Shown here in pieces: positions 1 to 64,000 of a DNA stretch of 64,000 nucleotides; the stretch's first letter is position 1; every line of letters begins with the position of its first letter. Under the pieces are notes generated by a model. That model saw nothing but the letters and a program-made list of their open reading frames with translations. It did not search any database and had not been told where the DNA came from. Source of the stretch: Hydrolagus affinis (lineage: Eukaryota); NCBI GenBank assembly GCA_012026655.1, contig JAAILG010000537.1:1-64000 (forward strand), in the 5' to 3' direction. The position numbers and the translations under genes are program-made.

Positions 1-138
1 CTACCTGTCTCTCCTGTCTCTCCTCCATTCTGCCGGCAATATCATCGAAAATGCTTCCGTTTTTTTTTCCCCAAGAAAAGGTCAAAAGTGGGGGGTGCGC
101 CTTATACGCGGGTGCGCCTTATACGCGGAGATATACGG
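1..138. mobile_element. Terminus of a Tc1/mariner-superfamily (Tc2/MER104-like) non-autonomous DNA transposon
   Basis: Ends ...ATATACGG followed by TA (139-140), the TcMar target dinucleotide. Reverse complement CCGTATATCTCCGCGTATAAGGCGCAC resembles Tc2-type TIRs. A subterminal 17-bp unit GGTGCGCCTTATACGCG is repeated at 94-110 and 111-127. The other end is outside the window. Confidence 0.6.
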
Positions 139-159
139 TAAGCAAAATAACAATCTCGC

Positions 160-345
160 AAAAAAATAATAATCATTTGGTCACTCAATCCACAGAAGTT
201 TGCGGGACACTGCTGTGTGCAATTGGCTGCCACGTTTCATCCATAAAATATACAGTCCTTACAGTATATTCTGTGAAGAGCTTTGAGACATCTCGAAGAC
301 ATGATGAGGAGCTATATCAAATGCAAGGATTAGTATTGTATTATT
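160..345 (+). mobile_element. 5'-truncated SINE copy (representative; similar partial copies at about 425-525, 2200-2310, 2461-2530, 6170-6350, 9520-9660, 21257-21450(-), 26070-26250, 31577-31735(-), 40170-40265(-), 44435-44540, 46325-46440, 48690-48787, 49255-49432, 49772-49830(-), 63280-63375)
   Basis: Shared motifs gggacactgctgtgtgcaattggctgc and gtgaagagctttgagac...ctatatcaaatgcaaggatta recur at all listed positions. Confidence 0.85.
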
Positions 346-2637
346 TTATATTGGTTCTTCATACTATAGTCTCTCATTGAAGTATCCAGAGCTCAAGCAT
401 CCAGCAAGTACTTCAGTTAAATTATTTCACCCACAAGGCACAGTCAATCCACCTTCAAATGTATTCTGTGAAGCACTTTGAGACATTTCAACGATATATC
501 AAATGTAAATGGATATTATTATTAAATTAAACATGCTTATCATTTTCTGCTCAATAAAAAAAAAGATTTTCACATCTCCTACTTCTTTTACACAGCTCTT
601 AGTAAAAGCATTTATTAGGGCTGACTACTGCACAACAAGTTGGCGCTGTTAAAAAGTCCGGGTAATAGGTCCACCCACAATGATCAAGTTTTCCAATCTA
701 AATCCTTCACTAAATCCTGACAGAGCCGGTGGAATAAACCATCCCTCAGAGTTCTGTAGTTTATCTGGATTCCACACCTGAATTTTATAATAAATTCACC
801 AGATTTTCCAGCATACACTCTGGGCTGATTAGACCGAGGTTTCTCACTCTTAGTACTGTACACTCAAGGGTACTGAAAGAATCGCACATTCAAAATGACA
901 AGTAATGTTTCACGAACAGACGTTGAATTCATTTCCGAAAGCAATGCTAGCGTTGTGGATACTCGGGAACCATAAAACAGATATAAATTTTACTCTGGCT
1001 GCCTTACATCAGACGTGCCTTGCAGTCTACTCCCAGCCCTCCACACCATATTGCTCATGTAAATGGCGTCTCAGCCCAAAGGCCTATTATCAAGTGATAG
1101 GGAGCAATTTCTGTCCCCATAAGGAGTCATATCCAAAACTTTCTCTTTCACATCCAGATTGACCCACTATTCATTGGCAGCATTCTACTGTTTTTATTTG
1201 AGAGCAATTTCAGTCAAAGCCCTATAGTACAATGATAAATTTACTGCCAGCACATTTAAAACAAATCAATAGAACCGGTCAACCAAACAAATGACAAGGC
1301 ACGGACACTGGTTAGATACTATTTAGGGAACACTTCAGTTTTCTGTTTGAAATGACGCTAAAATTCCGGAATGATCAATATTCTAAGGTAAACGAAAAAC
1401 AAATGCATTAGCCACGGGTAGGTGAGCGTACTAGATTTATTAGCATTTCTTTGACTCTCACCGGATCAGCTTCAGTGCTGATATTGTGTAACTTGATATA
1501 TGTAAAACCATCAACGGTTTTAAGATCCACATTTTGGCCAAGCTTGGCTTAGCCTCGATTACTACTGTACAAGGATTACTGTACTCGATCAGATGGGTCC
1601 TAATTACAATTTACAGGTCAGGCGAAGTGGTATATGAGGCTTGCACCAAGAATGAGCACAAACCAAGAAGACACTGCATTTTCTTTCCATATAACCCCCT
1701 TTTTTTTAAAAAAAAAGTTACTTTTGCATTTTCAGCCCTATTTCCTTCATTCAATTTAGCCAATTACAGTGCAGAGGCCAGGAAATTGGAAGGGATCCAG
1801 AGTAGGTTTTTGACTAGACACTTCAGGTCACGATCTGATATAAGAAGGGAATCCCATCACAGCAGGGTTAGAAATGCTGGTAAGAAGTCATTAATATATA
1901 TGGATTGAGCAACTGTGAAGCCTCCTAAGCAATTTTATAAGTGAATAAGCATGAAGAGATGGGTGGTTAGTGAGCAGTCCTATGAAGACCTGAGTTGGAA
2001 TCACAACCTTGGCCTAAATTCTATTTGTTTAGATGAGGAGACGTCAATCACAACTGGACCATTGTGTCTGTGTTGAAAGTGGACGGGAGAGAGAGAAATT
2101 CTCCAGAGGCTCCATGTCAGCCCCACTGGCAGAGGACATGGAGATGTCAAGTAGTCATTTGCAATCATTGTCACTGTATTGATTTATCTTCCCGAGAGAG
2201 AATACTCGCTTACAAAATACATTCACTACACTTCATAGTAATTCCTGTGAATCGCTTTGAAATGTCTCAATGACATGATAAGGTGCCATATCAAAATGCA
2301 AGGATTATTACAAAATATCCAGTATTTTATACATTGCGCTTGTAAACTAGCTAAATTTCCCCCCCTCTCTCTCTCTCTCTAGATAACAAATTACTGAGCC
2401 TACATTATGTCTGTTCTCATCCAACAGTCAGTCTACAGAAGTGAATAGACTCTGCTAATCCAGCGCTTTGAGACATCTAGAAGATGTGAAAAGCGCTATA
2501 TCAAATGCAAGGATTATTATTATTATTATTAGTCTGTTATGAGCTCTCTTCATATATTGAAGGCACCAACTCATTCCAGGATATGGTTCATAAGTGTCAT
2601 GAGCCCTCTGGTACTTAGTCCAAGAAAAACATAAGCT

Positions 2638-2865
2638 AAATACTGCAGGTGTTGGAAATCTGAAACAAAAACAGAAATTGCTGGGAGCACTCAGCAGGTC
2701 AGGCAGCATCTATGGAGAAAGGAAAAGTGAGTCAACGTTTCGGGTCCACAACCCTTCGTCAAAACTGGATCAGCTCCGTTCTGACAAACGGTCATGGACC
2801 CGAAACATTGACTAATTCTCCTCTCTCAGTTTTTATCTCAGAATTCCAGCATCTGCAGTATTTTG
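2638..2865. mobile_element. Penelope-like element terminal repeats in inverted arrangement, with two degenerate hammerhead motifs
   Basis: Arms aaatactgcaggtgttggaaatctgaaacaaaaacaga... and ...tcagaattccagcatctgcagtatttt are reverse-complementary. Same family as 57803-57940 and 33270-33825. Confidence 0.65.
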
Positions 2866-4577
2866 CCGCACAATATTCACGCTTGAGTGTCGAGAATGTT
2901 ATGTGACCATTGAAAATCACAAACTCCTGATTACCAACACCTTTTAGCTAAAACCCAAAGCCTTGGGGTATTCAATTGTAGATCCTTCTTGTGAATGTTT
3001 AGTATAGGGGGCTATTCTTAAACATTCTTAAATCTAGTCTTGATTTGATGCTGGTTTTCCTAAGTTCTTTTTAAGTTATGACTGAACTTCAGAATTAAGG
3101 CAAGATCGAGGAATATGTCATGCAACAACAACAACAACTTGCATTTATATAACGCCCTTCAGGGTATAGTCCCGATGCACTGATGCCCACACATGTTTCG
3201 ACAATATATTGATTTGGAGAGGGAATCCTAGTAATATTTCCCCAAATGGACTATATATAGTATATGGTTCAGTACCATGGTGCATTATGAACTTATACAC
3301 TCAACCATTGTGTTTGCTATGGCATTGTCATACCAGGTGAAATATTGCAAATTACAATTACAACCGTTTATTTGTTGGGGGAAAAAAACTCCCAAAACAT
3401 TTCTATTTGATTCTGATATGTGTTGGTATTGCAGAAAAGATGATAAAAAAAGCTTTTTCAATTATCCCAAATCTGCCTTCAGTCATGGTATCATAGAATC
3501 TTAGCATTTTACAGCACAGATGGGGACCATTTTAGTCTATCGCATTTGTTCCACATTTTACAAAATCACTTTTTTTCTATTCATCACACTTTTCAGCTCT
3601 TTCCCCACATCCCTTAAGACTTATACTGCTCAGTTACTTATCTGGTTCCCTTCTGAATAATGCTATTGATTCAGACTCAATAGTTACTTGTAATGAACAC
3701 TAATAAACCTCTGAGTGAAGACATTCTTTCCAACCTCTCCCCTTATCTGAATGTTACAGGAGCAGCTTATTTTCTGTCTTCTTCCACAGATCAGACAACC
3801 ACAAAATATTCGCATGTTTTTGTTTGCATCCTTGCTTGTTCCCTTGGGTTTGTCATTCAAAGATCTAACTACATAAATAGTCAAACGAGGGAACAAATTT
3901 GAGAATCAGCTGTCTAACCATACACGTGTACTATCCCTATGGTGCTTAGGCTTAGAGAAGGATGTACAATACATTGAATTTTCCTGGAAAGCTTAAGTAC
4001 TTTTTTTTAAAAAAGTATGTCAACTCGTTTGTAGTTTTGAGTTTTATATTTCAGGTCAGATAGATTAATCGTTAGCTGCGTTTCTTTTTACATATAAAAA
4101 AAAGATCATCTCTGCTGGTATCATATTACCAACCTGATGACTAATTTTTATGATTGGTTAATGTTCTGCATGAATAAATGAATACATCAAAAATCCAAAA
4201 GCAATTTTCTCCAGGTCCTTCCTCAGCTAAACCTTTCACCAACTAAAATGAGTCCATAATCTTTTTCTGATTATGGTCAAACCCTCTTGTTACCTAGCAA
4301 CACACAATTAAGGAATATGTTTTCAGATCCGCTTTGCAATCAGGCCATTATCAGATAAAATTACTAGAGCAACAAATGTCAACCTCATGCAAATGAGTTT
4401 GCTGAGGAGAATGAATGCTTTCACTTCCAAAAAGATGGGTTCTGACATTGCAGAATTATTAGGCTCAGAACCACTCAAGACTTCGAAGATGGCACTTGCA
4501 TTTTAGTCTGATCGTGGTGAAAACTTCTCAAACTAGAACTCCTTACTTCCCTCCGCTTACGTTCCTCCTACAATACA

Positions 4578-4770
4578 ACAGCAACTTGCATTTATATAAT
4601 GCCTATCAAGCAGGTAATGTCTCGAGAGTGTTTCACAATAACTGGATCAACCAAGAGAGGCAGAGTGGGGTTGAGCGTAGGTGCAGTGAACACTTTGGAT
4701 TTAAGGCAGGATTTAACGATAGATAGGGAGAGAGATGGTAAGATGGAGGAGTAGTGAGAGGGGGAGTTGT
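4578..4770 (-). mobile_element. Old L2-type 3' fragment abutting the hAT-like MITE
   Basis: caacagcaacttgcatttatataatgcc...gtctcgagagtgtttcaca tail followed by a purine-rich tttaaggcaggatttaa...gagagagatgg segment. Confidence 0.5.
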
Positions 4771-4787
4771 AGAGCTTCACGGCATAG

Positions 4788-5142
4788 TAGTGTCTGGCGA
4801 TATATCGGTTATATCGATATAATTTTTCATATTGAAATGCCGATATTGGAAATTCAAATATATCGATATATCGAAAAATTCGATATGAAAAAAAAATCGA
4901 TACATCGCAAATATCGGTATATCGTGTCCGGCGATATAGAGATATATCGGTATATATTGGTATAATGCGGACTTTTTCAACTTACCTTGTCGATATCCAA
5001 ATGCACCCCCGAGTATGCGCGCACCTCCAAATACGCACGCATGCACAGGACAAAAAACCCCGCGATATTGATATATCTGTATATATCGATACGGGCAAAC
5101 CGATATATCGATATCGGAAAATTTTGATATCGACGGACCCTA
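4788..5142. mobile_element. hAT-like MITE with imperfect TIRs and CGATA subterminal repeats
   Basis: Left end TAGTGTCTGGCGATAT and right end ATATCGACGGACCCTA (reverse complement TAGGGTCCGTCGATAT) match at 13/16. Interior is dense in CGATAT/ATATCG. No 8-bp TSD is visible. Confidence 0.7.
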
Positions 5143-7344
5143 CGTAACTCAAACTTGTCCTAGAAAAAGCAAAAACGGCAAATCCCATCAGCGACAGGCA
5201 TCGCCTTTGGCAAAGCACAACAGAATTTTTTTTAGGCGAATATGGCTTCATGTCTAGCAAAGTTAAAAGTAGGCTTCCAAGCAAAACAAATCATTCCAAG
5301 CGCATGTGGTCATGGTGTTGCTGTGTTTTGCTATTGAATCAGTAGTAGGGGTTCTGGTTTAGTGGCAAATCTCATCAGTTTGCTCCACAAAGTGCATGAC
5401 CTGTCAAGCGGATACTTTAAATCTCTCTGTGAGTAAGGCTGATTAAATAACTCACAAGGAACAATGTAGGGAGTTAGTTGCCTCAGCCAGGGCAGGTATT
5501 GATCACACTGTGGAGCTGGCAACAGCTGTTTGATTTATAGCAAGTGTCCATGGTTCTGCAACTGAAAATAAGTCAATTTAATAAGTATTTTTCTAGTCTC
5601 CAAGTTATTCAGTCAAAGTTATTTTATGAAGTTAATTTATTACTTTAATGTCGGCCCATTGGAAATAAGAGTTGTCTGGTTGTATTTCAACAGATAAAAA
5701 CGTCTGTGTCATGGGCACATGGTGTAATAATCCTTGTATTTAATATAGCACTTTTCACATCTTCTAGAATACACTGTAATTGTATTCTAGTAATTGACTG
5801 CATATTTGTGGGCGAAACTCGTATAATTAAGACGTGTAAAAAAACAAGTGAAAAGTTTTTTTTGGAAGGAGGGAGAGTGCAAAGAGGAATTCACAGACAC
5901 CGTCAACTTTTTAAATTAACATTCAAACAATTGGATTGGTAGTTAATTAACAGCATTCCCACTGTGTGCGCACAACCAGACAATAAAAAGGAAAGGGATT
6001 GTTAGGCATAAGTGGCTTAACTTGATTCTCAAAATGCCATTTATTTTTAATTTCCTGGTATCTGACTTCATCGCTTTCTTATTTTCTCCGATGTTCTTGA
6101 GTCACTATGGAAAGGGTTGTGGATATTACTGTTGCCTTGACCCTAACATTATTTCCATTGTTTTGGAGGAAAGAAAAAATAATAATGATAATTATTTGCT
6201 CACTCAAATACCTCATGGCTGGTTGTGGAACACTGCCACATTTCGCCCCCACAAAATACACAGTCAATTCATTTTACAGTATATCCTGTGAAGCGTTTTG
6301 AGATGTTTCAAGGATGTGACAAAGGGCTATATCAAATGCAAGGATTATTATTCTTTTGGGGGATAAGAATAGATTCTGCAGCACTCTCCGCAGTTTTCGT
6401 ACATTTCAAGTTCAGGTACTGGAAATTTTCCAGTTCTCTGGCCTTGATTTCACTTGCACATCATGTATTCTCTTGGAACACATCTCTCTTTGTTACTGGT
6501 TCCACTATCGGGGACTTTTGTCGTAGTTTCATCTTTCTGTAGTTGACAGCCTCTCCATCACAGTGGTTTCTGTTCTGTAGTTCCCCTTGTGACAAAGCTC
6601 AGCGTGCATGTAAACCATTTGAAGTTTATTAGCGCCTGTGGCGAAATACGTTTCAAATAAACGTCCCTTCTGATAATCATTCTTCTATTATTTCATCTGC
6701 AGCCATTTGTTTTGTTCCTTCACCCAGCTGGGTTAATGGCTTTGTTTTTCCCTTCATGTGGTTTTATGTACTTGCGAGTTTCGTGCAAAGTGCCAGGCTG
6801 TACTTTGGGATGTACACTGCAGAGTGGTTCACTACTGAATGTTCACTTGGGAGAAAACATCTCGACACAACATTTATTCTGTATTGGCACAATCATTTCG
6901 TCTCATTACCAAGTGTTCCCAACTGACCTTGTTGATGCTGTACTGTTCTTTTTTGATTGTGGTTACTGTGAGGAAGTGTTTCCCCGACCGTTCCCTCCAA
7001 TCGTTCAGAAGCTGCTCTTATTTCAACTTCTCTGTTTGACTTCTACTGGTGAGCTTGGCAGACAGACTTTTGGTCACTTTCATGCCACTTATCTAATCTC
7101 GGCTGTTATCTTTTGCTGCTTGTGTCGCTTGCAGTGAGTGAGATGAAGCACAATTTATTCTGCAGAAGAATAAGTTTCCAAAATCTCATTTCCTAGTGCA
7201 CTGTATTCGTGGACTACGGTTTTATTGCAATCGTAACCAAGGTCTAGAGTGGAGTTGTTACTCATTGGTATTTCTGTCTTTGCTCTATTTTCGTTTACAA
7301 ACATAATCTTTCCCATTCCTAATGAAGACACAATAATAACTCAG

Positions 7345-7570
7345 TTAAGGAGGTGACAATTCAGTCAGGTTCCCACTCCTGATCGCTAACCTGTGACCTG
7401 TGCTGCAAAATGATTGGACAAAGATGTCAAATTAGAGACAGTTGTGTTGCCCTGTAGTTGGAACACCCGCTGTCTAGACTCGCGCACGAAGAACGTGAAG
7501 CATTGAAAAGCTGGTGATGGGGAACTGTACTCTACTCCAGCATGAGTTCATGTCTTTAGAATGGGACGGG
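7345..7570 (+). mobile_element. LF-SINE-like ancient repeat relic (related relics at about 7940-8010 plus 8230-8390, 22260-22335, 43720-43930(-), 55835-55950)
   Basis: ctcctgatcgctaacctgtgacc...ctgtctagactcgcgcacgaagaa...ggaactgtac..ccagcatgag resembles LF-SINE body motifs, as recalled. Highly diverged. Confidence 0.4.
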
Positions 7571-8029
7571 AGAACACTGGAAAAGTATGCACATTCGTAA
7601 AGAAAATACTGGTTTAGTTAGTGGACGTCAGTTGACACAGCAATTCACAAGAGACGTTCAGATAAAGAAGGCGCCGTTGCACATTCAATATTATCCTCCA
7701 AAATACCAGCTTTGCAGCATTCCCATTGCAGCATCAAGCAGTTTCTTAAACAAGTCGTCTCCTATCCCCATCCAACAACCCATTCCAGCCATTGATTGCT
7801 CTGATACAGGTACTTGCTGCTTAGCTGATCTCAGTAAAATTGCAGGGAACAACTGAGTACATTGAGCTATATCAAATATCAAAAGCACTATATCAAATAC
7901 AAGGATTATTATGAATACTATTATTATTACAATGTGGTCTCAAGATCCCCAGGTTAGCAAGGGAAAAAAGTCAGCCATATTCTGTCCTGATCATTAGCCA
8001 GAGACCACTGCATTTGCAATTAATAGTTA

Positions 8030-8224
8030 ACAAATAATCCTTGCATTTGATATTGCGCCTCATACGTCTTTGAGACGTCTGAAAGCACTTCACAGAATAT
8101 ACTGTAAAGTGAATTGACTGTATATTTTGTGGAGTCATTTATTTTGTTGTTGTTTCGCCTTGCTGGGAATTAAACCCAGGTCTCTCGCTTGCTCTGTGCT
8201 CTGCCCACTCAGCTACAGGACTCT
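8030..8224 (-). mobile_element. Internally deleted tRNA-derived SINE
   Basis: Tail aatccttgcatttgatat... is joined to head ggaattaaacccagg...ctcagctacaggactc with the central body missing. Confidence 0.8.
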
Positions 8225-11184
8225 ATATATCAACTAAGGACACATGATCGAGTCTGGTGGTGATGGTTGCACATTCAATACTCATGGACAATGGCTGCTT
8301 GGACAATGTACAAGAGAGGAATTGGCGTTTGTGGAATTGCACCCCAGATGAAATAGCATACTGGCACTCACACTGTGTTACACATAAACATTAGAAACCA
8401 GACATTATCTGTGGAAAGCCTACTTCATGATGCGTCAGCAGCTTTAATGCAGAAGGGGGCGTAAAAAAGAAGGCTTTTTAAAAATCAACTCTGCATTGTC
8501 CTGGGCTATCGAAAGCTCTTTCATATTCCCGTTGCTGTTGCAACATAAAATTCACGACAGTACACAATGTTGTTGGTATAATGGTGTTGCTACTCCAACA
8601 GTTATTAATAACTAATCACTTTCTGTACAGAGATGATTTCTCAGTCTCTGAGGAATATCTCTGGCCAGCATTTAAAATTAAAATGCAAAGTACTGAGGGA
8701 ATGGCCCTTGGACACGGGGGTGTCTGCATGCCAGACGTCGCATTAAACAATACTTAGGCTGTTCAAGCTGCACCACTTAAAGATGCAGATGCAATATCAA
8801 ATGCACATTTTGCACTCTGGAGTGGCAAGCAACATTTCATTTGTTCCGATGGGAATACTGAATATAAAACCAAGCCCATTTTTAAAGGAGGACTGTAGAT
8901 TACCAGACTCTAACATTAACATCGAGGAACTATACATTAGCTGACACTCGACATGGTTTAAATTATGACCAGGAGTGTAATGTGAATGCTAATGCAGTAC
9001 AGCCCTTTGAATAAGAAATATTCATCCACCTTTTCTCCTACTCCCCAACCAACCCTCGCCTACCCCCACCACCCCCGCCCTGATAAAATATGAGCAGGAA
9101 TTGAGCTTCACTTTTTCTGAGATACTCTTGTGATAGATCACTTTGTTATACAAGCACTAACATAAATATGTCACTGTTGTTGAGTCTTGATTGCGTTCAC
9201 TTAAGACTCTTGCTTCCGACTCGTGAGATATGCGGACGACAGTAAAGTCTGCAGGCCCGTGCAAAGTGAGTGCTAAAAATAAAGCAACAGGAGTCTGGAA
9301 ATGCTCATTGCATTATCGGATCAGAAGTAAACAGAGCAAGGCTGTTTGTGGGGGAAAACCCCCCACTGGGATTGTGAAACAGGGCAGCAGTGAGGAAGTG
9401 GCATTAAAGATATCCTAATATGCAAGACACTGCCCTTAATTCATTCATGAAAGGAGCAGTCCCTCAGAGGGGACCTTATAGAGGTATATATATACAATTT
9501 TAAAAGGCATTGAAACAGTGAACCCAGAATAATTCTGTGGAACATTGCTACTCACAATTGGCTGCCATGTTACGCTCACAAAATATACTCCTGTGAAGGG
9601 CTCAGATGCCTCGAAGACGGGGTAAGGCACTATATCAAATGCAAGGATTATATTATTATTACTGCAGCATGAGCAAGAAAGTAGAACACGTGGATGCAGT
9701 TTTAGTGTTGCAGAAGCAATTTCATAACAGACACCAGAAAGATTTTCTTTACTCAGCGAATAAAGCATTCCAAGACTCTCGTTACCCTGCGTAGGTGCTA
9801 CATAAATGCAAGTTGTTAATGTTATGATTGAAATAAGTTACCGGGACGAATAGTTGATAGCTGGACATATGAACCATGAATAATATGCTTGTTAAAAACA
9901 TTTAAAAAAAACTTCCCTCCCACCCCACACCTTTGAAAGGACCAGCTGGTGAACAAGATCATTTACTAAGTTAAGAATTGCTGGAACAATTTGTAATAGC
10001 CAATTTGCGAGCGTCATTGAAGGGCCTGGAAATGTTATTTTGTCTGATATAGGGTTGAACCTAACTGCTCTGCATTTACTGACAGGCATGAACTGAAGGA
10101 GAAATTATTCATTTGCTACCAACTGCCAAGATCATTCAGTGCTCAAAGGGGGTCAAATAGTTCAGAAATCAGCTCAAAGATTTCGATGGAAAGGCTTTGT
10201 GGATTTACTATACAACCAGAGGACCTATTGGACGCATAACAATGTGCTTTGATGGCTGCTACCAAGCTATTAGTTTAAATTGCTCCCGCACACGCTTTGG
10301 TTTTATGAAGCTTAAATTGTGGCTTTGTGGAGAAGGCATCAATAAAACAATCTGTAGGGGAAATTCACACTGCAGACATGCCGCTAGACAACTGGATGGA
10401 TTTTAAGAGGGAAGAAAAGAAAGGGAGGAATTCATTTGAGTACCATATAAATATTTAGCTATCATGTCACAATCAAACTAGTCAGTTTCTAATTGCTGGA
10501 GACCTTTTTATTCTTCTCTTGACTGCTCAAAGACCGCCTCTAATGGGATAGTCAAGGTACTGTGCATTACCAATGGTATAGGAGAGCCAGTTATCAGCAG
10601 TAATCACCACTAACATTAGACTCACAAAGTTAATGGATGTCATGCATTATATAATGAATATTTTAGCTTTTAAACGCAGACCTCTGAATTTCCCACTTAA
10701 GCTGAAACGCTTTAGAATAGATTTAGAGAGATCAGTTGAAATCAAGTCCCACCAACTTTTTATTCTTACCACACAAAATTCCACCTAGTAAAGCAAGACA
10801 CACTGCTCTACAAACTGACGAACTGACATCTGAAAGAGAACGATGGGTTAACATGTTGAGTGCCAGTAACCTGAAACATTAACCCACGTTTCTCATTCAC
10901 ATGCTAATATTCCACTGGGAGACAAGTTCTTCATCATCTCACAGCAATTTTATTTAAAGCCTGGAATATTCAGAGTCAAAGCTTTCTCTGAAATAAAATT
11001 CAAAGCTTCCCTGTTCCATGCGCGCACACAACACACCTCAACCATTTCCCAGGTTTCCATCATTTCCCCTCTATTCATGGCACTTTCCTTTATATTGCTT
11101 CCCCTGTCCACAGGCCTGTCATCTCCCCACAGAAATGTAGGGAAGCTTCACCATTGCAGATACATTTAGATGATAGAACAAACA

Positions 11185-11410
11185 GACCAACACAGGTTTA
11201 AGGATGCAGAAGGCAATTTTAGGACAGCCTCCAACAAGTATTGCTTCACCAAGAGCGTATTTAATGATTGGAACAAGCTACCAGGAGGGGTAGTTGAGGT
11301 CAGAATGTTGAACTAATTGAAAGAAAATAGCTTGTTGCTGTAATGGGAGGACGGTAGATTTATTGCTCTGGAAACATGAGATCAAATGGGTTGAAGGGCC
11401 TTCTTCATCT
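11185..11410 (+). mobile_element. Old CR1-clade LINE 3' fragment
   Basis: ttttaggacag...tgcttcaccaagagcgtatttaatgattggaacaagctaccagg...gtagttgagg encodes the CR1-like F(T)xRV(F)NxWNxLP..VVE end, followed by a CR1-type 3'UTR (aaatgggttgaagggccttctt). Confidence 0.65.
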
Positions 11411-13213
11411 GAGAATCTCTTGCAAACTCTGAGTCCACTCCAGCAAGCTGCCATCATGTTCAGCCTCTGCTAAATACAGTAACAGCTTATCGTTGAGCTT
11501 CAGTCTTTGGTTTGTTGGCAGAGGCAAACCATTTTATTTGGATCATAAATATCTAATATGATTTGATTGAACACTACTGGATGCCTGCTGCCGGGTAAAG
11601 CTGTTCAAAGGTATAGAGGGTGATCTTCCTCAACATCGCTTTGTAATAAAGTTGCTTGCAATTGGAAGTGCAACGCTAAACAAAAATTGTATCAAATGGC
11701 AAAACAATCTCTAACTATTATTTTCAAAAGAAAAAAAAAGCATTTTGAAGTTATTATTAATTCCAGCTACAAAAGTAGTATATAGCTGGGTGTAAATCTG
11801 TGAATAATCTGTTCATATTATCTGCGCTGCCTATATAATCGTTTTATATTAATCCCCCCACCCAACCCTCTAATGCTCAGGACCACTGTCCTTGACCAAG
11901 ACATTGGAAAATACCATTGGAACATCTTTAATCTATCTCAGATTATTTGAATTAGTACAATTGAAGAGGATCAGAAAGAATACTAACTGAAGTGATCCAA
12001 TCATATTGATGCCTTTACCTGCAATTGTCCCAGGAGCTAAAGACATCAAATCTTGTTCTTCAATTGACTTGCCTGGAATTGATTTCCTGGTGTATTACAG
12101 TGAAGCTTGCATTTCACATATGAAGAAATCTGCTCTATGATCAACATAAATCTGGATTGTTGTGGCTACAGGTAAAACCCCATCAAGGTGGGTCCCAAAT
12201 AACCACAGAACAAAAGCAGGAACCAATGTACTAGAAATTCTACTTACAACCAATTATTGCCATCTATTGGTTTTGCGCCCGTCGTAGCAAACAGATATTA
12301 AAAATTTACGTCTATCTTATAAAGGATTCATCTGAAGCAATCTGTAACACTATAGACTCCGGAGATTTATATATTATATTAAAAAGAATCTGGTTTAATA
12401 TTGACAACTAAGCTAAGCCTCCCTTTAGCCCTTTCTTTTCCGTCCATTTCAATATTCTGCAACATGGACGATCGATAGGAGCAATATAGAAACCAATTGC
12501 TAATGCACTTAAGACAGAAAACACTTGCTATTATATTCCTCTGTTTATCACAAACAATGTCAAGTGTTGCTCCTATTTGGGTTTAGTATGGTTACTGTGT
12601 AATTTAATGCCACACGACAGAAAAACCCTTGCAATTGGGCTGGTTTGTACATGTCACTTTGTGCTAATAACACAATATGATGGTATAACAACAACCTTTA
12701 CGGGATCAGTTAAAACACAAACCCTCATGTGGACTCACACTGATGGAAACAACAATAAACTAATGCTCTTTGAAGAAAACCCCCAAAACTCAACATTACA
12801 CCAAAAATTACATCAGAAAATTGGAGGTTGGAATAACAGGAAATAAATCAACAACTTGCAACTTGTTAAAAGGGGTATGTAAAAACATTTTTAGCAACCA
12901 AAAGACAAAAGTCAGATAATCAGGAGTAGATATAATGAAAACCTGTGTTTTCACTGGTTTGATGTTTTGTGAGAGATTGTCGGGGGCGGGGGGAAAAAAA
13001 ACTCACAATGCAAAAAATAAATGTATAGAGCGCCTGCAAAATGTGTTCTGAGTCACTCAACCATTGTGGGCGGGTGGGGGGTGGGGGGAGGTGCGTATAA
13101 AGACTGGCCACAAAGCACAAGAAAATCTACAGTACTTTTTCGAGTGGGAACCCACGGGCAGACAGATCAATCACGCAAACGGCTCAGAATAAAAAAAAAA
13201 TAAAGCGAGTTAC

Positions 13214-14999
13214 TTGATTCAGGCGATGGCATGGTGGACACAATGATAGGCGCTCCCGTACGCCTGGTGGCTTTCTGAAGCGCAGAGTTGGCCAGGTGGT
13301 AGGCTGAGCCGGCGGGAGTCAAGGCAGACTCCATCTGCGCTCCTTGCTTTCGGAGAAGCTGCGGGCTGTGGTGGGGGCTGAGCATCGGAGACATGGGCGG
13401 GTTGCGGTCCCTCTTCATCAGCTCCATGGGCACGGTGTAAGTGGTGGAGTAGGCTGTTTTGGGCACTGTGCTGGGGTGTGTATGGAGTGTGGTCATTGGG
13501 ATCCCCGACTGGGCGTAGATGGCTCCCGATCGCTGGCACTGCAGCCCCATCGGGGCCGGGCTGCTGTAGCACGTGGACACTGGGAAATGGCCGCCTAGTC
13601 TCCCAGGTGAAGCGTAGGTGGTGGTTTCGAGGAGGTGTTGGGTGGGGGCGCTGGACGGGCGGCGGGTGATATCGGAGAGCCTGGGTGACACTGGCTGCAG
13701 TGCCATGACTTGCTGTTGGATGCCGCCGTCCATCATGGCCGAGTGCATGCCGCCGTCGTTGCGCATCAGTTCGTTCCTGTGCGTGAAGCTGTTGGAGCGA
13801 GCCCTCATCCGGGCACTGTTACCCTGCAGTTCCTGCCGCAGCTGCAAGTCAGCTTTGCAGTTATGCACCAGCCGGGACAGCACCCGAGCCTGGCCCAGGT
13901 TCGGAGACAACGCCTTGACGTCGTTTTCTTCCAACATGGCCAGGAAAGTCATGGAGTCGAACCCTTGCTGCAGCAAGGAAGCAATGGTGCCTTCCGACAA
14001 CCCCTCCGAGCGCAGCCACGCCAGGAATTCGGGATCGAGGTCCTTCTTGACATCTTGTCCGGGCATTCCCGCAGGCATGTGGCTACGAGGCATCGCCATC
14101 GTATTGTCGTAGCCGTCATACATGGTTTTCGAAACCAAGCCGTCCGTGGCATAATCGTGCATCATCCTGGACGGGACGCCTTGCCTCGGACTCCTGAGCG
14201 TGTTCGGAGGGGGCATCCTATCCAAGGTAGGGTCACAACCAGACCCGGTGGCCGGATCCACGACTAAACATGTCGGAGTTACCTGCCGGGCGAGTGCGGG
14301 GTCCACCAGCCGGCCGGAAAGCTCGCTGTACATCGACTTGTTAGCCAGGGACGGTGGTTCTGCTCCGTACCGAGCGAGCTGGGTCTCAGCACCATATCTT
14401 GCTGGAGACAGATCTCGGCTACGGATTTTCTGTCCCTCGTGCACGAGCTTGCCAGAAGGATCACGGTACATTCGGCCTCCTTCAGGAGGGGGAGGGGGCC
14501 TGCCTTGCGAGCTGTCCCATGATATTCTCCCCCCTGGCATCCCATAATTCTGCATTGATCTGTTAAGCATGTGGTCCCTATAAAACCGAGTCTCTTCAGA
14601 CGGCCTAAGAGCTACTGCAGGATCCGAGTAGTAATCCTGTGGAGGCAGAGAGTTGCGGCCAGACATTACAAGCTGCTTTTCGTAGGACAGATCGGGCACG
14701 GAACTTTTCCTCACGATTCTGCGATCATATCGACTGGGATAACCTTGATTAACCCCAGTGTCTGGACAGCTGTATCGTTCCGGATATCGCTCATACTCTC
14801 CTGCCAAGTTAATATTGTGGGGTCTAACTCCAGGCGGGTCGTAGACAACAGTTTCACCACTATAGGTCAGTGAATTCCGTCTGCCATAAGGCGCTTGGTA
14901 CTCATATATGCTCTCGTTGTCCCAGTTGTCTTCAAACCATCCACCAGCGTCCCAGCTCTGAGATCGGCCAATGCTTGAATGCTTGCTAGGGACAGGCAT
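13214..14999 (-). CDS. CTBP2: RIBEYE A-domain exon (retina/hair-cell ribbon-synapse isoform of CTBP2); 595 codons + 1 nt, spliced to the shared B-domain exons outside the window
   Basis: The 610-aa ORF begins MPVPSKHSSIGRSQSWDAGGW and contains GRRNSLTY, YRDPSGK, RQVTPTCLVVDP, PEFLAWLRSEGL..LLQQGFDS..PNLGQARVLSRL, RRPSSAPTQHLLET, TAYSTTYTVPMELMKR and RRTGAPIIVSTM, all recognisable RIBEYE A-domain blocks. In-frame TAA at 15023-15021 precedes the ATG. Phase-1 donor GAA TCA A|GTAACT has its GT at 13213-13212. The last 15 ORF residues are intron read-through. Confidence 0.96.
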
Positions 15000-15149
15000 T
15001 GGGATAAAAATGACTTCAGCTTAGTTAAAGAAGAGGAGGGACTTTGGTCTACAAACACATGAAACAAAGGAGGTTGGTTTCACCTGACCCCCCAACTGGG
15101 ACTGCAGAACCAGGCAACGGAAGGTTTTCTATTACAAAGTACTCCTTGA

Positions 15150-15710
15150 ATTATTAATCCACAGAAACATCAGTAGGGGGAAAAAAACACAACGCACCTT
15201 GTTGCAGATTCTCATTGCGCACTGGCTGAATGAAAGGTCCTCTTTGTGCTTTGCTTGCAGATGGAAAGGGAGCTTGAGTTAATCCGAACGTTTATCCCTT
15301 CTTGCATGGGACTCTCATGTGTGGGCAACTGGCTGGACGGACAGTACATGCGGATTAAGAGCTAAACAAAACCAGCAAAGCCCCTGCTGCTGGTGACATC
15401 AATTGAGTACGTTTCGAGACGCTGCATTACGCACAGTGTGCGGCTACGCCGTTTACACGTTTAACACTGAACCCCTGAATATTCTGATAGAGAATTTTTT
15501 TTTGCAAAGAAACCAAAAAAGAAAAACTCTTTGAGGATTTTTAAAAGAAACAGGAGAAGCTGTGGGTTATTTTTTTTAGGAAAATGGGAGGAAGGAAGGG
15601 AGGGCGGGAGGGATGGAGGGGGAATTGCTGAAGGAGTTAAAAAAAATCTGAAAATCCCTCTCTGTCAGCACAACCAAATCCATCCTGATGAAACACTAAT
15701 CCATTGAATG
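15150..15710 (-). promoter_or_regulatory. Putative RIBEYE promoter/5'UTR region with photoreceptor-type transcription factor motifs
   Basis: TAATCC/GGATTA (CRX/OTX K50 homeodomain site) at 15155-15160, 15280-15285, 15352-15357 and 15697-15702. CAGATGG E-box at 15258-15264. MAF/NRL-like half sites AATTGCTGA at 15623-15631 and GTCAGCA at 15664-15670. Lies directly upstream of the RIBEYE ATG with no recognisable repeats. Confidence 0.55.
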
Positions 15711-16744
15711 GAATTGAAAACAAATTATACGTGAGTGGGAGCGTCAACAAAACCCCCCTCCCACCCACCAGAAATTTCAGAATGAATGAGCCAAGAATTC
15801 AACAAAGAATTATCCCCTTTTAGTTGTACAGTTTAAACACTTCCATGTCTTATTGATTTGGGTGATGTAATCGAGGTCTTTGTGTCACATGGCGAGTCGA
15901 ATTTAGCAACTTAAGTCATGCTCAGCGAAAGATTCAGTTTGCATCATTACCATAATACGAAAATCCTCTCATCATCCCAGAAAGGAAAATTGCCAGGATG
16001 TAATCTGGAATTTGCAGCTTTAGGAACTACGGCTGAGGTCAAAACTCTGGGAACATGAATAAAAAGGGGGCAGTACTCTGGTCTATTGGTGCACAGATGG
16101 ATTGGGACAAGAGCAATACGCGGGGCCGATGCCTCAATGTAGACTGTTACAAAACACGAAGCTACTTAACTATCAAATCTAAAATTCCCCCCCACACACA
16201 ACAAGTTTCCAGTGAAACCGAAAGCGTTGACGCTCTCCTTAGGATTCGATCAATACTTTCTCTCACAATCTTTTTCCCCACCAGTTTATTAAGAGGTTAA
16301 AGTCATCTCTGTTTTGCTGCGGTCAAAGAGACATCAGCTGTCTCCTGCTTTGTGGTGCTGCACCCAAACCAATATGGTAATTTATGGTCACCAGCATATT
16401 TGACACATATTCACAATCTCCACGTGAATCTTACCAGGTCAAATGTGGTTCAAATAACAGGCCTGATCCAAACAATAGCAGAGTGTCCACTTCCTGGAAA
16501 AGCAGCGGTGGTGGAATTTCTTTTTATGATTTCCTTGTTTGCAAGAATTGAACCTACTCAGGTTCAATGTCACAGAGTCAAGACAACTGCAGGTCATGGA
16601 GTAAACAGCACGTCCAAATCAATCTAACCAGAGTCTTGGAGGATGGAGTAGTTAGGAAAGACAGAGGTGCAGGAAGCACAGGGCAGGAAGAGCAAAAGGT
16701 CAAAGGAATATCTCAAATGGAAGAATTAATGCAAATTCATAGAA

Positions 16745-16767
16745 CCAATTAATTTGACTGCAGTTAA
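16745..16767 (+). repeat. Exact 23-bp direct repeat, copy 1 (copy 2 at 17445-17467)
   Basis: CCAATTAATTTGACTGCAGTTAA occurs identically at both positions. Confidence 0.95.
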
Positions 16768-19700
16768 GATTGGGAATCGCCCCCCACCACCAATCCCATG
16801 ATTTGAACAACTAAATCTATGAGTCTGCATGTGATAGATTTTGTCCGTTTTTAACCACATTAGGAGGTGAGATATTACACCTCAGGGAAGCATGTGTGTG
16901 TCTGTGTGTGGGGGTGGGTGGGAGAAGGAAAGGGAGAGGAAGGGAGGGAGTGAGGGAGGGAGATATGACACTGTCTGCATTTTCTTGCAATGACTGCATG
17001 TCTGACCCACAGAGCAACTCTGATGGATACTGTGAAAGAAGCCGCACGGACACTTTCACAGTTTGAAGGGCGGATTCAGGAAGTTGGTGGGCAATGATAC
17101 ACAAATAAAATGCAGAGAGAAAAACAGAGAGGAAAAACACATAAATTAAAACAAGAATGACTACATAGCCTCCTCCATGTTTATTTTTAAAAGAAACAAA
17201 AAGTTGAAACACCAAATCCTTGCCCTCAGTTATATATCCTTAACAAGCCAAAACCACCTCATCTTGGTACCTTTAGGCTAATAATGAACTTAAGGATGAA
17301 GAAGTGTATTAATGTGATTTATTTTACAGTTGTCATTACTTGTTAATGTTAATTCAAAAATGCCCGACAGAGGCATCCACTACCGACTGCTGCTTCAAAC
17401 CCAGCCAAGATAGATATTGAATATGTGCTGGGAATTTTGCCTTTCCAATTAATTTGACTGCAGTTAAAGGTTTGCCAAATGTACATGCTACAGTCTCCCT
17501 GGATTCTGACTGCTGCTTGGTGGAAATGGCCGCTGGAACAAAAAATATATATACGTCCTGACAATTCCCTGGAAGCCAGAAACTCAACCGATCAGGTTTA
17601 TAAAGCGAGTACTTGGTTTTTTGCTGGGATTCAGCTCTGAAATACACCCGAGATCATTCAGACGGTTTTGCCCACCATCATTCACAAATCTCTCACACTG
17701 GTGCACAGATGCGCCACAGAGTGGCTCCAGCCCTACATTAAAACGGCACAGAGACCTAATCATTAGGGTAGCATAAAGAACATCATACATCAGCAGAATC
17801 TGAAGGAATGGACTACTTACTGCGCTAAGCATCTAAAAGTACATATTTCCTGGAGCACCTTTACGCCTGCCCTCGTTTAGATACTGAATGACTGGCTGTG
17901 TGGATTTGAAGCGTCATTGCAGCATTGTCGCATTCACGGTTATTTCAATGATACATTAAGTAGACTATGGAAATGATGCCACTATATTTTCTTCCGTCTC
18001 CTCCTAAAAGTGTTTAACTCCTTTACTTTGCAGGGGTACCTTTCCAGGGGCACCCTTCTCTTTACAATCCAGGACTACCAAGTCCACTTTTAATGCCCAA
18101 AGGATTCAAACCTACAAGTTTCTGTACCGTCTCGTGCTGCCTTTGTAATATGCTACCAGAACGAGTGCAGGGAGCAGTGGCACATTGAAATAATTAGCCT
18201 CCTCCTACACTGGTTCTGCTCCTTCAGTCCTTTCCACAGAGGATCTATCCCCCTTACAGCGACTTACACAGGCAAGAGGAGACAGCGCTGAAAAGTCATC
18301 CAACGTTAAATAAATAATCACAAGCACAGATAGCTGCTCAATTTTCCACACGTCGGCTCTTGTTTGGAGCACATACCGCCTCAAGTTAACTAAACGTGGG
18401 GGCGCAACTGTGGAAAGAGTTCTGGCCGCCTGCAGTATTTGCCAGAGGAGCAGTGAAGCCCCTTGCGACCTGACCTCTTTGTACTTCTCTCTGCTCATTG
18501 TACAGACTGGACGTTAACCTATTACAAAGAATAGAACACCAGGAACTAGAGATCGTTGATGAGGTTTATTCCACGTGACTACCTTTTTAGCCACATTAAA
18601 ATGCTGTGCCTTGAAATTTTGTGGGCCGTTGGAATTTGGCTACTGGGAACATTTATGGCGCTGTTTTGAGAGCAAAGTAGGAATCCATTCACGTCCAATG
18701 CGTTTACAGGGCAGGCAAATTACTTTTACTTTGGGATCTACACAGGTGGACCAGCGATGTGTGATCCCTTGAAAGTTGCTCTCAAGTGTAAGGTACCGGC
18801 GTACTTCTGAAGTGCTCTGTTCAGTCTAATTTACAGTGTAACGTTTGTAGGAAATTATGCAGTGTATACCATAAACGGTTTCTTAAAAATAGGCATGTCA
18901 TTAAACACCGCATTGGAAACGTGAAAAAAAATGCTTCTTTGAACCTTCTCAGTAATCTCACATTTTATCCGTGACATGGATCTTATGAGGCTCATTTTGA
19001 GGTGCCTTTTTTAATCTTGCGTGTATCTAACTACAGCGGACATGGTGGACTTACTGAGGTTGCTGCTTCCTCCCCCACACACGCAAACAATTCCCTTCAT
19101 TCAGAACATTCTAAGGTCGAGATCTGCACGTTATAGATTGCACACTTCAAAGCTGTTATGGCAATTGCAGAATATCTATTCAAAACATTAATGCCTCCCA
19201 TATGTCTCCCAACACCACTGCAGAAGGCACGAGCTGTGAAACGCAATGAGCAGGCTTGCACTTCCCTGCTGGCTTCTGGGCTGCACACCAGTGAAGTGGT
19301 CTTCTTCCCACTTAATGCTTCATTTATGCCTCAGAGTAAGGTGGAGGCTGGTGAGAATTGAGTACCCCCAAGTCAGTCAGCGCTGTGGATTGGCCCCGTC
19401 AGCACAGCAGACATGCCATGTATTGATCTTCCCTCCACCCACACTTTCCACCTTCCCACTCAAAGAGTCACAGCACTCGAACCTGCTTCGATCACTGCTC
19501 CTGAATATTCCTGTAACAAGGATTGAGCTTATTTTAAAAGGGAGCCTGCACTTGCAATAGTGTGGGACACCAACGATTTGAAATAGGAGACAAATTCTGC
19601 CCATTCACAACACATTCATTTATAAAGAAGGTAAGAGCACGCTTCCTCTCAAGAAAATCTAAAGCCATTAACGTCTCAAAGAATAAACCAGAACTTGACT

Positions 19701-20504
19701 GGACCAACAAGTACTTGACTGGCAGAGCAACCAATTCTTTATAAGTAACTTTAGGCCTGGTAGTTAATCAGCCAGCACTGGATTTGAACCCTTAAAATAA
19801 ATTGTCCAGCAAACGTTTCATCTCCAGTGCTTGTCTCCAGCATTTGTTGTGCCATCAATCATTGAGGTCTTGTTTATTTGGCAGGGCGAGGCTTGGCATC
19901 GCTCCACTAGACTGTGAGTTCTGTTTCTTTATTTGTCACGTAACGAGAGACATCACCAATACATAAAACATCAGCCTCGAAACCCAACTTCCCCATCTCT
20001 CCCACATCACATATTCTTTGCAATACAACGTCATGCATTTTACACGTGATACCATTGAAATGGTATCCGGTTAACCTATCGGTGATGTTATTGAACTCAG
20101 TCCTAAATGTTTCCCACTAAATAGAGACTTCAAAGCCCCTCAAATCCCACAAAGAGTTAGCCCGCAAGACCACCTCATCTTGAAATTTTAAATGACATGG
20201 AATTGAGGTAAATTGGTAAATTGTTAATCTCAAGTTTTAATTCAAAGCCAATTTCTTTCTAAAACTCTGCAGGGGAAAAAATATTCTGAATTTAGGAATC
20301 CGCACAATTCTGCACAATCTTACAGATGAAGACGGGGCAGGAAGAAGTGATCACAAGCCCAGCAAATGTGAAAACTATTTGCACCAGCAAAGTCCCACAA
20401 ACAAGCATAAAGCCAATCAATGACCGTTTAATCTGGAAGATTGTTGAGCAGGAGAAACTCTTTTATCTTCAAATAGTGTCACAGGCTCTGGGAGCCTTTC
20501 AAAA

Positions 20505-20826
20505 GGAGCTCTGGTAGCTTAGTGCTTAGAGCACTTGCCTTACAAGCGTGAGACCTGTGTTTGAATCCAGGCAGAGCAGGGCAAAAACTTGGTCAAGTTT
20601 CTTTACTGTATACACCTAATAATAATCTGTCTGAAAAAATCCCACAATAGTAAAAATTGATCATTTCAATCTACAACTGTTTGTGGGACACTGCTGTACG
20701 CAATTGGCTGCTGCGTTTCACCCACAAATATACAGTCAATTCATTTTACAGTATATCCTGTGACGCGCTTCGTGACATCGATAAGATGTGAAAAGTGCTA
20801 TGTCAAATGCAATAATTATTTATTAT
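20505..20826 (+). mobile_element. Full-length tRNA-derived SINE
   Basis: Same head, body and tail as 51222-51549. Confidence 0.88.
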
Positions 20827-21454
20827 AAACGAGATATTAACTTCTATTCCCATCAGAATTCCGTCCAGTTAAGCAAAAGTGAGAAACGCCATTAGGGACG
20901 TCCTCCCCACGTGAAAGGCGCTTTACAAATTTTATTTTCTGTTGTATTTGTAGGAATGGAGTTGCTCAATGGCCTTTGAAAAAGGCGATGTGTTTCACCT
21001 CTCTCTCTCCACACGACTTGAGAATGTTTCGTGGAAAATGAAATCAATCACCAGCTATTGTTCCCAGAGCTGCCAGTCAAACACAGAAGTGCAGGGGAGC
21101 AGCAGGAAGCTAAATTCGTGGCAATGTGGTTGGCAAATGCAACACAGAAAGAACACTTCCTGAGTGAAACGTGATGCCAGCCTGCATTCAGCACATACCC
21201 AGGTACGTATGAAAGGTGATGTTGAGAGACAGTAAGTTTACTGCCTTGGGAATAATAAAGTAATAATAACAATCGTTGCATTTGATATAGCACTTTTCAT
21301 GTCTTCTGGCTGTCTCAAAGCACTTCACAGAATATAAAGTGAATTGACTGTACATTTGTGGGAGGAACGCGACAGCCAATTGTGCACAGCAATGTCCCAC
21401 AAACAGTTGTGTATTGAGTAACCAAATTATCACTACAGTATTATTTTCTTGGGA

Positions 21455-21848
21455 TCCTGGTCCTCATCTTCAAAGCTCTCCATGGCCTTTCCCCACCCTA
21501 CCTCTGCGACCTCCTAACCCCCTGCACCCTCCGCTCAGTAGACTCCGGCCTACTCCATGTCCCCCGACCTACCCGCCCCACTATTGGCGGGCGAGCCTTT
21601 AGCCACTCTGCCCTCAAGCTCTGGAATTCCATCCCGCAGTCTCTCTGCCTCGCGCTGTCCCAAGCCTCCTTCAAGTCCTGCTGCAAGACCCTCTTCTTCA
21701 ACAGTCCCATCGGTCACCCCAAATCCTTTCCTTTCCCTCCACCCTCCCCGATCCCGACCCCAGCTCAGGTATGAAACATTGATTGTCCAGCGCCTTGGGA
21801 CGTCCTCCCAACGTGAAATATACAATTGTCATTTTGTTGTTGTTGTTG
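21455..21848 (+). mobile_element. L2-clade LINE 3' fragment (ORF2 C-terminus, 3'UTR and (TTG)n tail)
   Basis: Translates with a frameshift as LVLIFKALHGLSPPYLCDLL...LRSVDSGLLHVPRPTRPTIGGRAFSHSALKLWNSIPQSL...FKSCCKTLFF, the typical L2 ORF2 end. Ends gcgccttgggacgtcc...gtgaaa...ttgttgttg. Confidence 0.85.
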
Positions 21849-22167
21849 AGGGATTATAATCAGGCATGTTGTGTAAGCAAACTAGCCCAAGGAATTGCCC
21901 TGCTGGGATTCAAACCCAGGTTACTAGGCAAGTGCTCTAAGCACTGAACTGCAGGAATCCACATGTGTGGGATTGGAAAAGACCATTGCTCTTAAATGCT
22001 AAACTTGCAACTAAATAATAATAATCATATTAATCTGTCTGTCATTAATCCCGCTAATTGCATTATTCACCAAATAGTCAACTAATTACCTCTCAAGCGC
22101 CCTCTTAGTCCCTCTCTTCTTAAAGGGATCTCCTCTTGTTGCATTCCATTGAATTCTATGAGCATTC

Positions 22168-22237
22168 ACAACAACAACAACAACAACTTCGATTTATATA
22201 GCGCCCTCCACGCCGGACGGCATCTCAGAGCGCTTCA
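22168..22237 (-). mobile_element. Very short retroposon 3' end (stem-loop + (TTG)n); further copies at 46452-46518(-) and 36662-36718(+)
   Basis: ttcgatttatatagcgccctccacgccggacggc(a/g)tctcagagcgctt is shared with one mismatch between 22.2 kb and 46.5 kb. Confidence 0.75.
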
Positions 22238-22636
22238 CCCCTGATTCCGTCAACCTCTCACTTGGTAAACAGATTCTATTCTCAGGATTTGCTGCATTAG
22301 CTAATCTCAGCTGGAGTGCTACAATTGGCCTCAGGCTAGTAAAGGAACATGTAGCCAAGACTCTTGCTCTCCATCCAGGAACTCCCATGAACAGACTTGC
22401 AGGCAATGACTTTGGGGCGAAGACAAAATTTAGGCTTTAATGTGGTGTAAAATATGCAGCTTAATGCAGTGTACACTCGCATCACATGCTGCATTCCTTA
22501 CCCCATCATTCCCGAGCCACAGAATTGATTAGCAATGTTGCAGTATTGGAAGGCATTTCTTATCACATCATTTCTTACCAACCTGGGTTATTAAGTAACA
22601 GCAGCAATCTGCATTTAACATCCGGTTTATTTAACC

Positions 22637-22736
22637 NNNNNNNNNNNNNNNNNNNNNNNNNNNNNNNNNNNNNNNNNNNNNNNNNNNNNNNNNNNNNNNN
22701 NNNNNNNNNNNNNNNNNNNNNNNNNNNNNNNNNNNN
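22637..22736. other. Assembly gap (100 N)
   Basis: Run of exactly 100 N. Confidence 1.
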
Positions 22737-22793
22737 AATAGACTACTGAAGACTAGAATCCAAAGTCTTCAGTAGTCTGTTCTGGTCAGGCTA
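22737..22793. repeat. 18-bp inverted repeat and possible MITE terminus beside an assembly gap
   Basis: AATAGACTACTGAAGACT, 9-nt loop, AGTCTTCAGTAGTCTGTT, then CTGGTCAGGCTA. Confidence 0.7.
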
Positions 22794-22866
22794 GAAAGTC
22801 AACAACTCTATTTATAACTCACACAGAGTATTTGAAGAATACAAAATGTCCAATGCAAAAGTCAAG

Positions 22867-22908
<42 letters not shown>

Positions 22909-25723
22909 CTATATGTTAACAAATACTTTATACAGCTTCGAGTTGGCTGCTCAGTGTCAGTTCTGGCTTAACCATCACTTGTGAGTGCAGGGAACAATCC
23001 TGTCTCCTCTCTGGAATCATAGGATCTTATCTCAATGAGAGTTCACTTTGGCTAAGGCTTTGATGGTAAGTTCAATTTCACTAATTTGCGCCCGAGAGCA
23101 AAAAAAAGTTATTTTGTTTGGCAACATGCCATAATTATTTAAATTCAAGGATTAGTACTAATAATATTTACGCTGAAATCATCTAAAGGAACGCCTGCTC
23201 TGATTCGAAGCTGTTACAATAATGAGAAACAACTGGTTGAAGAGGAAGGCTTACGAATACTTAAAATGATGGAGAAATGAATGCTTACAGAAAAAACGTC
23301 ATGCCTTTGAGAACCAGTATTATAGTAGAGGCAAGTGATGATTTGATTTGAGTACTGTGCCTTCCTGCATCAGGGCTGTTAATGTGAAACATCTAATGCT
23401 GACCTTTAAATAAAATAACCTCAGCCAATGTGAAGCACCGGAAACTACTTTGCTCTCGTGGCTCAGTCGTGCTATTGCAAATGCCATGAACAAGGCAGCC
23501 ATATACAATCTGCTGGACAAACTCTGAGGGAACGTAGCTTAAATTGATGCTCAGAATTTTCGCAAGTAAATGGCAATTATCCTGACAAAAAGCACTTTAA
23601 GCGGCTGAAGAAGCACTTCCACAGTCAGTGTTATTGTTTGAAGTATTAACCAATCTCCTCCTTTCCTCTACCCCTCCACCCCATCAAACCATCCATTTGC
23701 CCAGTCACACCACTTTCCAGTACAATCTGTGGAGCACTGTGGAATATCCACCTAATGTGAAGGCATGATACCAAATGTAAAAATTATCATTATTAGTATC
23801 AGCTCCGAGTTAACATTAGTGAAGACAAATGTAAGCTGCACTTAAGAGCATCTTAGAATTCAGCTTCAGATAGTGACATCTGAACACTCTGGGGCTACAG
23901 GAACTGGAGAAACTGAAATTCAGATCATCGGACTTGAAACAGATCTGAACTCTGGATACTGATCTCTATGGATTATTACGTCTCTGCACTTTGTACCAAT
24001 GAGATTTGTTTGTGATGGTAATTATTAATTTGTTGATTTGGCTACGTATTTTATACATCAATAATAAAAACATTTAAAAACCCACTGAGAAGTACAGTAC
24101 TCAGGCAATATGGCCTAAAATAGTCACTCCATATCTTCCTACAGATATTTTCGGTGTAAATTCATGCGGTAGCTTTTCATTAGATTGCTACAAGCCGTAG
24201 ATATATCATTGTGATATGCAAAAAAGCAACAGTCATTTGCATATGTTTACAATATATTACAACACACTGGGATATGTGATATATAGGATACATTATATCC
24301 CAAGACTGCGATTCAAACTCGAATGCATATCTCTGTGAATTATGCAATTCATCTAGTTTCTTGTTTACAAGTCTACTGTAGCTTGATTTGTCACTTGATG
24401 ACTGAAACATTTTTTTTTAAACATACAGAGTATTTTAGGGTCTCGCTGGTGAGAAATGTTCAGTTTGCCCTGAGATTTGTTTCTTAGAGGCTTGCAGAGT
24501 TACCTCAACACATTTTGATGTCATGGCGTGAGTTAGAGAAGCAAACTCAACGGGTTTTATATTGGAATGTGAAGTCGTGGATATAAAACAATGCAAAGGA
24601 TTCATTAATATTACACACTCAGCCGGAATGTTGCATTTCAACAGACTTTCAAATACAGAATACATTTAACATTTAACAATAAATTTTCAACACATTTCAA
24701 AAAAATCACTCAATATTTCATATGCACATAGAACAAGATCGGCATTCAAAATTCCTTTGAATATCTTTAGCTCATTTCATATCATAATACTGTATCAACT
24801 TATATAAAAACTCCTGTGCCTTGAAAATGTTCAATTATTCTGTACAATCACAAGGCTCCACATCTCAGTAAGATAGGATAAATTGAAAACAATCAGCCAT
24901 TATTCACAAATTAAAGGATCCAACAGTTCAATTCTCTCTCTCTTTTTCTCTCTCTCTCTGCCCCTCCCTACATACATAACACAACTCAACTTGCATTACA
25001 ACACATCCACTGACAAAGTAATCTGCAAGGATAAAAGTTTTGATTTGATAGTGCAAAACTTAACTGCCACAAAAATAATCAGATTCTACTTTGCCAATTG
25101 CACGCCCTGTGGCCCATTTCCACAGTTACATCCCTCCTCTGAGCCTGCAACTGCTTTCATTCGAAACCGTAAGAAACCTAGATTTTGTTCTGGCAACTTC
25201 ATCACAATCACGGGCATTCGTTGCGAAAACAGAACAGCAAAAACTCCGATGCAAACCTCAGGCTGTCGTTTTTCTCAAGCCATTTTGCTTAAAGTCTCTG
25301 GAGACTGCATTTCCATCCCAGGCTATGAATAAAAAGCCAATGAAATAAAAATCCCAATTTGTTGTAAGCGTTTTTGTTATAAACCATCGGCATCGGGTAG
25401 TTTTTCGATCAAGTTTCCAATTTTTTTTTCAAAAAAGAGAAACTGCAGTGATCAGTATTTTAGAGCAAGCCTCTGCCTACCTGTTTGGTGTCAAATTTAT
25501 CTGAGACACCACAACCAAGTCACAGAGAGGGTGTTCGGAGAAAAAGTTTTTTTGTGTACAATGTAAAAAAATTTACGTTTCCTGCACACTGCCAACCTTT
25601 CCATTCCATGCAACTACTTATTAAGGTTAGCCCTTCCTGGTTCCCTATTTGACTTGTGTTTCGGCTACTTGTGGCTGCTATCCTGTCTCCTAGCCTCCCT
25701 GAGTCTGATATATGAGTACCTAC

Positions 25724-25847
25724 CTCTCCTTGCTGTCGCTTTGCCTGTCACACCGCTGCGTTCCTCAGTAGGCTGCTGCTGGCTTCCCCACCAAGCCCCC
25801 GCTTTAAAACATAACAACAAGATAAAGCTCCCATAGTTTGAAATCAT
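25724..25847 (-). CDS. Candidate alternative first coding exon of CTBP2 (41 codons + 1 nt, phase 1)
   Basis: ATG at 25847 opens MISNYGSFILLLCFKAGAWWGSQQQPTEERSGVTGKATARR-G and reaches donor GAGAG|GTAGGT (GT at 25723-25722) in the same phase as the other two first exons. No homology recognised and the Kozak context is weak. Confidence 0.25.
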
Positions 25848-27168
25848 ACGTTTTTCATTACAAGCGTGGGGGGGTGAGGGGGGGACGGGGAGAGTGGGTG
25901 GGGGGAGGAAGGAGGGTCATTATTGGGTTGTAGGTGGGGATGGTGGAGGTGATGGTGGTGGCAAGAAAAAATGGTATGTAAAGCCTGGATTCTCCAGTTT
26001 GTGATTGTTTCTTTCAATGACACACAACACACGCATGCTCGAGTGAGTAAATGTTCTGTAAATCATGGTCTATGAGCACATGCTGCGGACACTACTGTGT
26101 CAATTGGCTGACGCATTTCACCCACAAAACATACAGTTAATTCACTTCAAAGTATATTCTGTGAAGCGCTTTGAGACCTCTCAACAATACAAGAAGGCTT
26201 CTATATCAAATGCAAACATTCTATTATTATTAGTAGTAATATTATTATAAGATTTGTCCACAGAGCAGCCGGGCAGATGATTCTCAGTCGGTGGGGCAGT
26301 TTTTTTGGGGGGGTGTGGGGTGGGGGGTGTGGGTCAATCTAATGGAAGGATTTCTGAAGAATTGATAATAATTCAAGCGACTCCAGCAAGGTTAGCAAAA
26401 ATAATTAGCTTTTTTTTTAAACAAAATTTAAGGTCCTATTTTGAGTTTGTTTTTGTTGTTGCATCGTAACTGCGATAAGAGAACACAAAGGATCTAGGGT
26501 GGAACGACAACTTTATTCCACTTCCAACTTTAATAGAAGATTTCTATTAATAACTAGGTTCAGTAAGTAATTCAACTTGTTTCATCCACAATAGCCACCC
26601 CTAATAAAGGTTCAGAACTGAGACAAGCGTTTGCAAGAATCAGGCACTTCAGGGACCAGACAGGAAAGTCAGCACTTAAAAAACAGAATTTAAAGTGGTA
26701 AAACTCTACCGGTTTTGTAATGTCCAGTTTGCTTGTCTACTACTCCATCAAGGCAGTGGGGCAGTGCAATCTGCGGGTCAGTATGGTTTGGTATGGTCAA
26801 TGATTTGGGACATCGTCCTGATGTGAATGGTGCTATACAAATGTAATTTGTTGTTGGCAATAAATCCCAGGATCAGGTCTTAGATCAAAGCTGAAGTGAC
26901 CTCCGCTAGCCCCAGCTCAAAATGGACATAAAAAGATCCACCTTCAGTCTAAAAGTCTAGATGCCAATAGAAACTGAGATTCTAACTTGAATGCTGCTGT
27001 TTGTGATGACTTTGACAATGCGCGCTTAACTAAAAATGAGTATTTCCTAACAAGCACCTGAAAGAAAGGCCATATTGTGATCCTTTTGTTCATGTTCCAG
27101 CGGTTTTCTGCTTTTGTCTGTTAAGATTTGTTTCAGTTTTCCACCAACAAATGCACACACACAATCAC

Positions 27169-27171
<3 letters not shown>

Positions 27172-27207
<36 letters not shown>

Positions 27208-27218
27208 CACACACACAC
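27172..27218. repeat. Compound (TA)n/(CA)n microsatellite; others at 22867-22903 (TA)n, 29868-29895 (TA)n, 48138-48183 (GCAC)n-like, 50169-50195 (CA)n
   Basis: Directly visible simple repeats. Confidence 0.9.
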
Positions 27219-30200
27219 AAATGCCTAGTCACACAAGAATGCAGACTAATGCAGACTCACAAATAAATACCCTCCCACGAATATATGTTATATACATACA
27301 CAGATCATGTTAAGTGATCATGGTCACACATCAGATAAAGTTAGTGCACATGAACAGGACATTGAGTTTGTCAAATCTGTGCTGATGATTCTCTCCACTT
27401 GCAGATCCACCACAGGAGGAAACCATCACATATTTGTCGGTAACTAAACTCTAAACTTGCAGCATGACTTTGTGTCTGTATTTGTGCAACTGTGATGTTG
27501 AGTGCGTGCGTACGTGATTGAGTCTGTGTGTGTGTATGCGTGTGTGTGTTTATGTATGTAGATATGTATATATGACCGTTTGTGAGTGTGTATGTATTTG
27601 AGTCTGCGTTTTTATTTCAGATCCTCCCCATGTGAAAGGCACTCTATAAATGTAATTTTGTTGTTTATGTGAGTGTAGGTATGCATGGGTATGTATGCAT
27701 ACAGGCTTAAATATATTATATATACAGATTGGATATGAATATTATATGTTGGTGAAAAACTAAGAAATCTTAAATAAAGCAGCAAGTAACAACTTTTTAA
27801 ATATAGCTACGTAGGGTTCAAGACAAAATAATCCAAATAAGAGCATTTTCATTCTCTGAACACAAACCATCAGACCATGCCAATTATCCTGTAGATAAGA
27901 GTCATTGGGACAGCATATCTGATCAACAGCACAGTAATCAGTTTAAAAACTCCAGCAATGATCTCACCATCAGTTTACCTTAGTAAGTCATGACCAATAA
28001 TGTTTCTGAATGCTACGGACATGCTCAGCTTGGCATGTCTCCTCAGAGCTGGGCAGACCTATTTTCCTACCAGATTTTTTTAGACAAGACGCTCATTTTA
28101 AAAGGGTTTGGACACGATAGATTTCCAATATGTTATTCAAAGTGCCCTGGAAGTCCACCACCATAGAGAGGAGGGAGGTGAGCAGGATGCTTAGACTTAA
28201 CCAACCTACACGGTGAGTGTGGGTATTTTGCCGAGGCTGGGAGTTGTTTGCATCGTGTCGATCAAGAATATGCTTTTCCTTCATGATTGTTACGCTCGAC
28301 TTTCACACGGGATGAAACTCAAACTTTGGACCAGTTTCCAATTCATCCACAACACTGGGCTTTATTTATTTGTAAAATATGTATTTTCTTTATTTAAAAG
28401 AATAAAAGAAGACAGAAAAGAGTAAAGGTCCCGTTTAGATTTTCAAACCCTAGTCTTTTATCCGAAAACTGAGGGAATGGTAGGAGCATAAGTCACTATG
28501 ACGGAGAGTAGGACTATCCAATAACTTGTCCTTTGTATACTACAGCATCTGTACTTACTTGGCATTTGCCCCGTTGGACTGGGTATGTTTGGATACTTAG
28601 TGGGAGGGGGAAGGGAGCAACACATTATGCCACCTTCACTTCATGTGTACTTAATTTACTGAAGAGAGAGCCAATGGGGAATTAGCCATGCCAGACAAAG
28701 AGACTAACTGTGCAAACCCAATGCTTCCAGGTGGAAGTTCTGGAGGTGCTGCAGTTAACTTATACCCACGGCTTGTAAACTGCTGAACGGGTTGATGTGC
28801 GATTCACTAAAACAGGTTCCCTTTAAGAGGAAACTGCAAATTAAAACAATCAAACATCTGGAAATAATCTCCCTTCATAATCAGATCCACACAAATGGAA
28901 CTTTTGCAGCCATTCCTACTCCTTCGTTCCAGTTATTCTCACATTTGCAGCGATTAGATCTGATGCAGAACATCAGAAAGAAAGGCTCATTTTCAAGAAG
29001 TCCGGTGTCTGCTTATGTGTTCCCTTTTAACTTGGCTTCAAAGCCTCTTTATGAAACAACAAAGAATGGTAACCCATGAACGTGGGTGAAACATACTTTA
29101 ATACAATAACAAATCATTGAGAAGGGACCCTTAAGCTGCTTTAAATGGCTTTAATACCAAAGCAAAGACCAAGCGAGCGTCGCTGTGGGAACAACGTGTT
29201 GCTTTCAAAGCTTGGCACACAGCAATCAGTTTCTCTCTCTCTCTACCACAGCAATCATAGGGAAGGCCCTTTGCCAAATTAGAGATGAAACGCTACTGTG
29301 ACATGTATGTATAATTCTTAAACTGAACATGTTCAGTCTTTCTTTTTGTCGCTAGGAATGGGCTGCACGGAAACGGATTAAAAACCACTAAGCCTCGACG
29401 TCATAGGGAGCTTTAAGATGAATGATTGCAAGTTGAACCTTAGGACCAAAGGTCCTTCTGCATCAAACTTGAAAGGATATAAACAGGTTAATTCCCAAAT
29501 GGCTTTGCATTAAAATCACGCACAATTACATTAAATGGAGACATACATCGCATACAATGTTGTGGTTAGTAAGCTATATGATGAAGGTTCAAGTGAAATT
29601 ACTTAAGGGATTTTGCTTTTAACGGCCGAGACTTCCTGATTACAACTTCACAAACTGAACACATGGAAAATCTGCTCACAACAAATCATTAATTAACTGA
29701 GAGAATCTGAAGGCAGTAATATTCCAATGGGGTAGAGGAGAAACAAAAGCAAACGGAGTGAGGGGGGACAGACACAGTCTTTACTAACAATATCAGTCCA
29801 GCTATTGATAAGTGACAGTCATCTCTCATTGTTGTCCATTCAGAAGAACTAATTTGTCCAAGTACAGGTATATATATATATATATATTATATATTTGTAT
29901 TTAAATATATCTGTGAGCAATTGCTCACCACCATTAAGTTCTACCTGTCCTAGTTGCAATGAAAACAAGGTCAGGTGCAGACACAAAGAACACTTAAAAA
30001 AAAGCCAATGTGTTTTTTTTAACACCAGTATCACCAAGGGTGTGAGTGTTGGGGTCTAAAATGCCCTGGCTGCCCATGAACTTTTCTAATGTGATTTCCA
30101 AGAACGAAACATTCACCAGGGTTAGGAAAAAGCATGTGCATACCTATGTTCCTAATTCTGCACCGTAATGCTATGTTGGATAGTGCAGACTTAATATAGT

Positions 30201-30634
30201 TCTCCTAAAGGTTGACAAGCATATTACCATCCATATCCTAATACTGTCCCATTCATCTATTCCACGCTTGCGACTGGCAGAAATTGATTTAACAGATGGG
30301 ATCTCAAGTACTTCTTTCTTTTAAGGCGATCAAGGATATGAAGACACAGCAAATTCCGTGGACTCCTTTGTGTTCGTAGGAAGTGCGGTTTATTGAAGTC
30401 TGAAGGCGTAGCCGGCAGTATTTTTTTAATCTTATTGAACAAGACTTATTCAGCACAACAATGCTGGCACAATGTGAGGCAGGTTAAGCGGGCACAGGAG
30501 ACCACACCTCAAAAGTTGCAGAGCTCTTTCCTGTGTTGGTACAAAACGTTGCCAGGATGCACTAGCTGTCACACCCAGTCATACATACATGCATGGGCTG
30601 CGTTACTTTAGTATTGCTGCAAATGCGAAACCAA

Positions 30635-30673
30635 AGGGGGGTGGGGGGGGGGGGTGGGGGGGGTGGGGGGGGG
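30635..30673 (+). repeat. Poly-G tract with G-quadruplex potential (other G-rich tracts at about 25867-25960, 47305-47375, 54000-54058, 55030-55070)
   Basis: Four long G runs separated by single T residues. Confidence 0.75.
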
Positions 30674-31335
30674 CGGTCTGTAAACCTGCAGTGCAAACAT
30701 AGCCTTGCCTCACTTTACTGTTAGCGTTTAAGTCAGAATTGCAACTAAACGGAAAGATGCTTGTCATGTAACCAAAGAGCGTACGGAAAATATTTGTACA
30801 AAAAACGAGCGTGTACGGTACACATTGGGGATCTCTCCGACAGCGGCAGGCGGCGGACATGGATGTTTGTGGTGCACACAGGGGCGACTACCCCCCTTCC
30901 CTCCCACCCGCCCCAATCCTCAGCTCGGGTCTGAAGCAATAACTGTCCAGTGCCTTGGGACGTCCTCCTGACGTGAAAGGCGCTATACAAGTGTCATTTT
31001 GTTGTTGTTTTAAAGGGAACGTCCCTGGAAAAATATGCGCGCAACCTGTGTGCGTTTTTTTGTGTGAGTTATGTTTCAGATTCATGTCGTAACAAATATA
31101 TTTATCAATAAACAAAAAGTATTCTACACTGTTTCATGGGAGTTGGGAGGGGGGGAAAACGAGAGAGAGTTCACAGGTACTACACAAGATAACAAATTGG
31201 CCTTCCATTCTTTTAAGATACAAATTAGCATTTGTAACTGCCAGGCTGCTCTCAGATCTAAAAGCTATGGGTTGTACAATGATGGTTACCATTACACAGT
31301 TACTCAGGGCTACCCAAGTGTGAAGCGCATTTTAC

Positions 31336-31393
31336 CTTCGCAAATTCGATCCAATCGTTGCCGTTTCACTTTGTGCTTGTCCATCAGAGACAT
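31336..31393 (-). CDS. CTBP2: CtBP2 (long, nuclear co-repressor isoform) first coding segment MSLMDKHKVKRQRLDRICE-G
   Basis: Reverse strand reads ATG TCT CTG ATG GAC AAG CAC AAA GTG AAA CGG CAA CGA TTG GAT CGA ATT TGC GAA G|GTAAAA. This matches the vertebrate CtBP2 N-terminus (MALVDKHKVKRQRLDRICEG) including the KRQR NLS. 58 coding nt with a phase-1 donor. Too short for the ORF track. Confidence 0.96.
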
Positions 31394-31505
31394 CAGTGAT
31401 GCTGCTTGAACGAGTTCCTTTTAAAATAACAAGCAAACAGTGTTTCAGGTGTCCACAATTCAGAAGAATCCACAGGGGCTCAAGCACATAACTTTAATCC
31501 AACTT
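31394..31505 (-). other. CTBP2: 5'UTR portion of the CTBP2 ATG exon (whole exon 31336-31505, 170 nt)
   Basis: Strong acceptor on the minus strand, cttctgtgtctctttatttttttctttcAG|AAGTTGG (AG at 31507-31506), directly upstream of the ATG segment. Confidence 0.8.
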
Positions 31506-33269
31506 CTGAAAGAAAAAAATAAAGAGACACAGAAGTGTCATCAGTCAGACTGACTAAAATAGTGCACATTCTAAAGATAATAATCCTTGCATTTGATATG
31601 GCGTCTTCAAGACGTCTCAAAGTGCTTCACAGAATATACTGTGAAATGAATTAAATGTATATTTTGTGGGCGAAACGCAGCAGCCGATTGGTAGTGTCCC
31701 ACAAACAGTCGCGGACTGAATGGACCAATTTTTTTTAAGCAATATGGGCTTTCACTCAAACAGCAAAAGCTCTTGTGTGGTCACGTTACACAATTCTTTG
31801 GTCAGGGCTTATCAACAGGCATTAATGGAAGGAGCAAACATAAACATTTAAGCTTACACAGGAATGGGAGTGTATGAGAGACATTGTTCAACTATTGTAC
31901 ACACTACAATTGAGGCCTGAGGCCTATCACTAAATAACACCGCATTGAATTTGAAATCGTTGGATTTTCTGATTGGCATTGACGAGCGTTTTGTTTTTTC
32001 ACACAATGAAACATTTAGTGTAAATGGCACATACACAGCTCGGTCAATGTTGGGAAAGATTTAAGGCAAATGAACCTATTCAGTACTCAACGATGCCTTC
32101 TGCCTTTCATACAGAGTCTCATAGTGAGAAACAGTAGGGCTGACTAAATGAAGGCTGACTATTCTAACCTGACTGAAACTTCATAGCTCAAGAAAATGCC
32201 CAAAATGTGAAGTACACAGGGTGGGGGGGTGAGGAGAAATTCTACCCAAATCAAGACTGTCTCTATTACACCGGCTGCAGAATTCGACAAATTTGGAAGC
32301 TGGTTTTCAGTAAATTCTTTTAAAACCAGGGAATATCGGCCTCAAAACAAAGACTGAATCATGTATAATGTAAGTGTAGCCCCAGGTGTAATTCCATCTC
32401 TCAACACCCCCCCATCTACCGCCCCTGCACAGAGATTAAATTATACATCGACTGTGAAGGTGAAACTAAAACCCCTATAAGATGCAATTGTACTCTTCTG
32501 AATGTTCCTCACTTGTTCCTCTGAATCCCCAACTGCACAGAACCTACAGACTCCCTGCCTACTTCTTCGATGTTGTAATCAAGAATTGAATTAAAATTTT
32601 CTCCATCTTCCAAGTATTTTTTTTTACTAAGGATCTCACGAATGTGACACCCCTCAGTTTTCCCTTCCTCCCAACAATTCACACTTTGAGTGTGATTTAT
32701 CCAACTTATCTCCCGTGTTGCTCCTTCTCTTTTCAACCTTGGTGATGCCTGTGGTATAAGCCTTAGCCTTTCACCGAGATTTCTCAACTTGGGGAAAAGA
32801 AATTGATGAAACATGTGTTGCATGTCAATTTTGTCATTTTGTTGCTTAGCCAGACACCATTTTACTAATCCATGAACAGTCTACTACAAGAACTGATCCG
32901 AACATCATGCGGTATTTTAATTCTGCGTGGACTGAAATGCCATATAAGCAGCGGAGCTAAATGCAATACCTCTTAACACATCAAAGACCAAAAGAATTGT
33001 TAATGCATTATCTAGTGCCCACTATTAAACTGTATAAGCATTCAGGGAATTCTGCGACGTGCTCTTAATCATGGCATAACACACTTGTACTAAATCAGTT
33101 CCTCTGGTATTTAGAGTATAAAAATAACAGTCATTAACAGACTCTAGGAGACAAGGTACCTGACATTTCAATGCCCATTTAATTTGTCATGGGAGGCAAC
33201 ATACACTTGAATAATCAAAGCGGATCTACTTTTCTGTTGAAATGATTTTACATACACACCTAAATAGTT

Positions 33270-33825
33270 TCATTGTCTGTGGAGAGGAAAATGAGTTAAC
33301 GTTTCAGGTGGATAACCTTTCCTCAGAACTGATGGATGCTGGAGGGGGGCAGATAGCATGGAACACAGAGAAGGGGGCGGGGAAAGAAAGATAAAGGCAA
33401 AATTTAGATAGGGGACAGAAGATGAAGAGATCAGAGGTGTGGATGGAGCAGGACAAAAGAAGGCAATATGGGAGTTTATGGAAAGAAAAGATATGTCTAA
33501 ATCCCAGAGGATGTGAATGGTTATGGAAGAAGGGGAGGGGAGAGGCAAGGCTGAGAGAAGATGGGAGATGTGTTGTCCTTATAATCTCATTAACCCATCA
33601 TCCCCTGTCCTCTACTCCATTTCCTCCTTTGTCTTCCTTGCCCTGCCTGCCCCCCTCTAGGTTGGTCCTTAAAAGCCTCTCCCTCCCAACATGCCCTAGT
33701 TCTGACAAAGAAACATTGACTCACTTTTCCTTTCTTCATAGATACTGCCTGACAAGCTGAGTGTTCCCAGCAACTTCTATTTTTATTTCAGATTGCCAGT
33801 ATCCGCAGTATTTTGCCTTTTGTTT
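33270..33825. mobile_element. Penelope-like element relic (inverted terminal repeats around a purine-rich then pyrimidine-rich spacer)
   Basis: Left arm on the minus strand carries the hammerhead motif. Right arm tctgacaaagaaacattgactcac...gatactgcctgacaagctgagtgttcccagcaacttct...tccgcagtattttgc aligns by eye to 57803-57940. Confidence 0.6.
33294..33330 (-). ncRNA. Minimal type I hammerhead ribozyme motif (CTBP2 sense strand)
   Basis: Minus strand AGUU-CUGAGGA-A-AGGU(UAUCC)ACCU-GAAAC-GUU/AACU. Complete CUGANGA and GAAA core, 4-bp stem II, perfect 4-bp stem I and palindromic AACGUU in place of stem III. Confidence 0.6.
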
Positions 33826-35154
33826 AAGTAGTTTCATTCATTGCTAACCCTGCCACCAAGGACATCCGAACTTGTGTGTATTTTTAATGACAAGTATACA
33901 AAGCAAAAATGGAGAAATGTGTGGAAAAGTCTTTCTAAAAATTATTTTCAACTTGTTTTTAATCTCGGTAGGCCTTTCCTCATCCCAGCTGTGCAACTAG
34001 TTAATGATGGGGATCAAATGAGAAATTGAGCCTTGCAACCCTCTCTAACTATTCGGAAAACAAATCCACCAAACCAGGTCATGTAGGCCAATATATTTAC
34101 CTTATTCAAAACACAACTGCTATAGTGGTAGAGTTAATGTACTTGAGGGATAAGCTTGGAAGGGCCAAATTGCTTTCTCTCATATTTTTATGTGCTTACA
34201 TCCTAAACGAGTCAATGCATTTCACACTGTGGTTTTATGGGATTATCCCATCTCCTCTACTGTTCACATGGCAAAGTGTTAACACATTTGCTGGATTTGC
34301 CTGGAACTAGTGGGGAAAAGTTCTGGACGAGCATCATGCCCAATGCTGTTGGAGATGTGCAATTCTAATGCCATATAGCCCTCTTAATTAAATATGATTA
34401 AATATAATCCCAACAGTAACTAACATCAGCAAAGCGCGTTAGGCTCGCTTGTCATGTTTTCTCACAGAGGAGTTTTAACTGAAGGTCACTGAATACGTAC
34501 ACTCAGGTTAAAATGAGTCAATGAAGTCCTCCCAGAATGGATGTACTGTACTAGAATGTACATCTGCATCGATTGACAACTTGTGTGTCAAAAGATTTGG
34601 TAGATAATGGAGTCTTTCCTCCTCTGGGAATTAATATAAGCATCAATGATGTTTTACCACATGTCACTGAGTATCTCGCTCTTCGATGGGATGAGCTGCT
34701 GAGTAATGCTGGACAGGGCAGGAGAGGACACACTGCATGTAATTTTGGAAGAGCCGGGCACTGGCATATCAATGCAGTAATCGTTCAGATGAGAGATGTC
34801 AGGTGCAGCAAAGTACCAGATGTTTAACAATGTTCCTGCCCAAATCCTGGCTCAACACAGTTTCTACCATTTTGTTGCAATAGAATGCTAAGTGGGACAT
34901 GCTATTACCATACACACAATTTGATGATCGCAAGTATACCCCAAAGTAGAGTACGATGGCACAGTGCAACACTCTGTGAAACTGCACTGACGAGTTGCAC
35001 ACCTTAAGGTATGTATTGCACAGGTGCTTTACACTTTGTCTGCTGCGAGGTTTTATGGGTCATTTTCTCACAATAGCTACAAAACAAGAACTGTGGATTT
35101 TGACCCATTCATGCAAACAAAAAGCAGCTAAACATGACATTGATAGTGTATTTC

Positions 35155-35470
35155 CAATAATAATAATAATTCCTACATTTGATATAGCACCTCATTGCAT
35201 CATTGAGACATCATAAAGCATTTCACTATTATTATTGTCAGGTGGATTGGCTGGGTATTTTGTGGGCAAAGTGCAGCAGCCAATTGCACAAACAGTGATG
35301 GATTGAGTGATCCACCGATCGACTAATAACCGGGTTCCTGCTTACTGTTAGGAATCCAGAAGTGTGTGGGGTAAGGAAACTTATCTCGCGCTTTGTTCTG
35401 GTCCGGGAATCGAACCCCAGGCACTTTCACCTGCGAGGTGAGCGCTCTAATCCCTACGCTATGGGACTCC
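35155..35470 (-). mobile_element. tRNA-derived SINE, variant subfamily with an extra internal segment
   Basis: Tail and body as in the main family, plus atcgactaataaccgggttcctgcttactgtta between body and head. Head gggaatcgaacccc...gctctaatccctacgctatgggactcc. Confidence 0.75.
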
Positions 35471-38400
35471 ACAATCTGATTTCGGCAAAAAATCTTAAGA
35501 TTGGGGTCTAATTTGCGGTATTTCTCAAAAGAGTTTTTCAAGCAGGAATTTGCCAACCCGTGGGATCTCCTTTCCAAATGGCAAGACCGTGTCGTGCTGC
35601 GTTTCCAGGTGGCATACTTATGTTTAGCAGGACGGGTCACCATTTTCGCAACTCTGTGATTCCTTATTCAGGAATCCTGTGAGGAAATACCACAAATTAG
35701 ACCCCTATTATCACAGTCCTGAAAAGCCTGAAGCAAGGGCCTCCTGCGCGAAAGTCGGCCTGTATCCAACTGCAATTGTGTGCGTTTGATTGCTCCATAC
35801 GAGAGATTCAGAGAGCTGCCTCGCTGTGTAACTCCTACTGCATTAACGTTAGCAGCCGGTGCCCAATTGGGGAAGGGAGAAAGTGAAAAGTTAACGAAAT
35901 AAGCTGTGAACATTCTCCCGCAATATAACTGCACGCATTTCAATCAATTTGCACGATGCAAAAACAACATCCACCGCCACAATATGCCTTTGCGTTGGCT
36001 TAAGTATTTCATTGATTTTCTGATATTCTCAGAGTTTACGCATCTCACAACACATTTGTGGAGCACTCAAGGCAGCGTGATAAATGATAAAGTATGCGGA
36101 AAGTCAAATATTCTTGCTTTGTCAATGCTATAGTCTATTTCCCCCTGCCCCATCCCCTTGTTCCAAACATGCAAGGCATGATAGAACGATAAAGACAAAA
36201 AAAATCTGACCTGGAAAAAAACCTTCAGTTCTGCTGTACAGACAAGCAAATTTGCATGTACTCTGAGATAAAGTAGTAATTAGCACTGGAGCAGATAAAG
36301 GTCGTTCAAGTTAAAATGTTTTATTTTAGGCACAAGATAATAATCTTGAGACCTAGTAATTGCATAATATTTCTATCATGTCCCCACTGCACAGTGGATG
36401 TTTTCTCAGTAGATCATGTTCAAGATTCTCCTAATGGCATTTCACACATTCTGATAAAGAAAGATCTCAGAAATGTTCTGTGCTGTGCAACTCACAAGTT
36501 TTCATTATCTTCTGTAACCTTGCTCTTTAGTCTCAAAATGTCCTTTAAAAACAAAGACTATCGGTTTGAATTGTCTCTCAATTGCTTGGATATTTTAAGT
36601 TCAGCTTCTCTCAGTTATTGTCAAGTAGAAGAAGGGGAGAACAGTACACTTTCAGTATACTAAGCGCTCTGAGACGCCATCCAGCGTGGTGGGCGCTATA
36701 TAAATCGAAGTTGTTGTTATACTTTCAACTTTTAGATTTGGGTTCATTGTCAGTCCAGGTGAATTTCTGCTTCTATCCATCACTTGTTTTGCTCCCTCTA
36801 GCAGCTGTTAGGAGTCTTAAGTGGTAATGAGTTTTAGTGAATTCTGGCAGCCTTAATCCAGCTTCCAGCACAATGAATGAGCTTCTGGCACTTATTCAGT
36901 CTTATTCAGAAGGGAGAGGAGAAGACAAGTGCCTTTGTGATGCTGCAGGAAGGTGCTCACTGGAGTTCTTGCTTGAGATACATCACTGGTCCCACACGTG
37001 ACCTACATGAAACCAGACCCAATGCCACGCTTAAGATTTCAACACCACTCAGCTGAAATGCACACAGCACACTGTGGTGTCTGGCGCTCCTGAGGCAGTG
37101 TAAACACAGCCAGAGGTGGAGTTACTCCTGCTGCATCTGGAGCCAGCTCTGCTAGAGAGAGCAGGGTGATTGTGCATCTCACGCATTCACTTATCAAGAC
37201 GTATTCTGTTCTACAACACCTGTGGAGATCAGCAAAGGCTCTTCACTTTGCTGGCCTGTGTGGACTTTCTCCACATGACTGTACAGTACAAGGAAAGCTT
37301 ACGGGTTTTGTAATCCGCGGGAGTTTATTATAGAGTCGGGAATCTTGACCTGTACAGTTTGTACGCTCGTTCGCCACCTGCATTTGGACTGCACAATATA
37401 TACATGGCAAATCGCAAACCTCATTAGCCACCAGCAAGAACACCAAAACAGGCCATTCAGCCCAACTAGTCCAGGTTAAGTGTTTATACTCCACACGAGC
37501 AATTGCTAATTTGCCTTCCAATACCCCTCTATTCCCTGGTATGTCATGTATTGCACTAGTAATGAAACATAAGAGGCTTTTATTCTTTCTGTGGCTGTAA
37601 AGTGGAACATTTTTCCACTTTCTATTATTTGTTTGGAGTACTACTGTTTGTTTGTATTTGTTAAAAGATATTTAGTAAGGATACTACAGTTATTCTGGAG
37701 CGTTTGCTTACAGTGGGCTCCAGCCAACGCAATTATTTAATCACTGAATACCACTAAATGTAAAGTCAATAAAACTTAAAGGGGAAGTCAAGCCATTTTA
37801 TTGAAGTATGTTATCTGACAAACTGTCATTCACAGACTGTAGTCCCGAAAAGAAAAGAAGGAAAAACACGGAACAGAGATGCAAATAGCAGGAAGGCACA
37901 GGAATCGATTCCCTTCAGCATTCAGAAAGTGACATGGAAACTGGTTAAGAGCTGTTATTACTCCTTCAATAATGTTACAATTTCCCTAATGTAGCGCCAT
38001 TTAATCCAGCCAAAAAAGTAGTTACTCTTGTGTTTTTCTCGTCAATGTTGGCTCGATAACAGGAACCTGGTTCTTAAAGCCAAAGGCAAAATTCCTAACA
38101 TCCCCAATGCCTGATTGCTTGCCGTAATATTTGCTGCAGTAGCTGGATTAGATCCATTTGGGCCATTCTGCCCAACTAGTCCATACCGATAAACAGCAGC
38201 AACATCTGGCAAATTATGTTGGCCTAGACACCCCTGATTATAATATAACTTAATGATTCAAAGAAGTGTTGTAATCTTACTTATATAATTGCCCTAAAGC
38301 CTGTAAACAATGACTCACAGAGGACTACTTCTGCACATTATCTCCACCGTGAGGCTGAGCTCTAGTTTATTAGTGTGGTTTTCATGCTAGGAGTCGAACA

Positions 38401-40324
38401 AATGCCCGATCTTGAAGACACAGTAGTTGCTCAGCTCAGCAATTTTACCCCCTAACCCATGGATCCTACAATAACTTGATTCCCAATCTGTCTTCTTGTT
38501 AATCAAACTCCTATTTCAGATGATGCAAACACCCCTCCCCCTACCCCACCCCCACCACCACACCCACCCAATTATCTGAGCTGAACCATTGGTTTTGCAG
38601 TAAATGTACAACCCATGCTTAGATTTATTTTACATTCTGGGATCAGTCTATTGATTTCAGCTGTATAAATCCCTTCCTGCTTGGTTTCTGCATAAACAGA
38701 ATCCAGTTCATACCATTGAAGCATGAAGAACACTTTTTAAGACCGATATACACTGTTATGTTAAAGCAGATTGATCCTCTGGGCTTGGTTCAGCATTGCC
38801 CAAGATGACAAGCAGCTTTCAATCTTATGTGTTCAATTGTATTTCTTTGCTTGCTGGCCCTGGGGAACAAAACTACTGTTAATAGAGAGCTTGTGAGTGA
38901 GAAGGGGCAGCATAGCATCAAAGTCATTGAATTCCCCATCTCCTTGTTCTCATAAAGGTTTTAATTGTCTTGCAGTTTTGCAGAATGTACAGAGCCTGAA
39001 TTCCAACACCAAAGCCTATTGGCAACATTAATGCCTATCCTTTGTGGGTTTTCTGCTGGGTTTAGAGGTGAAATCTTTCAGCTGAGTATCTCCTCTGATA
39101 TACTGGATTTTAAATGTTTTTGACTCTAAGCTAAATACATACATGTAGATAAATATCACTTCTGGCATGTGCAATAAATAATGTATGTGTACTCTTTGCC
39201 TTGGTATATTAAAGTGAGATAGCTAAGGTGCTCCCTGATGCTTTCCTTATGCTTCACATTACAGTAAAATCTTATGAAGCCCTTTGAGCTGTTTTGACGA
39301 TGATACAACATTATATCAAATTCAAGCATTATTGTTCTTAGACAGTGAGTGTCAGCAGGTTATTCAACAATGAAGACAATCCTTGTACATTTTGAATCAG
39401 TTAATTCACCCCAAAACTAACCTCTTAAAGGATAAGTATCTTCGGGAACATATGGTTTACAAGCTGAATGCAATTGTCTCTCTTTACTCATTCCAACATT
39501 TAGGTAGGCTTGATGCAATTTATGAACCACTTACACTGGAAATTTTTAGCAGCGATGTAAATCCACTCTTGATTCACAAGATTCCTTTATGAACATGGAC
39601 AGATCAGCTTTGTAGCACATCCCTGTTCAAAAAGCCAGCCCTCAATGGCAACCAGAGCTGTTTCTGTGTAAAGAGCTCCCAGGTATTAGTTACAATATCT
39701 CCAGCAGCCTCTCTCGCCTTAAAACTACAGCCCGAGGCATTGTGGCTGGGAATGCATGTTCCACAAGTATGAGCGGCACACATTTGTGAAAAAGGATTAA
39801 TAAGGTAATTAATGTCACAATACATATAGATCTGTGTTTGCACAGCCACTGACTCATTTACATTAATAAACTGGTATAACATTAAGAAACAGCCAGGGCA
39901 CCACATTTTAGGCAGACTGTAAACCAACAGATTTTAATCAGAAGCACGCATTCCAGAGATTTGAAAATATATACCAGATTTATACTACATTTCCAGAGTA
40001 AGCAGGACTTTGGGATCAGTGCTGCTCTAATAATCTCAGTTTGAAGTGATTATTTCAGGTCAGAGTACTGAGGTCAGATTATTGAGTTGTGGAGATCAGA
40101 CTTCCAGCAAATGAGCCCTGAATACCATCATTCACCCGCTCTCCGCCTCATGACCACATGCCGTGACTTTATAATAATAATAATCCTTGCATGTGATATA
40201 ACACTTTTCCATGTCTTTGATATGTCTCAAAAGCGCTTCACAGAATATACTGTAAAGTGAATTAATAAAGTGAGGTCTTTGATCAGTCAGATCGGTTGTG
40301 GAAATGACAGTAACAAAACTCGCT

Positions 40325-40595
40325 TAAACACCAATTCAGTACCGCGCTTGGGCATTGTCTGAGGCATTTAGAATGTCACTGTCAGCGTATGTAGGATGAG
40401 ACATTAAAACCTGTTCTTTGTTACTGCAGACCACGTTAATGATTCTATGACACGATTAGAAAAGAGAAATGTGTATTTTTGGTGTCCCGGTCACTAATCC
40501 TCTAAATGTACTGTTCATTTACCTCATGACGGCTTATGGGGCTTTATCAGTGTAAATGGCTGCCTTGTTTGCCTACAATAGACTGCACTTGTAAT
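40325..40595 (+). mobile_element. Ancient Deu-domain SINE relic
   Basis: cagtac...gcattgtctgaggc...ggatgagacattaaa...ggtgtcccgg...aaatggctgccttgtttgcctaca resembles the DeuSINE central domain, as recalled rather than aligned. Confidence 0.55.
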
Positions 40596-40679
40596 ATCGT
40601 CCTTGTATTTAACAGAGTTAGCGTATCATGTCAAATACCTCAAAACACCAGACTTTTTTTTTATAAAGCATATTTGAGG

Positions 40680-41012
40680 TTGAATTTGGCAGCCAAATTG
40701 TTCATAGCAATGTTTCACAAACAGCCATGAAGTGAAAAAGTTTTTTTTCCATTATTTTTTACAAATCTTGGGGTTGCTGGCCACAATACCTGGAAAAATA
40801 CCTTCTATTTTCAAACAGGCAGCTAAACTGGCTGACTAAACCCCACGGTTTCCTATCCCATCCAAACGACGGGGGCTCCAACAATCCAGCACTCCTCTAT
40901 CGCTGTGTTGAAGTATCAACCTCGACTGTGAGTTTAATGTTCTACTCTGGGGCTTGAACCCGCAACCTTCTGACTCACAGGTGAGAGTGATCATAACTGC
41001 AGCAGCCTAACA
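40680..41012 (-). mobile_element. Ancient tRNA-headed Deu-domain SINE relic, inverted relative to 40325-40595
   Basis: ggcagccaaattg...cacaaacagc...catccaaacgacggggg...cagcactcctc...ggggcttgaacccgcaaccttctgactcacaggtgagagtg includes a reversed B-box (GGTTCAAGCCC). Confidence 0.65.
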
Positions 41013-44000
41013 CCTGACAGACTTGACAATAACAATTCCGATGCAATAAGGAGCGAAACAAAAAAATTATTTCAAAACACAGAGGTGTACAAGCACACTA
41101 TTTTTCTGTAAAGACATTTGCAGCTCCATGACTAAAATGGGGATTAAGACAGACTAGGGCAGCCGTACCTCACACTGCACTTCCTACATGTGCGATGACT
41201 GCACAAACACAATTGTTCCTTGTGTGATTTTTCTTTGTAGTTTAATCCAAAATGTTCTTTCCAAATTTTGCTACTTTAATTCGGGACTCAGCTTAATCTC
41301 AATGGCGATGAAAAACTGCAGGTCTTAAACATACCCCAAAGGCACAATTTTACACATTCACTCGAGTATAGCTCCAACAATGTCATTATTTGTGGAATAA
41401 ATATCAGGATGCGTGGAAGGCATCTCAACATTGGCTTGAAGTTCACCTAGAAGTTGCTAAAAGGGTTTAGAAAGCTGATTAAGCGATGTGGAAAATTCTC
41501 TTGACGTTCTTCACTACGATTGCAAACTATCAAGAGGAGAAGTCCTGGCACTGCTCAACATCACATTCAAGCATAACTTGACAGCAATCAGGCAAAATGC
41601 TGCAGAAGAGATAATACTCTGCACAGAAACAAATGGATTTTCTCCTTCCCGTCGATCTATTGTGTGTGGCAGCGCCAGGAGGTGTTCCTTAAGGCCTGGA
41701 ACAACATTTCAGTCCCCAAATTCTGTTGCCATCCCAATGTGCAGCTTGGTTGGGAATGAAATGAGTGCGTTTCACTGGTGGCGCAAAAAGGCACTAGACA
41801 ACATCACATTAAATTCAAGCCACTACTCCGGGATAATTTGCCCCAGTTCTCAGAAACTCTGTACCCTAAACCCCTTCATTTTCTGCCATCTTCCTTCCCC
41901 GGTCTTCAAAACCCTCTGAAAAAGGTAGCTTCGTGAATGAGGCTTTTGATCAATACTCACCCTGAGATTTCTCCTCCTTTGGCCTCTACTTATAGCGCAA
42001 TCTATTTTGAGGGCGGGGTTCAGGCAGATAGTTGGGAATTCTAAGGCGATTCTTTATTAAGAAATCCTGTTAGTAAACTGCGCTGTTTTTGACCCTCTGA
42101 CATGATGAGCCAATGTAATGCGTGGCTGCAGGCCCCAACAATCCTCGGTGTTACGATTCTCAAGCGCAAATCAGTTTGGCAGCAAAGTGGCAAGTTTTCA
42201 ATGGAATTACTTCATTTAAGATAATTTTCTATTTGAACCATTTTAGCGTGGTTATGGTCTGAATGAACCTAAGCTGACTGTTTCAATCTCTGCTGCCATG
42301 GAAACAGAGCCAGGCCGTGTTAAGACAGGAGAAGCTGAAGTAGGAACAGATCCAAAATGGCAGCTTGGCTGAGGTTCAGAAGCACTCTCTGCTTCTTTAA
42401 ACATTTAAACCAGCATTTTCTCTCTTTTTTAATATACAGAACAGTTGCTTCTCACAGGCTCCTCGCAGCTCAAGTAGTCAGTCCAGTGATTACTTAACCA
42501 CTAACAGAAGGAGGCACTGGAGTTAGTTACTGGATAAAATTTCCTTTTACACTGCCATCACTTGTCCTTTATATAAACAAATCAATGCAGGAACAAAACA
42601 GTTTGTGTTCCATGTGTGCTTATCATGGAACGAGACGTCAATGCCGGTTAATGGAAACGTCACTGTTTCTACACTGAGTACAAACTGAGCACAGATTAGA
42701 CGCAGGGTAAATCACATTGAACCATGCTCCGATATGGTGCCTTTACCCTTCCGCCCCACCCTCCCACTGCACCGCTATGTCATCTTCAAATATTAATAAT
42801 AATAATCATCCTTGCTGTCAGATTTGTTGTTCTTCTGTGGCTAAGGCGCCACAATTTGGACGGATTCAGCCTCAATTTGTCACTGAGAATTAGAGATCCG
42901 ATCCACACTTGTCTGTGATGCTCAGATATCAGAGACACAATTTTAGAACTTTTCAAACCTGGAGACTCTTTTACACCCAATCGTTCTGCATTCAAACCCA
43001 GCAGCAACAGTTAAAAGAGAAATGGGCGGCTAGCGACCTATTGCATCTCCGAAGCTACCCACAAGACAAAACCAGTTCACAAGGAGGCACTGTTGGGTAC
43101 ATTGGACTCACTTCAACTTGCTGTCAAATGGGTTTTGCTTTTTAACCTTGAAGCCACTGGATGACGTGGTTTGTTTGCCATTGAGTTAGCCAAAGACCAG
43201 AGGAATCGGCCAACAAATCCTGAAAGTTACTCGATGTCCAGTTCTTGAGATAGGTCAATAGCAAATGCTCGTCTGGGTGGTGGGTGCAGTGCAAAAAAAT
43301 TCAAATGCCTAGACTTTGCTTGGGACAGACATCAATCACTAGGATTTTGTTTTGCTTGTTTGGGCTTTGTGTACGTAACAAGATATTAGAAAATTCCAGG
43401 ACTTTTTTTTTTTTAGCTTTGCCAACATAAACTATTCCCAGCGCTAAATTAGTTGGCAAACTATCAGGTAAAAGATATCAATTTATCCTTGCTTTGGGGG
43501 AAATTGAGATGTAAACAATTCCATGAAAAAATGGATACAGGGTGACATAGATATAGTGCCTGTTGAACAGTCTGATCTTTCTCTCGCTCCTTCTCAGAGC
43601 TTCCTGGGAGCTCTTGAGAGTTGAATCCCGCTATTTCTTTACGACAGTTCAGGCTAAACCACCGGGGTCATTGGTTTTCATTGCTCCAGGTTTTCTCCTC
43701 CCATAGTCACGGCAGTTTGGGTTGGAGTGCAGTTCTCAAGAGTCTTCGGGGGAATGCCACTCAAAGTGTGAGAGGCTAGATAGTGTTGAGAGCATCACGT
43801 CCAACCACACTCCCATCCTCGTCTGACATACGCATGATCATCACATTGTGTGTTGCGGTAAAGGGTGGGGGATTAGAGAGTAGGGAGAGCAGCTGTCCAT
43901 CAGAAGCAAGAATCATAAACTGCTCAGAATCTCTGTGCTGTTAACCCAGGCAGTAAAATTTGACAGAGTGCTCGAGGGAGCAGCTCACTGCAAATATCAC

Positions 44001-44954
44001 TGAATTTAACTAAGAATAGGCAAGTGATTAACTTAGCGAGATACCTTTACGCATATCAGATAAACATCAGCTACCTGCCTATCCTCAGCCGCAGACACTT
44101 ACTTACTTTCGTCTACACTGATTCAATTAATGTTATAATATTGCGCGGTCTTTAAATCTGTACCACCTTTACTTAAGGCTTCCCAAAGGCAGATCTGCCT
44201 GCTCGCCTTTCAGTGACATTTACCCCTCAAACCATTTCCTGTTAGTGCAAAAGGGATTTAATCTGGTGGTTCGATGCTTGTTTTCCATCACCCTGTTTGA
44301 ACAAGACCAATTGCGGAGAATCACACCTCAGCCCAGCTGACCAGAAGAGCCCTTCCCAGTCTTATTATTATGACAGTCACAACCGCTTTTCCAACAGCTA
44401 AATGTTTGCACATGAGCTATTATTGGCTAATGTTTTTTCGCCCACAAATATACAGTCAATTAATTTTACAGTATATTCTGTGAAGCGCTTTAGAAGATGG
44501 GAAAAGCGCTATATCAAATGCAAGGACCGTTATTATTACTTTTATTTGCACCATATGTGTGGGTTTGTCAGTGGTGCTGGGTTGCGTTCTTTGCTGACAA
44601 ATGCTTGTGATTATGCTCTAACCAGCGTGTCTCATTCCCAGCTTCTCAAACCATTATGGTCAAATAAACGCTGGACATTTCAATACATCCTAGGCAGCTC
44701 TCACCCACACCTCCAGCTGCTCGTTGATTGCGGGAGGAAGGCAAGAGCTAACACAGGCCTGGCTTGTTTAAGCGTAGGCCACGAGTTGATCAGCTCACCG
44801 ATGCACAGCTGCTTCCTGAGCACTACACGCCTGTTTGGCAGTGTTGACCATTGCACAACTGCAGCTTACAATGGTGACCAGCCAACTTGCACATAACAAG
44901 GGGTCACTGCAAAGACCAGCACAAAACCTTATAATACAATGATAATAATCTTTG

Positions 44955-45272
44955 TATAGCTCAGTGGTTAGAGCACTCACCTTACAAGCGTGAGACCCGT
45001 GTTCGAATCCAGGCAGGTGTCAGGGCGAAACCTTGGGCAAGTTTCCTTACCCCACACGCCTAATAATAATCCTTCCAAAAAAAAACACAATAATAAAAAT
45101 TGGTCATTTTCAATCTACGACTGTGGGGACGCTGCTGTGTGCAATTGGCTGCCGCGTTTCACCCACAATTATACAGTCAATTGACTTTACAGTATATTCT
45201 GTGAAGCGCTTTGAGATGTCGATCAGATGTGAAAAGCGCTATATCAAATGCAAGGATTATTATTATTATTAT
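44955..45272 (+). mobile_element. Near full-length tRNA-derived SINE with intact A and B boxes
   Basis: TAGCTCAGTGGTTAGAGC...GTTCGAATCC followed by the family body and an (ATT)n tail. Confidence 0.9.
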
Positions 45273-45276
45273 TTGA

Positions 45277-45435
45277 CATAGAGCCTTATCAAGTCTTCAA
45301 GACGTCGCAAAGCACTTCACAGAATATAATGTAAAGTGAACTGACTGTTTATTTTGTGGGCGAAAGGGGGCAGCCAATTGCGCAAAGCAGTATCCCACAA
45401 AGAGTTGTGGACTGAGTGGCCAAATTATAATTTTT
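45277..45435 (-). mobile_element. 5'-truncated SINE copy, inverted relative to 44955-45272
   Basis: aagcacttcacagaatataatgtaaagtgaactgactg...cagccaattgcgcaaagcagtatcccacaa is the reverse complement of the SINE body. Confidence 0.85.
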
Positions 45436-47589
45436 TTTAAATTGAAGGAATTTAACATTCTTAGTTCCCCCCTCCATGCTCTTCCCTTACAATCCACCCA
45501 GATCTGCTGGGAACCAGGAACCCAACATTTCTCACAGTTTTAGGCCTGAAGACCAATTTTAAAATATAAGACAAGCAAATTTTAAAATTAATTGCGTCTT
45601 AATTTTATAGTCATTTCTCCTCAGAGAGTTTTTGAAACAAGATTGCTATAAACCAGCTGCCTAATGAAGAATTTTGCCAACATTCTGCACAGTCTTAAAA
45701 ATGTTCAGGTGACATGATGATCTCCAGGCAAACACGGCCTCAGGTTTTGAAACTGAGTTTAATAAGACTTAGCGAGAGCTGGTGGTTTCTGCAGGGAGAT
45801 GGAAAATAAATGCAGTGGATCAGAAGAAACCACCCATAACATAAAGGTTTGAGATCACTCTGCATTTAATTTCCACCACTGCTCGCTTATATATAGTTTT
45901 ATTTATATATACTGTATATATATATATATGTATATATATATCCACACACACACATAAACACCCTGTAAAACTATGTACAGTCAGCCACAAATAGAGACTG
46001 AGCATTACTGCAGACAGCATTGAGGTGAGAGGGGAAAGTGAGGAAGGGATTGTAAAAGACCAATACAGAGTTTTTCTCACGATGCTCTCAATCCTCGTGC
46101 ACGAGAGGTATGCAAGACCCGTCAGTTCAACTGTGAATTCTGCCAACCCCCTAAGCAGACCTCAGTGACGCAACACCACCCTTTGCTCCCTTGACATGTG
46201 CACGACTGCACTTGCCATCAGGGATCACTGAACACAGATCAGCCGGCGTCACAGGCTAACCCGAGGATCCTGAGCTCAATTGTGGCGCCCCAAATTCCTC
46301 CCCTTGTCGGGGACTCACTTCTCTATTTCGCCCACAAAAATATACGGTCAAACCACCTTTACAGTGTATTTGTGAAGCGCTGTGAGACATCTTGAAGACA
46401 CGATGATGCGATATATCAAATGCAAAGATTATTATTATTGCTTAACCACAGACAACAACAACACCAACTTCGATTTATATAGCGCCCTCCACGCCGGACG
46501 GCGTCTCAGAGCGCTTAAAGCTTCTGTGTGCCCCTCTGGCTTGTATGGCTTAGTGCTGAAGCACTCTGAGTCGCTGTCCCACGTGAAGGGCGTGATATAA
46601 ATCCTACTTTGTTGTTGCCTCAGCAATATCAGTGTGTGATATTCATCTATCCCCATTTCTTCACCTCCCTTACAATTCAGAACAGGTCGGACTTACAATG
46701 CTGCAACAACAACAACAACAATGCTATATTCTGAGCTTTCCAACCTCATCGTTTAAATACTGGAATTTCACCTCACCCTTTAAAAGCATCTTGTCCTTAA
46801 AATTTCAGATTGAGCAGAATTGTGCTTACATTCTGTCTTAATTTGTCCGTAATTTTAAATTAAAAAAAAAATAAACTACAAGAAACTGGTTTCCAAACCG
46901 AAACTGAATTCAAGAATTTCTTAAAGCACAATTCTTAAGGCACATCAGTCCTATGGTCTAAGATTAAATGGATGTTCCATGTCACTGGTGCAGTTTGCTG
47001 AATTAATGCATGCAGTATGGAATTGTTCAAAGCGTCAGACTAGAGGTGGCTTCAGTGATTTCTGATGCCATCTGGGAAACATGCCTCTGTCTTTACCCAT
47101 GAGGAACTGTGTTAATGTCCACGTGTGTCAGCGCGCAGCTTGGAAATCAAAAGGATTACCCAAGAGACAAGTCCACAGACATCAGCAGTTACAGGTTACA
47201 TAAAAGCAATTAGCGAATTTTTCAATCAAAGCTCTTTCCGACAGGAATCGAAGGTAAAAGAATAAATATGTACATTCCCTTCGAGTGAGAATTTGGGAGC
47301 GGACGGGTGCGGCTGGGTGGGGAGGGAGAGGTGAGTGGGGAGTGTGGTGGGTGGGGGGGGTGGGGGTGGGGGGGGCGAAGAAAGGGAATTATGCCTGATC
47401 AACACTTTACAGAACACTGCAGGTTGCCTATTTGCAGTTTCAGAACATGTCCATCAGGGGGCGCATCAATCTGCAACTCATCTCCTGCTGCACTCCCTCA
47501 GTTGCTTGTGTTGAGGATGGGCAGACGGTTATCAGTCTACAAAGAGTGTTTATGTTTCCCAAGATACTAGGCAGTCAAGGGTTTGTACC

Positions 47590-47800
47590 CGAGCTGGCGA
47601 TTGGAGCCAAAGAGGAGTGGAGGTAGGAAGATCGCTGAAGGCACGGTCCAAGAGGAAGAACAGCCTTGAAGCAGGCAAGGGAGCGGGCGAGTAGTCCCAT
47701 GAGTAGGGAGTTAGCACAGTCAAGCCTGGACGTAATGGTGAGGGTCTTGGCAGCCTGTAGGGGAGAGGGAGTGATGGAGGTGAGCAATGTTGCGGAGTTG
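47590..47800 (-). mobile_element. Degraded L2 ORF2 internal fragment
   Basis: AAKTLTITSRLDCANSLLMGL resembles the L2 motif A.TL...(V)TSRLDYCNSLL.GLP. Confidence 0.65.
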
Positions 47801-49437
47801 GGAGGGGGTGGGGGAGAGAAAGGCAGAACGTGACATTAGCACGGATGTATTAAGCGATGAGTTTTCCTCCATGAAAATCACACACAACACTGAGCAGAGG
47901 AGAAGCCCACCATCTACTCCTCTTCATGCACTCTGAAAACAGTTAGTTCCCTGCTAACGCACCATTAAGTAACTTGATTCCCACTGCTTTGTGACAGGGG
48001 TGTTTTCAATGATGACAAACACTGGAATCTGTCACCCAAGTGTGTGATGATATTTGTCAGCCCTCAACTGGGTCGTGCAGATGCTATGTCTGTGTTAGTT
48101 TGTCATTTTTCCCTCCCTCCCTCCCTGCCTCCCTACCACGCACGCACGGACAGATGCACGCACGGACGCACGCACGCACACGCAGTGTTTCTGAGGTTAA
48201 ACTAATGCATTTACAACTTGTACATTTAGCTTGCGATGACAAGAACATGAGTGAGAACAAACCCACATGGGAGCTCATTCAGCAGCAATGTACTGTGCTG
48301 TACAAGACGTGTGTGATGTACTGTCGTGTGGTACTGTACACCAAAACACTCGAAGACAGTGAAAACAAATCGAAGAGTCTCTTTGATAAAACTCCCTGCT
48401 GCACTTTCAAAACAATACCAGTGGGAAAGGAAAACAAATTGCAGACAGAGAAAGAGCTTTTTTAGTATGTCAGCCATGCAATGAAAACAAAAAAAAGGAC
48501 AGCAGTCAGAAAGAACACTGCTGGGTTTAAAACCTGTCAAGAAAATAAGAGATGAACCTCGCGTTTGATGTGCCTTATGAAACATTTTATCCCAAATCAC
48601 CAAAAGATTCATAAAACAAAAACCTCTGAATCAAAAGACAACTGTAATGAGAAGAGGGGAGAGTGAGTACGATGGGAGGGATTGCCCACAATAGACAGTT
48701 AATTCACTTTACAGCATCTTCCGAAGCTCCTTTGAGACATCTCCACAGCGTGATATGGCGCTATATCAAATGCAAGGATTATTATTGTCTTGTGACCCTT
48801 TTCTCATCTGTTGCTGTGTTACACACTTTGATGTTCAAGACTACACTTGACTTCCAAGTAAAACCCAAAAAGTTATTGTGCTCTATTCCTTTAGTTCTCG
48901 TGAAGTACAGATGGTGTCTCATTTCCAACTACTTAGTGCACACAATCTCATTAACAGTATCAGTTTAATGTACCAAAACCGGTATATTTTAACAGCCTGT
49001 CTTTCTATCTCTCCGACGCATTATCACTGGAAATATAAATGTATTTTAAAATTGTCAGTTTGGGAAGGAAGGAAGTGAAGTGGTGAACTTGTTTCCATTA
49101 TAGGGTTGGGGGAGGATAGATTACCAGGTCATACAATGGTACTGATGACATTTCTTTACAGCAAAAAAACAAGTAAGCATACACAGTCAGGGAGCTACCA
49201 AAGAAAACCCAATCTCATCAGTCTTTACTGAAATACCCACGTATTGTCTCATCACAATAATAAAATTGGTAATTTCAATCCACGACCGCTTGTGGGACAC
49301 TGCTGTGCGCAATCGACTGCCGCATTTCGCCCACAAATATAGTCAGTTCACTTTACAGCATATTCTGTAAAGTGCTTTGAGACGTTTAGAAGATGTGAAA
49401 AGCGCTACTTGAAATGCAAGGATTATTATTATCACAT

Positions 49438-49771
49438 GAACAACAACAACAAATTACATTTATAGAGCGCCTTTCACGTCGGGAGGATGTCCCAAGGCGC
49501 TGCACAGGGGGAGTGTGACCCGAGCTGGGAGGGGAGTGTTTGGGCGGGGGTGAAACACGAAGGGGAGGCTGAAAAATTCGGGGTGGAACAAAAGGCACGG
49601 TCGAAGAGGAAAGTCTTCAAACCGGTCTTGAAAGAGGAAAGGGAAGAAACGAGACGAAGGGATTGGGGGATAGAATTCCATAGGGTGGGAGCGGAGAAAC
49701 TGAAGGCCCGACCTCCGATGGTGGGGCGGTTCGGGCGGGGGGCTTGGAGCAGGCCGAGTCCTACTGAACGA
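49438..49771 (-). mobile_element. L2-clade LINE 3' fragment
   Basis: ORF 49474-49779 gives RSVGLGLLQAPRPNRPTIGGRAFSFSAPTLWNSIPQSLRLVSSLSSFKTGLKTFLFDRAF, with the same 3' stem-loop and (TTG)n tail. Confidence 0.88.
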
Positions 49772-50297
49772 AGTCTCAAAGAGCTTCACAGAATGTACTG
49801 TAGAGTGAATGGACTGTATATTTTGTGGGAGAATGATGGTACTGTGTTTTAACTCTTTCAGTAACCTCACAAATAAAGATTCGGGGCAAATCAGAGTGAT
49901 GCATAAGCTTTTTGCTCTCACTGTCATTTGGGTTCTTACACGTGGAATGAGACATCACATCTGCTTGTGGCGCAGTGTAAAGCAAACAGATGTAGCAGAA
50001 CGGGAACCATGCCAAAATGTTAAAAAAAAGAATTGGGAATTAACATCTGAGGCAAAAATAAACAAGGTTGAAGGGAAAATTAAACAACCAGACCTTTCTG
50101 CTTTTTGGAGGGCATTTCTACAGAATGTGAATGAGCCAGTAAACATAGGGGTTATATAATGAGTCAGTACACACACACACACACACAAACACACATAACA
50201 TAACCTTCATCTAAAGTAAAAGCTTTTTATCCTCCTAAAATATTTGGAGCCATGTTGGAGCAAAGTAAAAATGATCGCCGGCTGAAGCACATAGTCA

Positions 50298-50397
50298 NNN
50301 NNNNNNNNNNNNNNNNNNNNNNNNNNNNNNNNNNNNNNNNNNNNNNNNNNNNNNNNNNNNNNNNNNNNNNNNNNNNNNNNNNNNNNNNNNNNNNNNN
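50298..50397. other. Assembly gap (100 N)
   Basis: Run of exactly 100 N. Confidence 1.
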
Positions 50398-51221
50398 TGC
50401 TTAAAAATAGCAGAAGTTCAAAAGTACTGTACCGCCTGCTTGTACTGCTGTTAAGTGGGAGAAAATTACAGGCTGTGCAATCAAATGAACGCATGATATG
50501 TGCTCACCGGCTTCCGAATGAGATGGTGGGATAGTCAGCATAACATGGTGGCTGCATATCACATCCCGAGCATTATACCCAAGCACCTCTGTATTGGCAG
50601 CCTGAAGTTTTACTGTAAGTCTTGCGATAAAAGCAATGCATTAAAGGAACACTCCCCTGAGAGGCAAGGCCTGGAGGGGAACTGGGGTATTACTCATGCG
50701 AGAGCGTATTCCATCGTTGTTAAGCACCGTTTGAATTTGCAGGGTGCGTTAACACTGTTTTTTTCAAAAAAAAATGTAGATGATTTGAAAGCTGACAGCT
50801 TTAACAAGTATGGGTTCAGGAAATACCTTTTAAGGACAGGAATACAGGATTGGCTGCATTCTGATCTGCAAAACCTCACTTGTCCATTGGAGGGGGGAAA
50901 AAAAACAAAATATCCAAAGGATTTTCCTAAGCAAGCTGTAAACTCCTGTGAGCTTTGCCCGAGTCCAATGAGTTAGTTACTCACAGCATTGACCCGGGGC
51001 TTTGACTCTATCCTTTTATAAAGATCTCATGTTCTGGATGGCACTGAATCCCAAATCAGGTGGGTGCTGTGCTCCATAGCTCTGTGTATACAAAGATGTC
51101 AACAATCTGCTGCCACCCAAACTATATTTACAGTTCCAGAAACAGATCATATTTAACCCTCAGAGACGCACTATGAGCGAGTCTGTTGGCAGGGGAGGGT
51201 GAGAGAGAGAGCCCTTTAAAA

Positions 51222-51549
51222 GGAGTCCTGTAGCTCAGTGGTTAGAGCACTCGCCTTACAAGCGTGAGACCTGTGTTTGAATCTAGGCAGATCAGGGCGA
51301 AACCTTGGGCAAGTTTCCTTACTCCACACACACACGCCTAATAATAATCCATCCCCAAAAAAAACCACAATAATAAAATTGGTAATTTCGATCCACGACT
51401 GTTTGTGGGACACTCCTGTGCGCAATTGGCTGCCGCATTTTGCTCACATATATACAGTCAAGGTTCACTTTGTAGTATATTCTGTGAAGCGCTTTGAGAC
51501 GTCTAGATGATATGAAAAGCGCTGTATCAAATGCAAGGATTATTATTAT
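51222..51549 (+). mobile_element. Full-length tRNA-derived SINE (dominant family in the window) with L2-type 3' tail
   Basis: Head GGAGTCCTGTAGCTCAGTGGTTAGAGCACTCGCCTTACAAGCG with A-box TAGCTCAGTGG and B-box-like GTTTGAATC. Body ...GTGGGACAC..GTGCGCAATTGGCTGCC. Tail GTGAAGCGCTTTGAGAC...AAAGCGCT..ATCAAATGCAAGG(ATT)n. Confidence 0.9.
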
Positions 51550-52754
51550 CATAAGCGACAAAACAGAAATAGACTTAAAACATCTTAGACTATATAATAA
51601 TTATTACAAATGCTGTATAATAATATGAATATTATTATAATGATAATAATTATTATTATGTGATTTCAAGTTCTGATTTGGGGTTTGAATCCACACAATC
51701 TTACAACCCTGAGTTGAGAATGCTACAACTGAGCCAGGCTGACACACATTCTAGTTTGTTAAACGCACACTCTCAAAAAGTCCCACTTTTTCTTCAGTTT
51801 ATCGACCAGCGCCTGCTACTCTCCAGAATTAGGTTAGCAAGGTGTGTCACACCGGGCAAGAATCTGTGAATTTGATTCCAGATACAAAACATATTACGTG
51901 CGGGCGGCAGCGTGTGTATGTGGAACTCTCAATCTGGTTTGGAAACTTAAGCACGGTGATGGGTTTCCGTATGGGTGGGACACCCCGCAGCCCTGAAAAA
52001 ACATCGGAGGCAACGCATAGCATGCATCAGCAGCAAAACAAGAGGATTCACAAAGGCGTTTTATAGTCCACACTTGGTCATACCTGCCAAAAGTTTCCCT
52101 TGCCTGCAGTACCATCGTATTACTCATTATCCAACACACGTACTGCATTTGCTGAGTTGCTATGGCAGTAGGAAAATATTTGTCTGTTGAGATCTTTACA
52201 TTCAGCAATTTTTAAAAATATATTTTTGGCAGCATTACCGCCAAAGGAAAACTATAATTATTGCGGCAATTATATTAATGATGTACATTGTGTCATCCTC
52301 AAATGCCCAGCGAGAGGAAGTAATATTAAAGTGGCAAAAGCAGGCAATGTTTAACGATAAACAAATGGGCTTGCAAAGAACCAAAATGAACGAAGGTAGG
52401 AAGAAATGTACGGAAACTACTACAACAACAAAATTACACTCATATAGCGCCTTTCACGTCAGGAGGACGTCCCAAGGCGCTGATTAGGAAAGTTAATAAC
52501 TAGGCGCACAGGATTTCAATAAAACAAAAGTTACCAGCATCATTTCAAACCAATCTGGATTTAATTAATCTCATTGCATCTCATTGAATCAGATCCCTAT
52601 TGAGTCCTGTAAGACATTTCATTTTACCTGGTTAAGCCTGAAGAGATACAGCATCTCTTCGTTGCCAGCTTGTAGCTATTTTGCATCAAAGCTTTTTTTT
52701 TTCCTCACAGATGTTTTACAAAATCTCTCCTTTCATGCTAACCTCCCTAATAGT

Positions 52755-52980
52755 CATGGATTGAATGACCAAATTATTCTGATTTTTTTTTTTAAAAAAG
52801 GATTATTACCCCCAGAAAAGCGTTCCGCCAATCGACTAACAGCGGGGTTCCTACTTACTGCTAAATAAACAGAGGCGTGAGGGGTAAGAAAACTTGCCCA
52901 GCGTTCCGTCCTACCCGGGACTCAAACCCATGTCCTTTTACTTGTGAGGCGAATGCTCCAACCACTTACACTACATGACA
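52755..52980 (-). mobile_element. 5' half of the variant SINE subfamily
   Basis: atcgactaacagcggggttcctacttactgcta...ggggtaagaaaacttgccca...gggactcaaaccca matches 35319-35470. Confidence 0.7.
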
Positions 52981-55965
52981 CAAACACAAGGTCCCTCTGA
53001 AAGCAAAGGTAGTGTATGTTACTAAGGATGTTGACATAACAAGCAAATAAACATTCATGTTTCGGACAATGCTAGCAGGAAAACGCAATGCTGTAATTCT
53101 CTGGAGGCTTTTAGGTTCAATTTTTCAGGATTACTTTATAATCACAGACCCAGCCCCTTCCCCTCCTCCTCCCTCCTCCCCTCCCCCCATCTCTCCCGGG
53201 ACATGTGTGCCCTGCTCACCTACATAATTCCTGCAACTTCCAAACAATCCCTGGAGGTCCTTATAGCAATATGCCAGCTCCATGTCACGTTTCTGCTCGA
53301 GGCAGGAAAAGCACCGACAGTAATACAAGGAACAAGTCCCTTACCCGACTCTCATTTCCTGTTAGCAGTGCAGGGATCTCACAGGAAACCATAGCATAAA
53401 ACAAGCAGAAAGAGTCTGAATCAGTGTTTCCTTGTTGGAAAGCAAGACAGAAATGGGACAGCCGGTACCTTGGCAATTCACAAACTAAACAAATTAGGAG
53501 AACACATATTTTCCTCTTGTTTATCATAAAACAGTCTCAAAGAAAGGGTTAAAGAATGATCAGAGCTGCTTCAAACATTAAAAAAAAAGGTTTATTTTTC
53601 TAAAGCCTGAGATCATACCTCTGGCTGCTGATCGCTTCCACATATCAAATACAACAGATGGATTAAGTGGCAAGCGATTAAGGAGGTGTACAGATTGTGT
53701 GGGTTTTTAAACTTATAGGAAGCTCGGACTATTTTGGCTTTACTAAAATGAAGCCTTAAATGCTGAAATGCACCGTGACTGCATGAATTGAAGGCTGTTA
53801 TTATTATTATTGTTGTTGCGCTGCAAATAACTTTACAGACTGATGCTAACGCTCACCAAATCCTCGATACATAATTACACGGCTTGGCTCCTGTCATCTA
53901 AAAATGCTACAGCCCTCAGAGAACACTGCGGGGATTTCACAGCTTTTAAAATGTGAATTTCAAATTTGGCAACAGCGTTTTTCATTTTTTTGTTTTAGGA
54001 AGGGGCGGTGGGGGGAGGTGGGGGAGGGGAGGTGGGGTGGGGGGGAAAAGGGAGGGAAAGCATGCAAATTGTTCTACGCACAAGGAGCGAACGTACATTT
54101 AAAACCAGCAAAAATGAAAGTGGTGCCTCTGATGATTTATTTGACTTTTGTGCTGGATCCGATTTAAAGTGACTACTTGTTTCGCATACATTGGTGACCA
54201 GTTCCACATCATTACTAATAAAGATCTTTCAGGAAACCCCCCCTCCCCCCATCATTTCCTTAGACACTAGCCAGAAGGTACCTATAAGGCTGTTAAGTAG
54301 AGTGTACATAATCAGTTCCACTGGGATACATAATTAATCCCTCTATGGTAGGACCTAATAACCCAAGAGTAATGCTGCTTTACTCACAAGAGAGTCATCT
54401 TCTGAAGATGTGCTTAATTTCGTCCAAACGTGTGATCAAAATACTGTGGTAACATTTACTTGATGACCATGTACGTAATGTTGTACACAAATAAATTGTT
54501 TTTTCTTTTTTTAAAAAAACCACACAGGACACCTCCTCGCCAGGGTATCAATGCTGCGTCTAAAAAATTTGACATCACTTGTAATCGTGAGTACGGGGTT
54601 AGATGCTGATGTAATGGAAGACAAAAAGCAATTCCCGTCAAATTTGCCAGAGAGCTGCCAAAGAACATCTTCGAGTGCAAATGATTCTGTACAACAATGG
54701 GATGTAAACTGGATGAACTGCCTGGGAAAAAGTTTCAAAGCTTAACCTCGGGGTCACGGGCTGACAGGCAAACCAACAATTCCATAGTGCATTCTGCTGG
54801 ATAAAAGACTTACCAGAATGAGAAATCTCCCACAAGGAAGAAATAAATATAAGCCAAAAACTGAACTCATTGATGCCAGAGCTTAAAATGGGTGTGGGCG
54901 ATTGGGTGTGATGGGGGCAGGGATTCCTTATTAATCTGGTAAATTACATCCCTTTTCTAATTGATTGGGCTACAATATATACACAAAACTGTAGACAAGT
55001 CCACATTTACATGTGAAACTGTGGTGTTGTTGGGGAGGCGGGGGGGGGGGGGAGGGGAAGAAGTGGGGAGAGTATACTAGTGGAAAAAATTAGGCACCTC
55101 CCTGTAGTTAAAAGAACAGGAACAGCCCCATTTAGCTGCTTGTTTGCCCTGTAGAACACTGGTACAACTATTTTAAAAAATTTAACTTTTTAAAAACTTT
55201 TTTTTAGAAAAGAGAACAGAACTTATAACAGAGAAAGAATTCAGGTCCAAGGTGACATTCAGTTGATCATACGACTGCAACTAAAAATAGTAAAAGCTTG
55301 TTTACTCCCACAATAAACAAGGAACAAAAAGATCGAAACGATTGTTATGCTTAGTGATCAGCCTGTGATATTATCTCGTTCGCCTTCTATTCAATCTGTG
55401 CATTTCGGAAACTCAGCTATCGCAGCTGTGTGTTCAGAGCTGCTAAGAATCTCAGAGGTAGTTGCCATCTCCAGTGTCCAAAGGTCCGAGTTGCCCGTTT
55501 TCTTACTGGAAGTTTAGAGAGGAGCAGAAAGCAGATCAGACAAAGGACCTCTGCCAGATGGGAGTCACCAAAGGCCATCCCCAGGAGATTCAGGTTTATT
55601 ATTTGTGTTCCATTTTATTTAATGTTGTTTTTCTTCCACTCTCCGCAGGTCTCCTGTGGGACAGGGCGATAGACATGACCCCTGACCTGGGCTAGTACTG
55701 CTCTTGGCTCACATGTATTTTGCTGAGCACAAGGGCTGGCCGACGAGGGAGGTCTTAGAGATATTGTTCGGTGCCTCCCCTTGACGCCACTCAAAAGATT
55801 AGGGAATCATTACAAACAACTGGAACAAAATTGCCCATCCCATGGCCTAGTGGGTAAAGATACCACCCAATAATATAGCACTAAGCCACAAGGTCGATTC
55901 TCAGTCTGCGCTGGTCTCTTGAGAAGTTAAGTATTGGCCTCAGCCTCACTGCCGTAGTAAAGTAC

Positions 55966-56310
55966 GGAGCTCCTGTGGCTCAGTAGTTAGAGCACTTGTT
56001 TTGCAAGCTGGGGAGACCAAGCTGGGGAGACCTGTGTTCGATCCAGGCAGGTCAGGGCGAAACCTTGGGCAAGTTTCCTTACTCCACACGCCTAATAATA
56101 ATCCCTCCCCCCAAAAAAACCACAATAATAAAAATTGGTCATTTCAATCCACGACTGTTTATGGGACACTGCTGTGCGCAATTGGCTGCTGCGATTCGCC
56201 CACAAATATATACAGTCAATTCACTTTACAGTATACTCTGTGAAACGCTTTGGGACGTCAATAAGATGTGAAAAGCGCTATATCAAATGCAAGGATTATT
56301 ATTATTTATT
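55966..56310 (+). mobile_element. Full-length tRNA-derived SINE with an internal 14-bp duplication
   Basis: GGAGCTCCTGTGGCTCAGTAGTTAGAGC...GTTCGATCC followed by the family body and tail. An inverted tail fragment follows at about 56320-56388. Confidence 0.9.
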
Positions 56311-57802
56311 ATAAGGTGGAATAATAATAATATTAATATGATATGATATAGCGCTTTATCATGTCTTCGAGACGTCTCAAAGTGCTTCCAAATCAATCCA
56401 GCTTCCCAGTTCATCACTGGAAACTGCACAGGTAAATATGGGGTGAAGACAGGATGGCAATGGTCTGCACTCCCTTCCCTCCCACTCAACTAAACATTCA
56501 CCGAAGTTCAAATTGGTTCAAGAGATCAGGATTCTGCTGATTCATGTGGATCCAACTCCCAGCTACAGACATGGGCTTCAGGAGAGGAGGGAAGGAAATT
56601 GGGACAAAAGTACACAGCATGCCATGGATTCAGAATCTCAAAGAAAAACAAAAATCTGCGTCGCAACTCTGGAACACAGCAATTATTCACCAGTGCGCCC
56701 TACACCCAAACAACCCTATCAGTTCCGAAATACATCAAACGGTTCAGAACCCTGAAATTCCACCTAGACTAGTTTACAAGTAGCATCATTTTGTCTTTAA
56801 ACTTAATGATCATGTGGAAAATGCAGACAAAATGCTTTAAGTTCAGCCTTAATTTAACATTTTTGTTGAAGGAATTATAGAAAAGCTGCTCTAAATCAAG
56901 ACTGAATCAAACAATGTTTCATAATTCGTCACTAACTTAAATGTTAAGACTTGAAGAGGTTAAGACTAGTTCAATGTTTGAGCCTGTGATTCCTCACACA
57001 CTCCCACCGCCTTTTCGAGACCACCCATCCCTCATTGGACATAAATAGAAGTGCCCTTTAACAACAGCTGCTACACATCCGAATGCTGTAAAACAGGATA
57101 ATTGTGAACGAGGCCTTAAGCTATCTTAAACCTGTAGTGACAAGACGCATGCACCACAATCACAAGTAACTTTCTCCCCCATGCCCTCTCCCCACCCCCA
57201 CCCACCCTGTCTTACCCCTGTCTGACCCACCACAGGCTTAGTAATTGAAATACCTCTCTGGGAAGGGAAGGTAGAAGTCGTCAAAGGAATAAGAAAACCA
57301 CAATGTCCCACCAGTTAATGAGGCTTGCCAAAGAAACAAGAGGCATGTGATTCTCAAACCTACAGTAAGCAGCTTGTTTATCTGACTTGCAGCCAGAACT
57401 TTGCCACATATAATAGGGTTGGAGTAACCCCAGTGCTCAGATTAGAAATGATCAGAACAAGGTAAACAAGCACAAAATTCTTCTAAGCACACAACTATTA
57501 GCATTCTTTGCCACTTCCAACCCTTTTTTGCACTACTGCATTATTTTCGTAAAATCTGTCCAACAGTACATTCTAAAGGCTGAGAGTGAGCTCTTGTAGT
57601 CAATATGGGATGATTGAATACTTTTGTTTTGTGTATGAGCTCTTCAGAATTGTGCAAGCGTCTCACGATTTTCCAACTGGCTTCCATGTGGAGGAGCGTG
57701 TTTAACTCCTTCCTGAAGTGAAACAGCTGAGAATAGGTAGCGCTTCATAGAAGTGGAAACCTGCCTGAGATCATTGTAAAGTCAATATGCAAACACATCC
57801 AC

Positions 57803-57838
57803 GTTCTGACGAAGGGTCGTGGACCCGAAACGTCGACT
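57803..57838 (+). ncRNA. Minimal type I hammerhead ribozyme motif (antisense to CTBP2)
   Basis: GUU-CUGACGA-A-GGGUC(GUG)GACCC-GAAAC-GUC/GAC. Intact core, 5-bp stem II, GUC cleavage triplet at 57832-57834 and 3-bp stem I. Confidence 0.6.
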
Positions 57839-57940
57839 CACTTTCCTTTCTCCATGGATGCTGCCTGACCTGCTGAGTTTTCCCAGCAACTTCTGTTTTT
57901 GTTTCAGATTTCCAGCATCTGTAGTATTTTGTGTTTTGTG
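57803..57940 (+). mobile_element. Penelope-like element terminal repeat
   Basis: gttctgacgaagggtcgtggacccgaaacgtcgactc...gatgctgcctgacctgctgagttttcccagcaacttctgtttttgtttcagatttccagcatctgtagtatttt. It is the reverse-complement homologue of 2638-2766. Confidence 0.7.
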
Positions 57941-58098
57941 TACGCAAACACATCATCCTGTTAGTCTTCAGGACAATCTCAAATGTTGAAGTAGATTGGT
58001 TTGTAACATTTAAAATGTACAATTGTTAGAGAGGCCAGGGTGAGCAGCTGGAAAGAGACACAACACCTTGTGATGTCCAAATGCAGGGAAGATTAGGA

Positions 58099-58405
58099 AA
58101 TAATAATAATTATCCTTGCATTTGATATAGTGCTTTTCACGTCTTCCAGACGTCTCAAACTGCTTCTCAGAATATAATGTAAAGCGAATTGACTGTATTT
58201 TTGTGTGCGAAAAGCGGCAGCTATTTTCACACAGCATTGTCCCACAAACGATTGTGGATTGAATGACCAATTTATTATTGTTCTTTTTTGAGGGATTATT
58301 ATCAAGCATGTAGAGTAAGGGAAACGTGGCTAAGGTTTCGCCTTGCCTGGAATCGAACCCAGGTCTCTCGTTTGCAAGGCGAGTGCTCTAACCACTGAGG
58401 ACTCC
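58099..58405 (-). mobile_element. Full-length tRNA-derived SINE
   Basis: Reverse complement runs from the (TAA)n tail through the body to ggaatcgaacccagg...gtgctctaaccactgaggactcc. Confidence 0.88.
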
Positions 58406-58984
58406 TGTAAATGATATACCGACTCGTCATATAACCTGTAACTAAACCTTAATGAATTTTTATTGTACAGTTGGGTCTAATTTATTCCATTCGCTATTTT
58501 TAAACGATCAATGTAGAGTAAACCAATATTTAACAGGAAGCAGCAGGAGACTTGAAATACTGCACGGTCTTTGAAAGGAGTGAGTAGTCTTTACTCTTTA
58601 ATTAAACTGGGTGCTTCTATCATTACCCAAGGGACCATTTTATTGTTTCCGTACAATTCTAACGAATAAGATAAGGAACTAAAATCTCTTGCAGGATTTT
58701 GTTTAAAATGAGACATTGTATATCAAAATGTATGGGACATTGGCAGTGGAGGTCACCCGGGGGAATTAAATGACAGATGTGGTAATGGTGCTATGTCGTT
58801 TGTCGCTATAACCACAGAGAGAGGGGGGGGGCTATGGGGGGAGGGGGTTGGGAGAGAGGATGCACAGCTGTAGACTCCTTGACCCTAGTTGGTCTGCAGC
58901 AGAGGAGCAGAGTTAATTCTGAAATTGGTTGCGCGGAAAATAAAGCCTGACAATGCTGAGAGTACATGAGGTTTGCTGACACTG

Positions 58985-59195
58985 TATTCCGCCTCGCCCC
59001 CTCCCATGCCTCCTGCAAAACCCATCTTAAGACCCTCCTCTTTGACCGTGTCTTCGGTCACCCTCCTCCCCAAACCCCCCTCCGCTTCCCTCTCCCCGAC
59101 CCTCAGCTTGGGACCAAAGCCCTGATTGTCCATCACTTTGGGACTACCTCCTGACGTGAAAGGCGCTATATAAGTGTAATTTTGCTGTTGTTGTT
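58985..59195 (+). mobile_element. L2-clade LINE 3' fragment
   Basis: RLAPSHASCKTHLKTLLFDRVF followed by a C-rich UTR and ctttgggactacctcctgacgtgaaaggcgctat...gttgttgtt. Confidence 0.8.
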
Positions 59196-61298
59196 TACAT
59201 GCGTTGGGAGCAATGTGTGTTTAAGGATTAAAGCAATTCTCTTGTATGTCCTGCTGTTCAAGCGGAGCTGGTTAAGTAAGTGCTGTCTTCATTCAGCTCC
59301 TCTTCCTCCGCTCCACTGCAAATAACATCACTGGTAGCCACCACTTTTTCCATTGGCTTCTGAAAGCTGATGGAAGGCCCACACCACCACAACAATTTGC
59401 GTTTATATAGCACTCACGCACACGCTCACTAGTGTCCCAGCTGGAACATCGCACGGTCCCTCAACGATACATTTGATTTTGAAATTGGTTGCGCGGAATC
59501 ATTATAGTGCAAGGTAAAGCCTGACAATACTGAGAGTATTGACCACTATAACTGATTTTTTTGGTTTAATGTTCAGAAAAATGTAACTCTGTTGACTGAG
59601 CCTGGGTGATACAGTTAGGTGTTCATTTTAACACAACACGCAATCCTGCTCACTCATCACAAGAATTTGCTAAACGAAAGAAGACCCAAGGTCCATCTAA
59701 TTCGACTTCCACCATCCTGGCAGTCACTTGACACATGGTCACGTCCTAACTATACACTGCATCCCAAAATGTTATTTTCTAAGCAGAAATCTATTGGATT
59801 TTTTTCTTGAAACAAATGAATTCTGTCCAAGCTGTCACAGGATTGCTTATAGAACAGCCTTGAATTTAGTCAGTCCACTTCAGGGGCATTCAACACACAA
59901 AGTAGGCAACTCAATACAAAAGACGTTTCAACCAGGATGCTTTTACTATTCCCAATTCTGCCACGTGCCATTCACCGTGTCATCATCAGCATCTTAATCT
60001 CCATGACATTTCAAATTTCTATTTGATTTGAATATGAATCAGGTTTGCAGCCTGACAAACATGTGGCGTAACTCATTTTCCAGAGATGTTGATGCCTTGG
60101 CTGGCCCCTGTTTGCTCTCAGGTATGAATTTATCCAAACTCCACTGCATGCCAAGATTTCAATTAATCTTCAGAAAAGATTTTGCTGTCTCAATCTGCCC
60201 GCTCCTTCGAACAAAAAGGAGAAAATTACAGACTGCTGCCTGCTCGTAGCAGATTAAATGAATTGCAGGTTAAATGGATACCTGGTGTGCCTTTCAGTGA
60301 TGCCCGGCGATTTATTTCTCAAGAAAAAACAGGCCCTCCAAGTCATTGCCAACTTTCCTACATTCAAAATTGTATACAATTTCACAATCATTCTTTGATT
60401 ACGTTATTAACTTGAGGTTTGTCTACCTTGTGATTCCTGTGGAATAAAGAGACCATTCCTAACTCGATGATACGTGCAGTCTTTTACATGGTAGGCTTGG
60501 TTTACATTCAATCCAAACATAAAGATTCAGCACTTTAAGTGAGGTGTTCAGGAACATATAGTGCCTGAGAAAGTTCAGAATGTGACTCATGGCACACTAG
60601 AAAACGTTAAACAGGAGGATCAGACATTAATGTAACTAGAAGATCCTAGTTCCAGACATCTATGGCTTAAATCTAGAATAAGAGGATAACAGACACAGAA
60701 ACAAGCCATTTGACCAGTGAGGCTTGTTTTGACCATGGCAGATCTTTTAATCCCATTTCCTTGTCGTTTCTCTGTACCCTGTACTTCCCAATCATATAAC
60801 TAGCTCGTGTAAACACACCAATCATATCAGTATGTATCGCCTGGTGGAGCTGTGCAGCCCAAATTCTCGCAACCGTTTCACTTCTAAACTCGAATTACAT
60901 TACAGACCAAAGGACACTAGACACCTGAAGAGTCCAGATGCAAAAGAGCAACTACAATTCACTGGCTTTTACCTGTTGACTTTCACAATCACTTATTCCG
61001 CAGCTGTTTCTACATAAGCAATCTTTTACAAAAACTTTGCTTATACAGTACTGTATAGTACTGTAGTTATGAGCAACGTATGATAATCCCTGCAGTTATG
61101 ATAAATACCATCTACAAGAAGACCAACAGCTATTGGTAACGTTCTTGTATTCATTTTCATATATTTTAAAGGACAAAAGAGAGCAATAAAAAAAACTTTG
61201 TTTGTTTGCACATGTATTTCGGTTTACGCACACTATCCTCCTCTAATCTAGAGGGATTACCTCCCCCATTTGTTTTAAATTCTCACGAGGAGTCTTAC

Positions 61299-61510
61299 CT
61301 GCAAAGTTCAAATCTCTTTTTCAGATGTCGATGGAACCGTTGTCTATCTCCTGCTTTTGTTTTACATATTTGATTCCATTGAATCTAACGTGGAATATAT
61401 TGCAATGTAGTTCGAGTCTGAAATGATTACTGTGAACTGTAAAGGTGCTGTACTCTGCATCACTCGGGTTAAATACTGTATTGAAAATAATACATGTCTC
61501 GTTGTGCTGA
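61299..61510 (-). other. CTBP2: Candidate non-coding 5'UTR exon of CTBP2 (acceptor uncertain: exon start 61510 or 61417)
   Basis: Near-consensus donor TTGCAG|GTAAGA (GT at 61298-61297). Polypyrimidine acceptor ctgtccgttgtctctttcAG|TCAG at 61512-61511, with an alternative tcatttcAG at 61419-61418. Lies in repeat-poor sequence. CTBP2 is known to have upstream non-coding exons. Confidence 0.5.
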
Positions 61511-64000
61511 CTGAAAGAGACAACGGACAGACGTTGATGTGATGCATTCACATGTCAAAAAACATCTGGACTGGAGACATGCACCGTATGCAGCTCACAC
61601 AGCTGTAGCTATTGGTAATGCTGGGACACTGATGTTTCATCACCTGAACAGCCTGTATTGCTCACGAACATCAGCTTGTGTGCAAGGAGAATGCAGAGAA
61701 CTTATGGCTGCATTTGGAAAACAAATAAACAGAAAGGCACAAGCCAGAGTGTAGTGAACCTAACCAGTGTATTACAGTGTAGGTAACACAAAGTAAAATG
61801 GCATTTAATCTATGTAAGTAGGGTGTGTGTGTGAGAGCCAGATTTGAGAAATTAATGAGGCCTCAATAGCAGACTGCTGCGCTTTATTCTGCATTGATTT
61901 TTTTTAGCATTAGTGTTGAGATTAGTGTCAGGGTAACATTAAAAGTAGTTACTTTCTGGGTAAGTGATTAATACTAGGGTCAAAGTCCCATTATTTTTCC
62001 ACAGTACTTACTGTATAATAAGCATGCATCTCCACCTACAAATATTCTCCAGATGATTCCCTGTCTGTATCCATTGTGCAGATCACCCACTCCATATAAA
62101 ACAAATTCCAAATTGAACCCCGCAGAATGCAATTTGAACAGAGAAAATACTAAGCCATCTATTTCTTATAATGAAAGAGAACAGCCAATTCTGCGGAGAA
62201 AATTACATTTCAGTCTCATTCTTATCTGCAAGTCATTAACTTGTGATAAATGAATTATTGCATCTATTGCTGGAATTAATGCTATTCATAAAGTAACTCT
62301 AAATAGTTTAGAGTGAAGCTGTAATGATTAAAGAGTTCAACGTTTCTATCAAATATTCTCTAAAAACTCATTAAATGTAAACTGCTTCACTCTCTGTAAG
62401 TATATAAAACTGTCTTCTCCTTCAGTAATTTATTACACCATAAGACAGCTCATGGCCTAAACTATTACATGCTTCCAATTAGCTGCTTGCAGCTTTTCTC
62501 TGAAAATTTAATGAGATAACACTGTATAAAGCTGCTGACTTAGATATTGAGCATGGCATTACTATCATAGCATAGTTGAGTAAACCACTCCTCAGCTTCA
62601 CTTTATACATTGTACTTCGTTCGGGTCCCTTTTTTGATACGGTAAGTTTCCTTTGCGCCTTAACTTCAGTTTCGGCCATTCTATATAAAGAAAGCAGGAA
62701 GCTGAAAAAGCCCGCATTCCGTGCATAAGCTGAGGACATGACTTACACAGGGCTTTGTGGCCACTGACAGATTTGCTGACAAGCCGCACATGCAGGTCAC
62801 CATGAATGCAACCCTGAATTCCAAAGCTCGCTCCAACTCAATTTTAATTAAAAGTTTTGTCAAACGCTTATACAGTCGTAAGATTTCAAAAAACGCAAGC
62901 TTACAACTATTGCAAGGGGAGTATTATATTTCCCTCGCCCGCCCGCCCGCCTCTCCCAATATTCCTGCCTGCCTCGGAACACAAGTCTGGCACTGTTATT
63001 GTGAGAATATCCACACGACAATAATACTAAGCGCATAAAAATTAAATCACAGAACAATCTCTCTCCATCATCTAATTGGTGAAAGCCCAGGATTCCCGCC
63101 CGATTAAAGAGTTATCATACTTAAAAAGAATGGAGCTCCTATTTAGGACTTTTTAAAAAAAATGTAGATACAAATGGGGCTTCAAAACATTGAAGGCACC
63201 ACTCATTTTATCAGTAAATATGCTCTCATCTGATGGCAATACTGCTTGTGTCAGTTATACAAACTGTGTCAATATATACAAAAAACTCACTTTACACTAT
63301 ATTCTGTGAAGCGCTTTGAGATGTCTCATTTGAGACATGATAAGGCGCTATATCAAATGCAAGGATTATCATTGTTATTGTTGTGTTTGACAATGGCAGT
63401 TGTGCTTAAATCAGGTGTTTTGCAAGTTACAATGAGAAACGACTTTATTTTGCTGTATGAAGGTACACTATATTGTGAAGAAATTCAGTTTGCTTATTAC
63501 TATGGAGGTATAGCTGCCAGCATTGACACAAGGCTCCCATGGTTCAGTACATAACTCAACCTAGGTATGTTATGAAGTGATAGGAAATGACTCACGGATT
63601 GGCTCCAGTAATTGGTTCAAATGTCTGGGGTGAGTTGCTGCCACTGTCTGTTGGTAGCTCATTGGTACACTGACTAAACTCTGGTGAAGTTTCCATTGAT
63701 GAAGATTTTTGGTTCTGTGGGACAACCAGGCAGGGCACCTGATCAAATAATCCCTGGTGCAAAGTTTGGACAGGCGTGGATATCACTCTATAAAATACAA
63801 TAACTAAAATTATGACCCATTGGAAACTAACCTCACATTATTTAAAACAATTTATGTGGGTGTTATGTGGTGGAAAAACCGAAAGCATGAGAATATTATT
63901 TTCAGGGCAACTCAGCTTCTGAAACTAAACTCGGGTATTATGCTGCTGCTCACTGATAACATCGCAGAAAGCAATCTTAAAACTGCCTTTGTTTAGAAGA

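Follow-up and report, generated by a model that had tools for sequence, protein, structure and literature searches.

An intact minimal hammerhead motif in a CTBP2 intron of Hydrolagus affinis, most likely a silent relic of a Penelope-like element

Does an intact hammerhead core on the sense strand of a CTBP2 intron cut the transcript of its host gene, or is it what a mobile element left behind? The question is raised by the window analyzed here, a stretch of 64,000 nucleotides (positions 1 to 64,000 of contig JAAILG010000537.1, assembly GCA_012026655.1, Hydrolagus affinis), in which an earlier note had described a minimal type I hammerhead motif without stem III at 33294..33330 on the minus strand and suggested that it could be a retained, isoform-specific cleavage element. 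The answer that we reach, with high confidence, is that the motif is the hammerhead ending a Penelope-like fragment that lies with an inverted arm in a CTBP2 intron, and that it is likely an inactive, neutral relic.

Reading of the sequence confirmed the motif with all of its parts as described. On the minus strand, AGUU (33330-33327) and AACU (33297-33294) make up an intact stem I of 4 bp, CUGAGGA (33326-33320) and GAAAC (33305-33301) are the core strands, and AGGU (33318-33315) pairs with ACCU (33309-33306) around the loop UAUCC to give a stem II of 4 bp, preceded by an unpaired A at 33319, between positions 9 and 10.1. The cleavage triplet is GUU (33300-33298), with the expected cut 3′ of the U at 33298. 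The core sites match the hammerhead consensus at 11 of 11 positions and the palindrome is also intact; helix III is absent and positions 15.2-16.2 are palindromic, as in the published consensus. Relative to the majority sequence of its own subfamily, which we call A, the motif differs at 3 of 37 positions, and one of these changes breaks a fifth stem II pair. Stem II is closed by A10.1-U11.1 rather than the consensus G10.1-C11.1; A-U is the majority state in subfamily A and G-C that in a second subfamily, B, a compensatory change in stem II.

The same layout characterizes the min-HHR of metazoan Penelope-like elements described by Cervera and de la Pena in 2014 (PMC4209133). As far as the available part of that report goes, the likeness extends to the core boxes, the missing helix III, the palindromic 15.2-16.2 and an extra base before stem II, and also to thousands of dispersed copies with opposite-strand pairs 100-700 bp apart. 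The min-HHR consensus has G-C at 10.1-11.1 where the present motif has A-U, and stem II has only 4 bp here; some rows of its supplement also begin with A at 10.1, so G-C is not universal. The alignment rows of the supplement at hand contain no cartilaginous fish. In an Rfam scan of 28000-39000, the 9 matches up to E 10 were all weak and did not include a hammerhead. The earlier assignment to the Penelope type holds by core boxes, palindrome, lack of helix III, extra base and family context, and judged by these features the motif belongs to the Penelope minimal hammerhead class, apart from the A-U at 10.1-11.1. The motif adds one more case from a cartilaginous fish to a class of ribozymes known since 2014.

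When we searched the genome with an exact pattern for an intact core and the family stem I, there were 3,768 matches (1,850 + 1,918), compared with 20 (8 + 12) for the reversed pattern that served as control. A 22-nt tail motif had 8,930 exact matches and a tight pattern for the motif's own subfamily had 25, while an 81-nt query around the motif returned 42 matches from the 40 scored of 304 candidates. In a blind sample of 60 stretches of 10 kb (599,561 bases), fetched regardless of content and all from contigs >50 kb, a tail profile picked up 18 copies, which would extrapolate to a family of roughly 30,000 copies; the core was intact in 7 of the 16 sampled copies that include the 5′ end of the tail. 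Where a genome has intact copies by the thousand, an intact core in an intron says little in itself about function. Five copies lie in the window itself, at 2772(-), 2772(+), 33337(-), 33692(+) and 57790(+), and there is none at contig positions 64001-94000. The copies at 2772 belong to a second head-to-head pair of the same family (2635-2866), with both cores broken (C3 -> U on minus, G8 -> A on plus). A better-formed copy, 57790-57934(+), has an intact core, G10.1-C11.1, a 5-bp stem II, a GUC triplet and a full tail, and is antisense to CTBP2.

The DNA upstream of the motif ties it to an element with an endonuclease. The adjoining 230 nt match many loci at 73-83%, several of them carrying the endonuclease C-terminus. 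Where the DNA preceding either arm (see below) was used to choose loci, a reading frame often ends about 300 nt before the motif, and the longer frame remnants upstream of the motif contain two cysteines and a GIY-YIG-like box. The Atlas clusters nearest to a 99-aa remnant have GIY-YIG in 30% and 41% of members (score 0.95); Pfam gave no match on the endonuclease remnant. Picking by this remnant yielded 29 other loci, 27 with at least 450 nt downstream and 2 too short; the motif follows within 700 nt downstream on the same strand in 23 of the 27, and its core is intact in 12 of those 23. A crude search for reverse-transcriptase motifs, reaching up to 1.5 kb upstream at the 29 loci, gave one unconvincing hit, and these searches found no full-length element and tied no reverse transcriptase to the motif family. 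On the strength of the linkage to endonuclease remnants, we identify the motif as the 3′ end of a Penelope-like element. A genome search with Pfam GIY-YIG found 24 loci, 0 of 24 with this hammerhead repeat family, which therefore belong to other elements; Pfam GIY-YIG matches on G000:C184962, C59892 and C36220 (L152, L153, L167) lie in frames of 227-323 residues and represent at least one further endonuclease-bearing element family.

The insertion that contains the motif has two arms. The left arm, 33275..33574 on the minus strand, is the 3′ end of a 5′-truncated element that is assigned to subfamily A by the upstream 230-nt matches; it keeps about 20 nt of tail beyond the ribozyme. The right arm, 33584..33824 on the plus strand, is by sequence comparison an inverted element 3′ end of subfamily B with a near-complete tail. 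At the junction, 33573..33587 (plus) is a subfamily-A-like piece (15/15 match to L181), an assignment that is tentative because the piece is short. A repeat search placed a likely target-site duplication of 14 nt around both arms, with copies at 33261..33274 and 33825..33838 (plus; 13/14 identical); the 14-mer (<=1 mismatch) occurs on the plus strand of the window at 33261 and 33825 only. Similar repeats of 13-15 nt were seen at 11 of 48 other head-to-head rows, a count in which some rows overlap and which was made without a shuffled control. Since both arms lie inside one 14-nt direct repeat, the repeat is likely a target-site duplication around a single inverted insertion.

The right arm includes the sequence at 33698-33721(+) that the earlier note had named as the partner copy of the motif. 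Its loss of stem II was borne out (13 nt are missing), but the sequence is on the plus strand, inverted relative to the motif, with G8 -> A and a broken palindrome, and it is ruled out as a dimer mate by its wrong strand and dead core. There is no direct repeat of the hammerhead unit in 30000-37000, and over the 94,000 bases covered of the 94,876-base contig, the sole other same-strand copy lies 30 kb away with C3 -> U.

By diagnostic positions, the two arms inside the one duplication look like subfamilies A (left) and B (right). Their identity to each other, 78/108, does not discriminate, as it falls within the 66-86% range of three same-type pairs. Two RNAs could have been used in one insertion, or the source could have been chimeric, and two subfamilies inside one target-site duplication bear on how Penelope-like elements insert. 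Close head-to-head pairs identified by exact pattern comprise 265 B-B, 6 A-A and 4 mixed-pattern pairs, in which the A-like arm is an ambiguous variant. We rejected mixed-subfamily pairs as a general rule, clean mixed pairs being rare among close pairs. Head-to-head pairs of this family are routine in the genome, and 3 pairs occurred in 19 blind hits.

Inverted 5′-truncated copies are typical of endonuclease-bearing Penelope-like elements (PMC8557442). The insertions covered in the part of that paper available share with ours an inverted copy by the 5′ end, inverted repeats around the unit and a hammerhead near the 3′ end; ours differs in lacking coding sequence and in arms that look like different subfamilies. 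Poseidon of the green anole likewise has a hammerhead in its terminal repeat, and its protein nicks and extends both strands, which fits a two-armed insertion (PMC11167929). Both arms were probably copied in the course of a single insertion, with priming at two nicks separated by 14 nt. Non-LTR retrozymes (bioRxiv 10.64898/2026.07.22.740005), found in one cartilaginous fish and with many intronic copies in Xenopus according to the text accessible, are similar in being derived from Penelope terminal repeats; they are head-to-tail tandem units, whereas the present pair is inverted with one dead motif.

The host gene was recognized by protein similarity. A large exon at 13167..15020 on the minus strand codes for the N-terminal part of a long CTBP2 isoform and is taken by us to be RIBEYE-type: its 616-aa open frame (13167-15017(-)) is similar to long isoforms of CTBP2 (70% identity at E 2.6e-262 in the best hit), the best matches being from sharks and rays at 63-70% identity and named C-terminal-binding protein 2. 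The frame had no Pfam match and scores under 0.8 only in Atlas. An internal exon at 31336..31505 (minus), with an ATG at 31393, is marked by a pyrimidine tract and AG before it and GT after it, and presumably resembles the CTBP2 N-terminus; the 20 residues that it codes had no match in Pfam or PDB. In RNA reads from another organism, the bin of this ATG exon has coverage from a single strand (depth 18.4 and 18.3 vs 0). Its 3′ splice site is at 31506, and the exon is 1.79 kb downstream of the cut site at 33298. As the earlier note had stated, the motif is in the sense orientation of CTBP2 and precedes the ATG exon; the RIBEYE-type exon follows about 18 kb downstream of the motif. The next CTBP2 coding exon was not recognized among minus-strand open stretches of at least 38 residues in 1-13200, and a search for a CTBP2 exon upstream of the ATG exon located none; transcription through 33.3 kb is deduced from the 3′ splice site of the ATG exon, with upstream exons not located.

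Around the motif, reads of that other organism are nearly all partial fits from other repeat copies, and the absence of a pile of read ends at 33298 is therefore uninformative. A contig from one DNA run, ~2% diverged, spans 31661-33619 with 31 other letters and 11 gaps and covers the left arm; among the differences listed, those nearest to the motif are at 33239 and 33355, a divergence that cannot resolve selection on the motif. Just after the motif on the CTBP2 sense strand (33298-33277), a pyrimidine run and CAG ending at 33277 resemble a 3′ splice site.

The insertion might matter to the gene without catalysis, as a fold-back stem that affects editing or splicing or through the splice-site-like run ending at 33277. 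The region 33260-33760 is indeed predicted to fold as one long hairpin (-150 kcal/mol, z -1.86, with 2 of 100 shuffles as stable), and the pyrimidine run with its CAG follows the motif in the sense orientation. Such pairs are routine in this genome, however, and the RNA reads from another organism gave no joint at 33277 among the 15 listed. We regard such a role as improbable.

Whether the motif is a co-opted ribozyme, acting singly or as a dimer, that cleaves CTBP2 pre-mRNA and spares that of RIBEYE turns first on how well its core has been kept. Subfamily A was sampled with the 230 nt preceding the motif as the sole query, which gave 29 loci; 12 were dropped because they end or diverge before the ribozyme, leaving 17 that span it. 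The core is intact in 3 of these 17 siblings and in 9 of 29 subfamily B copies. Substitutions affect 19/183 core and 115/833 tail positions in subfamily A (p 0.23), and 27/315 and 112/1422 in subfamily B (p 0.65). Without CpG sites the core appears somewhat better kept, at 13/166 vs 102/801 in A (p 0.086) and 8/258 vs 94/1367 in B (p 0.024), the B sample having been picked with a query that overlaps the core (core vs upstream, p 0.21). Variation among source elements that need the core would give the same non-CpG pattern; the hammerhead would then be maintained in the source elements and not in the CTBP2-intron copy.

The window copy itself differs from its subfamily at 3/37 ribozyme and 22/143 flanking positions (Fisher p 0.30), so that core conservation beyond that of the flanking element is not seen. 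The chance that all 11 core sites survive in this copy is 0.16-0.30; one of its changes removed a CpG through which 6 of 17 siblings have lost G8, and the broken fifth stem II pair runs against selection for the fold. By these comparisons, the intact core of this copy looks unremarkable.

Folding is a second point against cleavage, on predicted energies that omit non-canonical core contacts and proteins. The 37-mer alone folds no better than shuffles (z-score 0.31), and the hammerhead fold makes up about 4% of the ensemble for the isolated motif and about 1e-5 with 30 nt of flank. Stem II is weak, at -1.5 kcal/mol compared with -5.8 for the copy at 57806. With the partner arm present, most positions of stem I and of both core strands pair with it at a probability of about 0.9, and the hammerhead fold would cost 16-23 kcal/mol. 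When two copies are free to interact, they are predicted to do so by way of the overlapping palindrome GUUAAC, across the cut site, and not by way of the productive palindrome. U17 and loss of G10.1-C11.1 slow hammerhead cleavage; a literature search found no rates for U17 or the 10.1-11.1 pair. In the part of the 2014 report available, minimal hammerheads failed to cleave as single units and were only weakly active as multimers (PMC4209133), and in that on the anole element, the hammerhead showed cleavage only when the element's protein was present, and no read ends fell on its site (PMC11167929). The Poseidon ribozyme was assayed and needs a protein, while the CTBP2-intron motif is known from its sequence.

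The co-opted ribozyme has in its favor the motif's sense orientation ahead of the ATG exon and its intact core, with core residues, stem I and palindrome that few siblings retain together, and a GUU triplet listed among cleavable ones in the excerpt of PMC3138052 available. Domesticated intronic hammerheads, RECK and others, also exist in amniotes; they too are type I and lie inside host-gene introns, but, as far as the accessible text describes them, are conserved across species and have tertiary contacts, and helix III and loop contacts allow the RECK type to cleave as a monomer, whereas the present motif is one of thousands of copies and has no helix III (PMC6155905). Against it stand the lack of an intact same-strand partner on the contig, the masking arm, the weakened stem II and conservation no higher than in the flanks. 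A literature search found no paper joining CTBP2 with hammerhead and ribozyme. With cores this common and the partner antisense, we consider a retained isoform-specific cleavage element very unlikely; were the motif to cut CTBP2 pre-mRNA, this would be, to our knowledge, the first known host role for a Penelope minimal hammerhead. Equally doubtful is a switch in which the intact hammerhead, kept inactive by the antisense arm of its own insertion, would cut CTBP2 but not RIBEYE pre-mRNA once the arm is unpaired by editing, a helicase or a Penelope protein, and in which RNA of a second copy would pair in trans, coupling transposon activity to isoform balance.

That the motif resembles the hammerhead consensus by chance has the absent Rfam hit and the unexceptional folding z-score on its side and a negligible probability, being refuted by the genome copy counts and the compensatory A-U versus G-C change between subfamilies, in addition to the agreement with the published layout (PMC4209133, as available).

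For the silent relic, the following course is predicted. The antisense arm is predicted to be transcribed about 370 nt earlier in the CTBP2 pre-mRNA and, lying upstream, to be ready first. It would pair with stem I and both core strands, and because it covers the core the hammerhead fold is predicted not to form; the intron would then be spliced out uncut. A host function of the motif in CTBP2 is not supported; most probably the motif is a silent leftover that does not control the gene.

Three further features of the window were noted. Two runs of 100 N lie at 22637-22736 and 50298-50397. At 4592-5290, both strands have open frames and GATAT/ATATC-like words recur, in a stretch that resembles the interior of a fold-back DNA element. 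A further family of short repeats, much more numerous than that of the motif, has copies at 30940-31010, 31570-31730 and 35150-35320, with a depth in the millions in the DNA run and in the thousands in the RNA reads, and is likely a SINE-type element.
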